Shown here piece after piece: positions 1 through 64,000 of a DNA stretch of 64,000 nt. Below the pieces are notes generated by a model. It searched no databases and was not told the origin of the DNA. It was given only the letters and a program-made list of their open reading frames with translations. The DNA lies in contig CALODB010000007.1 in NCBI GenBank assembly GCA_942492085.1, positions 16,030 through 80,029 of the forward strand. The letters are read 5' to 3'. Position numbers and translations under genes: made by a program. Every line of letters begins with the position of its first letter. Position 1 is the first letter of the stretch. The DNA comes from an uncultured Desulfovibrionaceae bacterium. GTDB lineage: Bacteria > Desulfobacterota > Desulfovibrionia > Desulfovibrionales > Desulfovibrionaceae.

Positions 1-11
1 TTTTCACAGGA

Positions 12-50
12 CACAAAAAAAGAGTGCGCCTTAAAATGGCACACTCTTTC
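12..50 (-). terminator. Rho-independent terminator read on the minus strand
   Basis: Stem AAAGAGTGCGCC (19-30) pairs with GGCACACTCTTT (38-49), one mismatch, 7-nt loop. On the minus strand the hairpin is followed by a T-run (plus-strand A-run 14-21). Confidence 0.7.
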
Positions 51-241
51 GTCAGAATATTTTACAATTGATGTAATTTTTTTTTACAGTCCAACTTATT
101 GAGTACACATACATATACATACGGGCTTTGCACTTCAAGCAATCGCCAACCAATCAGGTAGCGCAGTTCTCTGCACTCCCGCCCACTTGAACCAACGAGC
201 TATTAGACACCACACTCGCCTTTGAAAACAAAACCAGAATC

Positions 242-1639
242 CTAACGCCCGTTCTCTTTAAGCCCATACTTTTCAATTCTACCAAGCAGGGTTGGTCTGG
301 ACATTCCAAGCAATTTTGCCGCGCGGGTTTTGTTCCATGAAGCCAGTTCAAGTGCTTCAGAAATTACAATCGCCCCAAAGCGATCTGCAAGCGTTTCAAA
401 AGTCTTTTCGTGATGTTCTGTAAGCAACGTGCGTGTCACCCATGAGCGAATATCTTCCTCATCACCGACAGTTTGAGGCGTTGAAGCAACTCCGTCCACA
501 AGCTTCACAAAATCGTCTTTGCCCAGCGGGAGACCACGGCTAAAAATGAGCGCCTTATGCATTTTATTGCTTAACTCACGAACATTGCCCGGCCATGAAT
601 ATTTTCGCATCATCGCCAAGGCTTCATCGGTCAACCCGGGATTATGCATATCTGATGCGCTGGAATGCATGGACAAAAAATGCTCAGCCAACATGGGAAT
701 ATCCTCTGTTCGCTCTCGAATTGGAGGAAGCGGGATGTTTACGACATTCAAACGGTAGTACAAATCTTCCCTGAACTCCCCATTTGCAACGGCCTGCTCC
801 AAATCTTTATTTGTAGCAGCAAGAACTCGAACATCTACAGAGATAGGATGACTGCCACCAAGTCGCTCTACTTGCCGTTCCTGTAGTAATCGTAAAATTT
901 TAGCTTGAATTGAAGTCGGCATATCTCCGATTTCATCTAAGAAAACTGTTCCACCGTTTGCCAGTTCAATCTTGCCTGCTTTACGATGAGACGCACCGGT
1001 GAACGCGCCCTTTTCATACCCGAACAACTCACTCTCAAGTAACGTATCTGGAATAGCAACACAGTTAATAACTTGAAACGGTGCTTTTGAGCGTGAGCTG
1101 TGCTTATGGATCGCCTGTGCCACAAGCTCCTTACCAGTACCGGACTCTCCACGTATAAGTATGGTGGCATCCGTTGGTGCAGCTCTTCCTATTTTTTTAC
1201 AGACATCCTGCATCGCTCTACTTTTTCCAAGAAGAATAGGTGTATTTGACGGCATGGGGGCAGTACGGGCATGAGCAGAAGCAGCTTGAATTGCTTTTTC
1301 GATAAGAGAGAGAATCTCAGGAACATCAAAGGGTTTCATGACATAGTCAAACGCACCCATTTTTGTAGATTCAATGGCTGTGTCAGTGGTGCCGTATGCC
1401 GTCATAATAAGAACCGGGAGATCAGGATACAACGCACGGAGAGCTTTAAAAGTCTCAAGCCCGTTCATACCCGGAAGGCGAACATCCAACACGGCAATGT
1501 CCGGTCTTTCTTTTTCGGCCAACTCTACACCAGTTTCACCGCAATGCGCTTCCACAACCTCATACCCTTCAGCACGAAGAATATTTTGAAAACTTTTACG
1601 TAACTGAGCGTCATCATCGACTAAGAGAATTTTTGCCAT
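242..1639 (-). CDS. Sigma54-dependent response regulator (NtrC family enhancer-binding protein)
   Basis: 465-aa ORF. N-terminal receiver domain (KILLVDDD, DVRLPGMNG), AAA+ sigma54-interaction domain (GESGTGKE Walker A, GAFTGA loop in YEKGAFTGA), C-terminal Fis-type HTH (AAKLLGMSRPTL). Confidence 0.92.
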   Translation of the reverse strand: MAKILLVDDDAQLRKSFQNILRAEGYEVVEAHCGETGVELAEKERPDIAVLDVRLPGMNGLETFKALRALYPDLPVLIMTAYGTTDTAIESTKMGAFDYVMKPFDVPEILSLIEKAIQAASAHARTAPMPSNTPILLGKSRAMQDVCKKIGRAAPTDATILIRGESGTGKELVAQAIHKHSSRSKAPFQVINCVAIPDTLLESELFGYEKGAFTGASHRKAGKIELANGGTVFLDEIGDMPTSIQAKILRLLQERQVERLGGSHPISVDVRVLAATNKDLEQAVANGEFREDLYYRLNVVNIPLPPIRERTEDIPMLAEHFLSMHSSASDMHNPGLTDEALAMMRKYSWPGNVRELSNKMHKALIFSRGLPLGKDDFVKLVDGVASTPQTVGDEEDIRSWVTRTLLTEHHEKTFETLADRFGAIVISEALELASWNKTRAAKLLGMSRPTLLGRIEKYGLKENGR

Positions 1640-3105
1640 TTGTTCCCTCTTGTTGCAGGAAGCGCGAGTAAGAATGTTGTGCCCTGATTTTCAGAAGACG
1701 TTACATGCAACCAGCCGCCATGCTCTTCCACAATCCGTTTTGCAATGGCAAGCCCGAGCCCTGAACCTTCTTCTTTTGTACTGAAAAACGGTTCAAAAAT
1801 TTTCTCAATAACATCCTCAGCAATCCCCGGCCCTGTATCTTCGATTCTGATAAAAACGATTGTTCCAAGCGGCTCAACTACATCCGTTTTCTCTGTAATG
1901 GTAATTGAGCCCCCTTGAACCATTGCATCACAAGCGTTCAGAATCAAGTTAACAAGTGTTTCCTTTAACTGCCCTCCATCAATAGGAATCGCAGGCAAAA
2001 GTCCAGTTCGTTCAACAGCAACATTTACTTCCTGTGACTCAAACCGGTGTTTAAGTAGCCTGAGTGCTGTATCAACAACTTCGGACGGACTTTGAATTTT
2101 CGCTTTCAATTCTGGACGTCGGGCAAATTCAAGAAAATTTTTCATGATATTATCGATATGCAAAATTTCCTCGCTCACAACATCAAAGTCATCCTGTTGC
2201 TGTGCATCCAGCCGTAACGACCTTTCCAAAGAAAACAATCGCATCTTTACAGAGGTGAGCGGATTACGAATAGAATGAGCAACCCCCGCTGCAAGCTTGC
2301 CGACAAGCGCCATTTTTTCCGACTGAAGGAGGGTTTCCTTATTCGCATCAAGCTCTTTCTGAGTATCATCAATATGTATAATTAACGACTCTAATTTATT
2401 ACTTAATGTCAGCACATCGTTTTTGGTGGAAGGAGAAGCACTGTCACCAATCTCATCCGTGGCATGAGCAAGATTTCGAATAGGATCTAAAATTTTTCTG
2501 TATAAAAAGACGATAAGGAACAGTTCGATAATTGCCGACAAAATCAAACCGGCCATGATGACTTTATTGACTATCTTTGCTTCTTCCGAAAATTCCTTAC
2601 GGTTCATCTCGATAGCCTGCACATAGAGCGCTCTAAACTCTTTGCATAAAAGCAACAAGGTATTGAATTCATCACGAATTTTCCAATGCAGATCAGCCCC
2701 AATCTCCGGCTTTCCCTGCTTGTAGCTTTCGATAACCTCTTTTCTGCTGGTATCATATTCTTTATACAATGATTCCAATTCAGAAAGAACAAGCAAACTT
2801 TCTGCAGAAAAAGCAGATTCTTTTGCTTTTGTAAGCCATCCTTCAAATAATTCGCGTTTAGAATCGAGCTCTTTTAACCATGAATCATCATGTGAAAGTA
2901 GATAGTAAGTAGTGTTGCCCTTTTGATCCATCAATGACGCAGACAGACCATGTGATGCTTCCAACGCTGCCACATTTTTAGCAGAAAGCTGCACTTGCAG
3001 ACTTTGCGTCCGGTTGGTGTACCACAATGTTATGCCCGCACCAATGAGGTTTAGAACAATAACACAGAATAGTAACAACGCGATTCTAGTGCGTAATGAA
3101 AACAT
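1621..3105 (-). CDS. Sensor histidine kinase (two TM segments, coiled-coil/HAMP-like linker, HisKA + HATPase_c)
   Basis: H-box AAGVAHSIRNPL; ATPase boxes NLILNACDA, DTGPGI, GSGLGLAIAK. The ORF runs to 3201, but the ATG at 3105 (MFSLRTRIALLLF) immediately precedes the first TM helix. The 3-prime end overlaps the NtrC start by 19 nt. Confidence 0.85.
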   Translation of the reverse strand: MFSLRTRIALLLFCVIVLNLIGAGITLWYTNRTQSLQVQLSAKNVAALEASHGLSASLMDQKGNTTYYLLSHDDSWLKELDSKRELFEGWLTKAKESAFSAESLLVLSELESLYKEYDTSRKEVIESYKQGKPEIGADLHWKIRDEFNTLLLLCKEFRALYVQAIEMNRKEFSEEAKIVNKVIMAGLILSAIIELFLIVFLYRKILDPIRNLAHATDEIGDSASPSTKNDVLTLSNKLESLIIHIDDTQKELDANKETLLQSEKMALVGKLAAGVAHSIRNPLTSVKMRLFSLERSLRLDAQQQDDFDVVSEEILHIDNIMKNFLEFARRPELKAKIQSPSEVVDTALRLLKHRFESQEVNVAVERTGLLPAIPIDGGQLKETLVNLILNACDAMVQGGSITITEKTDVVEPLGTIVFIRIEDTGPGIAEDVIEKIFEPFFSTKEEGSGLGLAIAKRIVEEHGGWLHVTSSENQGTTFLLALPATRGNKWQKFS

Positions 3106-3235
3106 GTTTACAACCTTTTTACTGCTTTCCATAAAAAGATAACGGGCCGACCTAATCATGCAGGTAGACCCATTATACAAGTGCGCCAATGCCATAACCA
3201 ATATCTACTCTGTGCATTCCACACAGGAGCCATCT

Positions 3236-3616
3236 CTATGGTTCAACACTTATCTGCTCGAACGCTGCCATGATCGTAATAATAAGTGTTTCAAAATCTA
3301 CAGGCTTTGTCATGTAAGCAAAAGCGCCTAATTGCATTGCCCGCGTTTTTTCTTTTTCACCACCATGACCAGTTACAATAATGACCTGAACATTTGGGTA
3401 GTTTTCTTTGACCCGTTCAAGCACTTCCAGTCCATTGATGCCCGGCATCATTATGTCGAGCAACATAACATCCGGAACTCCTTCTTTTACAATAGATAAC
3501 GCTGTTTCACCGTCTAACGCAACTGTTGAGCCAAAATCACGCAGACGTAAACGCTCTGCCAGAGTTTCTACAAAGTCCTGTTCATCATCCACAAGCAATA
3601 GCTTTATTTCGCGCAT
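3236..3616 (-). CDS. Single-domain response regulator (CheY-like receiver)
   Basis: 126-aa ORF with receiver signature (KLLLVDDE, LLDIMMPGINGLEV, TGHG, KP). No output domain. Confidence 0.9.
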   Translation of the reverse strand: MREIKLLLVDDEQDFVETLAERLRLRDFGSTVALDGETALSIVKEGVPDVMLLDIMMPGINGLEVLERVKENYPNVQVIIVTGHGGEKEKTRAMQLGAFAYMTKPVDFETLIITIMAAFEQISVEP

Positions 3617-3633
3617 CGCTACTCAACTCCACG

Positions 3634-4014
3634 TTAAATGGTTACAAGACCATAGCGTATCTGATCTGGTCTAAGTCCTACTGTTTCCATAAAGGACATA
3701 AATTCGTACTCGCGTTCAGCCTGCGGAACCTCTTTACCCATAAGCTGCAACGCAACTTCCGGCTGTCCAGCTTCTGCAAACGTCAACGGAACAAAATAGT
3801 TATCCATCATGTCAAAAACAGTTGATTCTTTTTCGCGGCCAACACGTGCAGTCCAGTCACCTTCTGTCATTGCTGCACACACCATTTGCTCTTCAAACCA
3901 CCCTTCTGCAGGGCTTGGAAGTTTTGCAATATCCCGTGCTATGGAATGAAAGCCTGCTTCTGCAAACGTAGCTGCTGTAAACGAATTTTCAAGAAACATA
4001 AAAACATTCTGCAT
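3634..4014 (-). CDS. Hypothetical 126-aa protein with an internal duplication (TFAEAG motif twice)
   Basis: ORF sits 17 nt upstream of the CheY gene inside the signalling operon. Repeats are FLENSFTAATFAEAGFHSIA and MMDNYFVPLTFAEAGQPEVA. I recognise no family. Confidence 0.6.
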   Translation of the reverse strand: MQNVFMFLENSFTAATFAEAGFHSIARDIAKLPSPAEGWFEEQMVCAAMTEGDWTARVGREKESTVFDMMDNYFVPLTFAEAGQPEVALQLMGKEVPQAEREYEFMSFMETVGLRPDQIRYGLVTI

Positions 4015-4099
4015 GACGACCTCCTTAATGCTCTGTCGTTGCTGAGACCACCCCCATGTGGCGAGCTACTTCAGCGACGATTCAACACATTTTGTAATC

Positions 4100-5812
4100 C
4101 TACGCCTTTGACTCAGCTGAAAACGGCAATGTTATTGTGAAAACACTTCCAGTTCCCACATGGCTGGTTACTGAAATATCACCACCTAACTTTCGGATAA
4201 TGCCGTATGAAATAGCTAATCCGAGTCCGTTTCCGGCGTTTCTTTTTGTGGTAAAAAATGGTTCAAATATTCGGCTCATGGTGTCTTCGCTCATGCCGCA
4301 ACCATCATCACCGATAATAATTTTGACTCCGTTTTCTACGGTTTTACTTTCAACATATATGACTCCGCCTTCATCCACTGCTTCCAGAGAGTTGCTTACA
4401 ATATTAAGAAATACCTGCTGCAACTGCCCTTTATCGGACTCAATTTCTGACAACGATTCTTCCAACATCATATTTATAGAGATTGAACGTTTAGTGATTT
4501 CTTTTTCCAAGAATTCAAGCACTTCGCTCACAACCTCATTCACATTTAAACATTCATTTTTTGCTTCAACTTTACGGGCAAATCCAAGGAGCCTGTGCGT
4601 AATTGCGCTACACCGCTCTACTGATGAAGTAATTCCATTTATCTGCCGTTCAAGCACACCAGTGACCTCGCCTGCAGGCGATCTCATCAGAATATCCATC
4701 ATCAATCCGGATTTTTCTTTTATGACGGCAAGCGGATTATTGATTTCATGCGCAACGCCAGCAGCCAGACGACCGATTGAGGATAGTTTTTGCGTGTGCT
4801 CAATTTCCTTCAGTATATTTTCACGACATTCATCCGCGAGCATAAGCTGGCGAATAAGTACATTTGTCAGCCCAAAGGCAACAATGGTGATGAGCATTGC
4901 GCCGCCAATGAGGACAACGAGTAAATCAGTGCGTAACGAGAACCATGCTCCGGTTGCCTGAGCAGCAGGACGTACCGCCATCAACACAAATTCAGGCTGC
5001 ATAAAGTTTACGTAGGTAGCAGAAAAATCACCTTTATCTGTCGATATGAGTTCATTACCGCCTCGGTATTCTGCGTGAGGCAATTGGAACGGAACAGAGC
5101 TTAATACAGAGCCGAACAATCGAGATTCCGTTTGAAGTACTCTGTTTTTGTTGAGTAGAAATGCATCCACCCCAGGGGCTAAGTTCATAAAGGAAATAAG
5201 CTTCGAAAACGGCTCCGTTTCGATGGTTGCCCGTAAAACCCACGGCTCACCACCTTCGGTTGCACTCTCAACCGCGATGGCAATATGAGGCAATTTTCGG
5301 TAGCCCAAAAACACACTACTTATATATGTCCCACGCACTCTGGTTTCATTGAACCAATCATGCTCTGAATAATCATTTCCCAACAAATTATATGGTCCGG
5401 CATAGGCAACTTGTTTTCCTTCAGAATTGATCAACCCTAAATCAACAAGCCCTTCAAATTCCTGTTTTGCCGTATGAAATATCTTCCTGATGCTCTGTGT
5501 ATCTGAAAGCTCTTCAAAGCTATGTGTTGCTGCAATAAAGCTCACAGCAGAAAGACGTTCGTTCAAATACAATTCAAAAGAATATTTCGTTTTATTTACA
5601 AGACTCAGCATGGAAAGACGCTGTTCTTTATCCAACGAAGATTTGTAGATATGAAAATTAATCAGTGCCATAAGGCACAATGGAACAAGAGCGACCACCC
5701 CGAACAGACCAATCATTTTAAACCGCAGCAGATTGTACCGCCGCAATCCGGCTTCTTCTTTGGGCACAAAGTACTTCACAAAAAAATTTGATAACCGGCT
5801 TAATGCAATCAT
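4100..5812 (-). CDS. Sensor histidine kinase with extracytoplasmic Cache-like domain
   Basis: 570 aa. A TM helix, an extracytoplasmic segment of about 250 aa and a second TM helix, then H-box AAGVAHEINNPL and ATPase boxes NIVSNSLEA, DDGCGM, GNGLGLAISY. Confidence 0.88.
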   Translation of the reverse strand: MIALSRLSNFFVKYFVPKEEAGLRRYNLLRFKMIGLFGVVALVPLCLMALINFHIYKSSLDKEQRLSMLSLVNKTKYSFELYLNERLSAVSFIAATHSFEELSDTQSIRKIFHTAKQEFEGLVDLGLINSEGKQVAYAGPYNLLGNDYSEHDWFNETRVRGTYISSVFLGYRKLPHIAIAVESATEGGEPWVLRATIETEPFSKLISFMNLAPGVDAFLLNKNRVLQTESRLFGSVLSSVPFQLPHAEYRGGNELISTDKGDFSATYVNFMQPEFVLMAVRPAAQATGAWFSLRTDLLVVLIGGAMLITIVAFGLTNVLIRQLMLADECRENILKEIEHTQKLSSIGRLAAGVAHEINNPLAVIKEKSGLMMDILMRSPAGEVTGVLERQINGITSSVERCSAITHRLLGFARKVEAKNECLNVNEVVSEVLEFLEKEITKRSISINMMLEESLSEIESDKGQLQQVFLNIVSNSLEAVDEGGVIYVESKTVENGVKIIIGDDGCGMSEDTMSRIFEPFFTTKRNAGNGLGLAISYGIIRKLGGDISVTSHVGTGSVFTITLPFSAESKA

Positions 5813-5875
5813 TTACACATCCACACTATAGAAAGTCATTACAGGGCTTATGGTCATTCCACTTGATGGGATAAA

Positions 5876-5891
5876 GGCAAAACGCATGCCA
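5876..5891 (-). promoter_or_regulatory. Sigma54 (-24/-12) promoter for the signalling operon
   Basis: Minus strand reads TGGCATGCGTTTTGCC, i.e. TGGCAT-N5-TTGC with canonical GG-N10-GC spacing. It lies about 60 nt upstream of the ATG at 5812. Confidence 0.65.
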
Positions 5892-6364
5892 TACTTTTAA
5901 TATTTAAAAACAGATACTTATATTTTCAACTCATGGTAATTAGGCAAAAAAAACGTCAGGTCTTTTTACAATCGTAAAAAAAACTGACGGATACATTGGC
6001 AAGATCTGGACTACCAACAACCAGTACTAACGGCTTCCCTAAAAGGCCTTACGCTTTTTAATCACACAAAATTACGTAGCACATTTAATCATAAATACTT
6101 CTGACAGACAGGTGCCCGTTGCTTTTCTGCGCTGATCTAACATTTGATTGTCCCGAACACATTCTCAAAAAATACCAAGCCTTTTATTTGTTATAAAAAA
6201 ATATGATTCTTGAGTCTCCCTCAACCTGCTAAAGTTGTACGGCGCCCCCCCTTAACCACTTGATTTCCTACGAATCAAGTTCCAAAATTCTAATTGGACT
6301 TTTTACGCCAGAGTCGTATATTTATAATACGGTTTTTTTATAACTTAAACTTCAGGAGTCAGCC

Positions 6365-6580
6365 ATGCTCGTTGATTGTTTCAAAGATGCTGACAATTCG
6401 TTCAAGGTGTATTTTTGTTCCGCGAACAAAAGACATGAAGCCATTCCAGAGACGGCGCAACTTGTGAGTTCGCAGCCCATTGAAAAATGGCAATGTGCAG
6501 CGCTTTACAGAAGCTACAACATCTTTGAGGAAATCCAGAGCCAAGGGGTCTGTATTGTTGACCACGACGTTAAAGGTTAG
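6365..6580 (+). CDS. Hypothetical small protein (71 aa)
   Basis: AGGAG lies 6 nt upstream of the ATG, and a strong terminator hairpin follows at 6598-6630. I recognise no family; any resemblance to YcgL-type small proteins is too weak to call. Confidence 0.5.
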   Translation: MLVDCFKDADNSFKVYFCSANKRHEAIPETAQLVSSQPIEKWQCAALYRSYNIFEEIQSQGVCIVDHDVKG

Positions 6581-6592
6581 CCCGAATTTCTA

Positions 6593-6640
6593 TAAAAATG
6601 TCCCGCACGAGAACAACTCATGCGGGACATTTTGCGTTTG
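6593..6640. terminator. Bidirectional rho-independent terminator between convergent genes
   Basis: Stem ATGTCCCGCACGAG (6598-6611) pairs with CTCATGCGGGACAT (6617-6630), one mismatch. A-run upstream and T-rich tract downstream, so it works on both strands. Confidence 0.8.
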
Positions 6641-6733
6641 TAATAAACAAGAAACGTACGCGAAAACCTATGGATAACCATCAGTACGATTACACAGACA
6701 GTCTTGTAGTTCGCTTTCTAGTTCGCGTTGGCG

Positions 6734-8560
6734 CTAGACAACAAACTGAATTTCGCTCTCAGAAATATTTTGCCCTATTGCAATCAAAAAGTCGGACATT
6801 GCATCTGAAGGATGCGGGGTAATATCATATCGCCCTGCCACATACTGAACAACGCTCAGGTTTTCATCACCTGCGAAAGTCAGTGCGCCTTTAACGCGAT
6901 AGACTTTTTCGGGAAGAGCCTGAATCCATGCCTCAAAAGCCTCCCGCTTAATTTCTTTCGGAAGTTTAATTGAGATAGAAGACATATTGTCGTGCGTATG
7001 ATTGCGTAAATCTGTCAGCAACAATGGCATCCTTTTCTCCCTCACATTTCGAGGGACGTCAGATTCCAATGCAGAAGGATGTACATCACCATGAACTGTC
7101 TCCAGAACAGACGCCCGAGGGTTCATTCTACGGATCTCTTCATGAAGATCTATCAGCTGCTCTTGTGTGACCAGATCAACTTTATTCAACAGAATCGTAT
7201 CTGCCATGGCAGCCTGACTCCGTGCGACTTCAAAGCTCTTCAGGCACCGCACACCTGCTTCAGCATCAAAGACCGTAGTTACGGAATCAAAAACAATCAG
7301 GTCTTCCAACTCTGCAATCTCTGAAAGCAGGTTAGCAGGATTTGCAAGTCCTGTTGTTTCCACAACAATATAATCCGGCTGAAATACCTGCGTAAGTTCA
7401 ATCGCTGCTGCTTTTAATGAGCCAACAAGCGAACAACATACACAGCCTTCATCAACCTCTGTTACGGCATATTCCTGCCCGAGGATTTTGCCATCCAGCC
7501 CTTGCTTGCCTATTTCGTTCTGTACAACAGCTACAAACTGATTTCGTGCAATCTGGTACTCAATGAATTCTCGTAAAAAGCTTGTTTTTCCTGAACCTAA
7601 AAAGCCTGTCAGAATAATAAGTCGCGGCTTATCCACAATTCCGAGTACTTTTTTATCAAGGCTCTTGCTTTGTGAATCCGGCAGCGACTGCCACCAATCT
7701 TCTCCAGAATATTCTTCTGGAATCGGCTCATCGTGGCACCAAATATTCTGCCACGAGTCAGTCCATGACGCGTCATACAGGACGACGTTCGCACTATTTG
7801 GAATAGTGCCGTACTCAAGTACCAGTTGTCTCTCGAGCTCATCCGTGTCCGGAACCGCATAACATGCACCCTTGGCAGTATAGTGAACCATACGCCCTTC
7901 GCGGATACGCTGCATCATCCTCCCCGGTTGATGCTGCATACAGTACGAAGTTGAAGCCGCAAGTACCCGGAAAAAATCGTATGCCATATCCCAAGCGGGA
8001 ATATTCTGATCAAAATCTCCGGCAGCAATTACTTCTGCCAACTCTGTACCCTCTCCGGCTACCACGCCATCGACAGCAACAGATGCTAAACGCGATGAAG
8101 ACTCCAAACCTAACGTAAAGCCTGTTCCATCCGGTAAAACCGCGACATGCACAGCACCTATGGTAAATGCATCACACAAGGCTTCATGCTTCACGTACTC
8201 ACGCAGCAACGTTTTATATTCATTCAACTGCGTAATCAGTCCTGCCTGAACAGAAAATGATTCAACTATGTCCTCATCCGGCTGAGGGAAATAACTTACG
8301 GGAAAAACACCAACCGAAACTCCGCCCTGTTCCATAACAGTTGCACGACGAATTCCAAATACGCCGGAATACCCCGCAAGTTTCATCGTCCATGCATCAG
8401 AAGCGAAACAGCAGTCTTTAACACCGCGCCACCCTAACTGAAAACGGATTCCAGGAATAAAATTAGAACGAACAATTATTGCCTTCAGCACTTCTGATGC
8501 CGCAACATCTGGAACCTGTAAGGCAACCTGAGGGCAGATGGAATGTGGAATGACGCGCAT
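6734..8560 (-). CDS. COG0523-family G3E GTPase (CobW/YjiA-like metallochaperone) fused to an uncharacterised N-terminal region of about 300 aa
   Basis: C-terminal half has the P-loop GFLGSGKTS, the CxCC metal motif (EGCVCCSL), ETTGLANP, NKVDL and a CobW_C-like tail. The ATG at 8560 is preceded by AGGAG; the ORF itself extends to 8620. I match the N-terminal half to nothing. Confidence 0.8.
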   Translation of the reverse strand: MRVIPHSICPQVALQVPDVAASEVLKAIIVRSNFIPGIRFQLGWRGVKDCCFASDAWTMKLAGYSGVFGIRRATVMEQGGVSVGVFPVSYFPQPDEDIVESFSVQAGLITQLNEYKTLLREYVKHEALCDAFTIGAVHVAVLPDGTGFTLGLESSSRLASVAVDGVVAGEGTELAEVIAAGDFDQNIPAWDMAYDFFRVLAASTSYCMQHQPGRMMQRIREGRMVHYTAKGACYAVPDTDELERQLVLEYGTIPNSANVVLYDASWTDSWQNIWCHDEPIPEEYSGEDWWQSLPDSQSKSLDKKVLGIVDKPRLIILTGFLGSGKTSFLREFIEYQIARNQFVAVVQNEIGKQGLDGKILGQEYAVTEVDEGCVCCSLVGSLKAAAIELTQVFQPDYIVVETTGLANPANLLSEIAELEDLIVFDSVTTVFDAEAGVRCLKSFEVARSQAAMADTILLNKVDLVTQEQLIDLHEEIRRMNPRASVLETVHGDVHPSALESDVPRNVREKRMPLLLTDLRNHTHDNMSSISIKLPKEIKREAFEAWIQALPEKVYRVKGALTFAGDENLSVVQYVAGRYDITPHPSDAMSDFLIAIGQNISESEIQFVV

Positions 8561-8666
8561 AAAAACTCCTGAGGACCGCCTGAAGCCCCTTTCGGGAGCG
8601 TAGTGCTTCAGGCGGTACAAATGGACTTACTATCCCCTTGGTAGGGAGTGCAGGGGAGTTAGGGAG

Positions 8667-9833
8667 CTATCCAAAGGTAATGGTATCACCATTGCCAAGA
8701 TAGGCTGTGTCTTTAGAACGGAATTGAGCGGTGCCTTCTACGACAGGGTAGCCGGCGTTAATGAACTTTTTGGCACACAACACACCCGTACAATGGTTGC
8801 AGCCAATGCGCTCAAATCCGTATTTCCCTAGGGAGATAACTAAGTCGTCATATTTTGGATCCCAGTCCTCAAACGGAGATATATGTAGACCACCGTAGAT
8901 TCCATGGAAGTTATCGTTCTCATACGCAATTTCCTGATAGGCAGTTTCTGCGAACCGGATAATGCCCTGATGGCAACAGCCGGTAACACTTACAAGTCCT
9001 TTATCTGCGATGTTGAAGTATAATGACTGTTCACCGTACACTCGGCAGATAATCGGAACAGGGAATACGTAGGTTGCAAATCCCGGTGCGACTTCAAATA
9101 ATCCGTTTTTAACGGTATGAACCTCTCCTTTGTGCCCGCAGTCCTTAATGTACTGCAGCCCTTCTTCATAAAACCCTTCAGGTATATAAATGGTTATTTC
9201 CGGATCATATTTCAATGTAACCGGCAAGCCCCAGTAATGGTCAAAGTGTTCGTGGGAAATGAACAGCGCTTCAATTTCTTTGTTCCGCAGCATGGTATCG
9301 ATGCCTTCGCGCTTAAAACACTCGTCCATCCATTTGTATGACCAGCCGGAATCCAACAGAAACTTACGCTTGTTGCCGTCCATTTCTTCCATTTCTACAA
9401 GGCAGGAGTACCCACCAGGGTTCTCTGGGTGGATGCAATTTTCTAAAATCACGTCCCACGCCTCATCAAGACGGTCAGGAAGGAACTCTTTAATCTTGGC
9501 CATACCTTCTGCATATGAACCTTTGCCGAGTCCTTTTCCATTACCGAACGGTGGCCAGTTGTAGTCGTACTGGTTTACAAGCAACCCGCCAGCTTTTTTA
9601 ATATCACCAATCAATGTGGCGTTATCAAACCAGCTTGTTTCTGAAATGTTTGTAACGTGGACAGACCGGCATACACCGATGTCTTTTTGCTTACGATCCA
9701 CCTTAGGGAACATTTCTTTACGGGCATCAGAATATGAATACATACCCATGGCTGCAAATACACCAACACCAACACCTGTTGCTGCGCCTTTTAAAAAGTC
9801 ACGGCGTTTTACTTCTTTCTTTTCAGTAGTCAT
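8667..9833 (-). CDS. Tat-exported metallo-beta-lactamase-fold protein (COG1237-like)
   Basis: Twin-arginine signal (KRRDFLKGAATGVGVGVFA). MBL motif HEHFDH, plus downstream GCCHQG, GGLH and NHCTG motifs typical of the COG1237 branch of the MBL superfamily. Confidence 0.75.
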   Translation of the reverse strand: MTTEKKEVKRRDFLKGAATGVGVGVFAAMGMYSYSDARKEMFPKVDRKQKDIGVCRSVHVTNISETSWFDNATLIGDIKKAGGLLVNQYDYNWPPFGNGKGLGKGSYAEGMAKIKEFLPDRLDEAWDVILENCIHPENPGGYSCLVEMEEMDGNKRKFLLDSGWSYKWMDECFKREGIDTMLRNKEIEALFISHEHFDHYWGLPVTLKYDPEITIYIPEGFYEEGLQYIKDCGHKGEVHTVKNGLFEVAPGFATYVFPVPIICRVYGEQSLYFNIADKGLVSVTGCCHQGIIRFAETAYQEIAYENDNFHGIYGGLHISPFEDWDPKYDDLVISLGKYGFERIGCNHCTGVLCAKKFINAGYPVVEGTAQFRSKDTAYLGNGDTITFG

Positions 9834-9852
9834 GACAGATATCTCCCTTGTA

Positions 9853-11265
9853 CTACTTTAGAATATCAACGGCTGCATACAGGCCCGGAAGCGCGTAGAT
9901 GGTAAACACATAGAATGCTACCCCTGCGAGCGCGCCCATACCCAATCCGGCACCGAGACTTGGAGACCAGCGCACATCATCAATTTCTGCCTGACGCGCT
10001 GCATGATCTGCTTCAATTTCTTCCACAGTTTTCGGAACCATTTTCCAGCCTGGCCAGTTGTCCATAAACCAGTGGTTTACGAGCCAAATGTTAACAAGCC
10101 AGATCATAGGAATCATAGGGAACTGCTGCGGATGCGAGAACCCTTTCTGAGTTCCGAGGAACAAGTGTGAAACTTTGTAGTAGCCGATGTACAGTGCAAT
10201 TGTTGCGACCAACGTAATAATAGTCCGCAGAAGCACGTTTACAGGCATACTGAATTTGTTTGGCCAGTTACCGCAGTAGAAATGAAGGAACAAAGCCGGA
10301 ACAAGGAAGAAGATAGCCATTTCGCCTACGTGCAACCAACGCCAATCCGGTGCAAAAGCACGACGGGTACCGCGAATAGCCTCACCCCATGTCAGTTCCT
10401 GTGCAAAGTACAAGAAGAAGTGCATGGCAAGAGAAATAGCAATGATACCGAAGAATAACGCGAAGCGTCGTAACCACGGATTACGGATAAGATTAAACGG
10501 GTAACGCTGCCAGATGGTTTCAACCAGCCAAACAACAACCGTACAACACATAATCCATGAAACATGGAAGTTACCGGAAACAGTATCAGCAAACTTTTCC
10601 CAGTATGGCGGTGCAATAGATGTAAAAGACTGCCAAGGATGATAGAGAATACCCATGTGTGGGTGCATGGTTACAAAGTACACAATGGTTGAGAGAAAGA
10701 AGGTGCAGATAAGCATACTGAACCCTTTTGCAGGCTGCGGTAGTTTACTCCACGGCTCTTCTTCCATTGCAACAACCCATGCAGGACTAAGCCATGATGC
10801 AATAGCTGCAAACATGAGAATCGCCAGACAAGAGTATTCTACTGCAAAAAATTCTGTGATTCCGGGGAGCTTTACCAGCTGTTCCGGATTAAAGTATGCA
10901 AGCCCGTAGTTGCCGAGCAAGCCTTCAAAAAATCCCTTAATGAGGATATACAGCACACCCACAGATACCGCACTGAGCACGATCCCTTTGGTGAGCGGGT
11001 GAGTCGATTCCAACCATTTGCGTTTAAACGGCCAGAAGTTGAACAAGTACACCATCCAGATCATAACAATCAGCCACCAGCGTGTGTACATGTATCCAAC
11101 ATACGGAGTATACATGCGCAGAACACCACGTGGATCATGGAAAAACCACCACGTGGCGTAAAACATGATCAACGTAAACAGTAGATTAAGCAGAGCTGGG
11201 GTTGGTCCAGACCACCGTTTTACAAGCTTTCGCTCTTCTAGATAATTAGTCCCGTACCGTTCCAT
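9853..11265 (-). CDS. Trp-rich polytopic integral membrane protein (470 aa, roughly 12 hydrophobic segments), unknown family
   Basis: Long ORF, strongly hydrophobic throughout, with many W/F/Y clusters (TWWFF, RWWLIVMIWMV, NIWLVNHWFMDNWPGW). It ends 19 nt before the MBL gene start. Confidence 0.7.
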   Translation of the reverse strand: MERYGTNYLEERKLVKRWSGPTPALLNLLFTLIMFYATWWFFHDPRGVLRMYTPYVGYMYTRWWLIVMIWMVYLFNFWPFKRKWLESTHPLTKGIVLSAVSVGVLYILIKGFFEGLLGNYGLAYFNPEQLVKLPGITEFFAVEYSCLAILMFAAIASWLSPAWVVAMEEEPWSKLPQPAKGFSMLICTFFLSTIVYFVTMHPHMGILYHPWQSFTSIAPPYWEKFADTVSGNFHVSWIMCCTVVVWLVETIWQRYPFNLIRNPWLRRFALFFGIIAISLAMHFFLYFAQELTWGEAIRGTRRAFAPDWRWLHVGEMAIFFLVPALFLHFYCGNWPNKFSMPVNVLLRTIITLVATIALYIGYYKVSHLFLGTQKGFSHPQQFPMIPMIWLVNIWLVNHWFMDNWPGWKMVPKTVEEIEADHAARQAEIDDVRWSPSLGAGLGMGALAGVAFYVFTIYALPGLYAAVDILK

Positions 11266-11315
11266 TAGCGACCTCCTATTCCCTTGCGGAATGCATTTGT
11301 TCTATCAACAAGACT

Positions 11316-11564
11316 CTATGAAGAATTTTTGCAGCTTTCCAAGGCAGCTTGAATAGCTCGACACACCTCGTCGCTATCAGCATCTGGCGATAGCCCCAGT
11401 CGTTCTGCTTCCATCGCAAGCAACTCGGCTGGAAACTCGCTGAAAAGCTCTGTACTGACTTCAGTAGAGTCCGGATGTTCATTCACAATATCAACCGGTG
11501 TCTCATCAACGGATGATGCAAATGTAAATGGTGCAGAGAGGAATCCCCTTCTGGTCAACTTCAT
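11316..11564 (-). CDS. Small acidic protein (82 aa) with twin-arginine signal-like N-terminus
   Basis: The ATG at 11564 forms an ATGA overlap with the GntR stop codon. N-terminus is MKLTRRGFLSAPFTFASS; the remainder is acidic (D/E/S-rich). The longer 103-aa ORF version lacks support. Confidence 0.55.
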   Translation of the reverse strand: MKLTRRGFLSAPFTFASSVDETPVDIVNEHPDSTEVSTELFSEFPAELLAMEAERLGLSPDADSDEVCRAIQAALESCKNSS

Positions 11565-12295
11565 GACCAATCCCCCCCATACTCCTGCATTGCAGCAAAA
11601 ACCAAATCTGTCGCCTTCACGTTGCAATGCCCTTCGGCAGCGTGTGAAAAAAACAAAACATACTTTTTCATTATCTCAGCAGCGCGCCCCCCATCCCGTT
11701 CGCGCAGTGCATGAATTAACTTCACATGAGATGCGAACAACTTGTCCCGTTGTTCCTGCGTTAATCTGGTAATCATTGTCCCCAACAAATCTGAATAAGC
11801 AAAAAGGTGTTCAACAACCGTCACCAAGTATTGGTTATTGGTACCTTGCGCTAAGATACGGAAAAAACTCAGCACATCATCATAGATCATAGGAGTAGCA
11901 CCGGACAGCAGGCTACGAGATATCGCAATGTTTGCCTGCTGCAATTTATCAATCAACCGCACCCCTATATTCTCTGCACTCTGTGCCGCAACAATGGGAA
12001 GTATCAAATACGAACTCTCATTTCGTTCTGCCATTTGCCTTTCAGAGTCATGGCCGCTTGATTCCTGTACATCTTCAAATTCGAGTAAACATGTATGCAA
12101 AAAGGTACCGCTACCTTTCCGAATGGAAACAAGTCTGCATGCTTCAAGCTTGTGCAAAACATTCCTCAACGTATTTCGGGAGACTCCCAGAAGTGGTGCA
12201 AGCACTCTTTCCGGTGGCAAGCGGTCTCCGGGCTGAAGATTACGTTCATGCACAATGGTTGATAGCTTTTTCAATAACTCCTGATAACCTTTCAC
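11561..12295 (-). CDS. GntR-family transcriptional regulator (FadR/FCD subfamily)
   Basis: N-terminal winged HTH (GDRLPPERVLAPLLGVSRNTLRNVLHKLE) followed by an all-helical FCD-like ligand domain. Confidence 0.85.
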   Translation of the reverse strand: MKGYQELLKKLSTIVHERNLQPGDRLPPERVLAPLLGVSRNTLRNVLHKLEACRLVSIRKGSGTFLHTCLLEFEDVQESSGHDSERQMAERNESSYLILPIVAAQSAENIGVRLIDKLQQANIAISRSLLSGATPMIYDDVLSFFRILAQGTNNQYLVTVVEHLFAYSDLLGTMITRLTQEQRDKLFASHVKLIHALRERDGGRAAEIMKKYVLFFSHAAEGHCNVKATDLVFAAMQEYGGDWS

Positions 12296-12455
12296 AGTCC
12301 CTCCAGCAAAGATTCTGCTGTATTGCTACAGGTTAGAGTAAGTTGGTAATTACATGCGTCAAAAATCAATAACAATAAAAAGTGTTTTTTTATTCTACTA
12401 TTGACCCAATCTAATCAATTTGTAACCCAAAAAGATAATTGGGTGAGCCAATTAT

Positions 12456-12492
12456 AATAAAAAACCACCCTAACTCTCGTTAGGGTGGTTTA
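12456..12492 (-). terminator. Rho-independent terminator of the PAS/GAF-like gene
   Basis: Perfect stem AACCACCCTAAC (12463-12474) / GTTAGGGTGGTT (12479-12490). T-run on the minus strand (plus-strand A-run 12458-12464). Confidence 0.85.
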
Positions 12493-12532
12493 ATTGTGGG
12501 TCATTTATCACAAACCCGATATATTTGATCGA

Positions 12533-13492
12533 CTATATTCTGGCGCGATCCTGCCTACGCCAAGGACGTGCAACCTTCATGAAAGGCTCTAAAATATCAT
12601 CATACGAATCAATCAACTTATCTTTGAATCTGGCTGTCTTTTTAGAACAGACAATTACCACACTACGCAGCACTCCCCGTACATAATACGGCTTGGCATA
12701 GTAGGAGCGAATACCACGCGGAACAAACAACGCCCAGTCGATGGGCTTAATGCTGTCCAATGTATCATCCACAATAAGATAATTAAGATTGTACCGTTCA
12801 ATATCTTGAGCGATTGTTCCCTTGTATGGATAAATTTCTCCCTGAATAGCACCTTCAAAAACTTTACCGCTATAGTACACGCTTACTTTGTTTTTTCGAG
12901 TCTGCACATCTGAAAACAGCAACCCATCTATATGCTCCTGCTTATGCAGCTGTTCATACATGGCCGTTAATGACTCAGAAATATTGATTTCATATTGAGT
13001 TCCGGTTGGCACCACAACTGCCGCCGGCTTATCTTCCTTCAAAACACCTTGTGCACCTTCGACAAGCTCTTCTTCAGCTATTCTAGTCACCACTGCGGCA
13101 GTGTCTGTAACATCGCTTAATGTGCCGTGATAATAATTGGGGTCGCAAGAACTACGCGTGCCAATAAGCTTAAGCCACATGAGCACACCAGATTTATTGA
13201 TAACACGAAAAACCGTTGAAGCGCTTTTGCGCTCTTTCATTTTATCAAAAAAAGCATCTACCCGCCCTTTTTCACCAGGCAACAACAACTCATCCCTAAA
13301 GGATATATTCTTCATAAAAAGTGAAGTATCCTCACCTAACCCTTCGATGACGAATTCATTCAAAATCTCAATTCGAGAACGGGGGATCTCAACTCTCCAT
13401 AGCAATGCCTGAAAATCGTCCACAAAACATAACAGTTCCTGATCTGATATATTTGCTATGGTTCTGATACACCCATTTTTTTTCTGATACAT
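12533..13492 (-). CDS. Hypothetical sensor-like protein (PAS-like N-terminal half, GAF-like C-terminal half, no output domain)
   Basis: Long ORF. The PAS-like call rests on the pattern VFRVINKSGVLMWLKLIGTRS...YHGTLSDVTD. The start is uncertain: ATG at 13492, or a TTG-initiated ORF reaching 13540. Confidence 0.5.
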   Translation of the reverse strand: MYQKKNGCIRTIANISDQELLCFVDDFQALLWRVEIPRSRIEILNEFVIEGLGEDTSLFMKNISFRDELLLPGEKGRVDAFFDKMKERKSASTVFRVINKSGVLMWLKLIGTRSSCDPNYYHGTLSDVTDTAAVVTRIAEEELVEGAQGVLKEDKPAAVVVPTGTQYEINISESLTAMYEQLHKQEHIDGLLFSDVQTRKNKVSVYYSGKVFEGAIQGEIYPYKGTIAQDIERYNLNYLIVDDTLDSIKPIDWALFVPRGIRSYYAKPYYVRGVLRSVVIVCSKKTARFKDKLIDSYDDILEPFMKVARPWRRQDRARI

Positions 13493-13883
13493 GCTCAATC
13501 CGTCTTTAAAAAATGCGAGTTGGTGAAACAATATGTCCAAGGGGCAAAGATATGAAGCTCTCTATACAAATTGCAAGCTCTAAAAAAATAAGTTCTTACT
13601 TCTTTCTTTAATAAAAACAACACGCTGTTTTTAAAATAAAAAAATAAAATGTAAACAGTCAATTTATATTATTGATATAACAACATATGACATAACAAGG
13701 AATATATACGTGCAAATTTATTGCACGCTTCACATTATAGCTCTGGTACTTTTCAACTAGAAAATTTCTTTACAAAGAAAATCTTATAAATTCCCAATCG
13801 GTAACAATCTTCCATAAAACGTCACACTTTCCTTACCAGCTTGACATAATGGAGCTTCTATGTCGGATTATGAATGTCTTTTT

Positions 13884-15028
13884 GCTGCGGATTGTAATTT
13901 GAATTTTAACACCCTGATCAAATGAAGGCTTAAAAAAAGAAGCCCCATGATATGTTGTCCTTACACAAAAAAACTCCACAATGGAGGGACAGCAAGCATG
14001 GGGCACAAACAGATTACATTTGATGAACGAAAAATACTAGAAAGATTACGAGCTCAGAAATTGAGTATGGGCTTTTGTGCGAAAGCACTTGGACGATCTG
14101 TGGCTGCCATTTCGTTAGAGATCAAAAAAGGCAGCAAGAACATGGATCGCTATGGACGGTATTGTGCTGAATTGGCTCAACGAAGGACTGTCTTACGTAG
14201 AAGGCGAGCACGACGAAAAGGCAAAAATTATCCGGATGAGTTACTTAGCTATGTGCGCAAAAATCTGTGTAACTACTGGTCTCCAGAGCAAATTGAGGGA
14301 CGCCTATGCGTGGATTATCCGAATAACCCAGCGATGCGGATTTCCTTTAAAACGCTTTATAGATGGCTGCAGGCTGGTACTTTTTCTACAGTCCCTCATC
14401 CTTGGAAAGGATATGCGAGATACCTCAGACTAAAGCGTGGCGGCAAAAGCTTTAAGAGGAATTGGCAAGAGCAACGGGGACGAAAAAAAGGACTACCGAG
14501 TATTGAAGAGCGTCCTACCAGCGCAAACAAACGCAGCAGGTTTGGAGACTGGGAAGGAGATTTGATTCGGGGCTTCAAAGGGCAAGGTTACATCGCAACT
14601 TTAGTTGAAAGAAAGACAGGACTTCTCGTGGCAGCTCCGTGCGCGAGTAAACATGCTGAAGTCGTTAACATGTCTATTGTTGAGGCATTACAGGGCGTCC
14701 CAAACGACCAGATTAAAACGATCACGTTTGATCGTGGAAAAGAATTTTATGGATATGAAGCGTTAAGCAAGAAACTGAAAACGAAAATTTACTTTTGTCA
14801 TCCTCACTGTCCAAATGAACGGGGGCAAAACGAACAGGCTAACGGCCTGTTAAGACAGTTTTTTCCAAAACGAAAACCACTAAATACGGTTACGCCTGAA
14901 CAAATAAATAGGGCAGTTGCTTTAATAAACAACCGCCCCAAAAAGAAAATTAACTATTGGACAACAATGGAGCTCTTAGAAAAGCTCGAATTGAATCAAG
15001 TGTTAAAATTGGCGTGACAATCTGCGGC
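13884..15028 (+). mobile_element. IS30-family insertion sequence (about 1.15 kb)
   Basis: Single transposase ORF flanked by imperfect terminal inverted repeats: GCTGCGGATTGTAATTTGAATTTTAACAC (13884-13912) versus the reverse complement of 15000-15028, GCCGCAGATTGTCACGCCAATTTTAACAC (about 21 of 29 identical). The right IR overlaps the transposase 3-prime end, as is typical for IS30. Confidence 0.8.
13998..15017 (+). CDS. IS30-family DDE transposase
   Basis: GGAGG lies 9 nt upstream of the ATG at 13998. N-terminal HTH; catalytic-core motifs WEGDLI, TFDRGKEF, ERGQNEQANGLLRQFFPK. Confidence 0.88.
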   Translation: MGHKQITFDERKILERLRAQKLSMGFCAKALGRSVAAISLEIKKGSKNMDRYGRYCAELAQRRTVLRRRRARRKGKNYPDELLSYVRKNLCNYWSPEQIEGRLCVDYPNNPAMRISFKTLYRWLQAGTFSTVPHPWKGYARYLRLKRGGKSFKRNWQEQRGRKKGLPSIEERPTSANKRSRFGDWEGDLIRGFKGQGYIATLVERKTGLLVAAPCASKHAEVVNMSIVEALQGVPNDQIKTITFDRGKEFYGYEALSKKLKTKIYFCHPHCPNERGQNEQANGLLRQFFPKRKPLNTVTPEQINRAVALINNRPKKKINYWTTMELLEKLELNQVLKLA

Positions 15029-15109
15029 ACTGAATTTCCATACCAAACATTACAACCAAAAACTTGATCACTTTTTAGGTACAACCAACAAGACCTCAGC
15101 GAGATAATT

Positions 15110-15811
15110 ATGCACTCCCCATTACTAGAAACACAAACCGGCACGCACAACAATATGCCGGCGTTAACATTTAAGAACGTCAGCTTCACATGGCCGGGTG
15201 GAGCCGGACTGCACAACGTTTCATTCACTATTCCGAAGGGACAATTTGTTCTCATTTCCGGCGCATCAGGATCAGGAAAATCAACACTCTTACGGCTTGC
15301 TGTCCGTCTCGAAGAAGCCTGTGCTGGGGAAATACTATTACGCGGTATTCCAATTACATCATTCTACCCCCCCACCTTGCGTACACATATAGGGTTCGTA
15401 CAACAGCAGCCGACACTCGTTTCAGGCTCTGTACGTCAAAACCTACTCTTTCCATTTGCACTACACAGCAGAAAAAACTGCGTGCAGCCAGAAGAGGAAG
15501 TACTTATTCAATGGCTTAAAAAATTAGCACTGGATAAGATTTCACTGGATACTCCTGCCGAAACGTTATCAGTCGGGCAACAACAACGACTCTGTTTCAT
15601 TCGTGCAGTACTGACCAATCCGGACGTAATCTGCTTTGACGAACCCACAAGCTCTCTTGACCGTGAAAGCAGAGAATGCGTTGAACATGCAGCCGAAGAA
15701 CTGGTACAACAAGGAACATCAACCATAATGGTGAACCACACCAGTTACCATCCAGCCTGCCCGCATATGCATATTTCCGTTGCAGACGGCACTGTGAGTA
15801 TACTCCCATGA
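15110..15811 (+). CDS. fetA: ABC transporter ATP-binding protein, FetA (YbbL)-like
   Basis: Walker A GASGSGKST, signature LSVGQQQR, Walker [12 protein letters not shown]. It overlaps the downstream FetB-like permease gene by 4 nt. The start could instead be the ATG at 15155. Confidence 0.8.
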   Translation: MHSPLLETQTGTHNNMPALTFKNVSFTWPGGAGLHNVSFTIPKGQFVLISGASGSGKSTLLRLAVRLEEACAGEILLRGIPITSFYPPTLRTHIGFVQQQPTLVSGSVRQNLLFPFALHSRKNCVQPEEEVLIQWLKKLALDKISLDTPAETLSVGQQQRLCFIRAVLTNPDVICFDEPTSSLDRESRECVEHAAEELVQQGTSTIMVNHTSYHPACPHMHISVADGTVSILP

Positions 15812-16602
15812 CATCATTCATCTCCATATCATGGATACAGCTTCTCATAGCTCTCGGGCTTGTAAGTATATCCGCAGCAGCATCACTGTATTATCATTTG
15901 AAGCTTGAGCGCGACTTGTTTGTAGGCGTAATCCGCACCTTCGCCCAATTACTGGCAATGGGATACTTGCTGAACATCCTGTTCGGTCTCAACAACGCAT
16001 TCCTTGTACTGACAGTCTATGCCATTATGACATTCATCTCCGTGCATATTGTCTACGGGCGTGTGAAAGAAAAGCAAGTGGCCTACTTTGCTCCTACAAC
16101 TCTTGCCGTAATGATCAGCTACACACTCATCACAATTCTTGTTACGAAGATTATTATCGGTGCAGATCCTTGGTGGAGCCCGCAATACTTTATTCCTATT
16201 GGTGGAATGGTGACTGGTAACTCCATGAATGCCCTATCCCTCACCTTGGAACGATTCTTTTCAGAGCTACGCTCAAAGCGAGATCAAGTTGAAATGTATC
16301 TATGTCATGGCGCAGACTACAAAGAAGCCACAGAAGAAATTTTCCGCACATCACTTCGAGCCGGTATGATTCCGGCAATCAACTCTATGATGAGCGTCGG
16401 ACTGGTTTCCATTCCCGGCATGATGACCGGTCAAATCCTTGCCGGAATTGATCCACAGGAAGCTGTGCGCTATCAGATCGTCGTCATGCTTATGATTGTC
16501 GGATCAACAGCCCTTGCGTCAATTCTGGTATTATTACTGGTTCGCAAACGTTGCTTCACTTCAGCTATGACACTTATACTTACGAAACACATACCTTTAT
16601 AA
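15808..16602 (+). CDS. fetB: FetB (YbbM, UPF0014) family iron-export ABC permease
   Basis: VGLVSIPGMMTGQILAGIDPQEAVRYQIVVM closely matches the conserved E. coli YbbM segment VGLVSLPGMMSGLIFAGIDPVKAIKYQIMV as I recall it. Size and TM pattern also fit. Confidence 0.85.
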   Translation: MTSFISISWIQLLIALGLVSISAAASLYYHLKLERDLFVGVIRTFAQLLAMGYLLNILFGLNNAFLVLTVYAIMTFISVHIVYGRVKEKQVAYFAPTTLAVMISYTLITILVTKIIIGADPWWSPQYFIPIGGMVTGNSMNALSLTLERFFSELRSKRDQVEMYLCHGADYKEATEEIFRTSLRAGMIPAINSMMSVGLVSIPGMMTGQILAGIDPQEAVRYQIVVMLMIVGSTALASILVLLLVRKRCFTSAMTLILTKHIPL

Positions 16603-16651
16603 TCTTCATTGTGCGTACCGCAAAATTACATCCAGCAGTCTTGCCCACAGA

Positions 16652-16690
16652 CAAAAAAAGAGCCTGACACCAATGTGTCAGGCTCTTTCA
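16652..16690. terminator. Bidirectional terminator between fetB and the MCP gene
   Basis: Stem AGAGCCTGACAC (16659-16670) / GTGTCAGGCTCT (16675-16686). A-run upstream, TTT downstream. Confidence 0.8.
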
Positions 16691-16707
16691 ATAGCAGTGT
16701 TTACCGT

Positions 16708-18864
16708 CTAAACGCGTTTCAACCCCTCGATTACCTGTGATAATTCACCGGAGAGACGCGCAAGTTCTGTCATCGCCAATGCTGACTGACTCATAGATTC
16801 AGCAGTTTCACCAGCAATTCTGTTTACCTCTTCTGTGTTCTGACTAATTTGTTCAGAAGCAGCAGACTGCTCTTCAGCAGCGGTTGCAATGGTACGTACC
16901 TGATCAGAAGTATCTTCTACGATACGGACAATAGCACCAAGAGCTTCACCAGCCTGTTCAGCCAGTTTTGTACTGGAGCCAACGGTTTTAACCGCATCCT
17001 GCATACCTACGATATTTTCGCGGGTTCCCTGCTGAATTGCAGATACCGCACGCTCAACCTCTGAGGTCGCCTGCATAGTTTTTTCGGCAAGTTTACGAAC
17101 TTCATCCGCTACTACAGCAAAGCCTCTTCCAGCTTCTCCTGCACGTGCAGCTTCAATAGCTGCGTTAAGGGCAAGCAAGTTAGTCTGATCTGCAATATCA
17201 GAAATAACGCCCATAATATTACCAATACCTTCAGCCTGAACACCCAAGTCAGCTAAACCGGATTCCAGTTTAATCGCTTCTTCGTTCACACGCTGAATAG
17301 ACTGAACTACGCCTTCAACAATTTCGCCACCGGACTCTGCATTAACACGGGCTTCATCAGCACTTTCGGCTGCTCTACCTGCGTTCTGTGCAACTTCAAG
17401 AACGGTCACGTTCATCTGTTCCATTGCGGTAGCAGCTTCTGCTGTACGTTCGCGCTGAACATCTGCCCCGCGGCTTGCTTCATCAACCTGAGCTGCAAGT
17501 TCATCAGAGGCAGAAGAAATCTGCATGACAATACCTTCGAGTTGTGATGCCGCCTGAAGCATACCTTCACGCTTTGCAACTTCTGCCTGAGCACGGGCTT
17601 CTTCAGCCTGTTCCAAAGCAACCTCAGCCTCGCGGCTTTTGGTTTCTGCTTCCTGTGTTTTATCATCAGCCATGCGCATATTCTGCACCAGCTTGAGTAC
17701 CATGTCTTTCATGGCAAGATGCAATGTCAGGAATTCACTAGAGAAACGCTCGTCCTCCGGCAATGCATCGTAATCACCAGCTGAAACATCCTGTGTAGCT
17801 TTAATCAACAATGCAAATGGCTTGGTGAGATACGTGACAATACCAAAAATCACCAATGAAATAAGCAAAATTGCTACAACTGAGAATATCAGACTGAAGT
17901 GAAGAAACTCGTTCGCGTCCTTAAGAATAGTCTCTGTAGGAATAATAACGAGAATATTCCAAGGACTGTCAGTTCCTGTAATAGTGATCGGCTGAAAAAC
18001 GTACATGTTCTCTTTGCCGTCCAAAGGAGACACTGCCGTAAACTGAAGAAATTCTCCGTTCTTTACTGCATTACTTACCTTGTTTCTATCTTCAGGAGAA
18101 AATGCTTCTGTAATGTTCTTGCCTACAAGATCCGGATTCGGATGCGCTACAAGGTAGCCGCTTGTAGACATAATTGCAGCACGCCCTGTGCCCATCGGCT
18201 TAATACCCTGAATCATTTCATCAAATGAGGACAAGGTAAAATCTACACCTACAATACCTAAGAATTTTCCTGCTTCAAACAACGGAACACAGATGGTAGC
18301 CATGTATTTTTTCGCAACAGGTGCAAAATACGGCTCTGTCAGTACGATAGAACGTTTGTCTCTAGGTTCCATGTACCAGCTTCTGTTTGTTTCAGGACTG
18401 TGCTGTGTTAAATCTTCAGCCTTGAATGTTCCGTTCGCTTTCCAGAAATATGGACCATATCGTCCATCTGCCCCCCACCACTCACGTTTGCCAGCATACT
18501 CAGCATCACGACCATCAAGGCCGTTCGGCTCAAATACTGCCTGAATACCGTAAAAAGATTTACCGTTACGAATAGATTCTTTCATCATGGCATCAATAAC
18601 GTCTCGATCCATTGTCTCAGGATGAGTGCGCATTGCTCGAACAACTTCAACCAATGTTTGCGAAACGTTAAGAGCTTCTTCGATCTCCAGTTTTACCTCG
18701 TTACCGTATTTCCCCCCCACAAGCTTAGCTTGTGCCTTTGCCTGTGCAACAGACATATCACGTGCTTCACCAGAAAGCTGGAATGAATACACGCCAAAAA
18801 CAACACACATTGCAATACACAAACAAAGAATAATCTTATTCCTAAACTTCATGCGATCGAACAT
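16708..18864 (-). CDS. Methyl-accepting chemotaxis protein with double-Cache-like periplasmic sensor
   Basis: TM, a periplasmic domain of about 280 aa, TM, HAMP, then the highly conserved MCP signalling domain ([39 protein letters not shown]). The ATG at 18864 has a GAAGGG RBS; the ORF extends to 18882. Confidence 0.92.
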
Positions 18865-19277
18865 AGTATACCCTTCTAACAAATACGAACATTACTGCCC
18901 CCAGTACCTGTTCATTTGCGTTAAACGTGGATCAGCAAAGGGAATAACCACCCCATGTTTCTGCCATTGTGCCGGTCGCAATAATCCAGACTTGGTGCTA
19001 TAAAAAGCATCAACTGCCCTATTATGCCTTTAATATTGTCAACAAAACATTCAGCATACGTCTATACTGACTGTTGCCCGAGTGAACTTTGGGCAACTAA
19101 GTTTTTATTCACTTATTACCCCTTGGTAATATTGCCCTATAATTAGCACATACGTCAGCAAAAGTTGCCGACACATTCCTATCGGCTATTAGATAGATAA
19201 CATTACGAGAAAAACACCACTATATCGTTGCAACAATCCAACACATAGAGTTAACCTCCTAATTACTTAAGGTTAAC

Positions 19278-20477
19278 TCAACACATTAATTTACCCACAC
19301 CTTTCAAAACATCTTGAAGTAAATACAAACTTACTAAATGATTACGTACTACAGAGGTAGATAAAGAGTTCTGACACATCAGTTTTGCAAGAAAACGAGA
19401 TTTCTTCTGTGCCATTTCCACCCGTTCTTTTTGGCGTATTACATACTTTTCCAATGCTAAAGAAAGATATCCTACATCAGTGCGAGATAATTCATCTGCA
19501 AGAACAGATGCTGAATCCATCGCCATCGACGCGCCTATACCCGCAGTCGGTAAAAATGCAGTCGAAGAATCCCCCAAAAGAACAACACGCTTAGAAAACC
19601 ACTTTGTTGCACGACAGTCTTCCATGTCCCAAAAAGAAGCATCATCAAGCCCTTCTAAAGAATGCAAGGCAGAATGCAGAATACCGGTAGGTAATTTCTT
19701 GCGCAGCAACTCTACAAACTCTGCGGCTGTGACATTAGAAAGCTCTTTCTTATTTCCACCCAAAAAAACGGCAAGTTTGTTTTGAACAGGATAAAGCCCG
19801 ATAAACCAACCAGCAGCCCACAATTCTCTATAGGTGACTTCATCAATACCCTCTAGCGAACGCCATACGCCCCAGCCACCCCAGCCCGTTGCCTTGTAAG
19901 CAAATTCATTTTGGGAAAAGATCATTCCACGAACTTCTGAGTGCATACCATCCGCTCCGACAACAAGATCAAACTCATGCGCTGACCCGTCAGAAAAAGT
20001 GACTACGGCACTATGGGGGTTATTTTGTATATGCTGAACCGTTGTATTGTAGAATACGTTTCCTTGTGGAACGTGGCTTCGTAACAAAGCAAGCAATAAG
20101 CCCCTGTCCACCCCGCGGATATCCCCATACCTATCTGTAAATTCTGCCAGCGGAAATTCTTTCAACACATCACCATTTGCCTCGTGTAAAACATATCGCT
20201 CCATTTTTTGACTTATTTGCCGGTATCTGCGGTACATACCAAGGCCATGCAGAACACGCGCGCCTAAGGGATACAAACAGAGAGCATACCCACCCGTATC
20301 ATCCTTACTTCCACGTTCAACAATTACAGGAGTTTCTCCGTGCTGATGCAGCAACGCCGCCAGCGTAGCACCTGCTATGCCACTACCTACAATAAGAATG
20401 CGTAACCGGGCCTGAGCCAGCACAGAGTTCATACAACCACCAACAGTCAAACGACACTCTTTACGTTGCGTACTCAT
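19278..20477 (-). CDS. FAD-dependent monooxygenase (UbiH/salicylate hydroxylase-like)
   Basis: Rossmann dinucleotide motif ILIVGSGIAGATLAALL, DLVVGADGMHS and LLGDSSTAF motifs. Strong RBS (GGGGGAG) before the ATG at 20477. Confidence 0.8.
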   Translation of the reverse strand: MSTQRKECRLTVGGCMNSVLAQARLRILIVGSGIAGATLAALLHQHGETPVIVERGSKDDTGGYALCLYPLGARVLHGLGMYRRYRQISQKMERYVLHEANGDVLKEFPLAEFTDRYGDIRGVDRGLLLALLRSHVPQGNVFYNTTVQHIQNNPHSAVVTFSDGSAHEFDLVVGADGMHSEVRGMIFSQNEFAYKATGWGGWGVWRSLEGIDEVTYRELWAAGWFIGLYPVQNKLAVFLGGNKKELSNVTAAEFVELLRKKLPTGILHSALHSLEGLDDASFWDMEDCRATKWFSKRVVLLGDSSTAFLPTAGIGASMAMDSASVLADELSRTDVGYLSLALEKYVIRQKERVEMAQKKSRFLAKLMCQNSLSTSVVRNHLVSLYLLQDVLKGVGKLMC

Positions 20478-20592
20478 GACACTCCCCCTTGGGTAAAAGT
20501 ACTTGCCTTATAATACGAAAATAACGGTAGAACGGCCTGTATATTGTGTCCTTCAAGCTACCAGTCCGTTAAGGTTGCCCCTCGTTGTCCAC

Positions 20593-20622
20593 AAAAAAAG
20601 CCTCCCAATTCTGGAAGGCTCT
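20593..20622 (-). terminator. Rho-independent terminator (minus strand)
   Basis: AGCCTCC / GGAAGGCT hairpin. T-run on the minus strand (plus-strand A-run 20593-20599), directly downstream of the 106-aa gene. Confidence 0.6.
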
Positions 20623-20644
20623 TTATAACAACATAACTCTTAGA

Positions 20645-20965
20645 TTACAGTCGGTTGCATGCTTCAGCATTTTTTTTATCATCTTCCAATGCCTGTTCCC
20701 ATGCGACTCTACTGATGGCTCTAACTTCAGTATCCCCATATTCCTGAACCCAAGTCTCCGCCGAAGTTGTGCCGTCTGTAATAAAATAGATACGTTCTGG
20801 TGCTTCTGTGTTTGTTACCAGCACATCAGCATTAGGAAACGTTTCTTCAAGAGCAGTACGCACCACCTTACAGTATTTTTTCCGTTCTTTTACAGAAGGA
20901 TTCTGGACATCAGTACGCAACACATTATATTCGATTCCTTTAATTCGTGCATAGTCGTCGTGCAT
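20645..20965 (-). CDS. Hypothetical protein (106 aa)
   Basis: ORF with a GGGG RBS about 8 nt upstream and its own terminator. I recognise no family with confidence. Confidence 0.5.
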   Translation of the reverse strand: MHDDYARIKGIEYNVLRTDVQNPSVKERKKYCKVVRTALEETFPNADVLVTNTEAPERIYFITDGTTSAETWVQEYGDTEVRAISRVAWEQALEDDKKNAEACNRL

Positions 20966-21195
20966 TTTTTGCCCCTTTTTGGTGACAATTTTACCACAGC
21001 CCTCGCACAGAAACAGCAGAACTCAGCCCGTTGCTTATTATTAATCATCCACCATAGTAAAACTAACTATGAAACTAAGAACGAATAAGCACGGTCAGTG
21101 ATGCTTCTATCGAATATGACTCAGCCGCAACACGCCAGCGTCCTCACTGGTGGTGGCAGGTTGGCGGTAAAAAATGACACAGGAGAACACACATA

Positions 21196-22176
21196 ATGCT
21201 GACAACAGAATTCAGTAGAATATTACAGCTGGGAAACAAAAATCTACTTCTCTTTAGCGTGTTCATCGCAATTGCTCTAGGCGTACGCCTTCCCCTTTCT
21301 CAAGAGATGCTGCAATCCTTTAATTTCACAACCCCGCTGGTTGCTTTCATCTTTATTGCACAAGGGTTGAATATGGATTTCACCCACGCCAGCAAGCTTA
21401 AAAAATACATAAAAATTCTTGTCGCAGGAACCATCATCGCCGTTGTCGCGTATCCGGCATTAGCGTTTGGCTTTACGCGCATCTTTTCGCTTACAAACGA
21501 CTTTGCCCTAGGGTTCATTCTTATCTGCTGTTTTCCGAATTCACTTGAAGCAGCGATGGCTATGACAATGAGTGCCAGCGGCAACCGTATTACCGCGGTT
21601 GTACTTCTGGTAGGGTTATGCCTTATGGGAATTATCAGCATTCCACTCAACATATATCTGTGGATCGGAGGCACTGAAGAAATGAGTGCTTCCCTCGTGC
21701 TCGTTAAAGTAATCGGCTACGTTTTTGTACCGATTTTTATCGGACAACTTCTACGCCGATTCTTTCCGAAACTTCCAGATCAGACAAAAATGCTCTCCCA
21801 CTATATTCCAATCCTCTGCCTGTCAGCACTTGTCTATATTTCCTGCTCACGGGAAGCTACGATCATCCACGAACTCAAACTAGGGGATATTGCCCACACC
21901 TTTTTTCCGAGCGCATCCCTGCACCTCTTCGTACTCATTACCGCACTTCTTGTTGCCAAATATGTTTTGCACCTCAGCAAATCTGACAACCGTTCCTTCA
22001 TATTCATTACCTCAGAAAAACCCATGTCACTCTCTGTAGCCTTGTGGAGCGTGACGTATGCAGGGACGCATCCAACCTCGATATTTCCGATTCTAGTATT
22101 TTACATTACACAGATGATTATCGATAGCTTCATCATTTCGCGCCTTACATTACGCGACTACACAGAAATCAAGTAA
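21196..22176 (+). CDS. Bile acid:sodium symporter (BASS/SBF-like) family transporter
   Basis: 326 aa with about 9-10 TM segments. Contains the CCFPNSLEAAMAMTMSASGN segment resembling the BASS signature (P-x-x-x-S...A-x-GN). Confidence 0.6.
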   Translation: MLTTEFSRILQLGNKNLLLFSVFIAIALGVRLPLSQEMLQSFNFTTPLVAFIFIAQGLNMDFTHASKLKKYIKILVAGTIIAVVAYPALAFGFTRIFSLTNDFALGFILICCFPNSLEAAMAMTMSASGNRITAVVLLVGLCLMGIISIPLNIYLWIGGTEEMSASLVLVKVIGYVFVPIFIGQLLRRFFPKLPDQTKMLSHYIPILCLSALVYISCSREATIIHELKLGDIAHTFFPSASLHLFVLITALLVAKYVLHLSKSDNRSFIFITSEKPMSLSVALWSVTYAGTHPTSIFPILVFYITQMIIDSFIISRLTLRDYTEIK

Positions 22177-22226
22177 CAAAAAAAGCGCGGTCTGATTTGA
22201 CCGCGCTCATGCTATCGTACCTATTT

Positions 22227-22607
22227 TTAGATTGAAAATCCGGCTCGCTTCCAAGCCCGAATTCCACCATCAAGATGTATGAGCGAAAGCCCCGCATCTT
22301 TCATAATCTTTTTTGCACGCTGACTGCGATTGCCGGAACGACAATACACTACATACGTTACATTTTTGGGCAGACTTAACACAGAACGCTTAAAGCTGGA
22401 TGCAGAAATAGGGAAAAATTCCGCACCGGCTATATGCCCTTCAGAGTATTCCTGAATGCTTCGAACATCGAGAATAAGAAACTTCTCTTTTGTCGTACTA
22501 ATGTAGTCATGCACCTCAGCCGGGGAAGCATCCACAACTTTCTGCGCCTGCGCAGTCACTGCAAGCAGCAACAGCCCCAATACCAAAACAATCTGTAATC
22601 TCTTCAT
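22227..22607 (-). CDS. Secreted rhodanese-domain sulfurtransferase
   Basis: Signal peptide (MKRLQIVLVLGLLLLAVTAQA), single rhodanese domain with the active-site loop CRSGNRS. Confidence 0.85.
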   Translation of the reverse strand: MKRLQIVLVLGLLLLAVTAQAQKVVDASPAEVHDYISTTKEKFLILDVRSIQEYSEGHIAGAEFFPISASSFKRSVLSLPKNVTYVVYCRSGNRSQRAKKIMKDAGLSLIHLDGGIRAWKRAGFSI

Positions 22608-22653
22608 ATGTTGCGGTTACCCTGTAATGCTATCTAACAGTGGTCTTCAAAAG

Positions 22654-23388
22654 CTATTCTACGGCGAAAACAAGCTCAACACGAACGCTGCAGGTAGATG
22701 CCTGCGGCTCGTACATGTTCTCGTCTGCTGCCATAGTAGATTTTGCCATGTACATACGCGGTGCACCTTCTGAATTGATAACTGCGGTGTTGATTCCACC
22801 AAGTTTACTATCCATCAGCATCGCCATAACTTCAGCACGTTCTTTACCACGCTCAACAGCTTGTTTTAAGGCTTCCTTCTCACATGTGCGACGGGAGGCT
22901 TCATCAATCAGGGTATAAAGTTGTGACACTTCTTCAACACCGCTTTTCAAAACAGCCTGAGTTACATCCTGAGCTTTTTTGAGGTCAAGTACTGTAATAG
23001 AATAGCTGGTTCGGACCTGATAGCCAACAATCGTATTTTGGGAGTCTACCCGCTTATAGTGAGGGGAAAAGGACGCATTTGCATCAAAATCTTTGGTGAA
23101 AGACTTAGCAAACTCCAAATTCTTTTTAATTGTGCTTGTTAAGCCTCTTGCCTGTACAGCAAGTTTATCTTTTGCCTCCTGTGCAGTCAGGGCTTTACCC
23201 TTGTCCTGTTTAAGAAGCACAACAGTCACATGAGAAAATGAAAGAGTACCGGATGTCGGCATAACCTTAGATTTGCCGGTTTCATTCAAAACAATCTGTT
23301 TAGTCGGCTCCTGAGCTGCCAAAGAGGTCTGAGTGAAGACTGGTGCCAACAATAATACAAAAACAATAACAGCGGAAATATATCGCAT
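22654..23388 (-). CDS. SIMPL-domain (DUF541, YggE-like) periplasmic protein
   Basis: Signal peptide, about 240 aa, and an overall beta/alpha pattern and C-terminal strand (VRVELVFAVE) typical of SIMPL proteins. Called by recall only. Confidence 0.55.
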   Translation of the reverse strand: MRYISAVIVFVLLLAPVFTQTSLAAQEPTKQIVLNETGKSKVMPTSGTLSFSHVTVVLLKQDKGKALTAQEAKDKLAVQARGLTSTIKKNLEFAKSFTKDFDANASFSPHYKRVDSQNTIVGYQVRTSYSITVLDLKKAQDVTQAVLKSGVEEVSQLYTLIDEASRRTCEKEALKQAVERGKERAEVMAMLMDSKLGGINTAVINSEGAPRMYMAKSTMAADENMYEPQASTCSVRVELVFAVE

Positions 23389-23733
23389 AAATTTTCTCCT
23401 GATTATCTCTAAGATTTTTCATACGCCGTGCAAAGCAGACTTTGGACTGCGTGACTATATACGCATTCTTCGCAAAAGTTCATATTTTTTCAATGTGTTT
23501 TTTACCTACACAAAAGGTTCTAGCAACAAAAAAAGAGTAAAACTATCATTAAGAGACTCCTAACGCTAATTTCAAACATTACAACGAGACCTCTTGGAAC
23601 AATGTTCACAAATCTTTTAAGTTAGAGGCCATTGCCCACTCAATACGTGTAATTTTTTCAACGTTTCCGCACATTGTATTCCTGCACTAATAAAAACCGA
23701 TAACACACCTCAATACATAATCTTTTTATTGTT

Positions 23734-23764
23734 TTTTTGACAAATTTTTGACATGTTTTTCACC
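23734..23764. promoter_or_regulatory. Pho-box-like array: three direct repeats phased at 11 bp
   Basis: TTTTTGACA at 23734, TTTTTGACA at 23745 and TTTTTCACC at 23756. Read on the minus strand it is TGTCAAAAAT-TTGTCAAAAA, resembling the PhoB consensus CTGTCAT-A/T4-CTGTCAT. It lies about 155 bp upstream of phnD. Confidence 0.45.
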
Positions 23765-23918
23765 GCCAACTTGAAAAACTTTTTCCGATTCTATTGTCTT
23801 AACCGGTTACATATCCTATGAGAGGCGAAGAATAGATCGTTCGAGTTTTTTTCGTTTAACGATGTATCGCACACTGTTCTGGTCGTGCGAATTGCTTAGC
23901 TCTATGCTGGAGAAACAC

Positions 23919-24929
23919 ATGAAAAAAATTATGTTGCTTGTTGCCATGGCATTTCTGTTAGCGTCTGTTCCTGCTCTCGCTGCAGACTGCACAAACCGTG
24001 GTGGGTTAGATTCAAATTACTGTGATGAGGACAAAGACCTCGTTGCGGACCTCGCTCCTGCAGGCGAGTGTAAAGATCCTAGCACCTTGGTGTTTACCTA
24101 CACTCCTGTAGAAGACCCTGCTGTTTACAGAGATGCTTTTGCTGATTTCCAGGAATACCTTGAAGAAGCAACCGGCAAGCGTGTAATTTACTACACAGTA
24201 CAGTCTAACGCTGCTGAAGTTGAAGCAATGCGTTCCGGCAAACTGCACATTGCTGGATTCTCAACCGGCCCTACCGGTTTTGCTGTTAACCTGGCAGGTT
24301 ATGTACCAATGGCTGTTAAAGGCTACCCAGAAGGCTTCCAGGGCTACAACCTTATTGTTGTTGTACCACAAGACAGCCCTATTCAGTCTTTAGCTGACCT
24401 TAAGGGTAAGAAAGTAGCACACACATCTGCTTCTTCTAACTCCGGTAACCTTGCTCCGCGTGCTATATTCCCTAAAGAAGGCATTACTCCTGATAAAGAT
24501 TACACTGTTGTTTACTCCGGTAAACACGACCAGTCTGTTCTCGGCGTAGTACATGGTGACTACGATGCAGCACCAGTTGCTTCTGACGTATATGACCGCA
24601 TGGTAGCCGCTGGCCGCGTTAAACCAGATGCTCTTCGCATCGTATACCGCAGCCCTAAATTCCCTACTTCATCTTTCGGTTACTCAAGCCAGCTTTGTGC
24701 TCCGCTTGCTCAGAAAATCATCGGCGCATTCAGCACCTACCGTTTCCCTGAGTCCATGCAGAAGTCATTCCACGGCGCTGATCGTTTCTACCCAATCACC
24801 TACAAGGCTGACTGGAAAGTTATTCGCGATATCGCTGATGCAACTGGCACTAGCTACAATGCTGAAGGCCTGAAGAAAATGGCTGAAAAAGACGCAGCTA
24901 AAAAAGCCAAAAAAGCTAAAAAGAAATAA
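23919..24929 (+). CDS. phnD: Phosphonate/phosphite ABC transporter substrate-binding protein (PhnD family)
   Basis: GGAGA RBS before the ATG at 23919 and a signal peptide. It has PhnD-like motifs (LVFTYTPVEDP, GKLHIAGFSTGP, HTSASSNSG) and is followed by phnC and two phnE genes. Confidence 0.85.
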   Translation: MKKIMLLVAMAFLLASVPALAADCTNRGGLDSNYCDEDKDLVADLAPAGECKDPSTLVFTYTPVEDPAVYRDAFADFQEYLEEATGKRVIYYTVQSNAAEVEAMRSGKLHIAGFSTGPTGFAVNLAGYVPMAVKGYPEGFQGYNLIVVVPQDSPIQSLADLKGKKVAHTSASSNSGNLAPRAIFPKEGITPDKDYTVVYSGKHDQSVLGVVHGDYDAAPVASDVYDRMVAAGRVKPDALRIVYRSPKFPTSSFGYSSQLCAPLAQKIIGAFSTYRFPESMQKSFHGADRFYPITYKADWKVIRDIADATGTSYNAEGLKKMAEKDAAKKAKKAKKK

Positions 24930-24938
24930 GAGTCATAC

Positions 24939-25730
24939 GTGCCTGTTGAAAATACCATTAAAGGGAACGAGGAAACTCGTTCCCTTTTGATCGAGAATTT
25001 GGAAAAGGAATATGTAAAAGGAAAACCTGTTCTTAAAGGTCTTTCTTTTGAAGTTTCTGGCGAAGAAACTGTTGGTATTATCGGACCTTCCGGTACCGGT
25101 AAATCTACTCTTTTGCGCTGTATCAACCGCCTTATCGAACCTACAAAAGGTACCATCACCGTAGCTGGCCACAACCTCACCACCTGCTCTGGTAAAGAAC
25201 TGCGCCTTGCGCGCCGTCGTATCGGCATGGTTTTTCAGGAATACAACCTCGTTGAACGCTTAACCGTCATCGAAAACGTACTATGTGGTCGTCTCGGATA
25301 CATTCCTGTTTGGCGTGCTTGGCTTCGCAAGTTTGAACAAGCTGACATTGCCCGCGCATTTAAACTTATCGACCACGTAGGTCTTGGTGAATTTGCAACA
25401 CAACGTGCAGACAGCCTTTCCGGCGGTCAGCGTCAGCGTGTTGGTATTGCTCGTGCAATGATGCAGAGCCCTGCCGTTATCATGGCAGACGAACCAACAA
25501 GCTCACTTGATCCTAAAACTTCTGTTGAGATCATGGAACTGCTCAAGAAGGTTTCTTCTACCGAGCACATCCCTGTACTCATCAACATCCATGATGTGAA
25601 CCTTGCTAAACGCTTCTGCGACCGTATTATCGGTATGAGTAAAGGTAAAATCATCTTTGATGGTCCACCATCTTCACTCAAAGACAGCCACTTATCTGAA
25701 ATTTATGGCGGTGAGGACTGGCTCTCATGA
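24939..25730 (+). CDS. phnC: Phosphonate ABC transporter ATP-binding protein
   Basis: GTG start. Walker [10 protein letters not shown], signature LSGGQRQRV, Walker [12 protein letters not shown]. Confidence 0.88.
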
Positions 25731-26515
25731 CCACGGATGCACAAAGAAAATCTCCATTCAAAGCAAGCATAGCAACACGACTCGGCTGGGTTCTTCTAGC
25801 CTGTTACGTTTTCTATGCTTTGAATGCACTTGATTTTACGTGGGAACGCTTCATTGACGGTCTTGGGAACGGTGCTGACTTTCTTGGCGAAATGATCCCG
25901 CCAAACTTTGAGCGTTGGAAACTACTTGTAGGCAACCTGATTGAAACTATCGAAATCGCAGTAATTGCTTCTGCTTTCGGCATTGCTCTTTCTTTGCCTA
26001 TCGGTATGTGTGCTGCACGAAACCTTATGCCGGACTGGGTGACATGGCCTGCACGTACTGTAATTGCAGTATGTCGTTCATTCCACCCGGTTATCTTTGC
26101 GATTCTTTTCGTTAAAGCCGTTGGTTTTGGCCCGCTTGCAGGTATTCTTACACTGATCTTCCTTTCAATCGGCTTTATCGGCAAACTGTTTGCCGAGGCT
26201 ATTGAAGAAATATCTCTAAAGCCTGTTGAGGCAATCAGAGCTGCTGGTGCGCCTTTTATGAGCGTGCTTATTTTTGCAGTACTCCCTCAGGTGTTTAACC
26301 GATTCATCGGTTTTGCCACCTACCAGTTCGACGCAAACCTGCGTAACTCTACCATGGTTGGTATTGTTGGTGCTGGTGGTATCGGCGGTACCTTGTTTGC
26401 TGCATTCCAGCGCTTTGATTATGATTTCCTCGCGGCGATTCTTATGTCAATCGTTGCACTTATTATGCTTAGCGAACTTCTTTCCGTAAAGATAAAGGCG
26501 ATTTTCAATGACTGA
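25727..26515 (+). CDS. phnE: Phosphonate ABC transporter permease
   Basis: 6-TM BPD-type permease with EAI...A..AAGA motif ([19 protein letters not shown]). 4-nt overlap with phnC. Confidence 0.85.
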
Positions 26516-27305
26516 TACTATGACATGGGAACGATTCACTCCCGGGCAGCGCCTTGCCCGCTTTGCGGTGTATCTTTGCGTAGTTTCCCTGTTAGTATTT
26601 TCTCTGAGTACAGTAGAAATTATTCCAGAATTTCTCTACGACGCGCCGTACCAGTTGCAGGATTTATTTACCCGCATGTGGCCAATTGACTTTGCGTCAT
26701 ATACTCAAGAAAATATTCACGAAGCACTCATCGAAACACTGAACATTGCATCGCTTGGCACCGTCCTTGCGTTGTTCTTAGCAGTGCCGGTTGCATTACT
26801 TTCTGCAAACAACATTACCAAATCTCCAGTTCTTAACTGGTGTGGTAAGTTCATCCTTGTTTCTTCACGTACAGTTAACTCACTTGTATGGGCTATTCTG
26901 TTTGTAGCAATCTTTGGACCTGGTGCACTGGCTGGTACCTTTGCTATCGGCTTCCGTTCCATCGGTTTCTGTGGCAAGTTGCTCGCGGAAGCACTGGAAG
27001 AAGTAGATCAAGGCCCTATCGAAGCGCTTCGCGCTGCCGGTGCTCCAACCGTTAGTATCCTCCTTAAAGGTTACTGGCCTCAGGTTGCTCCAGCATTTTG
27101 GGGTCTCGCACTCTTCCGTTGGGACATTAACGTTCGAGAATCCTCTGTTATCGGCCTTGTAGGTGCTGGTGGTATCGGTGTTGCACTTGATACCGCGCTT
27201 AACCTCTTTCGCTGGCAGCAGGTTGCACTCATTTTGTTATGCATCTTCTCCATCGTTATTGTTGCAGAAGTAGTTGTTACCAAGATTCGCCAAAACATTA
27301 TCTAG
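26508..27305 (+). CDS. phnE: Phosphonate ABC transporter permease (second copy)
   Basis: Paralog of the preceding permease (LEEVDQGPIEALRAAGAPT). 8-nt overlap with it. Confidence 0.85.
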   Translation: MTDTMTWERFTPGQRLARFAVYLCVVSLLVFSLSTVEIIPEFLYDAPYQLQDLFTRMWPIDFASYTQENIHEALIETLNIASLGTVLALFLAVPVALLSANNITKSPVLNWCGKFILVSSRTVNSLVWAILFVAIFGPGALAGTFAIGFRSIGFCGKLLAEALEEVDQGPIEALRAAGAPTVSILLKGYWPQVAPAFWGLALFRWDINVRESSVIGLVGAGGIGVALDTALNLFRWQQVALILLCIFSIVIVAEVVVTKIRQNII

Positions 27306-27354
27306 GACAACGAAACTGTGTCGTAACTGCAGCATGCATTTACAGATTACAAAC

Positions 27355-27388
27355 AAAAAGAGGGCAAAATTATTTGCCCTCTTTTTTT
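27355..27388 (+). terminator. Rho-independent terminator of the phn operon
   Basis: AGAGGGCAAA (27359-27368) / TTTGCCCTCT (27373-27382), followed by T6. Confidence 0.85.
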
Positions 27389-27441
27389 AAAAAATTTTTC
27401 TCATTATCGACTCCGAAAATAACTAAGGGAACGCATTTTTC

Positions 27442-28236
27442 ATGAAGCCATTTTCTACTATGCCAGCAGATGTTAAACAAAACATCCGCTACATTCTTAC
27501 CGATATTGATGATACCCTCACAGACGAAGGTCGTCTGCGCGCAGAAGCCTACACTGCCTTAGAAAAGCTGCGTGAAAATGGCTTTGTTGTCATTCCAATT
27601 ACCGGTCGCCCTGCCGGCTGGTGCGACCAGATTGCACGCATGTGGCCTGTAGATGGAGTCGTAGGCGAGAACGGCGCATTCTACTTCCGCTACAACGATG
27701 CATCTAAAAAAATGATTCGCCGTTATGCTACAGCAGACGAACTACGCGCTCAGCACAAAATCAAACTCGCCGAACTTGGCGAACTGGTTGTGGAAGAAGT
27801 TCCCGGTTGTGCCATCTCCGCAGATCAGCCATACCGCGAAACAGATATCGCAATCGACTTTTGCGAAGATGTTCCTGCTCTTTCTATAGAAGCTATTCAT
27901 AAAATTAAAGAAATATGTACAAGTGCAGGTACAACTGCAAAAATCAGCTCAATCCATGTAAACGCATGGTTTGGACAATACGACAAGCTCGCCATGTCTG
28001 CCCGTATCCTTAAAGATGAGTTTTATGTTGAACTCGAAGCCGTGCGTGAACAGGTAGTTTATGCTGGCGACTCGCCAAACGATGCTCCAATGTTTGGCTA
28101 CTTCCCTAATTCTGTAGGCGTAGCAAACGTACTTGATTTTGAAGATACCATCGAACATAAGCCATCATGGATTACTGAAAAACGTGGCGGCGCTGGTTTT
28201 GCACAGATTGCTGAAGGGTTGCTGGCAGCCAAGTAG
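27442..28236 (+). CDS. HAD-superfamily hydrolase, subfamily IIB (sugar-phosphate phosphatase-like)
   Basis: DxDxT motif (LTDIDDTLT), ITGRP motif II, and GDSPNDAPMF motif IV. Confidence 0.75.
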   Translation: MKPFSTMPADVKQNIRYILTDIDDTLTDEGRLRAEAYTALEKLRENGFVVIPITGRPAGWCDQIARMWPVDGVVGENGAFYFRYNDASKKMIRRYATADELRAQHKIKLAELGELVVEEVPGCAISADQPYRETDIAIDFCEDVPALSIEAIHKIKEICTSAGTTAKISSIHVNAWFGQYDKLAMSARILKDEFYVELEAVREQVVYAGDSPNDAPMFGYFPNSVGVANVLDFEDTIEHKPSWITEKRGGAGFAQIAEGLLAAK

Positions 28237-28411
28237 CGAGATGCTTATCAAGAAGCCTCTTGCTCTCTCACAAACGCTGCCCTTACATTCCGTAAGAAAA
28301 TTTTCTCCCAATTGCGTAGTTTTTCTTATAAAATATTCTACGGCACGTCGTGACTCAATTCTTTTTGGGAACATCTTCTTTTCCTTAGATGCGTACCAAC
28401 TCCTTGAACAA

Positions 28412-28440
28412 CAAAAAGCCCTCTTATTGAGGGCTTTTTA
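28412..28440. terminator. Bidirectional terminator
   Basis: AAAGCCCTC / GAGGGCTTT hairpin flanked by an A-run and a T-run. It sits between the convergent HAD gene and the first lipocalin-like gene. Confidence 0.75.
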
Positions 28441-28504
28441 TACCTATACTGAAACAACTGAGCGAGTTATTAGAAGATATAGGTCAGATCACCAATTGAA
28501 CCAT

Positions 28505-28936
28505 CTAATTTTTTAGTACAAACGGCCCCTCGGAAAGGTAATTCGTTTTCTCTGTTACAACCACTTCGTAGATCATATTCGTTTTAAAATTAAGAGTTAT
28601 AACAAGTGTTTGTGCATATTCTTCGCTTCGCCAAGTAAGATAAAACACCTCATCGTCAACCTGCACTACATCAAACTTGATGATGCTGGGATTTTCCATC
28701 TTCATGCCAGACTCAACAGAGAGTTGCATAGTATTAGGGGCAACAATGAGCAACAGATGGGAAGCACCTTTAAAAGGTCCGGTTTGCCAAGTATAAGAAA
28801 TAGTTCTACCAACTAAATCCTGCATTGTTATCGTATTATCCTGCTGAACCGTAACCGTTTCATCCTCTTCTGCATTACCTGCAGTTGCAAAAACCAACGT
28901 CAGCATTAAAACTACTAACAGCCTTTTCATAACCAC
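28505..28936 (-). CDS. Secreted small beta-barrel (lipocalin/MoaF-PadC-like) protein, paralog 1
   Basis: Signal peptide. Shares motifs with the next two genes: DLVGRTISYTWQTGPFKGAS, LTWRSEEYAQTLVITLNFKTNMIYEVVV, LSEGPFVL. Confidence 0.65.
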   Translation of the reverse strand: MVMKRLLVVLMLTLVFATAGNAEEDETVTVQQDNTITMQDLVGRTISYTWQTGPFKGASHLLLIVAPNTMQLSVESGMKMENPSIIKFDVVQVDDEVFYLTWRSEEYAQTLVITLNFKTNMIYEVVVTEKTNYLSEGPFVLKN

Positions 28937-28941
28937 CCCGC

Positions 28942-29415
28942 CTATTGTTCACTTGTCACTTCTTCTTTGAACAACTCCGGTAAGTCTTTTCTGTCTTTCA
29001 TTTTGTCTTTACTTTGCTCTATCGTAAAAGTGCCCTGCAACAGAAAATCTCGTTTGCTCTCCACAATCACACCGAACATTTTCATTGTTTTAAAATTGTA
29101 GGTTACAATTGCCTGAGAACCCGTTGTTTCTTCACGCCATGACACCTGCAAAATTTCACGTCCAACTTTTGTGCACGCGTACTCTACTTCTTCACTTTTG
29201 CCTTTTAAATTTCCAGTTAATGCATACCAGCGCATTGACGTTGGCGTCAGAATGCTTGTTTTATAGGAAGCTCCTACAAAGCTTCCTCGCCGCCATGTTT
29301 CTGTCAGAGTCTTTCCAACTAGATCTTCCGGTTGGATATCCACCTGTTGCGCCATACCGCATGCGGTAATTTGCACAAAAAATATAAAAAACAGTAGAAT
29401 GGGAATTTTACGCAT
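28942..29415 (-). CDS. Lipoprotein, small beta-barrel (lipocalin/MoaF-PadC-like) protein, paralog 2
   Basis: The ATG at 29415 gives MRKIPILLFFIFFVQITACG (lipobox). Motifs DLVGKTLTETWRRGSFVGAS, VSWREETTGSQAIVTYNFKTMKMFGVIV, LLQGTFTI. Extra K/D/E-rich C-terminal tail. Confidence 0.65.
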   Translation of the reverse strand: MRKIPILLFFIFFVQITACGMAQQVDIQPEDLVGKTLTETWRRGSFVGASYKTSILTPTSMRWYALTGNLKGKSEEVEYACTKVGREILQVSWREETTGSQAIVTYNFKTMKMFGVIVESKRDFLLQGTFTIEQSKDKMKDRKDLPELFKEEVTSEQ

Positions 29416-29455
29416 AACTACACCCACTATGTACTTATCCATTAATAACCCTGAA

Positions 29456-29854
29456 CTACTCGAATGCAACTACGCCCTCGGATAATAAATTTTGTCCTTT
29501 ATCAACCCGCACCAAAAAACATCGTTCTGAATCAAAATCCATTGTGACAACATAACTGACGTGTGCTCGGTCACTACGCCATGTCACTAAAATGGTTTTG
29601 GGATTTACCGTAGAAATCAGATAATCCGCTGCACCAGTCGAATTCCCCAAATTCCCTGTAAGTTTCCACACAATATCTTTGGAAGAAAGAAACTGCATCG
29701 TAATAGTAGAATCAGGAAATGCCCCCGACTCCAGTGTCACAATTATTGTCTGCCCCACCAATTCACTGGGCGTAATCTTTGAATGAAAAAGATTGCACCC
29801 GGACAGGACCAACATGAGCAACAGAAAACCAAACACTTGCTGTTTCATGAACAA
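29456..29854 (-). CDS. Lipoprotein, small beta-barrel (lipocalin/MoaF-PadC-like) protein, paralog 3
   Basis: Lipobox LVLSGCN. Motifs ELVGQTIIVTLESGAFPDST, VTWRSDRAHVSYVVTMDFDSERCFLVRV, LLSEGVVAF. Confidence 0.65.
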   Translation of the reverse strand: MFMKQQVFGFLLLMLVLSGCNLFHSKITPSELVGQTIIVTLESGAFPDSTITMQFLSSKDIVWKLTGNLGNSTGAADYLISTVNPKTILVTWRSDRAHVSYVVTMDFDSERCFLVRVDKGQNLLSEGVVAFE

Positions 29855-29932
29855 ACCTCACATGCTCTAAATAGAGGACCTGTTCGTCATGAAGAACAGG
29901 AAGCAGAGCCCCGCCTCCTGTTCCCTCATAAA

Positions 29933-30364
29933 CTATGTGTTCAGCACACCTGTTACTGAATCATTCTGCTCGGAGGTATTCTGCTCTTCAGAGCTGTTTT
30001 TCTCAGGCATAGTTTTATCCATGTCATCTTTCATGGAACTATCATCTTTCTTCATCGTATCAGTGCCCATATCTTTTTTGTCAGCATCATCCTGCATCAT
30101 CTTATCCTGTGACATACCTTTATCAACATTTTCCTCAGGCATAGCTTTTTCTGCGCCATCATCTTTGTTGTCCATCTGATCTTTCTGCATTGTGTCAGGA
30201 GCTGTATCTTGTGGTACTTCCTGCTGTGTATCAGGAGCTGTATCTTGTTGCACTTCCTGCTGTGTATCAGGAGCTTTTGTGTCTGTAGCAGATTTGTCGC
30301 TACCGCAACCAACCATGAACAATGCTGCACAAAGAGCTAATAATATAACATATTTCTTTAACAT
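29933..30364 (-). CDS. Low-complexity acidic Met/Asp/Lys/Gln-rich lipoprotein (143 aa)
   Basis: The ATG at 30364 has a GGGGGA RBS. Lipobox LFMVGCG. The mature part is predicted disordered, with a 12-aa tandem repeat APDTQQEV(Q/P)QDT and many M-x-x-D/K spacings. Confidence 0.65.
   Translation of the reverse strand: MLKKYVILLALCAALFMVGCGSDKSATDTKAPDTQQEVQQDTAPDTQQEVPQDTAPDTMQKDQMDNKDDGAEKAMPEENVDKGMSQDKMMQDDADKKDMGTDTMKKDDSSMKDDMDKTMPEKNSSEEQNTSEQNDSVTGVLNT
30189..30283. repeat. About 2.5 copies of a 36-bp in-frame tandem repeat
   Basis: TGTGTATCAGGAGCTGTATCTTGTTGCACTTCCTGC (30225-30260), with a diverged copy before it and a partial copy after it. Encodes APDTQQEVxQDT on the minus strand. Confidence 0.8.
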
Positions 30365-30744
30365 ACTTTTTCCCCCGTTATAGATACGGTCTGATTTAAT
30401 TGTCTTAAAATGACACAAAAAGATATGCACTAGGTAGTATAGGCATAGAAAAATAATTTAGATTTCAGTATATAATAACAAAAAAAAGACTAGCACTTTG
30501 CAATTACATACTATTTTTAAAGAAACTTTAAAAAATAACTGTTTTTAGTGTATTACAACAATAAAAATGCAACCAGTTGCCGATATTGCAGTATACATTT
30601 CAAACATACATAACATACTGCTTTCGTGCTTATTTTTAAAAAAACGCTTCTTGACTTCAAAAAACAACTTCATAAAATGCACAAAGTATTTCCCATTAAT
30701 ACTTACTCACAAACAACTCATAACATACTGAAAGGGATATCTAT

Positions 30745-31038
30745 ATGTTCATCGTTTCTCTCACGTACACATGTGAAATGGCACAAATTGATGCACACCT
30801 TGCAGCACACGTTGCCTACCTTAAGGAACAGTATGCATTGGGAAACTTTGTTGCATCAGGCAGAAAAGTTCCACGTACAGGCGGCGTAATTTTGGCTCGT
30901 TGTGAATCCCGTGAAGCACTTGAAGCAGTGCTCGAACTTGACCCGTTCCACAAAGAAAAGCTTGCTGCTTACGAAATTCAGGAATTTATTCCAACAATGG
31001 TAGGCGAAGGTCTTGAGGCAATGCGAGAAGACGCGTAA
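30745..31038 (+). CDS. YciI-like (DGPF domain) protein
   Basis: 97 aa. The pattern MFIVSLTY...HLAAHVAYLKE...G..VASG...GGVILA....EALEAVLELDPF is typical of the YciI family. Confidence 0.75.
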   Translation: MFIVSLTYTCEMAQIDAHLAAHVAYLKEQYALGNFVASGRKVPRTGGVILARCESREALEAVLELDPFHKEKLAAYEIQEFIPTMVGEGLEAMREDA

Positions 31039-31315
31039 TTGACGGCAATGAACAAGCCATCTTCTGATAAAAAGACAGTGGAGGAGCAGGAGAACCTGCT
31101 CCAATCCAGAGGGTTTTCGCGAGCTCCAGAGGGAAAAACACCTCTCCCCGGGCAATATGCTATTGAGCTGGAAACAGACACCGCAACAACCGGCGCGAAC
31201 GGAACACAGCCCTCATACTCATTTCTTGTCAATTCAGGTCACTGCCTAAAAAAACTCACAGGCTTTACAATCAGCCCTTAGCACAGACACCTTTTCAGCT
31301 TACAAGGACAACATC

Positions 31316-32611
31316 GTGGGACACATCATTGCAAAAGATATCTACAAAGAACTCGGGGGAAAACTCGACGGCTCTCTAGTACGTATGCCTTGGAATGATG
31401 CCATGAAAGAGATGGTTACCTATCTCTACACTCCAGCAGAAGCAGAACTCATTGTTGCAATGCCATACAGACCAGCAACACTGGAACGCATTGCAGGAAT
31501 GACGGGTATAAATGAAACCAAGCTCCGCTTCATGCTCGACGGCCTGTGTAAAAAGGGACTTGTCTGCGACATCTGGAACGGCAATCAGTACGAATACATG
31601 GTCAGCCCTTTTGTTGTCGGTTTCTTTGAATTTACGATGATGCGTACCGGTTCGAATTTGCCGCAAACAAAATGGGCAGAACTCTTTCAGGGATACATGT
31701 TCGGAAAAAAAGAGTTTCTGGATGCAAACTTTGCTGATGGTCAAGAAATTTCGGTCATGCGCGCTTTGCCGCATGAAGAAACCATCATTGCTGATTCGCA
31801 TGTTGAAGTACTAGATTACGAACGCGCGGCTGCACTTATTGATGCCCAGTCGTCTTTTGCAGTTGGTCTATGTTCGTGTCGACACGAAAAACATCATCTA
31901 GGCGAACAGAAATGCACTGTCCCGTTGGACACTTGCACGACTATTGGTGAGGGTGCAGAATTTCTGATTCGAAACAATCTCGCACGCCGTTCCAGTAAAG
32001 ACGAAATGTACGACATTCTCGACCGTTCCAAAGACATGGGATTCACCCTCACTGCAGATAATGTGAAGCAGGATGTAGGCTTCATCTGTCACTGCTGCGG
32101 TTGCTGTTGTAACCTCATGAACGGAATCAAAAAGACCGGCTATACCAACATTCTGGTGTCATCTTCTTTTGTAGTCACATGTAGCGATGAAGACTGTATA
32201 GGATGCGGCATCTGCGCCAAAGCGTGTCCGGTTGATGCCATTTCTATGCAGAAACGCTTCGGAGCTGTCATCGACGGCCATCGCCCTAAAAAACTAGCAA
32301 TGATTGACGAAAATCGCTGTCTTGGCTGTGGTGTCTGTGTATTAAAATGCAAACCAAAAGCCTTAGTTCTGGAAAAATCCACAAAGCGCGTCATCCACCC
32401 TGAAGACACCTTTGAGCGTGCGATTCTTCAGTCACTGGAGCGGGATACTCTGCAAAACTTACTCTTCGATAATCCTAATAGCAAAGCAGAGAACTTCATG
32501 CGTGCCGTTCTTGGCGGATTTCTCAAACTACCTTCTGTTAAAAAAGGTCTCATGAGCGATAAACTACGATCACGCTTCTTAGAAACCTTGCGTTTCATGT
32601 CAGGAAGCTAA
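31316..32611 (+). CDS. Fe-S protein with 2x[4Fe-4S] ferredoxin domain and an extra Cys-rich motif
   Basis: GTG start with an AAGGA RBS. CIGCGICAKACP and CLGCGVCVLKCKP ferredoxin motifs, plus CHCCGCCCN and CSCRHEKHH...C clusters upstream. Confidence 0.7.
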   Translation: MGHIIAKDIYKELGGKLDGSLVRMPWNDAMKEMVTYLYTPAEAELIVAMPYRPATLERIAGMTGINETKLRFMLDGLCKKGLVCDIWNGNQYEYMVSPFVVGFFEFTMMRTGSNLPQTKWAELFQGYMFGKKEFLDANFADGQEISVMRALPHEETIIADSHVEVLDYERAAALIDAQSSFAVGLCSCRHEKHHLGEQKCTVPLDTCTTIGEGAEFLIRNNLARRSSKDEMYDILDRSKDMGFTLTADNVKQDVGFICHCCGCCCNLMNGIKKTGYTNILVSSSFVVTCSDEDCIGCGICAKACPVDAISMQKRFGAVIDGHRPKKLAMIDENRCLGCGVCVLKCKPKALVLEKSTKRVIHPEDTFERAILQSLERDTLQNLLFDNPNSKAENFMRAVLGGFLKLPSVKKGLMSDKLRSRFLETLRFMSGS

Positions 32612-32726
32612 AACTTTCTACAGAGACAGACTAGTTCCACAAAAAGCGGTATAGCTGTTTCAGAAACTACGGGGTATCAAATAGCTCATTGACGCCGAGC
32701 CCAGTTCGTCCTACCTGTGTCAGATA

Positions 32727-35144
32727 ATGCCAAAGACACTTATTATTGCAGAAAAACCCTCGGTTGCCCGCGAAATTGCCCCGCATGTAAACGCCACCAA
32801 CCGCAAGGAAGGATATTTAGAAGGTGCCACCCATATTGTCAGTTGGGCAGTGGGACACCTTGTAGGCATTGCTGAACCTGAAGAACAGCATGAAGCATGG
32901 CAGGGACGATGGACCATAAGCCAACTGCCGATCATTCCACCTAAATTTAAACTTGCCGTCCTTAAAGAAGGTCAACGGCAATATGCAGTTCTTAATCGAT
33001 TACTGAACGATCAGAACGTGTCTGACGTTGTCAACGCAACAGATGCCGGGCGCGAAGGTGAACTTATCTTCCGCCGCATTTACCTCATGGCAGGCTGCGA
33101 CAAGCCTGTGAAGCGTCTGTGGGCGAACGACATGACTGAAGAAGGGCTGAAAAAAAGCTTAAACAAGCTCATGCCTGACTCAAAAAAACGGAATCTGGGA
33201 CTTGCCTCATTTGCCAGAGCTGAAGCTGACTGGCTGATAGGCATGAACTTTTCCCGCTTATTCACAGTGAAAGCTAACCGCCTCATCTCTGTGGGACGCG
33301 TGCAGACGCCTGTTCTCAAACTGCTCACTGAGCGCAGCAACGAAATCGACCACTTTGAACCAAAAGACTACTGGACTGTTGAAGCTACCTTCTGCCGTCC
33401 TGAAAAATCGAGTGCGCCCAAAGAAATTAAGCCAGAATCCGACGAACAACAGGAAGCCCCCCCTGAGTGTTTTTCCGCTACCTATCATCTCCCTGAAGAT
33501 GAAAAGGAAACGCGCATAAACTTTGAATCCCGTGCGCAAAATATCGTTACGGAATGCAAAGACAAAGCAGGTAAAGTTGAAGGCGTCGTGAGCCGTAAAG
33601 GCACTACAAAGCCTCCGCTTCCGTTTGACCTCACAACACTCCAGCGTGAAGCAAATACCCGTTTCGGACTTTCAGCAAAAGACACGCTCGGCATTGCACA
33701 GGCACTGTACGAGCAGAAAAAACTCATTACCTACCCACGTACGGATTCACGCCATTTAACTAAAGAACTGTTTGCAGAAATTCTCACCTATTTCCGCGCA
33801 ATCTATCCTTTATATAAAGAAGAAACAGTTCCGGCAGTGAACAGAATTAAAGACGGTAAAAAGTTTCCGTGTGTGAACGATAAAAAAGTTACCGATCACC
33901 ACGCCATCATTCCTACAGCCCGCAAGGCAAATATTCTTCAACTCTCCGGTGATGAGCAGAAAATTTATGAAATGATTTGCCGTCGATTTATCGCGGCGTT
34001 CAGTCAAGAAGCTGTGTACCAGTCCTCCACTATTCGCGTTCTTGTGGGTGAACATTTGTTCATAGCAAAAGGGAAAGTGTTTAAGGACAAAGGCTGGCTT
34101 GTGGTTGAACCTTGGAGAACAGCGCAGGACAATCCTCTGCCGTCCCTCCGTAAAGGTGCCACTGTAGATACACAGGCGATTGATACCGTAAAACGCCAAA
34201 CCAAAGCACCTGCACATTTCACTGATGCATCGCTGCTGAGTGCAATGGAAACAGCAGGTAAATTTGTAGAAGACGAAGAGCTTCGCCTCGCAATGAAAGA
34301 ACGTGGGCTAGGCACACCGGCAACACGTGCGCAGGTTATTGAAACCCTGCTTTCGCGCAAATATATTACAAGAAATGGCAAAAAACTTCAGGCAACCACT
34401 TCCGGTCAGGAAGTTGTTGAAGTTATCTCCGCTATGCTGCCCGATATCGTTTCTCCTGAAATGACAGGCCAATGGGAAAAGAAACTCAAGGATATTGAGG
34501 GTGGCACTGCCACCTATCCAGAATTCATGCATTCCATCCGCCATCTTGTTGCGGGCAGTATCCATAATATTAAGGATAGAAGCCTTGCGCCTATTCTGCT
34601 GGCAATGAAAGCCAAAGAAGTCGGAGAACGGGAACCGAACGGAAAATGTCCACTTTGTGGTGGTGAAGTCGCAGATCTGGATAAACGATACGCCTGCTCG
34701 AACTGGAAGCGTGACGACGGCGGTTGCCTGTTTGTTATTTGGAAAAATATGTTTGGCAGAGCTATCGACAAAACAATCGTTGATGAATTGCTCACCAAGG
34801 GGCGCACAGCAGAACCGCTGGATCTCATATCCAAGGCTGGCAAAGAATATTCTGCCTATTTAAAGATAGAGCTTGGTCAGGTTAAATTGGAATTTGACAA
34901 TTCCCAGCGCCCGTATGCTTCGAATCAACAGTTTCAATCGGGTCAATCCACGCAACAGGGTCAGCAGTTTCAACAGGCTGCACCATACGATGGTGTCGAC
35001 CCCGAAGATATGCCGCCGCCATCACCTATTCCTGGACAAGAAGACTTCATGTCTCCTCCAGCATATGATGAAATATCAACGCCACAATCATCACCCCAGC
35101 CTCTATTAAATGAGGAACCTGCTGACGTATCTTTACAGGATTAG
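32727..35144 (+). CDS. topB: DNA topoisomerase III with C-terminal zinc ribbon and Q/P-rich tail
   Basis: Toprim start (LIIAEKPSVAREIA), DAGREGE motif, type IA core (ITYPRTDSRHL catalytic Tyr region), CPLCGG...C...C zinc ribbon, then a low-complexity tail of about 100 aa (QQFQSGQSTQQGQQFQQ, P-rich). Confidence 0.85.
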   Translation: MPKTLIIAEKPSVAREIAPHVNATNRKEGYLEGATHIVSWAVGHLVGIAEPEEQHEAWQGRWTISQLPIIPPKFKLAVLKEGQRQYAVLNRLLNDQNVSDVVNATDAGREGELIFRRIYLMAGCDKPVKRLWANDMTEEGLKKSLNKLMPDSKKRNLGLASFARAEADWLIGMNFSRLFTVKANRLISVGRVQTPVLKLLTERSNEIDHFEPKDYWTVEATFCRPEKSSAPKEIKPESDEQQEAPPECFSATYHLPEDEKETRINFESRAQNIVTECKDKAGKVEGVVSRKGTTKPPLPFDLTTLQREANTRFGLSAKDTLGIAQALYEQKKLITYPRTDSRHLTKELFAEILTYFRAIYPLYKEETVPAVNRIKDGKKFPCVNDKKVTDHHAIIPTARKANILQLSGDEQKIYEMICRRFIAAFSQEAVYQSSTIRVLVGEHLFIAKGKVFKDKGWLVVEPWRTAQDNPLPSLRKGATVDTQAIDTVKRQTKAPAHFTDASLLSAMETAGKFVEDEELRLAMKERGLGTPATRAQVIETLLSRKYITRNGKKLQATTSGQEVVEVISAMLPDIVSPEMTGQWEKKLKDIEGGTATYPEFMHSIRHLVAGSIHNIKDRSLAPILLAMKAKEVGEREPNGKCPLCGGEVADLDKRYACSNWKRDDGGCLFVIWKNMFGRAIDKTIVDELLTKGRTAEPLDLISKAGKEYSAYLKIELGQVKLEFDNSQRPYASNQQFQSGQSTQQGQQFQQAAPYDGVDPEDMPPPSPIPGQEDFMSPPAYDEISTPQSSPQPLLNEEPADVSLQD

Positions 35145-35165
35145 CATCCCTCTTTTAAAAAACAT

Positions 35166-35195
35166 AAGCCCGCAATTTATTGCGGGCTTTTTTTA
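35166..35195 (+). terminator. Rho-independent terminator of topB
   Basis: AAGCCCGCAA / TTGCGGGCTT hairpin followed by T6. Confidence 0.85.
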
Positions 35196-35329
35196 TGAAT
35201 CATCAACAAACAAAAATTAATTCAATAAATACTGGCAATAAGATGCAACAAAGGTACGTTACACTCTTATGAATGCACCTTGTATTGCATTCAACAACCA
35301 GAGAAAGTTAGAAAAAGTTCTTTTTCCGC

Positions 35330-35372
35330 TTTACAAGAACACTACCTTTCTATAACAGTAATGATTCCTATT
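35330..35372 (+). promoter_or_regulatory. Promoter (TTTACA-15-TATAAC) with overlapping 19-bp palindromic operator, copy 1
   Basis: AACAGTAATGATTCCTATT (35354-35372) is 2 mismatches from the perfect 9-1-9 palindrome AACAGGAAT-N-ATTCCTGTT. It overlaps the -10 element, 37 nt upstream of the rbr ATG. Confidence 0.55.
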
Positions 35373-35408
35373 AACAAACGGTTAACAACAAATCTGACGG
35401 AGTAACCC

Positions 35409-35906
35409 ATGAGTAAAACTGCTGAAAATTTGATGGCTGCATTTGCAGGTGAATCACAAGCCAACCGTAAATACCTTGCCTATGCTGCAAAAGCAGAAAA
35501 AGAAGGTCATACACAGGTTGCAAAACTTTTCCGTGCAGCTGCCGATGCTGAAACCATTCACGCTCATGCACACCTTCGCAATGCAGGAAAGATAGGTACC
35601 ACCCTTGAGAACCTCAAGGATGCCATCGCAGGCGAAACTCATGAATTTAAAAATATGTATCCTGAAATGATCAAGGACGCTGAAGCTGAAGGGCAAAAAG
35701 CAGCGCTACGCTTCTTCACCTATGCCAACAAGGCAGAAGAGGTGCACGCAACCTTGTACCAGAAAATGATGGATACCGTAGATAATCCGGTAGAAACCGA
35801 CTATTACAACTGCTCTGTTTGCGGCTACACACACGAAGGGCCGTTTGAAGGTGATAAGTGCCCTATCTGTAACGCATCCCCTTCAGCGTTTTACAAAGTA
35901 GACTAG
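35409..35906 (+). CDS. rbr: Rubrerythrin
   Basis: Di-iron four-helix-bundle ligand motifs (E..E, EGH, E..H) plus a C-terminal rubredoxin-like CxxC...CxxC (CSVCGYTHEG...CPICNA). Confidence 0.92.
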   Translation: MSKTAENLMAAFAGESQANRKYLAYAAKAEKEGHTQVAKLFRAAADAETIHAHAHLRNAGKIGTTLENLKDAIAGETHEFKNMYPEMIKDAEAEGQKAALRFFTYANKAEEVHATLYQKMMDTVDNPVETDYYNCSVCGYTHEGPFEGDKCPICNASPSAFYKVD

Positions 35907-35953
35907 CACTCATACGCTGCCGACATGAGTATGTGCTGATAACTAAATACAAA

Positions 35954-36001
35954 AGCAGGAACCTGTACAACTCCACTTGTATTCAGGTTCCTGCTCTTTT
36001 G
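35954..36001 (+). terminator. Rho-independent terminator of rbr copy 1
   Basis: AGCAGGAACCTG (35954-35965) / CAGGTTCCTGCT (35984-35995), followed by CTTTTGT. Confidence 0.75.
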
Positions 36002-36248
36002 TAGGTAACGCACATACACTGCTGCGGAATACTTTCCAACAGACAATATACGTCGTTTCAACCCGTTTGCTGGGAAACCTTTAATGCCAGACGCCTTATG
36101 GATAACCTCTGTCCTGCGGCAAATTATGGTTTTCCAGCAAACCTTTTTCCCTACTCTTACAAAACATACTACGCTGAATGCTTTGTAATTCTCTGAAGAT
36201 AAATTTTTCAGGATAAAAATAGAACTAGATAAAAATTTTATTTTTTAC

Positions 36249-36292
36249 TTTACAAACTTGATTGAGAAATATAAACAGTAATCATTCCTGTT
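36249..36292 (+). promoter_or_regulatory. Promoter (TTTACA-15-TATAAA) with overlapping 19-bp palindromic operator, copy 2
   Basis: AACAGTAATCATTCCTGTT (36274-36292) is 1 mismatch from the perfect palindrome. Same geometry as copy 1. Confidence 0.55.
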
Positions 36293-36335
36293 AAGGAAGA
36301 TCTAAGCAACAAATAACACACTTGTGGAGTGAATA

Positions 36336-36830
36336 ATGTCCAAGACTCTTGAAAATCTCATGGCTGCTTTTGCTGGCGAATCTCAGGCTAACCGTAAATA
36401 CCTTGCTTACGCTAAAAAAGCAGAAAAAGAAGGTCATCCTCAGGTTGCAAAACTCTTCCGTGCTGCTGCTGATGCTGAAACCATCCACGCACATGCACAC
36501 CTTCGTAACGCTGGCAAAATCGGTGACACCATTGCTAACCTTAAAGACGCAATTGCTGGTGAAACTCACGAGTTTGAAAGCATGTACCCTGCAATGATCA
36601 AAGACGCTGAAGCAGAAGGCGAAAAAGTTGCAGCACGTTACTTCGGCTTTGCAAACAAAGCAGAAGCAATTCATGCTGGCCTCTACACAAAAGCTCTTGA
36701 GAACATTGAGAACCCAGTAGATGTAGATTACTACAACTGTTCCGTTTGTGGTCACACCCATGAAGGTCCAACTTCTGAAAAATGTCCAATTTGTGGTGCT
36801 GCAGCTTCTGCGTACAACAAAGTAGACTAA
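36336..36830 (+). CDS. rbr: Rubrerythrin (second paralog)
   Basis: N-terminal 60 aa are almost identical to copy 1 (MSKTLENLMAAFAGESQANRKYLAYAKKAEKEGHPQVAKLFRAAADAETIHAHAHLRNAGKIG). Same C-terminal CxxC...CxxC. Confidence 0.92.
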   Translation: MSKTLENLMAAFAGESQANRKYLAYAKKAEKEGHPQVAKLFRAAADAETIHAHAHLRNAGKIGDTIANLKDAIAGETHEFESMYPAMIKDAEAEGEKVAARYFGFANKAEAIHAGLYTKALENIENPVDVDYYNCSVCGHTHEGPTSEKCPICGAAASAYNKVD

Positions 36831-36913
36831 TATAGATATCAATACCGGATTCTTTTCCGGTACCAGTAGAAAGAGTCACTGCCAATGGCACCTCTTCCTA
36901 AACTGAGCGCAAG

Positions 36914-36947
36914 CCCCTCTTTATCAACGTGATAGAGAGGGGTTTTT
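36914..36947 (+). terminator. Rho-independent terminator of rbr copy 2
   Basis: CCCCTCTTTATC / GATAGAGAGGGG (one mismatch), followed by T5. Confidence 0.7.
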
Positions 36948-37344
36948 CTATGAAAAAGTTCACCATAACGTAAGCCTTTCATCATTCCATACATATGCAC
37001 TCAAGTTTCTTGCGAGTGAACATGCTTTACTCTATTATTCCGCAAAATCTTCATACGTAGTACCATTACTACAAGCCAAGAATACAGAACATGGACAACG
37101 CCCTCCCACTACAGGCATAATAACTTTGTGCAGCACACATGTACGGGCACCAATACTTCAACGGGCATCTGTAAACATGTTTTACGTAGCGCCAGTCAAC
37201 CACAGGCCAGTTTCCCAAAACATAGGAAACCAAAACCTTAGGGGATGCCGCAATAAGCAGAAGTATTTATACTGCATGCGGCACCTATTCTTGGTACACC
37301 AGTAGTGTTTCCCTCAACCCAGCTTGATATAAAAGGAAGTTCTT

Positions 37345-39186
37345 TTGCGATACAGAAATACACAGCAGCTTATTGCTGATCTGGAACAAAGTGGGCAGCT
37401 CATCCGCATCCATGACGAAGTTGACCCGCATCTGCAAGTGGCTGAAATTCAGCGCCGTGCTTTTCGTGCAAAGGCACCTGCAATCATGTTCACCAACGTA
37501 AAAGGCACCAAATTTCCCATGGTGTGCAACATCTTCGGCACCATGGAACGCACCCGTTGGATCTTCCGCGACACATTGCGCGCACTGGAAGGCATATTCA
37601 AGCTGAAGGTTGATCCGTTCGATTTCTTCAAGCACCCGTGGAAGTATGCCGGCGTTCCACGCGCTGGGTACTCCACCATACCTAAAAAGGTAAAAACAGG
37701 GCCTGTACTGGACAACACTACCACTGTAAGCCAACTCCCGCAGTTGCATTCATGGCCTATGGATGGTGGCGGCTACGTTACTCTGCCACAGGTATATACA
37801 GAAAGTCCGGACAAGCCCGGTTTCATGAATTCAAACATCGGCATGTACCGTGTGCAGCTTACTGGTGCCCCGTTTGAAAAAGATAAAGAAATTGGTCTAC
37901 ACTACCAGATTCATCGCGGAATTGGCTATCATCATGCAGAAGCAATCCGTCGTAATGAACCACTCAAAGTAAACGTATTTGTAGGTGGCCCTCCTGCCAT
38001 GACAATGGCAGCAATTATGCCGCTCCCTGAAGGCATTGCAGAACTTATTTTTGCCGGTGCCCTCGGCGGGTTCCGTATGCCTATGATCAGCCGCGAAGGT
38101 CAGCTTCCAATCCTTGCTGAAGCAGATTTCTGCATCAGCGGAACAGTATATCCAAACGAACAGAAGCCTGAAGGACCATTCGGTGACCATCTGGGCTATT
38201 ACAGCCTTGCGCACGACTTCCCCCTCATGCGTGTAGACAACGTCTACCACCGTAACGACGCTGTATGGCCATTCACCACTGTCGGACGTCCTCCACAGGA
38301 AGACACAGTATTCGGTGAATTTATTCATGACCTAACCGCAGACCTCGTACCTACAGTTTTCAACGGGGTGCACGAAGTTCACGCTGTTGATCAGGCCGGA
38401 GTACATCCACTTCTTCTTGCCATTGGTAGCGAAAGATATGTCCCATATGCGGAAGAACGCCAGCCGCAGGAACTCATCACCTGTGGTCTGTCACTACTCG
38501 GCACAACACAGACTTCACTCTCAAAATACGTAATCCTTGCAGCAAAAGAAGATAATCAGGGACTTACCACACACAACTACAAAGAGTTTTTCACGCACAT
38601 GCTTGAGCGTACCGACTTTGCACGTGACTTCCATTTCATAACACGCACGACAATTGATACACTCGACTATACAGGGATCAGCCTTAACCAAGGCTCCAAA
38701 CTTATCTGGACAGCTTGTGGACCGGTAAAACGCACTCTTGGTTCAAGCATTCCATCTCACTTCACGCTGCCGGAAGGTTTCAGTGACGCGAAAATGTTCA
38801 TGTCAGGTGTGGTCGTTGTTAAAGGACCTAAACATACCGCGGCACGTGACGAGCACGACGACGCAATGTTCCGTCTTGCAGAGCATCTGAAAAGCATCGG
38901 AAAGCTCGAGTCATTCCCGCTTGTCGTGGTGGCAGATGATGCAGACTTTACTGCTGCCAACTGGGACAACTTCCTTTGGGTAACATTCACCCGTTCAGAC
39001 CCTGCCACAGATATGTATGGTGCTGGGTCATTCACCCACTGCAAACACTGGGGCTGTTCAGGACCTGTTGTTATTGATGCCAGACTCAAATCATTCCATG
39101 CTCCGGCACTGGAAGAAGATCCGGATATCACAAAATCCGTCGATCAAATGGCTGCCAAAGGTGGCAGCCTGCATAATATCATTTAG
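37345..39186 (+). CDS. UbiD-family (prenylated-FMN dependent) decarboxylase
   Basis: TTG start with an AAGGAAG RBS. The N-terminus RYRNTQQLIADLEQSGQLIRIHDEVDPHLQVAEIQRR matches the canonical UbiD opening. 613 aa. Confidence 0.85.
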   Translation: MRYRNTQQLIADLEQSGQLIRIHDEVDPHLQVAEIQRRAFRAKAPAIMFTNVKGTKFPMVCNIFGTMERTRWIFRDTLRALEGIFKLKVDPFDFFKHPWKYAGVPRAGYSTIPKKVKTGPVLDNTTTVSQLPQLHSWPMDGGGYVTLPQVYTESPDKPGFMNSNIGMYRVQLTGAPFEKDKEIGLHYQIHRGIGYHHAEAIRRNEPLKVNVFVGGPPAMTMAAIMPLPEGIAELIFAGALGGFRMPMISREGQLPILAEADFCISGTVYPNEQKPEGPFGDHLGYYSLAHDFPLMRVDNVYHRNDAVWPFTTVGRPPQEDTVFGEFIHDLTADLVPTVFNGVHEVHAVDQAGVHPLLLAIGSERYVPYAEERQPQELITCGLSLLGTTQTSLSKYVILAAKEDNQGLTTHNYKEFFTHMLERTDFARDFHFITRTTIDTLDYTGISLNQGSKLIWTACGPVKRTLGSSIPSHFTLPEGFSDAKMFMSGVVVVKGPKHTAARDEHDDAMFRLAEHLKSIGKLESFPLVVVADDADFTAANWDNFLWVTFTRSDPATDMYGAGSFTHCKHWGCSGPVVIDARLKSFHAPALEEDPDITKSVDQMAAKGGSLHNII

Positions 39187-39190
39187 ATAA

Positions 39191-39226
39191 AAAGTCTGCG
39201 GTGTTGCCATTCACCGCAGGCTTTTT
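39191..39226 (+). terminator. Rho-independent terminator
   Basis: GTCTGCGGTG / CACCGCAGGC hairpin followed by T6. Confidence 0.8.
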
Positions 39227-39372
39227 TGTATCTTCCTTCCCTTCAAGCAATTCCTTCTTTCCAAAAATTATACTTCCAGCTTCTCCTCAGTGTGGTAGTG
39301 GGTAAATTCATCCGTAATTTCATGCAATTGTACCGTGTGAGATATAACTAGTTTTGTGAAAAGGGAGTCAAC

Positions 39373-40860
39373 ATGGCTACATCCGGTTCTCGCAACACAC
39401 ATTCAAAAGCTACTGTTCGCAGTGATAAGTTGTTCAACACACCGGAACAACAATATGATTCCGCATCGACCCTTGCAGCCTACGTCAAAAAAATGCGCGA
39501 AGAAGGAGTTCCAGCTAAAGTCATTGAGCTGTTCACAAGCTATTTATCAGATATATCTGAACTCGCGACTGGGCATATTCCAGAAATGCACATCTCACCG
39601 ATAACACAATCACATCTCAAGCATGTTGACGTGCTGGATAAATATGAAGAGGCAGGAAAAGCCATTGCTCACGAAGCTGTTGCTATTAAACTGAATGGCG
39701 GACTGGGTACAAGCATGGGAATGCAGTTTGCTAAATCCCTGTTGCCTGTAAAAGATCATATGTCATTTCTGGACATAACAGTTAAACAAGCGATTGCATG
39801 GCAGGAACAGTACGGCGGTCCACTTCCGCTGGTCCTCATGAACAGCTACAGCACGCATACTGATACACTCAATGAATTACGGCATATGAGTGGATTATCT
39901 CAATTACCGCTCTGTTTTGTTCAGCATAAATTTCCTAAAATACGTCAAGACACTTTGATGCCCGCAGAGTACCCCGATAATCGTGAATACGAATGGAACC
40001 CTCCGGGGCACGGCGACATTTACGCATCGCTCTATCTTTCCGGTGTGCTGGAAACACTTATCCGTCAGGGACGTAAATACGCACTCGTGTCCAACATAGA
40101 CAACCTCGGCGCTACGTTAGACATGCGTATGTTAGGCTACATGGCTGAAGAACAAGTTCCTTTCCTTATGGAAGTTACCAAGCGTACCGAAAACGACAGC
40201 AAAGGCGGACACCTCGCAAAACATAATAACGGACACCTCATCTTGCGCGAAGTCAGTCAATGTCCTGAGTGCGATCTGGAACAATTTCAGGACATCACAC
40301 GCCATCGCCTTTTCAACACCAATAATATCTGGATTAACCTTATTGAGTTGAAAAATACCCTGCGTCAGTTCGGGCTTCCAAAGCTTCCACTTATTTTAAA
40401 TCCAAAAACAGTAAACCCGCATGACGCATCCTCTACTCCAGTTTATCAAATCGAAAGTGCCATGGGTGCAGCAATTTCTCATTTTGTAAACGCACAGGCT
40501 ATCGTAACTACTCGTGACCGGTTTATACCAGTTAAACGCACTGACGATCTGCTCAAGGTCATGTCAGATTATTACCAGCTCGACCCCTCCGGCACACTCA
40601 AATTAAATGAAGCAAACATCACGCAAAATCTTCAGGTACAACTAGACCCTCGATACTACAGTAACTTCGACAATATCTACGAAAAGTTCAAAGAAGGCGT
40701 GCCGTCTCTTGCCTCATGCACTAAGCTTGGTATCTTCGGCGATATTATCTTCAATCCTACCATATCACTTATAGGCGACGTCAACATAGACAACCAGACT
40801 GGCAATGTACTGCTGATGCCGGAAGATATTACGTTACAGGGGACGGTCGATATCAAATAG
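39373..40860 (+). CDS. UTP--glucose-1-phosphate uridylyltransferase of the eukaryotic UGPase (UDPGP) type
   Basis: KLNGGLGTSMG, PLVLMNSYSTHTDT, and WNPPGHGDIYASLYLSGVLETLIRQGRKYALVSNIDNLGATLD closely track conserved segments of eukaryotic UGP as I recall them. It does not resemble bacterial GalU. Confidence 0.88.
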   Translation: MATSGSRNTHSKATVRSDKLFNTPEQQYDSASTLAAYVKKMREEGVPAKVIELFTSYLSDISELATGHIPEMHISPITQSHLKHVDVLDKYEEAGKAIAHEAVAIKLNGGLGTSMGMQFAKSLLPVKDHMSFLDITVKQAIAWQEQYGGPLPLVLMNSYSTHTDTLNELRHMSGLSQLPLCFVQHKFPKIRQDTLMPAEYPDNREYEWNPPGHGDIYASLYLSGVLETLIRQGRKYALVSNIDNLGATLDMRMLGYMAEEQVPFLMEVTKRTENDSKGGHLAKHNNGHLILREVSQCPECDLEQFQDITRHRLFNTNNIWINLIELKNTLRQFGLPKLPLILNPKTVNPHDASSTPVYQIESAMGAAISHFVNAQAIVTTRDRFIPVKRTDDLLKVMSDYYQLDPSGTLKLNEANITQNLQVQLDPRYYSNFDNIYEKFKEGVPSLASCTKLGIFGDIIFNPTISLIGDVNIDNQTGNVLLMPEDITLQGTVDIK

Positions 40861-40980
40861 CCATTCCAGATAGATAATTGCAACATCCTTAACTATGCCT
40901 TAGTGATATATTAATATTTTCATTTCGGACACGGTACACTCCGAAGATTTACCCCAGAGACACATGGGAGGTTCTTCTGT

Positions 40981-41403
40981 ATGCCGCAAGTAGCCGCTCG
41001 TATCACAAACGAACAGGAAAAATGGCTGAAAGACTACTTCCGCACAAAAAGTGCTGGAGCAGAATTCATCCTACCCTGGGTTGTGGATACCTTTTTCCGT
41101 GCAATCACGTCCATTAAGCACAGCTTTTCCGATAGTGAACTCGCGCTCATTATCGCTGCGCACAAAAATCTGCGAATTCAGCCGGAAAATTCCAGCGGAG
41201 ACTACTTGCGCCTGCGCGTCGAAGACGCTTGCAACACCAATCAGCTACATAACGTATACGGTATCAGCAGAGATACTCTGAAAGCAAAGCTCCGCCGACT
41301 CAACAACACCGATGCCGCAGCACTCATGGTATGGGCTGCCGCCTTCTGGGTAAGCAAAAACTGCTCTGCCGACAATGTTTCAGAGTATATCAAGCAATAT
41401 TAG
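40981..41403 (+). CDS. Hypothetical protein (140 aa), possible N-terminal ribbon-helix-helix
   Basis: ORF with its own terminator. The N-terminus VAARITNEQEKWLKDYF fits a beta-strand/helix RHH pattern only loosely. Confidence 0.45.
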   Translation: MPQVAARITNEQEKWLKDYFRTKSAGAEFILPWVVDTFFRAITSIKHSFSDSELALIIAAHKNLRIQPENSSGDYLRLRVEDACNTNQLHNVYGISRDTLKAKLRRLNNTDAAALMVWAAAFWVSKNCSADNVSEYIKQY

Positions 41404-41410
41404 GCACGAA

Positions 41411-41440
41411 AAAAGGTGACGCGATAAGCGCCACCTTTTC
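41411..41440 (+). terminator. Rho-independent terminator
   Basis: AAAGGTGACGC / GCGCCACCTTT hairpin (one mismatch), followed by TTC. Confidence 0.6.
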
Positions 41441-41463
41441 TAGTTAGGTATGTTTTCCTTATT

Positions 41464-41516
41464 GCCTTCGGCGAGGGGGCTCTGCCCTCCACCCGCAAGA
41501 GGGACGCCCTCTTTAC
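41464..41516. repeat. GC-rich twin-hairpin intergenic element (REP-like)
   Basis: GAGGG-N7-CCCTC (41473-41489) and AAGAGGG-ACG-CCCTCTT (41497-41513) in an otherwise AT-rich spacer between convergent genes. Only one copy in this window. Confidence 0.35.
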
Positions 41517-41624
41517 TGCGGTTATGGCTAATTCTTTTTTAGTGGATACGCATAATCTTTCAAGCAGTTAAAAATCCGTATTATCGTCAACAGTTAAAGT
41601 TACGTTGAAAGACTGACTTTAAAC

Positions 41625-44204
41625 TTACTCTTTGGGCTTAAACCACCGCAAACGGAGTGCGTTTGAAACAACCGAAACAGAACTTAGCGCCATAGCACCG
41701 CCAGCAATCATTGGAGATAATGTCGGACCATTAAACAACGCGTACAAAAGCCCCATTGCAACAGGAATACCCAGCGTGTTGTAACCGAATGCCCACACTA
41801 GGTTCTGCTTAATATTCTTCACGGCTGCGCGGCTTAGTTCAACAGCTGTGATCACACCGTTTAATTCACCGGACATAAGCACCACATCGCCTGCCTCAAC
41901 AGCCACGTCAATTCCTGTTCCCATTGCAATCCCCACATCAGCAGTAGCTAACGCAGGTGCATCGTTAATACCGTCACCAACCATAGCAACGAGCTTTCCT
42001 TCCTTCTGAAGATCAATAATCGTATCACTTTTATCTTCCGGATGAACTTCGGAAATAACAGTATCAATGCCCGCCTGCTTTGCCATTGCAGCTGCTGTGA
42101 TGCTGTTATCACCTGTAAGCATAACAACGGAAACACCGCGAGCCTTCAGTCGAGAAACAACAGAAGCGGCCTCCGGCTTAATAGTATCTGCTACAGCAAC
42201 GAGTAACGCAGGTTTGTCATCAACGGCCATGACAAGAGCTGTACGGCCTTGTAATGCCTGCTTCCTCATCCGCTCCATAACCTCCGCATTCTGATCAACT
42301 CCAGCATACGCGGCATTACCAATACGAATGGCTTTACCATCCACCGTACCATAAATACCTTTACCGGATTCAGCGGTCACATTCTGCGTTTCGAGAAATT
42401 CTACTCCACGCTCTTTTGCACCTTTCACAACAGCAGTTGCCAGTGGATGCTCTGAAAGACTTTCAAGGGATGCAGCATATGACAGCGCAGTATTTTTATC
42501 GATACCAGCCAATGATTCCACATGAACAAGCTCGGGCTTACCATGCGTAATTGTGCCTGTCTTATCGAAAACAACAGTCTGAATGCGTCCTGTCTGTTCC
42601 AGTGCAGTACCGTTTTTAAACAACACACCGAGCTGTGCGCCGCGTCCTGTAGCAACCATAATTGATGTCGGTGTTGCAAGCCCCATGGCACACGGGCAAG
42701 CTATAACCATTACTGCAACAAAGATTCGTAACGCAAACGGAAAAGATGCTCCGGCGATAAGCCACGCCAAGCCTGAGAGTAGCGCAATGACCATAACAAT
42801 CGGTACAAAATACAAACTTACCGTATCTGCCATGGAAGCAATTGGGGCTTTTGACCCCTGAGCATCCTGCACGACACGAATAATTCTAGAAAGAACAGTA
42901 TCTGCACCAACATGCTCTGCTTTCATTGTAAGAACGCTATGGGTGTTTACAGTACCACCAGCTAGAGAGTCTCCAACTGTTTTTGAAACAGGCAAGGATT
43001 CACCCGTCAGCATGGATTCGTCCACACTTGAGGAGCCCTCAATAATACTACCGTCAACCGGAATACGTTCACCCGGACGAATAAGTAAAATGTCACCTGC
43101 AACAACTTCAGTCGCAGGCACTGCTTGCTGCTCTCCACCTACAATACGGATAGCGGTATCAGGCGTTAAATCCATCAGCCCTTTAATGGCATCTGACGTG
43201 TGTGAGCGGGATCGTGTTTCAAGGAATTTACCCAGCGAAACAAGGGCAATCAGCACACCGGCTGCCTCAAAATATAAATCCATGACACGGGCCATTACAT
43301 CAATACCAATATAAATTTCTATAGTTCCCCAGAGGCTGTAGGCAAACGCAGCACCTGTTCCCACAGCAATGAGCGAATCCATATTGGGAGCGCCCCTGAA
43401 GAGATTTTTGAAGCCTTGTATATAGAAATCACGCCCTGACCACATGATAGGGATAACCAAAATCAATTGGACAAGAGAAAAAGTTCTTGGTGAAGAGTGA
43501 GGAGCCAACCACTCAGGCAACCTGATTCCTGCCATCTCAGTCATAGCAATAATCAACAAAAGGGAAGCGAAGATAATTTCAGGAATAAGTTTTGCTTTCA
43601 TTTCAGCGAGGCGTTCCCGCATGGATTCCTGTTGATCTTCCCACATAGCGGTTACGTCTTGCGCACCACCGTCTTCGGCTTCCTGTAATGTTGCGCCAAA
43701 GCCTAGCATGGCGACTTTCTCTGAGAATGCTGCTACTGCGGAATCCTTATCAACATCAGCTGCAGGGGTTACTCTGGCTGACTCTGTTGCGAGGTTCACT
43801 TCAACAGTCGCAAATTCCGGCATCTGTGCTGTAACTTTCTCTATACGTGCAGAACATGCGGCACAATGCATTCCTGAAATTGAAAAGCGCAGCGTTTCAC
43901 CGTTATCAGAGCTTACTGCCGGTGCCACAGCTTCGTACCCTATATCAGTAACCTTTTGTACTATGCCAGCAACGTTGACCTTCGAAGGATCAAACTCTAC
44001 CTGCATAGAGTCGGTGGCCAAGTTTACGGCAATAGTGGTAACTCCCTGCACTTCTGAAACCCCCTTTTCTATTCGGGCAGCACAAGAAGCGCACGTCATA
44101 CCTTTTACAGGCATGATGACTTTACGAAGCACCTTTGGATCAATTGACTCGATATGGTTATCAGTCATAACAAACCCCATTTTTTCTGACAGATACTGCA
44201 ACAT
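41625..44204 (-). CDS. copA: Copper-translocating P1B-type ATPase with two N-terminal HMA domains
   Basis: [14 protein letters not shown] and [14 protein letters not shown] metal-binding domains, the CPC transmembrane motif ([11 protein letters not shown]), DKTGTIT phosphorylation site, GDGINDAP. The start may be an internal ATG (44180 or 44168). Confidence 0.92.
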
Positions 44205-44322
44205 TATTCAGTCTCTGAACAAAAACAGCTTGAATAGTTGAGCGATACTAAATGATTCGGTATGCTACGCTTGAGATTGAGTGAATACAATTCTTTTTAA
44301 ACAGTTGCATGAGGATTACATA

Positions 44323-44523
44323 ATGCCAGCAATTACTGTTACCGGAATGTCCTGCCAGCACTGCGTCGGCGCAGTTACCATAGCTCTTGAAGCTATTGAT
44401 GGAATTTCCGATGTTACCATTGATTTGCTTTCTGGAAAAGTTGAATGGAAAGAATCTACCCCAGTTCCAATGGAAACTATCGAAGATGCTATTACTGGAA
44501 TCGGGTTTGAAATTAAAAAATAG
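44323..44523 (+). CDS. copZ: CopZ-like heavy-metal-associated (HMA) copper chaperone
   Basis: GAGGA RBS before the ATG at 44323. 66 aa with GMSCQHC and a ferredoxin-like fold pattern. Divergent from copA. Confidence 0.85.
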   Translation: MPAITVTGMSCQHCVGAVTIALEAIDGISDVTIDLLSGKVEWKESTPVPMETIEDAITGIGFEIKK

Positions 44524-44540
44524 CTGAAACACCCAGCAAT

Positions 44541-44578
44541 AAAAAAAAGAGCCGGAATAATCTGGCTCTTTTTTTTTA
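44541..44578. terminator. Bidirectional terminator
   Basis: AGAGCCGGA / TCTGGCTCT hairpin flanked by A8 and T9 runs. Confidence 0.85.
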
Positions 44579-44630
44579 ACAAAACATTTTTTCTTGTTAG
44601 AATAATCAGGGAAAGTTCAGCGTACCTGCC

Positions 44631-45362
44631 CTATTTCATAAGTATAGATAATGTGCCGTTAGTCTGAGTTGCAGACCAGTTAGGCGGAAGGGTACCTTTT
44701 AAATCAAGAACAATACGAACTCGATCGTCATGCCGCCCAAGGCGAACAGTCTTAACCAGACTATCCTGTACAACCTTCGGGGCAGGTAACTCTTCACTAA
44801 AACGACCAATCACATCTACAACGAACCTATCCGGCTCTTTCAATCCAAAAATTTTGTATGTATATGTAGTTACAGCAAACACTGTAAGTTTGCTATCCGC
44901 ATAAGAAACAGAAACAAGAGGCTGAAGCTCTTCACTTTTTTTCTCAGCACTCACACTTTCAGGCGACGTAACATTTTTTTGCTGTGGAAATTTTTTTCCG
45001 ACGTCCGGTTCAACCTCTGCTACAGTCACCGTTTTGGTCACAAGCGTAAGAATTTTTGCTGTATCTGTCTTCGGGGAGTTAACGGATGTTACTTTCGATG
45101 TAGAAACTGGGTCACCTTTAACAATGGATGATGTTCTGCTACTCACATCAGAAACGGTTGCTGCAAGAGTATCCGACGTGCTTTTGTCGATAACTACTTC
45201 TTGTAATGCCTTACTTTCCTGCGCGCCAACATTCACTATCAGTTGAGAGGACGCCTCACTGGCAATGGTGTACGCATCTCTCATTATCCATTTATTATAG
45301 CCAATAAGAACAGTCCCGACCACAAGTGCCAATAAAATCAACATCGAAATATTGCGGTTCAT
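44631..45362 (-). CDS. Membrane-anchored protein with S/T-rich linker and C-terminal AMIN domain
   Basis: N-terminal TM (ISMLILLALVVGTVLIG), then a low-complexity S/T/V-rich region. The C-terminal roughly 100 aa (DRFVVDVIG...VRLGRHDDRVRIVLDLKG) fit the AMIN pattern. Confidence 0.55.
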   Translation of the reverse strand: MNRNISMLILLALVVGTVLIGYNKWIMRDAYTIASEASSQLIVNVGAQESKALQEVVIDKSTSDTLAATVSDVSSRTSSIVKGDPVSTSKVTSVNSPKTDTAKILTLVTKTVTVAEVEPDVGKKFPQQKNVTSPESVSAEKKSEELQPLVSVSYADSKLTVFAVTTYTYKIFGLKEPDRFVVDVIGRFSEELPAPKVVQDSLVKTVRLGRHDDRVRIVLDLKGTLPPNWSATQTNGTLSILMK

Positions 45363-45389
45363 GCATCCTCCCCTCAGCGGTTACATCAT

Positions 45390-46193
45390 CTACTTTGCTG
45401 CTCGTCCCTCACTGCGTACATACTCAAGAAAGCGCTGTGCAGATTTCAAGTTTTCATTCAGTGCAATCGCACGGTTCAAGTATCGAATGGTATTACCATA
45501 ATCACCCATATCATAATATACTCGGGCGACGTTGAATAACGCATGATCATCATTTGGGCTAAGTTCAACAACACGAAGCTGATGCTTCAATGCTGCGGCA
45601 GGCAACTTCTGTTTGCGCAAGTCTGAACCGAATTCAGCAAAAACGTGTTTATGCTCCGGCAAAACTCCATCTTTTGAATCTGCTAATTTTGTAAGTAACT
45701 TTAATGCATTACGCCTGTCACCATTTTCAAGAGCAACTAGCGCTTCTTCAAAGTTTGCCTTCAAATTTTTTGCTACATTTTCCGGCGTTTTTTGTTCACG
45801 GGCAAAAGCTTCAGCCTCTTCACGGGCGATATCAAGAGCTTTTGAAGAAGAAACAAGCTCCGGAGTAACATCTGCACCATGCTTATCTTTAAGAACAAAC
45901 AGATACGGCTCATCCGGCAAAGAACGTGCTTCATGCTCCACGAGATGCGCATGTGCAAGCACTTGCGGCTGCAACAGAACATCCGGTTCTTTAAAAAACC
46001 TGTGAATAAAGTCTTCAACCTTAAGGCGATACTGCTTTCCAGCAACAGTTCGCTGCGCAGATAATGCTTGGATCATTACAGTATCATTATCTGTAAACCA
46101 AACAAGCCAGTAGCGTTTTTCCTGTTCTGTTAACGCAGTCCCCTGCTCAGATTCAAGTGTGGAATACACACCTTTATATTCTAATTGCAACAC
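45390..46193 (-). CDS. TPR-repeat protein, paralog A
   Basis: The C-terminal TPR region LKHQLRVVELSPNDDHALFNVARVYYDMGDYGNTIRYLNRAIALNENL is shared with the next gene. Confidence 0.7.
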   Translation of the reverse strand: MLQLEYKGVYSTLESEQGTALTEQEKRYWLVWFTDNDTVMIQALSAQRTVAGKQYRLKVEDFIHRFFKEPDVLLQPQVLAHAHLVEHEARSLPDEPYLFVLKDKHGADVTPELVSSSKALDIAREEAEAFAREQKTPENVAKNLKANFEEALVALENGDRRNALKLLTKLADSKDGVLPEHKHVFAEFGSDLRKQKLPAAALKHQLRVVELSPNDDHALFNVARVYYDMGDYGNTIRYLNRAIALNENLKSAQRFLEYVRSEGRAAK

Positions 46194-46230
46194 AACGTAC
46201 TTCCTAATGACGTTCGAATTACTGTGGATA

Positions 46231-46959
46231 CTACCTGTTTTTTATTGCCTGCAAAAATTTTTGAGCAGGCTCAAGCTGTGGATTTGCCACAAGAGCACGA
46301 TGCAGCCATCTTTTACAATCGGCCATTTTTTGCAAATCATAATAAACACGTGCAATGTTATAGCATAGATGATCATCATTAGGAGAAAGCTCCGAAGCTT
46401 TCAAGTAATGTTTCAATGCTATTTCCGGCTGTTGTTCTTTTCGTAAACGTTTTCCAAAATCATTAAATAAATGTTTATGCTTTGGTTTCCACGGCACATC
46501 CTTATCTGGAACAGCCAACAGCATCCGGCGCCCTTGCTTTAAATATCCGCTACGAAGCATTGTCATGCCTCTATCAAATTTCTCCGTAGCCTCTTCTTCT
46601 TCTAACTTTAAGCCCGTATTCTTGGCTCTATGGGTGGGCACCCTTGCCAGCAACGCATTTGTCTCATTGGTGGAAGCTGTGTTTTGCAGTTGGAGATCCT
46701 GCTGCCCTGAACCTACATTGGTAGATTGACCTGCAACGGCTAACAACCCAGGTTCAAATACATATTCCTGTTCAAACTCTTCAAGTTCTACAACTCGTTT
46801 ATCACCAATTGGAGTTAAGTTACTTGTGAGAAGCTGAACCTCTACGTTACCTTCTGCCCCGATACTCGCGTACCAATATCTCTTCGAAATGCTCTTTCGT
46901 CTCGTGGCACCCGATCCAATCCAAAGATTAGACGATGTGCGATAAACACCTTCTGTCAT
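46231..46959 (-). CDS. TPR-repeat protein, paralog B
   Basis: LKHYLKASELSPNDDHLCYNIARVYYDLQKMADCKRWLHRALVANPQL. The N-terminal YW...V.V.L......G.....L.EF...Y.FEP pattern is also shared with paralog A. Confidence 0.7.
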   Translation of the reverse strand: MTEGVYRTSSNLWIGSGATRRKSISKRYWYASIGAEGNVEVQLLTSNLTPIGDKRVVELEEFEQEYVFEPGLLAVAGQSTNVGSGQQDLQLQNTASTNETNALLARVPTHRAKNTGLKLEEEEATEKFDRGMTMLRSGYLKQGRRMLLAVPDKDVPWKPKHKHLFNDFGKRLRKEQQPEIALKHYLKASELSPNDDHLCYNIARVYYDLQKMADCKRWLHRALVANPQLEPAQKFLQAIKNR

Positions 46960-47100
46960 CTATTGCCCCCAATATATGCACTTATAATGTATCTAACCCC
47001 TATCATACCCGTTTTGTCTTGAAAACAGCATGTTAGGTCTTCAAACTAGTATTTTAAAAACATTGTGGACGGTTAATATGTTTTCCTTTACGTTTCTGAC

Positions 47101-47454
47101 ATGCATGAAATGGCAATAGCAGCAAGTCTAATTGATATCGTCAAGGAAGAGATGGCAAAGCATAATGCCTCTAAATTGCTTATGGTTCGAGTTTGTTACG
47201 GTAAACTGACTAACCTTGTGCCCGACGCACTTTCGTTTGCTTTTGAAGTACAAACCAAGCAAAGCCCTTTAGAAGACGCTGAGCTGGAGCTTAAAGAAAT
47301 TCCTGTCACTGTTACTTGTGGTGAATGCTCGACAGAGTTCACACCGGAGGGAACGGATCTATTTTATATGCCGTGTCCGTCGTGCGAAAATTTATTCGGC
47401 CACGCAGTGCTCACAGGAAAAGAACTTTACGTAGATCATCTTGAAGCGGAGTAA
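47101..47454 (+). CDS. hypA: Hydrogenase nickel-insertion protein HypA
   Basis: MHEMAIAASL start (MHE nickel site) and two CxxC pairs (CGECSTEF, CPSCEN). 117 aa. Confidence 0.9.
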   Translation: MHEMAIAASLIDIVKEEMAKHNASKLLMVRVCYGKLTNLVPDALSFAFEVQTKQSPLEDAELELKEIPVTVTCGECSTEFTPEGTDLFYMPCPSCENLFGHAVLTGKELYVDHLEAE

Positions 47455-47463
47455 ATAATCCCC

Positions 47464-48120
47464 ATGGAAATCCCAGTAGTACGCAACATACTTGAAGCGA
47501 ATGACAAAATCGCAGTAAATTTAAAAGAACTCTTTGCCGAACACGGCATTCTTGTTCTTAACCTCATCAGTTCACCTGGCGCGGGCAAGACTTCAATTCT
47601 TGAACGCACCCTTACAGACCTTAAAGGTGAATTTAAGATGGCTGTTATCGAAGGTGACTGCCAGACAGACAATGATGCCCGCAGAGTTGCAGAAACTGGA
47701 GCTAAAGCTGTTCAGATTAACACTGACGGTGGCTGCCACCTTGACAGCAACATGATTACTGCTGCGCTTGCTAACTTTGACATGAACGAGATCGATATTC
47801 TGTTCATTGAAAACGTCGGTAACCTTGTTTGTCCTGTTGAATTTGATTGCGGCGAAGATTTTAAAGTCGCCCTGCTCAGCGTTCCTGAAGGTGACGATAA
47901 GCCGGAAAAATATCCGGCCTTATTTGAAAAATCTTCAGCAATGATTCTGAACAAATGCGACCTGCTCCCTTACGTTCAGTTTGATGTCGAACGTGCAAAA
48001 CAGTTTGCTACCCAGTTGAACAAAGACATGCCAATATTCCAGACTTCCTGTACGACCAGTGAAGGTCTCGATACTTGGTATGACTGGCTGCGCAAAGCAT
48101 ATGCCGGAAAACAAAAGTAG
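47464..48120 (+). CDS. hypB: Hydrogenase maturation GTPase HypB
   Basis: P-loop SSPGAGKTS, the G3E-family CH motif (GGCHLD), ENVGNLVCP, NKCDL. No His-rich N-terminal stretch. Confidence 0.9.
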   Translation: MEIPVVRNILEANDKIAVNLKELFAEHGILVLNLISSPGAGKTSILERTLTDLKGEFKMAVIEGDCQTDNDARRVAETGAKAVQINTDGGCHLDSNMITAALANFDMNEIDILFIENVGNLVCPVEFDCGEDFKVALLSVPEGDDKPEKYPALFEKSSAMILNKCDLLPYVQFDVERAKQFATQLNKDMPIFQTSCTTSEGLDTWYDWLRKAYAGKQK

Positions 48121-48165
48121 CACCTAACACCTGTTGTTTCTTATACAGGTAGTTATTAAACATAT

Positions 48166-48191
48166 GCCCCCGTACCACGGGGGCTTTTTTT
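48166..48191 (+). terminator. Rho-independent terminator of hypAB
   Basis: GCCCCCGT / ACGGGGGC hairpin followed by T7. Confidence 0.85.
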
Positions 48192-48388
48192 CACCAAAGT
48201 TTTACCTTAGTGGTGCTAGCATCGCCAGATAATGCAAAAGTGCATAAAAAACACGTTAGCCTCTGGACAACTCCAATGTTAGTGACTACTGACTTTATAC
48301 TTAGATTTCAGACAATCTGCCTTAGCTAACCGCCGCACTGAACAGATTGTTTTTTCAACGCGGCATATTCTACTGTTTGGAGACCAAC

Positions 48389-49624
48389 ATGAGTACTGAC
48401 TGCAGCAGTGGTGACTGTTCTTCCGGTTCCTGCGGCGGAGCACCTACTGAATTAGATGCTGGCGAAGCCCGGATGAAACGAACCATCAGCCGTATTAAAC
48501 ATAAAATTGTTGTTATGTCCGGTAAAGGTGGCGTTGGTAAAAGTACCGTTGCGACCAACATCGCTATCGGTCTTTCACTTGCTGGGAAAAAAGTCGGCCT
48601 GCTCGACGTAGACGTACACGGACCTAGTGTTCCTCGTCTGTTAAGCATGCGAGATTCCAAAGTACATATTGAAGAGTCCTTCATTGAGCCTATCGCATGG
48701 AGCAAGAATCTCTCTGTTATGTCTCTGGGCTTTTTGCTTCCTAACTCCTACCAGCCAGTTGTATGGCGTGGCCCTGTAAAAATGGGCTTTATCAAACAGC
48801 TTCTTTCTGATGTTGTTTGGGGCGACCTTGACTATATGGTTGTTGACTGCCCTCCGGGCACCGGCGACGAACCACTTTCCGTTATGCAGCTCCTTGGTAA
48901 CGACGCATTGGCAGTTATCGTAACAACTCCTCAGGGTGTTGCCATTGATGATGTGCGTCGCTCCGTTACCTTTGTAGGTGATGTTGGTAATCAGGTTCTT
49001 GGTATCATCGAAAACATGAGTGGCATTGTGTGTTCACAGTGCGGGAATGTTGAGAACATCTTCGGCAAAGGTGGAGGTAAAGACCTTGCTAAAGAAGTTG
49101 GCGTACGCTTCCTCGGTGATATCCCTCTCGATCCGGAAGTTGTTCGTTCCGGTGACGAAGGTTTCTCACTCCTTTCTGTAAAGCAGGATAGCCCGACAGC
49201 TCAGTGCTTCCAGAAAATTCTTAAGCCTATCCTTATGCTTGATGATGGCGCAGAACCAACTAACAAACTGCACCCGATTCTTCCACCGCATAAAGGTACA
49301 ATTAAAATTGCACTGCCTGTTACCAAAGGCACACTGTCCCCATCCATGCATTTAGCTGAACAGTACGTTATCGCAGTCGCAAATGCAGAGACTAAAAAAA
49401 TTATATCGACAGAAACCGTTGATGCACCTGCATACGAACCTAAAGCAGCTGCTTCTTTCCTCGAACGCCTTGATGCTGGATACGTTCTGGCAAAAGACGT
49501 ACCGCAGGCCGCATGCGACGCATTAAAAGAAAAACATATCTCCCTTGTTAAAGGCATCACTGTTAATGCACCTGTGGCAGTAGTGACTGACTTTATTGAA
49601 GGAAAATTGTTAGCCGCTGGTTAG
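48389..49624 (+). CDS. Mrp/NBP35 (ApbC) family Fe-S cluster carrier ATPase with Cys-rich N-terminus and C-terminal NifX/NifB-like domain
   Basis: GGAGA RBS before the ATG at 48389. N-terminus STDCSSGDCSSGSCGG, deviant Walker A SGKGGVGKST, CPPGTGDE, CSQC pair. The C-terminal roughly 120 aa (IKIALPV...VLAKDV...L.EK.I..V) resemble the dinitrogenase FeMo-cofactor-binding (NifX-like) fold. Confidence 0.8.
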   Translation: MSTDCSSGDCSSGSCGGAPTELDAGEARMKRTISRIKHKIVVMSGKGGVGKSTVATNIAIGLSLAGKKVGLLDVDVHGPSVPRLLSMRDSKVHIEESFIEPIAWSKNLSVMSLGFLLPNSYQPVVWRGPVKMGFIKQLLSDVVWGDLDYMVVDCPPGTGDEPLSVMQLLGNDALAVIVTTPQGVAIDDVRRSVTFVGDVGNQVLGIIENMSGIVCSQCGNVENIFGKGGGKDLAKEVGVRFLGDIPLDPEVVRSGDEGFSLLSVKQDSPTAQCFQKILKPILMLDDGAEPTNKLHPILPPHKGTIKIALPVTKGTLSPSMHLAEQYVIAVANAETKKIISTETVDAPAYEPKAAASFLERLDAGYVLAKDVPQAACDALKEKHISLVKGITVNAPVAVVTDFIEGKLLAAG

Positions 49625-49652
49625 GCAGCTATTCTTAATGATCACCCTGATT

Positions 49653-49696
49653 AGCAACTCCTTTTCCTAGCTGAAAAGGAGTTGCTTTTATTTTTT
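49653..49696 (+). terminator. Rho-independent terminator
   Basis: Perfect 14-bp stem AGCAACTCCTTTTC / GAAAAGGAGTTGCT, followed by a T-rich run. Confidence 0.9.
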
Positions 49697-49723
49697 ATGG
49701 CTGGCATAGCTGAGCAAGTTTCT

Positions 49724-49747
49724 CAAAATCAAAATCAAAATCAAAAT
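49724..49747. repeat. Hexanucleotide microsatellite (CAAAAT) x4
   Basis: CAAAATCAAAATCAAAATCAAAAT, about 40 bp upstream of the eptA-like start codon. Confidence 0.9.
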
Positions 49748-49785
49748 AAATACTTATATTACAGACAGTTCGGAGAAATCTAAAC

Positions 49786-51336
49786 ATGTTAACATTCGAC
49801 AAAAAGCATCATGCAGCGATTCTTGCGATTGCATTTTCAGCAATGATGCTTCCAGACTTGATGAGACTTCCTGCCATCTATGCTATCCCGTCTGTAGTCT
49901 ACCTCTTGTCCTTCAATTTTTGTGTCATGTATGTCATCTCTCAAGTGCGCAGTCTTGCCAGTATACTTATTCCACCTATTTTTTTCATAAGCGCGCTGAC
50001 TAGCTACTTCCACGGTATTTACCGCATTAAAATCGATAAAGAACTTCTCTTTCTTCTGCTGGAAACAAACAGCGGAGAGGCTGGTGAGTTTGTTACGTCC
50101 GGACTCCTTATTTTTGGAACAATAGCATTACTATTCTCATTTGTTATCGGGTACTTATTAAAGCGCTCCACTGGCAAATTTCAGATTAAGACTCTTGCTT
50201 TATTGTTGCTATTTATTGTGCCCGCAACCGTTCTTCTGGGTAAATTCAAAAAAACTCCCCAAGTAGAAATTGTTCGTCCAGTTATAGCAACTAAGTATGT
50301 ATTTCCATATTGTGTATTCAACGGACTCGCCGAATTTTCAGGGCAGTATGTAAAAAACATTACCCAAAATGAACTTGTCGGTTCAGCAAAGATGGATTCA
50401 CTTGCCTTAAAGCAAGAAAAGCCATTGCAGTTAATTGTCATCATCGGCGAGTCTGCACGAGCAGACAGATTTCACTTTAACGGATACCCTCGCGAAACGA
50501 CTCCGCGCCTTAGTAATGAAAAAAACCTTGTTAATTTTGGTGCCATTACATCTTTCGCTGCCTATACACGTCTTTCTGTTCCTGCTATGATCACCCCTGC
50601 AACATTAGCCAAACCTGAAACCACCATGGATTCCTATCTCGGAGTATTTAAGAAACATGGTTTCAAAACAACATGGCTGTCTGCAAATGACCGTTTCACA
50701 AGTAACGACACCCCTACTACGAATGCCATCGGCGACATTGATCAAAAATTATTCCGAAACAAATTTGGTCGAGCTACATATAATAATTTCTATGACGCAA
50801 TGCTTCTCGAGCCCCTAAAAGGCGTGCTAAAAAACGCTTCTGTTAACCAAGCTATCACTATCCATACTCGTGGCAGTCACGCAAATTACGCTGCACGATA
50901 CACAAAAGAATTTAGAAAATTTATTCCAGATACCTATGGCGAGGATATGCAGATAGATATGGTTAACAATGCATATGACAACAGTATCCTTGCCACTGAC
51001 GCTTTCATCGGATCGATTATCGACCTTGTCCGCGATAAAAACGCAATCGTTATTTACAGTTCAGACCACGGTGAATCTCTCGGCGAGGAAGGCCGTTTCG
51101 GCCATGGTGACCCCGACATCATTGAGCAACGAGAAGTTCCATTTTTTGTATGGTACTCCGATACCTATCATTTGCTTAATCCGGATATAGTTGCAGCATT
51201 AAAGAAACAGCAAGGTGCTAAACTTTCCCATGACGTTTTCTTTCCATGGGTCATTAACCTAGGGGGAATATTGCTCCCACATAGTACGCAACCTGTTCTA
51301 ATTACACATAGAAACGTGCAGGCACTACAAGAATAA
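49786..51336 (+). CDS. Phosphoethanolamine transferase (EptA/sulfatase-fold, lipid A or core modifying)
   Basis: Five N-terminal TM helices plus a periplasmic sulfatase-like domain (IIGESARADRF, SDHGESLGEEGRFGHG). Confidence 0.8.
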   Translation: MLTFDKKHHAAILAIAFSAMMLPDLMRLPAIYAIPSVVYLLSFNFCVMYVISQVRSLASILIPPIFFISALTSYFHGIYRIKIDKELLFLLLETNSGEAGEFVTSGLLIFGTIALLFSFVIGYLLKRSTGKFQIKTLALLLLFIVPATVLLGKFKKTPQVEIVRPVIATKYVFPYCVFNGLAEFSGQYVKNITQNELVGSAKMDSLALKQEKPLQLIVIIGESARADRFHFNGYPRETTPRLSNEKNLVNFGAITSFAAYTRLSVPAMITPATLAKPETTMDSYLGVFKKHGFKTTWLSANDRFTSNDTPTTNAIGDIDQKLFRNKFGRATYNNFYDAMLLEPLKGVLKNASVNQAITIHTRGSHANYAARYTKEFRKFIPDTYGEDMQIDMVNNAYDNSILATDAFIGSIIDLVRDKNAIVIYSSDHGESLGEEGRFGHGDPDIIEQREVPFFVWYSDTYHLLNPDIVAALKKQQGAKLSHDVFFPWVINLGGILLPHSTQPVLITHRNVQALQE

Positions 51337-51374
51337 AAAAAGGGAGAAGCTGATAATCAGCTTCTCCCTTTTTC
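51335..51374. terminator. Bidirectional terminator
   Basis: Perfect 13-bp stem AGGGAGAAGCTGA / TCAGCTTCTCCCT, flanked by A6 and T4. Confidence 0.85.
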
Positions 51375-51394
51375 ATTTCTATAGAGAAAATATA

Positions 51395-52264
51395 TTACAT
51401 GTAAATGCCTGCAAGCGCGCCTACAAAAAGCATTACTGAAATGAATCCGTTCATTGTGAAGAATGCCATGTTCACACGGCTCATATCGTCGGCGCTGATA
51501 ATGGAGTGCTCCCAGTAAAGGATGCCGGAAACAACAGCCCATACAGCAAAATACGGCCATCCAAGCCCTGCTGCCCAGCCGCCCATCAGGAACATCATTG
51601 ATGTTACCACATGGCAGAATGATGAGATAACAAGAGCTGATTCAAGACCGAAATGTGCAGGAACTGAATTCAACCCTACAGAAAGGTCGTACTCTGTATC
51701 CTGACAGGAATAGATAATATCGAATCCTGCAACCCAGAACAATATCCCCCACGCAAACAATACAGCAGGCACCGAAAACTGCGGATCAACACTGATCCAA
51801 CCTGCTAATGGTGAGAGCGCAAGTACAGCTCCAAGCCAGAAATGACAAAGCCATGTAAAGCGTTTGAGCAGGCTGTAGAAGGCCGCCACAAACAACGCGA
51901 TTGGCGAAAGTTTAAAACTAAGGTCATTTATAAAGAAACAGGCAATCACAAAAATTGCAGCCATAATAACGATGAACGCCCATGTCTGCATTGGTGAAAT
52001 CTCACCCGTCACGAGAGGACGCTGCTGAGTACGCGGGTTTTTTGCATCAAACGGTAAATCGATGACCCTGTTGAATGCCATTGCGACAGAACGCACAGCC
52101 ACCATTGCCACTGTGAGCAGCAAAAACGGCTTTAACGAAGGAAACCCGCCAGCAGCAATAAACTGTCCGAGGTACGCAAACGGAAGCGCAAAAACTGAGT
52201 GCTCTATCTTGATCATTCGACACACAGCGCCAAACTTCTCAAGGGGTGTTGAAGCCGAACTCAT
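51395..52264 (-). CDS. UbiA-family aromatic prenyltransferase (4-hydroxybenzoate polyprenyltransferase-like)
   Basis: Nine TM helices. Asp-rich motifs NRVIDLPFDAKNPRT and a second D-rich loop (CQDTEYD). The start codon forms an ATGA overlap with the HD-GYP stop. Confidence 0.8.
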   Translation of the reverse strand: MSSASTPLEKFGAVCRMIKIEHSVFALPFAYLGQFIAAGGFPSLKPFLLLTVAMVAVRSVAMAFNRVIDLPFDAKNPRTQQRPLVTGEISPMQTWAFIVIMAAIFVIACFFINDLSFKLSPIALFVAAFYSLLKRFTWLCHFWLGAVLALSPLAGWISVDPQFSVPAVLFAWGILFWVAGFDIIYSCQDTEYDLSVGLNSVPAHFGLESALVISSFCHVVTSMMFLMGGWAAGLGWPYFAVWAVVSGILYWEHSIISADDMSRVNMAFFTMNGFISVMLFVGALAGIYM

Positions 52265-53589
52265 GAAACATCCTTAGCGACAATACCGTACTTGTTGTAC
52301 AATACTTTTGAATAGTTAGAAAAATGCTCGAGAGCTTGGGTCTGCCCTTTACAGCGCAGTTCATTGATCTCATCATATCGCTCAATGAGCACTTCAACAA
52401 CAATAGGATCAAGCTTATTTGAACCACCAAGCTGACGTAGAACTTTTGTTGTCTGCACAAAGTCCATACCGCCACGGTACGGGCGATCTTCTGTAATCGC
52501 AGTAAATACGTCCGCAACCTGCAGAATACGAGATCCCAAAGAAATATCTTTACCTGCAATCCCTTTTGGGTAGCCGGTTCCATCTAATCGCTCATGATGC
52601 TGACACGCCCAATCACGAATCACTTCCAGCCCCGGAATGCCGGAGAGGATATGCTCTGTGTACGATGCGTGGCGCTGAATAATAGCAAATTCTTCAGTTG
52701 TTAACCGACCGTTTTTTTCTAAAAGTGCTGCTGGTACTGCGAGTTTTCCAATATCGTGCAAGCGTCCAGCAATCTGAAACAGAACCTGTTCGACGTCATT
52801 AAACCCAAGCCAACGTCCAAGTACACTGGAGGTTACAGCCACGCCTTGTGAATGCGTCGCGGTAAAGCGGCTACGAAAATCAATAACCTTTGCGAACAAA
52901 CCAGTGAAGTCCAAGACGCCTTCAGCATCAAGGATATCAGAATCGAACTGTGTCGAAAGATTAAGGGATTTTTCGGTGCGCTCTGAGTGTAGTCGATGGA
53001 AGTAGTTACGTTTCGATTCGGCTTCGCGCAGTGCTTCAATATAGTCAGGATTAAACATTGTGCCGGAATGCTTTCGGCACAACTCTATTAAAATAGGAAT
53101 CTGGAGTCTTGCCGGACGATCTCGACGGGTATGAACATCGATAAAGTCAGCTAAGTTAATAATATTACTGATTTCATAGTGCTTGTTCCTACCTCGTAAT
53201 TCTTCCCATGGGGTATGGTGATACTCCACAAGCTTAGAAACATCCTGTAACTTTTTTGATGAACTTATTATCACCGATCCAGCTATAGAATGTTTAATTG
53301 TATCATCTTCAAATAAAAGGGAATCTACCGCAGGATATAGTGAAACAGCGCCGATATCGTGCAGCATAGCTGCAAGAACAACATTCCGCTTCTCAAAGCT
53401 GCTCAATCCATAGCACTCAGCTATGCGCGAAGCATAAAAACCGACATTAGTATGATGCCCCGCAAGGGTTTGCGAAACCATATCCAATGAACGAGCTAAT
53501 GCGCTGACAAGATCGAACAACCGAACTTTAAAATTACTACGTTCTTTACAAGCTAGCCCCGGCCCCTGACACTCATGCTGAAATACCAC
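52261..53589 (-). CDS. Tandem HD-domain protein with C-terminal HD-GYP (c-di-GMP phosphodiesterase-like)
   Basis: First HD-like domain (HHTNVG...AAMLHDIGA). The second has HD-GYP signatures (THSQGV, GRLHDIGKLAVP, HHERLDGTGYPKG). Confidence 0.8.
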   Translation of the reverse strand: MVFQHECQGPGLACKERSNFKVRLFDLVSALARSLDMVSQTLAGHHTNVGFYASRIAECYGLSSFEKRNVVLAAMLHDIGAVSLYPAVDSLLFEDDTIKHSIAGSVIISSSKKLQDVSKLVEYHHTPWEELRGRNKHYEISNIINLADFIDVHTRRDRPARLQIPILIELCRKHSGTMFNPDYIEALREAESKRNYFHRLHSERTEKSLNLSTQFDSDILDAEGVLDFTGLFAKVIDFRSRFTATHSQGVAVTSSVLGRWLGFNDVEQVLFQIAGRLHDIGKLAVPAALLEKNGRLTTEEFAIIQRHASYTEHILSGIPGLEVIRDWACQHHERLDGTGYPKGIAGKDISLGSRILQVADVFTAITEDRPYRGGMDFVQTTKVLRQLGGSNKLDPIVVEVLIERYDEINELRCKGQTQALEHFSNYSKVLYNKYGIVAKDVS

Positions 53590-53601
53590 AGCTTCTCCTA
53601 C

Positions 53602-54393
53602 CTAGTTCCCGCAATCAGCTGGATCGCCCTGAAGTTTGGCAATGGTGTGTCCAAACGCAGGAAGAACTGCCTCTAAATTTTCTGCAACTGCCTTTGTACT
53701 TCCTGGCATATTTACAATCAAAGAAGTACCTAACGTGCCTGCAATCGCTCGTGATACAACGGCATGCGGGGTTTTCTTCAAACTCGTTGCCATCATTGCT
53801 TGTTCAACTCCGCGCAGGCGACGATCAATAACTTTAACAGTTGCTTCAGGAGTAACATCACGTGGAGAAACTCCAGTGCCACCTGTTGTTAAAATCAGAT
53901 CGAATTTTTGGTGCAACGCCAAATCAACAAGTAGCTGACGCAGCTGTAACTCTTCATCAGGAATCATGTACCCGCGAACATATGCAAGTTCGTACTTATC
54001 CCGAACAATTTTTTCAATTAAAGGACCACTTGCATCTTCACGCTCATTACGCGCGCCCTTGTCAGAAAGTGTTACCCACGCAAGACTCAACGCCTCTTTT
54101 GTGGGAACAACTGAACAGGAAGCCCCTTCATCAAAACCGAAAAGCATCTTCACCCACATGCCTGCAACAGAATGCACACCGTTATGTGAAGGAAAATATC
54201 CATTCTGAACGACTGTGCAGTAAGGTTTTTCAACATCGCCTGCGGCAACAAATGTAGTGCCTACAGGGAACGATGCAGGAGGCAAAGAAGTATTAATGCT
54301 CGCTGCGAGATCAGCGTCATCACCAGTTCTACCGATGAAAACAATATCACCCGATGCTAACACCTGTAATGCTGTAAGAGAATATATATTCAT
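53602..54393 (-). CDS. MogA/MoaB-type molybdopterin-binding domain protein with an N-terminal extension of about 110 aa
   Basis: The C-terminal domain has LILTTGGTGVSPRDVTPEAT and PGS motifs typical of MogA/MoaB. I do not recognise the N-terminal region. Confidence 0.7.
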   Translation of the reverse strand: MNIYSLTALQVLASGDIVFIGRTGDDADLAASINTSLPPASFPVGTTFVAAGDVEKPYCTVVQNGYFPSHNGVHSVAGMWVKMLFGFDEGASCSVVPTKEALSLAWVTLSDKGARNEREDASGPLIEKIVRDKYELAYVRGYMIPDEELQLRQLLVDLALHQKFDLILTTGGTGVSPRDVTPEATVKVIDRRLRGVEQAMMATSLKKTPHAVVSRAIAGTLGTSLIVNMPGSTKAVAENLEAVLPAFGHTIAKLQGDPADCGN

Positions 54394-54835
54394 GTATTTT
54401 CGGCTGCAAAATATTGCATGTCAGTTTTCTTCTACATTTTTTAATGATCGCATAAGGCTGTACAGTATTACGATACGTTAAGTCAGTAACACTTGCGACA
54501 AAACATATTACCATCAAGCACCAAGGCTCAACAGCTTATTATTATACTGCTTTTGAATGACAATAACAGCGTTCACCGTTTGCAACCCAAACCAACTATA
54601 TAAACATTAATTCAGTTTGCTATCCTAGTGAAAATTTACAACAAAAACAATACACCTTTTTGCTACTTTCCTACTAAAATAGTAAAAAGAAATGAAAGCA
54701 TCGTCTTCGTAGCAATCTAATAAACTTAACTATTATTTTATTTCAATCGGTAAAAATATAATTCTCACATAGTTGCATACTAAATCAGTACGGAGACTAA
54801 AAGTCTTGTGTTACGAATTGAGCACATAAAAATTG

Positions 54836-54875
54836 CAAAAAAAAGAACGGACTCAATTGAGTCCGTTCTTTTTCT
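54836..54875 (-). terminator. Rho-independent terminator of the amino-acid ABC operon
   Basis: AGAACGGACTC / GAGTCCGTTCT perfect stem. T-run on the minus strand (plus-strand A-run 54836-54843). Confidence 0.85.
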
Positions 54876-54905
54876 TTACCTAAAATTATCTAACTTACAG
54901 ATATG

Positions 54906-55637
54906 TTATAAAATCTGACTTAAGAATAATTTGGTGCGATCATGTTCCGGATTCGTAAAGAAATGCTCCGGCGTACCCTGTTCAACAAGCATACCGGCAT
55001 CCATAAACACAACACGGTCTGCCACTTCACGGGCAAAGCCCATTTCATGAGTAACAACAACCATTGTCATGCCTTCTTTTGCAAGGTTCTTCATAACATC
55101 AAGAACCTCACCAACCATCTCCGGATCTAGCGCGGAGGTAGGTTCGTCGAACAGCAAGACCTTAGGGTCCATTGCTAATGCACGGGCAATAGCAATACGC
55201 TGCTGCTGGCCACCGGAAAGCTGATCCGGATACACATTGTATTTATGTGCAAGACCAACTTTTTCAAGCAACTCCATACTCTTTTTCTCTGCATCTTTTT
55301 TAGAGCGCTTACGCACAGTCATCTGTGCCATTGTGATATTATCAAGCACGCTCATATGAGGGAAAAGGTTGAACGACTGGAACACCATACCAACTTCTGC
55401 ACGAATTTGGTTAATGTCGCAGTCAGGATCAAGAACCTCGGTGCCTTCAATGGTAATAGACCCACTGTTGGCAAATTCCAGTCGGTTCAAGCAGCGGAGA
55501 AAAGTTGACTTACCGGAACCGGAAGGACCGATAACAACAAGCACCTCGCCCGCTGAAACATCCAGTGAAACATCTTTAAGAGCATGCAACTCTTCTGGAG
55601 TATAGAAAAATTTATTAACGTTCTTCGCGCTAATCAT
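54906..55637 (-). CDS. Polar amino-acid ABC transporter ATP-binding protein (GlnQ/HisP-like)
   Basis: Walker [36 protein letters not shown], and the C-terminal [10 protein letters not shown] typical of the PAAT family. Confidence 0.9.
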
Positions 55638-56644
55638 CGTACCGCTCTCCTTTCAAGGTACTGAATTGCCACTGAAAGAGCAAAAGTCAGTACAAGGTAC
55701 ATAATGGTACAGGAAATCCACAGCTCATATGACATTAGTGATGAACTGATAACTTCACGGGTAGCCTTAGTAAGCTCTCGCACAGCAATTACACCGAGCA
55801 ATGAAGAGTCTTTAATAAGGCTAATAAACTGCCCCGCAAGCGGAGGAAGAATGCGACGGAATGCCTGTGGAAGAATAACCTTACGCATTGCCTGTGCGCC
55901 GCTTAAACCCAGTGCACGTGCAGCTTCGCTCTGACCGCGATGTACAGACTGAACACCTGCTCGTACGATTTCTGCTACGTATGCACCGGTAAAAATAGCC
56001 AACGCAAACACACCGTACCATAAAGCAGGAATGGGGTTCAAACCAACTTTATCAAGCATAGCGTTGATAAGAGAACCGGCAACAAAGTACCAAAGGAAAA
56101 TCTGAACAAGTAATGGCGAACCACGGATAAGTTCAACATACGTGATTGCAAGCCAGCGCATACAAGGGTTTTCCGAAATTCGCATCAGGCCGGAAAGAAT
56201 TCCCACGATAATGCCAAGGATAATCGCAAGCATGGAGACTTTTAGAGTTACGTATGTTGCTTCAACCAAAATACCAGGTTTACTTACACGATACTCTGCC
56301 AGAGTATCTCCCATATATACGTAATCACCTTCAGCCATTATAATATTTGAACGAGCCGGCAACTTAACGACTTCGTCGTGGTTACCATCTTGAACAACAA
56401 GAGTGTATCCTGCGGCTGTTTTATCAACTTTAACCAGCTCGCCTTCTGCTTCAGAACGAACTTCAATACTTTTATCAAGCCAGAAATACTGAGGCACCTG
56501 TTCCCAGCGCCAGTTGTAATCTACAAAATCTGCAGCAGCGTAAATAAAGCCGACACCAAGCAGGCAAATTGCCACAAACATGGTTTTCCAAAACAGGAAA
56601 TAGCCCGGCTTTTTAGGACGATCAAGTCCTGTATAATTCATCAT
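55634..56644 (-). CDS. Polar amino-acid ABC transporter permease with an extracytoplasmic insert of about 100 aa near the N-terminus
   Basis: HisM/GlnP-type core ([26 protein letters not shown]) preceded by one TM and a soluble segment. Confidence 0.85.
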
Positions 56645-56857
56645 CTGCGTATCCTTATCTCAACACGTTACAAACAAGTTCCATAAAACAGTAAACCTTC
56701 CGACTTCATATCACACCGTGTATACCACAGCGGGTCATGAAATCAGAAGGAAGCTTTGTATGTCTTTTAATATCTATACTGTCCCTGTATTACAGGAGAG
56801 CGTGACAGCGGAATAAAAGGGATCGGCCAAAACCGACCCCTTAGTAGACAAAAAAAA

Positions 56858-57679
56858 CTATTTCTTCAACTGGGATTTCCAAGCTTCAGAGCGGAACCAT
56901 TTGTCGTAAAGACGCTGGTAACGACCATCGTTTTTGAACTGGAAAATGAAGTTGTTAAGGAAGTTAGCGAAATCAGGATCGCCCTGTTTGTAACCAATTG
57001 CCATAGGCTCAAAGGTGAAAGGATCGTTAAGTACGAAAACTTTGCCTTTACCCTGAACAGACGCGATGTTTTCGAGAGCAGGAATGTCGAAAACAAAAGC
57101 ATCAGCACGACCGGAAATAACTTCCATGCCGCAGTCTACTTCTTTCTCAAAAGATTTGTAGGTTGCTTTTGGCAGGTATTTTTTAACAGCTTCTTCACCG
57201 GTAGTACCAAGGCGGGAAACAACAACGTACTTAGGATCATTCAACTCTTTGTAACGAGCAATTTTACCCTGAAGTTTGTTGGAAACCATAACGCCCTGAC
57301 CCATGAGGAAGTATGCATCGGAGAAACCGATCTGCAAGTTACGCTGCTGGGTAAGAGTCATACCGGAGATGATAACATCAAATTTATTAGAGAGCAGTGA
57401 AGGAATGATACCGTCAAAATCGGTGTTTACCGGCACAAATTTCACGCCCATAGCTTTTGCGAGCTCTTTACCGAGATCGATATCAAAACCGATGTAGCGA
57501 CCACTTTTGTCAGTAATCTCAAAAGGAGCATAACTTGCGTCAAAACCAACGCGGAGTTCGCCACTTTTAAGAATTTTGTTGATTGTGGACTGCTTAGCAA
57601 TATCAATATCAGCCGCAGAAGCTGGTGCAGCAAGCATTAAAGTTAATGCGAGCACCATAAGTACTTTTACAAATTTCAT
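56858..57679 (-). CDS. Polar amino-acid ABC transporter substrate-binding protein
   Basis: Signal peptide and the family-3 SBP pattern (LRVGFDASYAPFE, GFDIDL, DVIISGMT). Confidence 0.88.
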   Translation of the reverse strand: MKFVKVLMVLALTLMLAAPASAADIDIAKQSTINKILKSGELRVGFDASYAPFEITDKSGRYIGFDIDLGKELAKAMGVKFVPVNTDFDGIIPSLLSNKFDVIISGMTLTQQRNLQIGFSDAYFLMGQGVMVSNKLQGKIARYKELNDPKYVVVSRLGTTGEEAVKKYLPKATYKSFEKEVDCGMEVISGRADAFVFDIPALENIASVQGKGKVFVLNDPFTFEPMAIGYKQGDPDFANFLNNFIFQFKNDGRYQRLYDKWFRSEAWKSQLKK

Positions 57680-57722
57680 CCCTATTCTCCCATAATAGAT
57701 AAAAAACTATAACCACTAAGAG

Positions 57723-57890
57723 TTAGTATTTCCCTTCGGTCAAAACTTCCTTAATGACCATCTCCCGCCTGCACTTGTCGCATTTCGGCATTGGCTCTTC
57801 GGGAACAGCGATAATTTGAGTTCTACGGCATGTAGGACATACAACCTCAACGAACTCACGCTTATAACGATCTTTAAGTACTCGTCCCAT
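57723..57890 (-). CDS. Small zinc-ribbon protein (55 aa)
   Basis: AAGGAG lies 10 nt upstream of the ATG at 57890. Two CxxC pairs (CPTCRR, CDKCRR). The longer 88-aa ORF has no RBS support. Confidence 0.55.
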   Translation of the reverse strand: MGRVLKDRYKREFVEVVCPTCRRTQIIAVPEEPMPKCDKCRREMVIKEVLTEGKY

Positions 57891-58404
57891 ACCTACTAAC
57901 TCCTTACAGAGAAAATGACACTTGAGCATTACGCCAAAGGCATTCCCTTCAACATGTTTAACATATATGTAAAACTTAAATAAAATCAAGCTTCACATAA
58001 CTGCCTTTCTGCTTCAAGTCATTCTTCAATGGTTAACCAAATAAAAGCCACATCGGATTCCCTCCTAGTATACTGCAATTATACACTTACGATAAGTACA
58101 GGAACTAGGTCCGACACCGGCGGCAACGGCTGTTTCCCGCAGCTTGGTTGCCGATTGATATGTGTAGTATATTCACTCCCTAACGTCCACTCCAAAACGC
58201 GTTGATCCGCATTATTCTTGCGCTGGAGCAGGCTTGATTCGTTTTATTCTACATCAAGCTGTCTCGTACCATGTCTCACTATGTGTTGAATTGACAGTAT
58301 GCACTCTCGAGCATATTGCCCTCGTGACTTTTCGATGCTGTTAGCTGCAACGTCCTGTTCTAAACAGCACATTTTTTTATGAACGATCCCATTGCGGAGG
58401 ACAC

Positions 58405-59775
58405 ATGTCACAAGTACTTTTGAGCAATGCGCTCATTCTTTCCATGAACGAAAATCGAGAAATGTTCGTCAACGGCGACATTCTTATTACTGATGACCGC
58501 ATTACTGCCATCGGCGCAATAGCTCCGCACGACCTTACTCCTGATGCAGAAGTTATTGACTGCACAGACTCCATCGTTATTCCCGGCCTAATCAACACAC
58601 ACGTACATTTATGTCAGCAATTAGGGCGTGGGCTCGGTGATGACGTTGATCTTCTCACATGGCTGCATGAGCGCACCTGGCCATATGAGTTGGCTATGAC
58701 CGAAGAAGACGTAGAAATTTCCGCTCTTGCCTGTTGTGCAGAGCTTATCCGCTCCGGTGTCACCTGCTTTGCAGAACCGGGAGGACAGCATGTTGATGCA
58801 ATGGGACGTGCCGTCACCAAAGCCGGTATCCGCGGTATCCTTGCCCGTTCCACTATGGACTGTGGCGAAGGCATCCCAGAAGACAGACAGGAAACAACAG
58901 ACGAAACTCTCAATATTCAGCTCGACCTCATCAAACGTTGGAACGGTGCCGAAAATGACCGTATCCGCTGTTGGTTCGGATTACGCACGATCTTCAATAA
59001 CTCCGATGAACTTATCGTACGCACAAAAAAACTTGCAGATGAGCTGAATGTCGGCGTCCACATGCACGTGGCTGAGATCAAAGCTGAAGTAGAATTTGTC
59101 CGTGAAACACGTGGCGAAACAACGGTTGAACATCTCGCAAAGCTCGGTGTACTCGGTCCTAACTTTCTTGCAGTGCATACCGTATGGCTGACAGAAAATG
59201 AAATAGCCCTCTTTGCCAAGCACGATGTAAAAGTATCCCACAACCCGGGTGCAGCCATGCGCGTATTAGGCTTTGCTCCAGTGCCGGAAATGCTTGAGCA
59301 AGGAATATGCGTCACCATTGCAACAGACGGTGCACCGTGCAACAACCGCATGGACATGTTGGACGAACTGTACCTTACAGCACTTATCCATAAAGGTCGC
59401 ACCCTCGATCCAACGACTGTTCCTGCAGAAACCATTCTGGAAATGGCAACAGTCAACGGGGCAAAGGCACTACTTTGGGAAGATCAGATCGGCTCACTCA
59501 GCGTTGGTAAAAAAGCTGACCTTGCTATCATCAAGCCATCACTTATGCCTGGCTCAGTTCCTGTGCACGACCCTGTATCCAGCCTTGTCTACTCCATGCA
59601 TTCAACAAACGTTACCCACACCATGTGTGACGGTAAATGGTTGATGAAAGACAAAGAGATTCTTACCTTTGATGAAAAAACATTGCTAAAAGAAGCACAG
59701 CAACACGCAGACTCCATCAGAGAGCGGGCAGGCATTACGCTCAAACCGCGCTTCCCCGTTGTCCACGTTCGATAA
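58405..59775 (+). CDS. Amidohydrolase of the MtaD/SsnA/chlorohydrolase family (5-methylthioadenosine/S-adenosylhomocysteine deaminase-like)
   Basis: GGAGG RBS. VIPGLINTHVHLCQQLGRGLGDDVDLLTWLHERTWPYE matches the MtaD-family metal-binding and substrate region. HxH, and later HVAE, HTVW and TDGAP motifs. Confidence 0.75.
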   Translation: MSQVLLSNALILSMNENREMFVNGDILITDDRITAIGAIAPHDLTPDAEVIDCTDSIVIPGLINTHVHLCQQLGRGLGDDVDLLTWLHERTWPYELAMTEEDVEISALACCAELIRSGVTCFAEPGGQHVDAMGRAVTKAGIRGILARSTMDCGEGIPEDRQETTDETLNIQLDLIKRWNGAENDRIRCWFGLRTIFNNSDELIVRTKKLADELNVGVHMHVAEIKAEVEFVRETRGETTVEHLAKLGVLGPNFLAVHTVWLTENEIALFAKHDVKVSHNPGAAMRVLGFAPVPEMLEQGICVTIATDGAPCNNRMDMLDELYLTALIHKGRTLDPTTVPAETILEMATVNGAKALLWEDQIGSLSVGKKADLAIIKPSLMPGSVPVHDPVSSLVYSMHSTNVTHTMCDGKWLMKDKEILTFDEKTLLKEAQQHADSIRERAGITLKPRFPVVHVR

Positions 59776-59781
59776 CATAAG

Positions 59782-59816
59782 AAAAGCCCATGTGATTATT
59801 CACATGGGCTTATTTG
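59782..59816. terminator. Bidirectional terminator
   Basis: Perfect 12-bp stem AAGCCCATGTGA / TCACATGGGCTT between convergent genes. Confidence 0.85.
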
Positions 59817-59965
59817 CAGAATAGGGCTCGAGGAGAACGTAACAACTAGGGGGAGCGTTACTATCCCTATTACTGCAGGGTGCATGGTAGGAAACAAATT
59901 TTACGGCTCAAATTAATTAGGAAGCCTTTATCAGGGCGTACCCGCAAAGGCACGCCCTTCATATA

Positions 59966-62900
59966 TTACGCTACCTGTTCACGGATCTTGAACAGAATGA
60001 CGTACAGTGTCGGCACTACAATCAGTGTCAACACTGTTGCAAAGGTAAGACCTGCCATAATGGTTACTGCCATAGATACAAAGAATGCATCGGCAAGCAA
60101 CGGAAGCATACCAAGCACTGTTGTACTGGCTGCCATCATTACAGGACGAACACGACTTACAGAGGCGTCTAGTACTGCTGTAAACGGCTCTTTACCTTCA
60201 CGGATTTGCAGGTTGATTTCATCCAGCAACACAATTGCGTTTTTAATGAGCATCCCCATGAGGCTCAGGAAACCAAGCAGAGCCATAAAGCCGAATGGCT
60301 GGCCTGCACCCAGCAGTCCCCAGGCTACACCGATAATTGCCAGTGGAACTGTGAGCCAAATAATTAACGGTTCTCTTAAGGAGTTAAAGAGCGCAATAGT
60401 GATGATGATCATCATTACAATGGTTGTAGGGATGGTTGCAAATAAACCAGCCTGCGCATCGGTAGAATCTTCATACTCACCGCCCCACTCCATAGTGTAG
60501 CCGGCCGGAAGCTTGATTGATTCAATCTGCGGACGCATTTCTTCAAACAACACCGTCGGAAGCCCAACTTTAGCTTCACACGCAACGGTAATAGTGAGTT
60601 TTCTGTTACGTCTATGTAATGCGTTATTTTTAAATTCAGTTTTATATTCTGAAACAAGCTGTCCCAGTGGAACCATGCTGTTTGAAACTTTGCTGAAAAC
60701 CTGCACTGAATTCACAGATCCCACATCAGAACGTTCGTTTTCCGGCGGACGTACAACAATTGGAAGTAATGTGTCGCCATCACGATATATTCCGACTGGC
60801 ATCCCGACGTAGGCAGACTTCAACGCTGTCGCGATATCAGGACGGTCTAACCCTGCACGACGTACAGCCTGTTCGTTGAGAACTGGAACAACAACTTTTG
60901 CTTTCTGACGCCAGTTATCACGGATGCCGCGAGCGTTACTGTTTTCACTGAATACATTCTGAGCTTCACGAGAAAGCGCACGAAGAACTTCTGGATCCGG
61001 ACCGGAGAAACGCACCTCAATAGGGTCATCTCGTCCCGGGCCTAGGCGTACTTTTTTGAACTTAAAGAACGCTTCAGGAAACGTCTCACTCGTATAATCT
61101 CTGTAATCTTCAATCATCGCCGGAATATCGTGGTAATCTTTGATTGTCACAATAATCTGGCCGTAATTCGGATAATTTTGCTCCGGGGTGTAAACCAGCA
61201 TGAAACGAGGAGCACCGGCGCCTACAAAGGTAGTGGTGAACGTTACACGCTCATCCTGTGCCAGTTTTTTCTCAAGCACTTTCAAGTCATTGCTAACAGA
61301 ACTTATGTCAGAACCTTCCGGTTTCCATATATCAATGAAGAACTGTGGCTGAGTCGATGCCGGAAAGAACATCTGATCAACATACTTCATGGCGTAGCCG
61401 GAAGCGAAAAGCATTGCGACCAGTATGCCAACAGTTACCCAGCGATGCCTCAAACATGCTCTCAGGCTGTTACGGTACGCCCTGAACAAGAAGCTGCCAT
61501 ATGGATCGACCTCTGCTCCGTTGTTACTCTTATGCAAAAACATCTCACAAAAGAGCGGCGTAATGGTCAGTGCAGTTACCCAACTGAGCATCAAAGAAAT
61601 AAGCAATACCCAGAACAAAGAACCACAGTATTCGCCTGTTCCGTCAGAAGACAAACCAATCGCAGCAAAAGCCAGAACAGCGACTACGGTTGCCCCAAGG
61701 AGCGGCCACATATTCTGCGCAACAACACTGCGTGCTGCCGCTATCTTATCTTCCCCTTGCTGGATACGTATGAGCATGCCTTCCGTGACAACAATGGCGT
61801 TATCTACCAGCATCCCCAGCGCAATGATCAACGCACCGAGCGAAATCCTCTGTAGCTGAATGTCCATCATTTTCATGAAAATAAATGAACCACAAACAGT
61901 AATCAAAAGGACTGCACCAATGAGCAAGCCACTCCGCAGTCCCATGAAAATCATAAGAATTGCAATTACAATCCCCACAGCTTCAAGCAAGCTGATTGCA
62001 AAACCATCAACAGCTTTAGTTACGTAGTCTGGCTGAAAGTAAACAGGCTTGATTTCAAAACCAACGGGCGTTGTGCTGTCTAATGCGGCAATACATTTGG
62101 TAACACGTTCACCAAGATCAACAATGTTACCGCCTGAAGCCAGAGAAACACCGACAGCAAGGGAGCGAGTACCATCCTGTCGCATAATATTTGTAGAAGG
62201 TTCAATATATCCACGTGTAATGGTCGCAAGATCCTGCAAATATACTAATTTTCCAGTGGCTTTATCCGTTACGTAAATATCACCAAGTGCTTCGACAGAA
62301 GTAATTCCGCCGGATGGAGATATGCGAATATATTCAGAGCCAACGTGGACATTACCAGCATCGGAAACTAGGTTACGCTGCTTAAGAGCATCAAGAATGG
62401 ACTGAGCAGACACACCGAGCTGACGCAATTTTGCGCGCGGCATCTCAATAAACACAGCCTCTTGTTGTTCGCCCCAAACGGTGACTTTTGCGACATCTTT
62501 AATAAGGAGCAGTTCCTTACGTAAAAATGTTACGTAATCCTGCAATTCTTTATACGAGTATCCGTCTGCGGTTACGGAATATAGGATCCCGTACACGTCA
62601 CCGAAATCATCAACGACCACAGAAGAATTAGCTCCAGGAGGCAAATGACCTTGAGTATCGCCAACTTTTCTTCGTAATTCATCCCATACCTGAGGCAGGG
62701 TTTCTTTGTCATAGCTGTCTTTAATTTCGACAGTAATAATGGATTTTCCCGGAATAGATACGGATGTAACCTTATCGAGCTGTCCAAGCTGCTGAATAGA
62801 ACTTTCCAGTCTATCGGTAACTTCTTCGGTGACTTCTTCTGCTGTAGCGCCCGGATATGTGGTAATTACCAGAGCCTGTTTGATAGTAAATTCCGGATCT

Positions 62901-63007
62901 TCTAATCGCCCCATGGACTGGTATGCGAAAAGCCCCCCAACAATAAGTACTACAGTGATAGTAAGCGTAGTAACGCGCTTACTAATCGCCCATTCTCCAA
63001 GACTCAT
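59966..63007 (-). CDS. RND-family efflux transporter permease (AcrB/HAE1-like)
   Basis: 1013 aa, 12-TM RND architecture with two large periplasmic loops, conserved TM4 region (LGALIIALGMLVDNAIVV). Confidence 0.92.
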   Translation of the reverse strand: MSLGEWAISKRVTTLTITVVLIVGGLFAYQSMGRLEDPEFTIKQALVITTYPGATAEEVTEEVTDRLESSIQQLGQLDKVTSVSIPGKSIITVEIKDSYDKETLPQVWDELRRKVGDTQGHLPPGANSSVVVDDFGDVYGILYSVTADGYSYKELQDYVTFLRKELLLIKDVAKVTVWGEQQEAVFIEMPRAKLRQLGVSAQSILDALKQRNLVSDAGNVHVGSEYIRISPSGGITSVEALGDIYVTDKATGKLVYLQDLATITRGYIEPSTNIMRQDGTRSLAVGVSLASGGNIVDLGERVTKCIAALDSTTPVGFEIKPVYFQPDYVTKAVDGFAISLLEAVGIVIAILMIFMGLRSGLLIGAVLLITVCGSFIFMKMMDIQLQRISLGALIIALGMLVDNAIVVTEGMLIRIQQGEDKIAAARSVVAQNMWPLLGATVVAVLAFAAIGLSSDGTGEYCGSLFWVLLISLMLSWVTALTITPLFCEMFLHKSNNGAEVDPYGSFLFRAYRNSLRACLRHRWVTVGILVAMLFASGYAMKYVDQMFFPASTQPQFFIDIWKPEGSDISSVSNDLKVLEKKLAQDERVTFTTTFVGAGAPRFMLVYTPEQNYPNYGQIIVTIKDYHDIPAMIEDYRDYTSETFPEAFFKFKKVRLGPGRDDPIEVRFSGPDPEVLRALSREAQNVFSENSNARGIRDNWRQKAKVVVPVLNEQAVRRAGLDRPDIATALKSAYVGMPVGIYRDGDTLLPIVVRPPENERSDVGSVNSVQVFSKVSNSMVPLGQLVSEYKTEFKNNALHRRNRKLTITVACEAKVGLPTVLFEEMRPQIESIKLPAGYTMEWGGEYEDSTDAQAGLFATIPTTIVMMIIITIALFNSLREPLIIWLTVPLAIIGVAWGLLGAGQPFGFMALLGFLSLMGMLIKNAIVLLDEINLQIREGKEPFTAVLDASVSRVRPVMMAASTTVLGMLPLLADAFFVSMAVTIMAGLTFATVLTLIVVPTLYVILFKIREQVA

Positions 63008-63012
63008 GACAG

Positions 63013-64000
63013 CTATTCTCCAATCTCGCCCTGCAGCACTCGCACAGGTTGTCCTTCTTTAAGGTAGTGCACACCTGCCGTCACAACCTGCATGCCAAAA
63101 TCAAGACCTGATTTCAGAATATACTGATCCTGCAACATGTCTCCAAGTTCAACAGAAACACGCTTTACGGTGTTATCCTTCTGAACAATCCATACAAACG
63201 GCGAATTTTCTTTATCTACAGCAACGGCATTAACCGGTACGCGGATGCCTTCGGCTTCGCTGTTTATATTACCCGGCAAGTACCCGATAACCTCTGCGGT
63301 CATACCGGAATAGATGCTCACGCCATCAGGCTGAGGCAAGGAAACTGTTACAGTGTAAGTACGGGTTTGTTCGTTAGCAGTCGTCTCAAATTCTTTAAGT
63401 TCACCTTGGAAAAGTTTGTCAGGCATTGCTGCAAAACGAACAAAAGGTTTTTTAAGCATTGAAGCATTTGCCTGAAGAATAGCAATAACCAACTCAGGAA
63501 CCTCAACTTCTACATCAAGGCTTTGAACATCATCCAAACGGGCGATACGCTGCTGCGCCTGCACGTTTTCAAAGTTTTTTACGTATGTCTGTGCAACAAC
63601 ACCATCAAATGGCGCACGAAGCACTGTATATTCTAAATTAAGACGAGCCTGTTCGCGCTGCTGCTCAAGCTGTTTTACCTGTGCTCGTGCATTTTCAAAA
63701 GCACTATGCGCGCTGTCATATGTTGCCTTGGAAACAATATCGTCCTTCAGCAGCACGGAGTTGCGTTTAAAATTGAGAACTGCCTCTTGTAAAGATGCAC
63801 GGGCTCCGAGCAGCTGTGAATCCAACCCACGTAACTGAGTCTGAAAATCACTGGTATCTAAAGTAGCAATCACCTGTCCGCGTTTTACACGCTCACCGGC
63901 TTTTACAACAATTTCATTAAGCTGACCTGCAACGCGAAAGCCAATTTCAGCTTTCTCACCAGCAACTACAGTACCCGGAAAAGCACGTTCAACAAACTCA
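63013..64000 (-). CDS. RND efflux periplasmic adaptor (membrane fusion protein), 5-prime end outside the window
   Basis: The reading frame stays open to the window edge (..GTVVAGEKAEIGFRVAGQLNEIVVKAGERVKRGQVIATLD..), with coiled-coil and beta-barrel MFP pattern. It ends 5 nt before the RND gene. Confidence 0.85.
   Translation of the reverse strand, partial: EFVERAFPGTVVAGEKAEIGFRVAGQLNEIVVKAGERVKRGQVIATLDTSDFQTQLRGLDSQLLGARASLQEAVLNFKRNSVLLKDDIVSKATYDSAHSAFENARAQVKQLEQQREQARLNLEYTVLRAPFDGVVAQTYVKNFENVQAQQRIARLDDVQSLDVEVEVPELVIAILQANASMLKKPFVRFAAMPDKLFQGELKEFETTANEQTRTYTVTVSLPQPDGVSIYSGMTAEVIGYLPGNINSEAEGIRVPVNAVAVDKENSPFVWIVQKDNTVKRVSVELGDMLQDQYILKSGLDFGMQVVTAGVHYLKEGQPVRVLQGEIGE

Follow-up and report, generated by a model that had tools for sequence, protein, structure and literature searches.

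The window (the whole 64,000-nucleotide stretch of DNA that was analysed) carries a five-gene minus-strand operon whose order recurs in 80 loci of distant taxa, and the arrangement is therefore not a product of chance. We tentatively read it, with confidence somewhat short of even, as a horizontally spread envelope module in which a Tat-exported metallo-beta-lactamase-fold (MBL) hydrolase would receive its metal before export and then act with a membrane partner.

Operon structure and distribution

All five open reading frames were recovered at the coordinates and with the motifs given in a preliminary description of this DNA (Table 1); of that observation, only the assertion of two Tat-signal proteins did not stand, as detailed below. 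From the GntR gene to the 608-aa gene the intergenic distances are -4, 50, 19 and 106 bp, with the start of the small-protein gene overlapping the GntR stop as ATGA. For the 608-aa reading frame (6734-8560, minus strand), the ATG at 8560 was preferred over a TTG at 8620 because AGGAG lies five bases upstream and homologues begin there. Terminator hairpins flank the operon on both sides; the downstream one was missed by the terminator scanner because its loop is longer than 8 nt. The inverted repeat within the operon is possibly an mRNA stem-loop that sets relative expression.

Table 1. Features of the operon and its edges
Feature	Coordinates	Strand	Remarks
Likely operon terminator	6592..6630	-	hairpin ATGTCCCGCA-(13 nt)-TGCGGGACAT, then TTTTTA; read from sequence
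COG0523 (G3E) GTPase half	6734..7660	-	P-loop GFLGSGKT, metal motif GCVCCS, CobW_C
Orphan N-domain, ~300 aa	7661..8560	-	predicted beta-rich; no conserved Cys/His
Inverted repeat	8576..8615	-	11 bp, CCGCCTGAAGC...GCTTCAGGCGG; in 106-bp MBL/COG0523 gap
Tat-targeted MBL-fold metallohydrolase, 388 aa	8667..9833	-	Lactamase_B, TIGR01409
Polytopic membrane protein, 470 aa	9853..11265	-	orphan family
Small acidic protein, 82 aa	11316..11564	-	orphan family, core component
GntR regulator with FCD effector domain, 244 aa, GTG start	11561..12295	-	Pfam
Palindrome ATAATTGGcTCACCCAATTAT	12435..12455	-	followed by TTGGGT repeats
Intrinsic terminator	12462..12491	-	13-bp stem then T-run; ends sensor gene; upstream edge of operon
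Sensor-like protein, 335 aa from listed TTG start	12533..13540	-	weak PAS similarity

The module is present in at least 242 bacterial species, mostly anaerobes of marine mud and animal guts (about 242 of 185,579 species genomes); most hosts produce sulfide or live alongside sulfide producers. It was acquired by transfer, and close relatives have lost it. Gene order is kept in 80 related loci from sulfate- and sulfur-reducing Desulfobacterota, Alpha-, Beta- and Gammaproteobacteria, Spirochaetota, Holophagales and Bacteroidales. The MBL gene adjoins the membrane-protein gene, with the latter first, in 77 of 78 loci, and 57 of 73 have a GntR gene upstream. With a profile HMM, at least 56 of 78 loci were found to encode a small-protein homologue immediately before the membrane gene. 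The N-domain/COG0523 gene comes next in order in 74 of 75 loci. This COG0523 protein is dedicated to the module. The five genes are thus co-conserved as one unit across phyla, but the unit proves wider than five, taking in a PAS-type sensor upstream and, in about a quarter of loci, ExbB-ExbD-TonB downstream.

In divergent variants (28-43% identity) the MBL and membrane-protein genes are still adjacent, and a four-gene core of exported MBL, membrane protein, small acidic protein and 300-aa N-domain persists. No family recurs among the nearest flanking genes, where the most frequent accounts for at most 4 of 126, and the module therefore appears functionally self-contained; no cytoplasmic catabolic enzyme is part of it. 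A literature search returned no account of its function. No characterised transporter/enzyme pair was found to match it in Pfam, NCBIfam, PADLOC, the PDB (by sequence, and by structure with Foldseek) or the literature.

The exported MBL protein and its proposed membrane partner

The 388-aa protein contains HEHFDH, GCCHQG and NHCTG and matches Lactamase_B in Pfam at 1.4e-5 (25.6 bits; cut-off 22.7). In a 50-sequence alignment that takes in variants at 32-47% identity, H194, H196, D198, H199, C286, H288, H317, H347 and C348 are each at least 97% conserved. Its N-terminus exceeds the cut-off of the NCBIfam Tat-signal model TIGR01409 (21.8 against 16.7), and the median best 12-residue hydropathy after the RR is 1.62 among 77 homologues. 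A canonical signal and invariant metal ligands together uphold its description as a Tat-type exported enzyme. The h-region is conserved across phyla, and the signal KRRDFLKGAATGVGVGVFAAMGMYSYS probably remains uncleaved as an anchor. The closest solved chains by PDB sequence search are 7dck (2.5e-14) and 2p4z; these COG1237-type proteins and 3h3e, to which depositors assign no specific function, share GCxH, GGxH and HC(T/S)G with the MBL protein. However, their chains comprise only 248-284 residues and the alignments begin well inside the MBL protein, which adds the Tat signal/anchor and about 100 N-terminal residues, including a conserved ETSWFDN.

The neighbouring membrane protein has about 10 helices and a C-terminal helix that is missing from distant variants. 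Its Trp enrichment, remarked on previously, amounts to 5.7% of residues, and the protein is very rich in aromatics. As was also stated, it has no assignable motif: neither it nor 10 distant relatives match Pfam or NCBIfam, a profile search of the PDB gave no match, and an AF2 model (pLDDT 68, pTM 0.71) has no Foldseek match in the PDB below E 0.27. A search of 1.84 billion cluster representatives gave only 146 matches. The two halves are copies of a duplicated 4-helix unit (89.7% probability, E 1.9e-6, when aligned to each other with hhalign), between which intramembrane Glu143 and Glu315 are equivalent; across the wider family only one His (H312) is conserved. The most distant relatives adjoin patatin-like and alpha/beta-hydrolase genes. 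Because the model is of medium confidence and finds no fold match, the term “transporter” is applied to this protein by analogy only.

A polytopic membrane part combined with an outward-facing MBL-fold hydrolase, as proposed here, is also found in ComEC, and the MBL protein resembles TIGR00361 (ComEC) at 6.9e-5 over the HxHxDH region, with 21 bits against a cut-off of 190. In ComEC, however, the two parts are fused, whereas here they are separate proteins of which the MBL is Tat-targeted, and the membrane protein matches neither the competence domain nor any other Pfam family. The layout further recalls NosZ with NosR/NosL and MsrP-MsrQ, in which one operon encodes a Tat catalytic subunit, a polytopic membrane protein next to it and metal-handling accessories. 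Nonetheless, there is no sequence or fold kinship: the catalytic fold here is MBL, and neither the haem ligands nor the domains of NosR and MsrQ occur in the membrane protein.

The resemblance to MsrPQ, with its Tat-exported enzyme and dedicated membrane partner, invites a distinctly improbable redox reading, in which the MBL would oxidise or reduce a substrate at an iron site and electrons would come by way of periplasmic cytochromes c, the membrane protein or both, in the MsrP-MsrQ manner. Some MBL-fold proteins are oxygenases or reductases, and periplasmic cytochromes are abundant in the hosts of the module. The modules of one divergent subclade (L097 and L098) include a gene for a small CxxCH cytochrome c, which occupies two different positions, a hint of redox chemistry rather than hydrolysis. 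However, no cytochrome gene was found either in the window or among the 80 loci of the main clade, the motif is HxHxDH and not the flavodiiron HxExDH, the single H312 leaves too few His for bis-His haems, and there is no flavin or Fe-S partner.

By analogy with cell-wall and lipid modification, where a polytopic membrane protein works with an extracytoplasmic hydrolase-fold partner, the anchored MBL might instead trim a lipid- or polymer-linked group, rather than a nutrient, presented by the membrane protein. Such envelope modification, which we consider improbable, fits the lack of any need for cytoplasmic catabolic genes in the module, an h-region conserved like a true membrane anchor, the aromatic-rich partner and the hydrolase genes beside its most distant relatives. 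Conversely, the rarity of the module, its transfer and its loss in relatives argue against a basic envelope function; a GntR/FCD regulator and PAS-type sensor suggest an inducible, substrate-driven system, and the TonB link points to import.

Proposed metal delivery and maturation

The earlier assignment of the C-terminal half of the 608-aa protein to COG0523, with its CxCC motif, is confirmed by matches to PF02492 cobW (1e-38) and CobW_C PF07683 (1.6e-13) across residues 335-625; 55 orthologues all keep C373, C375 and C376, and Foldseek aligns this half with YjiA (4ixm, E 1e-16). It scores below every NCBIfam equivalog cut-off (ZigA 72/600, CobW 107/332, PRK11537 110/361). The N-domain has no match in Pfam or, by profile, in the PDB; AF2 models it at a pLDDT of about 90 over residues 60-250, and the 50 Foldseek matches listed all belong to the GTPase half. 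The N-domain stands alone in L048/L049, L081, L082, L088, L097 and L098, and three of five stand-alone copies in divergent variants end in DCLCCLHDH, SSCGCESCHK or GTGCCCCH.

The universal partner is the 300-aa N-domain and not the GTPase, which lends new support to a role in metal delivery, as do the Cys/His-rich tails. Similar support comes from a variant, represented by one contig only, whose MBL has a Sec-type signal anchor in place of the Tat signal and in which both the N-domain and the small protein are missing; their joint absence along with the Tat signal ties them to the MBL and not to the membrane protein. COG0523 metallochaperones with neighbouring clients include ZigA, CobW, YjiA/YeiR and the nitrile hydratase activator. 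The present protein shares their G3E GTPase with P-loop, CxCC, CobW_C and YjiA-like fold, and a plausible client metalloenzyme is adjacent. It differs in its additional N-domain, more widely conserved than the GTPase, in the Cys-rich tail that can replace the GTPase in divergent relatives, and in a proposed client that is Tat-exported; we know of no described COG0523 case with such a client, and a literature search found none.

The small protein starts MKLTRRGFLSAPF, has 16 D/E against 6 K/R, and carries a conserved C-terminal motif, PELLAMEAERLGL. It has no match in Pfam, NCBIfam or PADLOC and also occurs in divergent variants (L082, L088, L091, L097 and L098, the last without the RR). Its N-terminal RRxF(F/L) motif lacks a hydrophobic core: the residues that follow the RR in 25 homologues have a median hydropathy of 0.07, and a median of 4 in 18 are charged. 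Thus, of the two Tat-signal proteins described previously, only the MBL has a canonical signal, and the small protein cannot credibly be counted as another Tat substrate. As proposed substrate-specific cytoplasmic factors acting before export, the N-domain and small protein are comparable to the Tat proofreading chaperones TorD, DmsD and NapD. However, neither has a Pfam match, the N-domain is predicted to be beta-rich whereas TorD and DmsD are all-helical, and the small protein bears an RR motif rather than binding one.

Regulation, TonB accessories and proposed mechanism

Pfam matches to GntR (2.3e-15) and FCD (1.9e-11) substantiate the regulator assignment; every NCBIfam equivalog falls far under its cut-off. 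The gene is kept in the divergent variant L097. The upstream palindrome is a candidate GntR operator, and its core, ATTGGnTCACCCAATT, is kept in four Halodesulfovibrio loci, including those with only GntR and a relic left. The sensor-like gene forms its own transcription unit with its own terminator; homologues of its product have 300-470 aa, of which about 130 in the C-terminal region are strongly conserved. PAS matches of the window copy are below threshold (PAS_3 0.089); the L028 homologue reaches 8.4e-4 for PAS_3. Of the 71 loci with sufficient sequence, 52 have a homologue adjoining the GntR gene, and the protein is likely a regulatory accessory of the module. ExbB-ExbD-TonB genes lie downstream in 19-21 of 80 loci, and in L009, L028, L055 and L067 there is an overlap of 1 to 10 bases between the COG0523 gene and ExbB. 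It counts against our preferred reading that no TonB-dependent receptor was found among the neighbours checked and that GntR/FCD regulators are, to our knowledge, not usual for metal-linked systems.

The combination of COG0523 and ExbB-ExbD-TonB is characteristic of metal-limitation loci, and it is possible, if unlikely, that the module serves metal acquisition and trafficking in metal-poor, sulfidic habitats. The membrane protein would then be a permease for metal ions or chelates with the paired Glu as ion site, the N-domain would dock the GTPase on its cytoplasmic face to take the metal, the periplasmic MBL would free metal from a carrier, and TonB would power outer-membrane uptake. The co-occurrence of COG0523 with the trio, the equivalent buried Glu in both repeats, the Cys-rich donors, the sulfidic company of most hosts and the lack of a cytoplasmic catabolic enzyme in the module agree with this. 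However, the module regulators are GntR/FCD and PAS-type and include no Zur, Fur or NikR type, no TonB-dependent receptor adjoins among the neighbours checked, and the membrane protein is unlike any known metal transporter family. Moreover, the catalytic site of the MBL is complete, making it the most obvious metal client, and the variant that lacks the N-domain and small protein is precisely the one whose MBL carries no Tat signal.

The preliminary description had proposed that the GTPase metallates the MBL before Tat export, that the MBL then works with the membrane protein, and that GntR switches the unit; this scheme fits the comparative data. In our preferred reading, the working part of a self-contained, horizontally transferred envelope module would be a binuclear-metal MBL-fold hydrolase. 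The 608-aa protein would load its metal before export, with the N-domain as client-specific adaptor docking a donor onto the client, the donor being the CxCC site of the COG0523 GTPase or, in divergent relatives, a Cys/His-rich tail. Zn is the likeliest metal: the MBL site has a conserved Cys and the donor is rich in this residue. We would place the small acidic protein, with its RR motif, in this cytoplasmic maturation and targeting step and not among exported subunits. The hydrolase would leave the cytoplasm folded, probably stay tethered by its unusually conserved signal/anchor helix, and act on the outer face of the cytoplasmic membrane with the membrane protein. That protein, pseudo-symmetric with a buried Glu in each of its two 4-helix repeats, most likely moves substrate or product across or within the membrane; we infer that hydrolysis is coupled to this transport. 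GntR/FCD, probably through the palindrome, and the PAS-type sensor would make expression responsive to small molecules, and the co-translated ExbB-ExbD-TonB of about a quarter of genomes suggests that the substrate may pass the outer membrane in an energised manner.

Organization and distribution of the operon

All five minus-strand open reading frames of the preliminary description were found where it had placed them, and a Shine-Dalgarno-like sequence lies at every start. The regulator has an N-terminal GntR winged helix (PF00392, 2.3e-15) and a C-terminal FCD domain (PF07729, 1.9e-11), and therefore belongs to the FadR/FCD subfamily. Its stop codon forms an ATGA overlap with the gene for an 82-aa acidic protein that begins MKLTRRGFLSAPF. 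For the 608-aa protein, an AGGAG sequence and the N-termini of 55 orthologues agree on the ATG at 8560. Because terminators are located at both edges (see table), the five genes look like a single transcription unit. The nearest database relatives are from Halodesulfovibrio, at 98% identity.

Features of the window and of related loci (positions in nucleotides)
Feature	Locus	Position	Strand	Remark
GntR/FCD regulator gene	window	11561-12295	-	
Small acidic protein gene	window	11316-11564	-	82 aa
Membrane protein gene	window	9853-11265	-	470 aa
MBL-fold protein gene	window	8667-9833	-	388 aa
Two-domain COG0523 gene	window	6734-8560	-	608 aa
Terminator	window	12462-12491		13-bp stem; closes upstream gene
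Hairpin and T-run	window	6592-6630		after last operon gene
11-bp inverted repeat	window	8576-8615	-	CCGCCTGAAGC / GCTTCAGGCGG; gap between MBL and COG0523 genes
Palindrome	window	12435-12455		ATAATTGGcTCACCCAATTAT
PAS-type sensor gene	window	12533-13540	-	335 aa; upstream of GntR gene
IS30-like transposase gene	window	13947-15017	+	HTH_38 and rve
ABC/UPF0014 gene pair	window	15110-16602		
dCache sensor histidine kinase gene	window	4100-5812	-	
126-aa ORF	window	3634-4014	-	between the two kinase genes
Second kinase gene	window	1621-3201		
Sigma-54 response regulator gene	window	242-1639		
Stump of 608-aa gene	L083	8001-9023		Halodesulfovibrio; 340 aa
Stump of 608-aa gene	L084	7628-8650		Halodesulfovibrio; 340 aa
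Stump of 608-aa gene	L085	8001-9023		Halodesulfovibrio; 340 aa
tRNA gene	L052	7445-7518		Sutterella
tRNA gene	L069	6944-7017		Sutterella
tRNA gene	L075	1-63		Sutterella
Inserted small gene	L080	10660-11241		between MBL and COG0523 genes
Inserted small gene	L020	10736-11110		between MBL and COG0523 genes
Inserted small gene	L035	10656-11033		between MBL and COG0523 genes
Cytochrome c gene	L097	6501-6776		divergent variant; 91 aa
Cytochrome c gene	L098	10258-10572		divergent variant; 104 aa
Distant membrane-protein relative	L092	534-2728		
Distant membrane-protein relative	L094	8001-10003		

In a scan of one genome per species, covering 185,579 species, the membrane protein had 242 relatives; 80 loci were retrieved. 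The five genes do recur together in other genomes, as the preliminary description had proposed to check, and their order is repeated across these 80 loci of several phyla. When only loci with sufficient sequence on the relevant side are counted, the MBL gene follows the membrane gene in 77 of 78, the N-domain (the N-terminal ~300 aa of the 608-aa protein) is present in 74 of 75, and the COG0523 half in 70 of 72. The GntR gene lies upstream in 57 of 73 and a homologue of the upstream 335-aa ORF is found in 52 of 71, while in at least 56 of 78 a profile HMM detects the small protein in the position immediately preceding the membrane gene. The membrane protein and the MBL each have a median identity of 71% to their window counterparts; the corresponding values are 44% for the GTPase half, 32% for GntR and 30% for the N-domain. 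The module is real, strongly co-conserved and uncharacterised.

Hosts include Desulfovibrionaceae, Bilophila, Desulfobacter, Desulfobacula, Desulfobacterium, Desulfuromusa, Malonomonas and Geopsychrobacteraceae, together with Pseudovibrio, Rhodobium, Methylocystaceae, Rhodospirillales, Sutterella, Parasutterella, Alcaligenaceae, Spirochaetota, Leptospirales, Holophagales, Bacteroidales and Thalassotalea. When the 126 closest flanking proteins were assigned to Pfam families, none was enriched and none occurred more than four times; the module is therefore self-contained and located in differing neighbourhoods. It has probably moved between lineages. A plasmid search gave no match. In Sutterella, tRNA genes lie no more than ~1 kb ahead of the module, the placement one would expect of an island integration site.

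The module has also been lost. In three Halodesulfovibrio loci (L083, L084 and L085) the sensor gene and GntR are kept and are followed by a stump of the 608-aa gene in which the P-loop region has decayed (KPRLSALAGLLEAGKV versus KPRLIILTGFLGSGKT); the genes for the small protein, the membrane protein and the MBL are missing, which indicates loss within this genus. A protein search with the N-domain alone returned only two relics, both decayed copies, as stand-alone matches.

The core of the palindrome upstream of the GntR gene is conserved in four Halodesulfovibrio loci, making it a candidate GntR operator, and the GntR/FCD gene is retained in the divergent variant L097. An Rfam search of 17 loci without GntR detected no module-linked riboswitch, only tRNA genes, SRP RNA and, at a distance of 2.5 kb, an unrelated SAM riboswitch. 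Just downstream of the window operon is a dCache sensor histidine kinase, with full-length homologues near the module in L001 (90% identity) and in L007, L033, L041 and L062 (31-33%). In L033 and L041, for which no GntR match was detected, the module is closely preceded by kinase and response-regulator genes. Beyond the dCache kinase the window carries a second kinase and a sigma-54 response regulator, and the 126-aa ORF between the kinases has an internal repeat-like pattern (FAEAG... twice) and no Pfam match. On the other side, the sensor gene and the ABC/UPF0014 pair are directly adjacent in the syntenic loci L001 and L083, so the IS30-like insertion between them is specific to the window genome.

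The MBL-fold enzyme and its putative maturation factors

The 388-aa protein contains the HEHFDH, GCCHQG and NHCTG motifs and matches Lactamase_B and TIGR01409 above their cut-offs. In an alignment of 50 sequences that includes distant variants, conservation of the metal ligands H194, H196, D198, H199, C286, H288, H317 and H347 is 97% or higher, and by this sequence evidence the protein genuinely belongs to the MBL superfamily and is of the COG1237 type. Its best solved relatives (7dck, 2p4z and 3h3e) were deposited with no specific function. A flavodiiron-type redox enzyme was rejected, given that the motif HEHFDH reads HxHxDH rather than HxExDH and that no flavodoxin domain is fused.

Two Tat-signal proteins had been proposed for this operon, and the signal of the MBL was upheld. 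Its KRRDFLKG (TIGR01409 21.8 versus a cut-off of 16.7), followed by AATGVGVGVFAAMGM, conforms to (S/T)RRxFLK plus an h-region, from which export is predicted. This h-region has a median hydropathy of 1.62 in 77 homologues and is conserved across phyla (DFLKGAATGVGVG..AMG.YSYS) with no obvious AxA cleavage site, from which we infer an uncleaved anchor. That such a protein serves as a hydrolase modifying the envelope strikes us as improbable.

In contrast, the 82-aa protein lacks a hydrophobic h-region, and its assignment as a Tat substrate was withdrawn. Most homologues contain an RRxF(F/L) motif, the one in variant L098 being without RR, and across 25 homologues the segment after the RR has a median best 12-residue hydropathy of 0.07 and a median of four charged positions in 18 residues, the window copy by itself being borderline. 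Export of this small protein is thus unlikely. It has no match in Pfam, NCBIfam or PADLOC.

The C-terminal half of the 608-aa protein carries cobW and CobW_C domains, as had been recognised. PF02492 matches residues 335-506 (numbered from the TTG start) at 1e-38, with the P-loop GFLGSGKT and the CxCC motif GCVCCS, whose C373, C375 and C376 are invariant across 55 orthologues; PF07683 matches at 1.6e-13, and Foldseek identifies a YjiA-like fold (4ixm, 4ixn and 1nij, E ~1e-16). By sequence and predicted fold this half is a true COG0523 member, with putative GTP hydrolysis and metal transfer. NCBIfam equivalog scores for the named subfamilies (ZigA, CobW and YjiA-type PRK11537) were all far below cut-offs. 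The inverted repeat ahead of the gene may form an mRNA stem-loop that lowers chaperone expression. A few genomes carry extra small genes at this same junction; the Thalassotalea insert encodes a 193-aa protein whose N-terminal part is OpuAC-like (quaternary-amine binding), and the Spirochaetota insert a 124-aa lipoprotein.

An AF2 model of the 608-aa protein shows a confident, beta-rich N-domain (pLDDT ~90) joined by a flexible linker to the G3E half, which is also modelled with confidence. The N-domain has no Pfam match, gave only chance matches in a profile search of the PDB, and is without conserved Cys or His. Among the Foldseek matches to the whole model, the best 50 listed are all G3E/SRP-type GTPases. 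We rejected a Tat proofreading chaperone (TorD/DmsD/NapD) for the N-domain, which is predicted to be beta-rich and has no Pfam or PDB-profile match to support this role.

The membrane protein and divergent variants

The aromatic character noted for the 470-aa membrane protein was confirmed, with Trp contributing 5.7% of residues, as was its lack of assignable motifs: the window copy has no Pfam or NCBIfam match, distant relatives have no Pfam match, and a profile search of the family against the PDB gave chance matches only. Foldseek of the AF2 model (pLDDT 68, pTM 0.71) against the PDB returned nothing below E 0.27 and TM-scores of at most 0.30, although with a model of medium confidence this empty search does not prove a new fold. 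When the two halves are compared by hhalign, residues ~54-200 align with 231-363 (89.7% probability, E 1.9e-6), revealing an internal duplication of four helices each that pairs WPF with YPF and Glu143 with Glu315. This 4+4 repeat, and the lack of Pfam, NCBIfam, PDB-profile or fold matches, led us to reject an APC/AAT amino-acid transporter; the public JGI annotation, ‘AAT family amino acid transporter’, is misleading and is corrected here. A haem-handling WWD protein or di-haem cytochrome b was rejected because only a single His is conserved. ComEC, which combines a membrane part with an outward-facing MBL, is a loose analogue, and a split ComEC was rejected as no competence domain was matched.

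HMMER comparison of the membrane protein with 1.84 billion cluster representatives gave 146 matches, ~15 of them distinct full-length clusters with identity down to 24%, and by this measure the family is small and isolated. Contigs were inspected for nine of these clusters. In variants at 28-43% identity, the membrane gene always has an MBL gene (32-47% identical) as its neighbour, before or after it. The majority of them further encode a 71-96-aa protein sharing the C-terminal motif YP.ELL..EA...GI, as well as a 240-345-aa N-domain protein that stands alone. Three of the five such N-domain proteins end in a Cys/His-rich tail (DCLCCLHDH, SSCGCESCHK and GTGCCCCH). The MBL of variant L090 carries a hydrophobic anchor of the Sec type in place of the Tat signal, and both the N-domain and the small protein are absent; a DsbD_2-type membrane protein is next in this cluster. 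The small protein thus accompanies Tat-type MBLs and is missing from the single Sec-type case.

This link of the N-domain and small protein to the Tat status of the MBL, together with the types of regulator, argues most strongly against metal acquisition, in which the membrane protein would be a permease and the GTPase the acceptor. We regard that explanation as unlikely, if less so than the other rivals considered here. The strongest point in favor of a redox enzyme fed by cytochromes comes from one subclade, L097 and L098, where a small CxxCH cytochrome c with weak Dehyd-heme_bind and Cytochrome_CBB3 matches is encoded within the module, its position differing between the two. The window and the 80 main-clade loci yielded no homologue of this cytochrome, and we consider a redox role the least probable of the alternatives.

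The farthest relatives of the membrane protein (L092, L094, L095 and L096; 22-24% identity) have no MBL neighbour and adjoin patatin-like or alpha/beta-hydrolase genes, with beta-oxidation genes near L094 and L095. Some of these contigs are archaeal-looking, and CetZ on L094 suggests that its host is an archaeon.

Downstream of the COG0523 gene, ExbB is found in 19 of 70 evaluable loci and is usually accompanied by ExbD and TonB, the trio being present in 19-21 of the 80 related loci. In L009, L028, L055 and L067, the COG0523 and ExbB genes share 1 to 10 bases. No ExbB, ExbD or TonB gene follows the window operon, and no TonB-dependent receptor occurs beside the ExbBD-TonB sets among the neighbours checked; a TonB-dependent uptake system was therefore rejected for the window operon.

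A proposed maturation system and its significance

By gene content, the module can be read as a COG0523-assisted metalloenzyme operon. Few COG0523 clients are known, and we know of no exported one. The predicted export of the putative client is unusual, as are the orphan adaptor domain, orphan small partner and orphan membrane partner of the module. We tentatively favor a refined form of the original proposal, in which a GTPase metallates the MBL before export, while holding the mechanism as a whole to be somewhat short of an even call. The MBL would be a metal-dependent hydrolase that folds, and probably binds metal, before Tat export. Zinc is our best guess for this metal, given that a Cys is conserved at the MBL site and that the donors are rich in Cys. 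The N-domain would be a client-specific adaptor bringing a thiol-rich metal donor, either the COG0523 GTPase or, in divergent forms, a Cys/His-rich tail, and the small RR-motif protein would act in this cytoplasmic maturation step. Outside the cytoplasm, the anchored MBL would work with the duplicated membrane protein, which, by analogy to two-repeat transporters and from its paired buried Glu residues, probably moves substrate or product. Induction would come from GntR/FCD and the PAS-type protein and, where present, ExbBD-TonB would provide energy for the substrate to cross the outer membrane.

The module resembles COG0523-client pairs in function. NosZ/NosR/NosL and MsrPQ, in which a metalloenzyme exported by Tat is served by maturation factors and a membrane partner of its own, show an arrangement that the module may parallel. 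Cobamide uptake or remodelling was rejected, as neither a B12 riboswitch nor any cobalamin gene lies nearby, and so was anti-phage defence, since PADLOC gave no match for six proteins and the enzyme is Tat-type by its signal. The earlier failure to map the genes to any named pathway holds: Pfam, NCBIfam and PADLOC contain no described family for the membrane protein, N-domain or small protein, and the gene set is nowhere described in the literature covered, in which subscription journals were mostly outside the scope.

It is conceivable, though we are doubtful, that the module represents an unrecognised kind of envelope system, namely a maturation device for one Tat substrate joined to a duplicated, obligate membrane partner of orphan fold, the two processing and importing a substrate new for sediment and gut anaerobes. 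Its orphan adaptor domain would carry the metal donor, as GTPase or Cys-rich tail, and the small RR-motif protein, possibly a signal-peptide mimic, would couple metal insertion to Tat targeting.

How Tat-exported enzymes are supplied with the right metal is poorly understood, and the module provides a small system for studying this, with components that can be separated genetically: a single enzyme, a single chaperone with its own adaptor domain and a single small partner. It also brings to light three protein families without a Pfam model, two of which (the membrane protein and the N-domain) are also without a PDB relative, in at least 242 species. Hosts include Desulfovibrio, Bilophila, Sutterella and Parasutterella of the human or animal gut, and the substrate, once found, could point to an activity of anaerobes in guts and sediments that has so far gone unrecognised.
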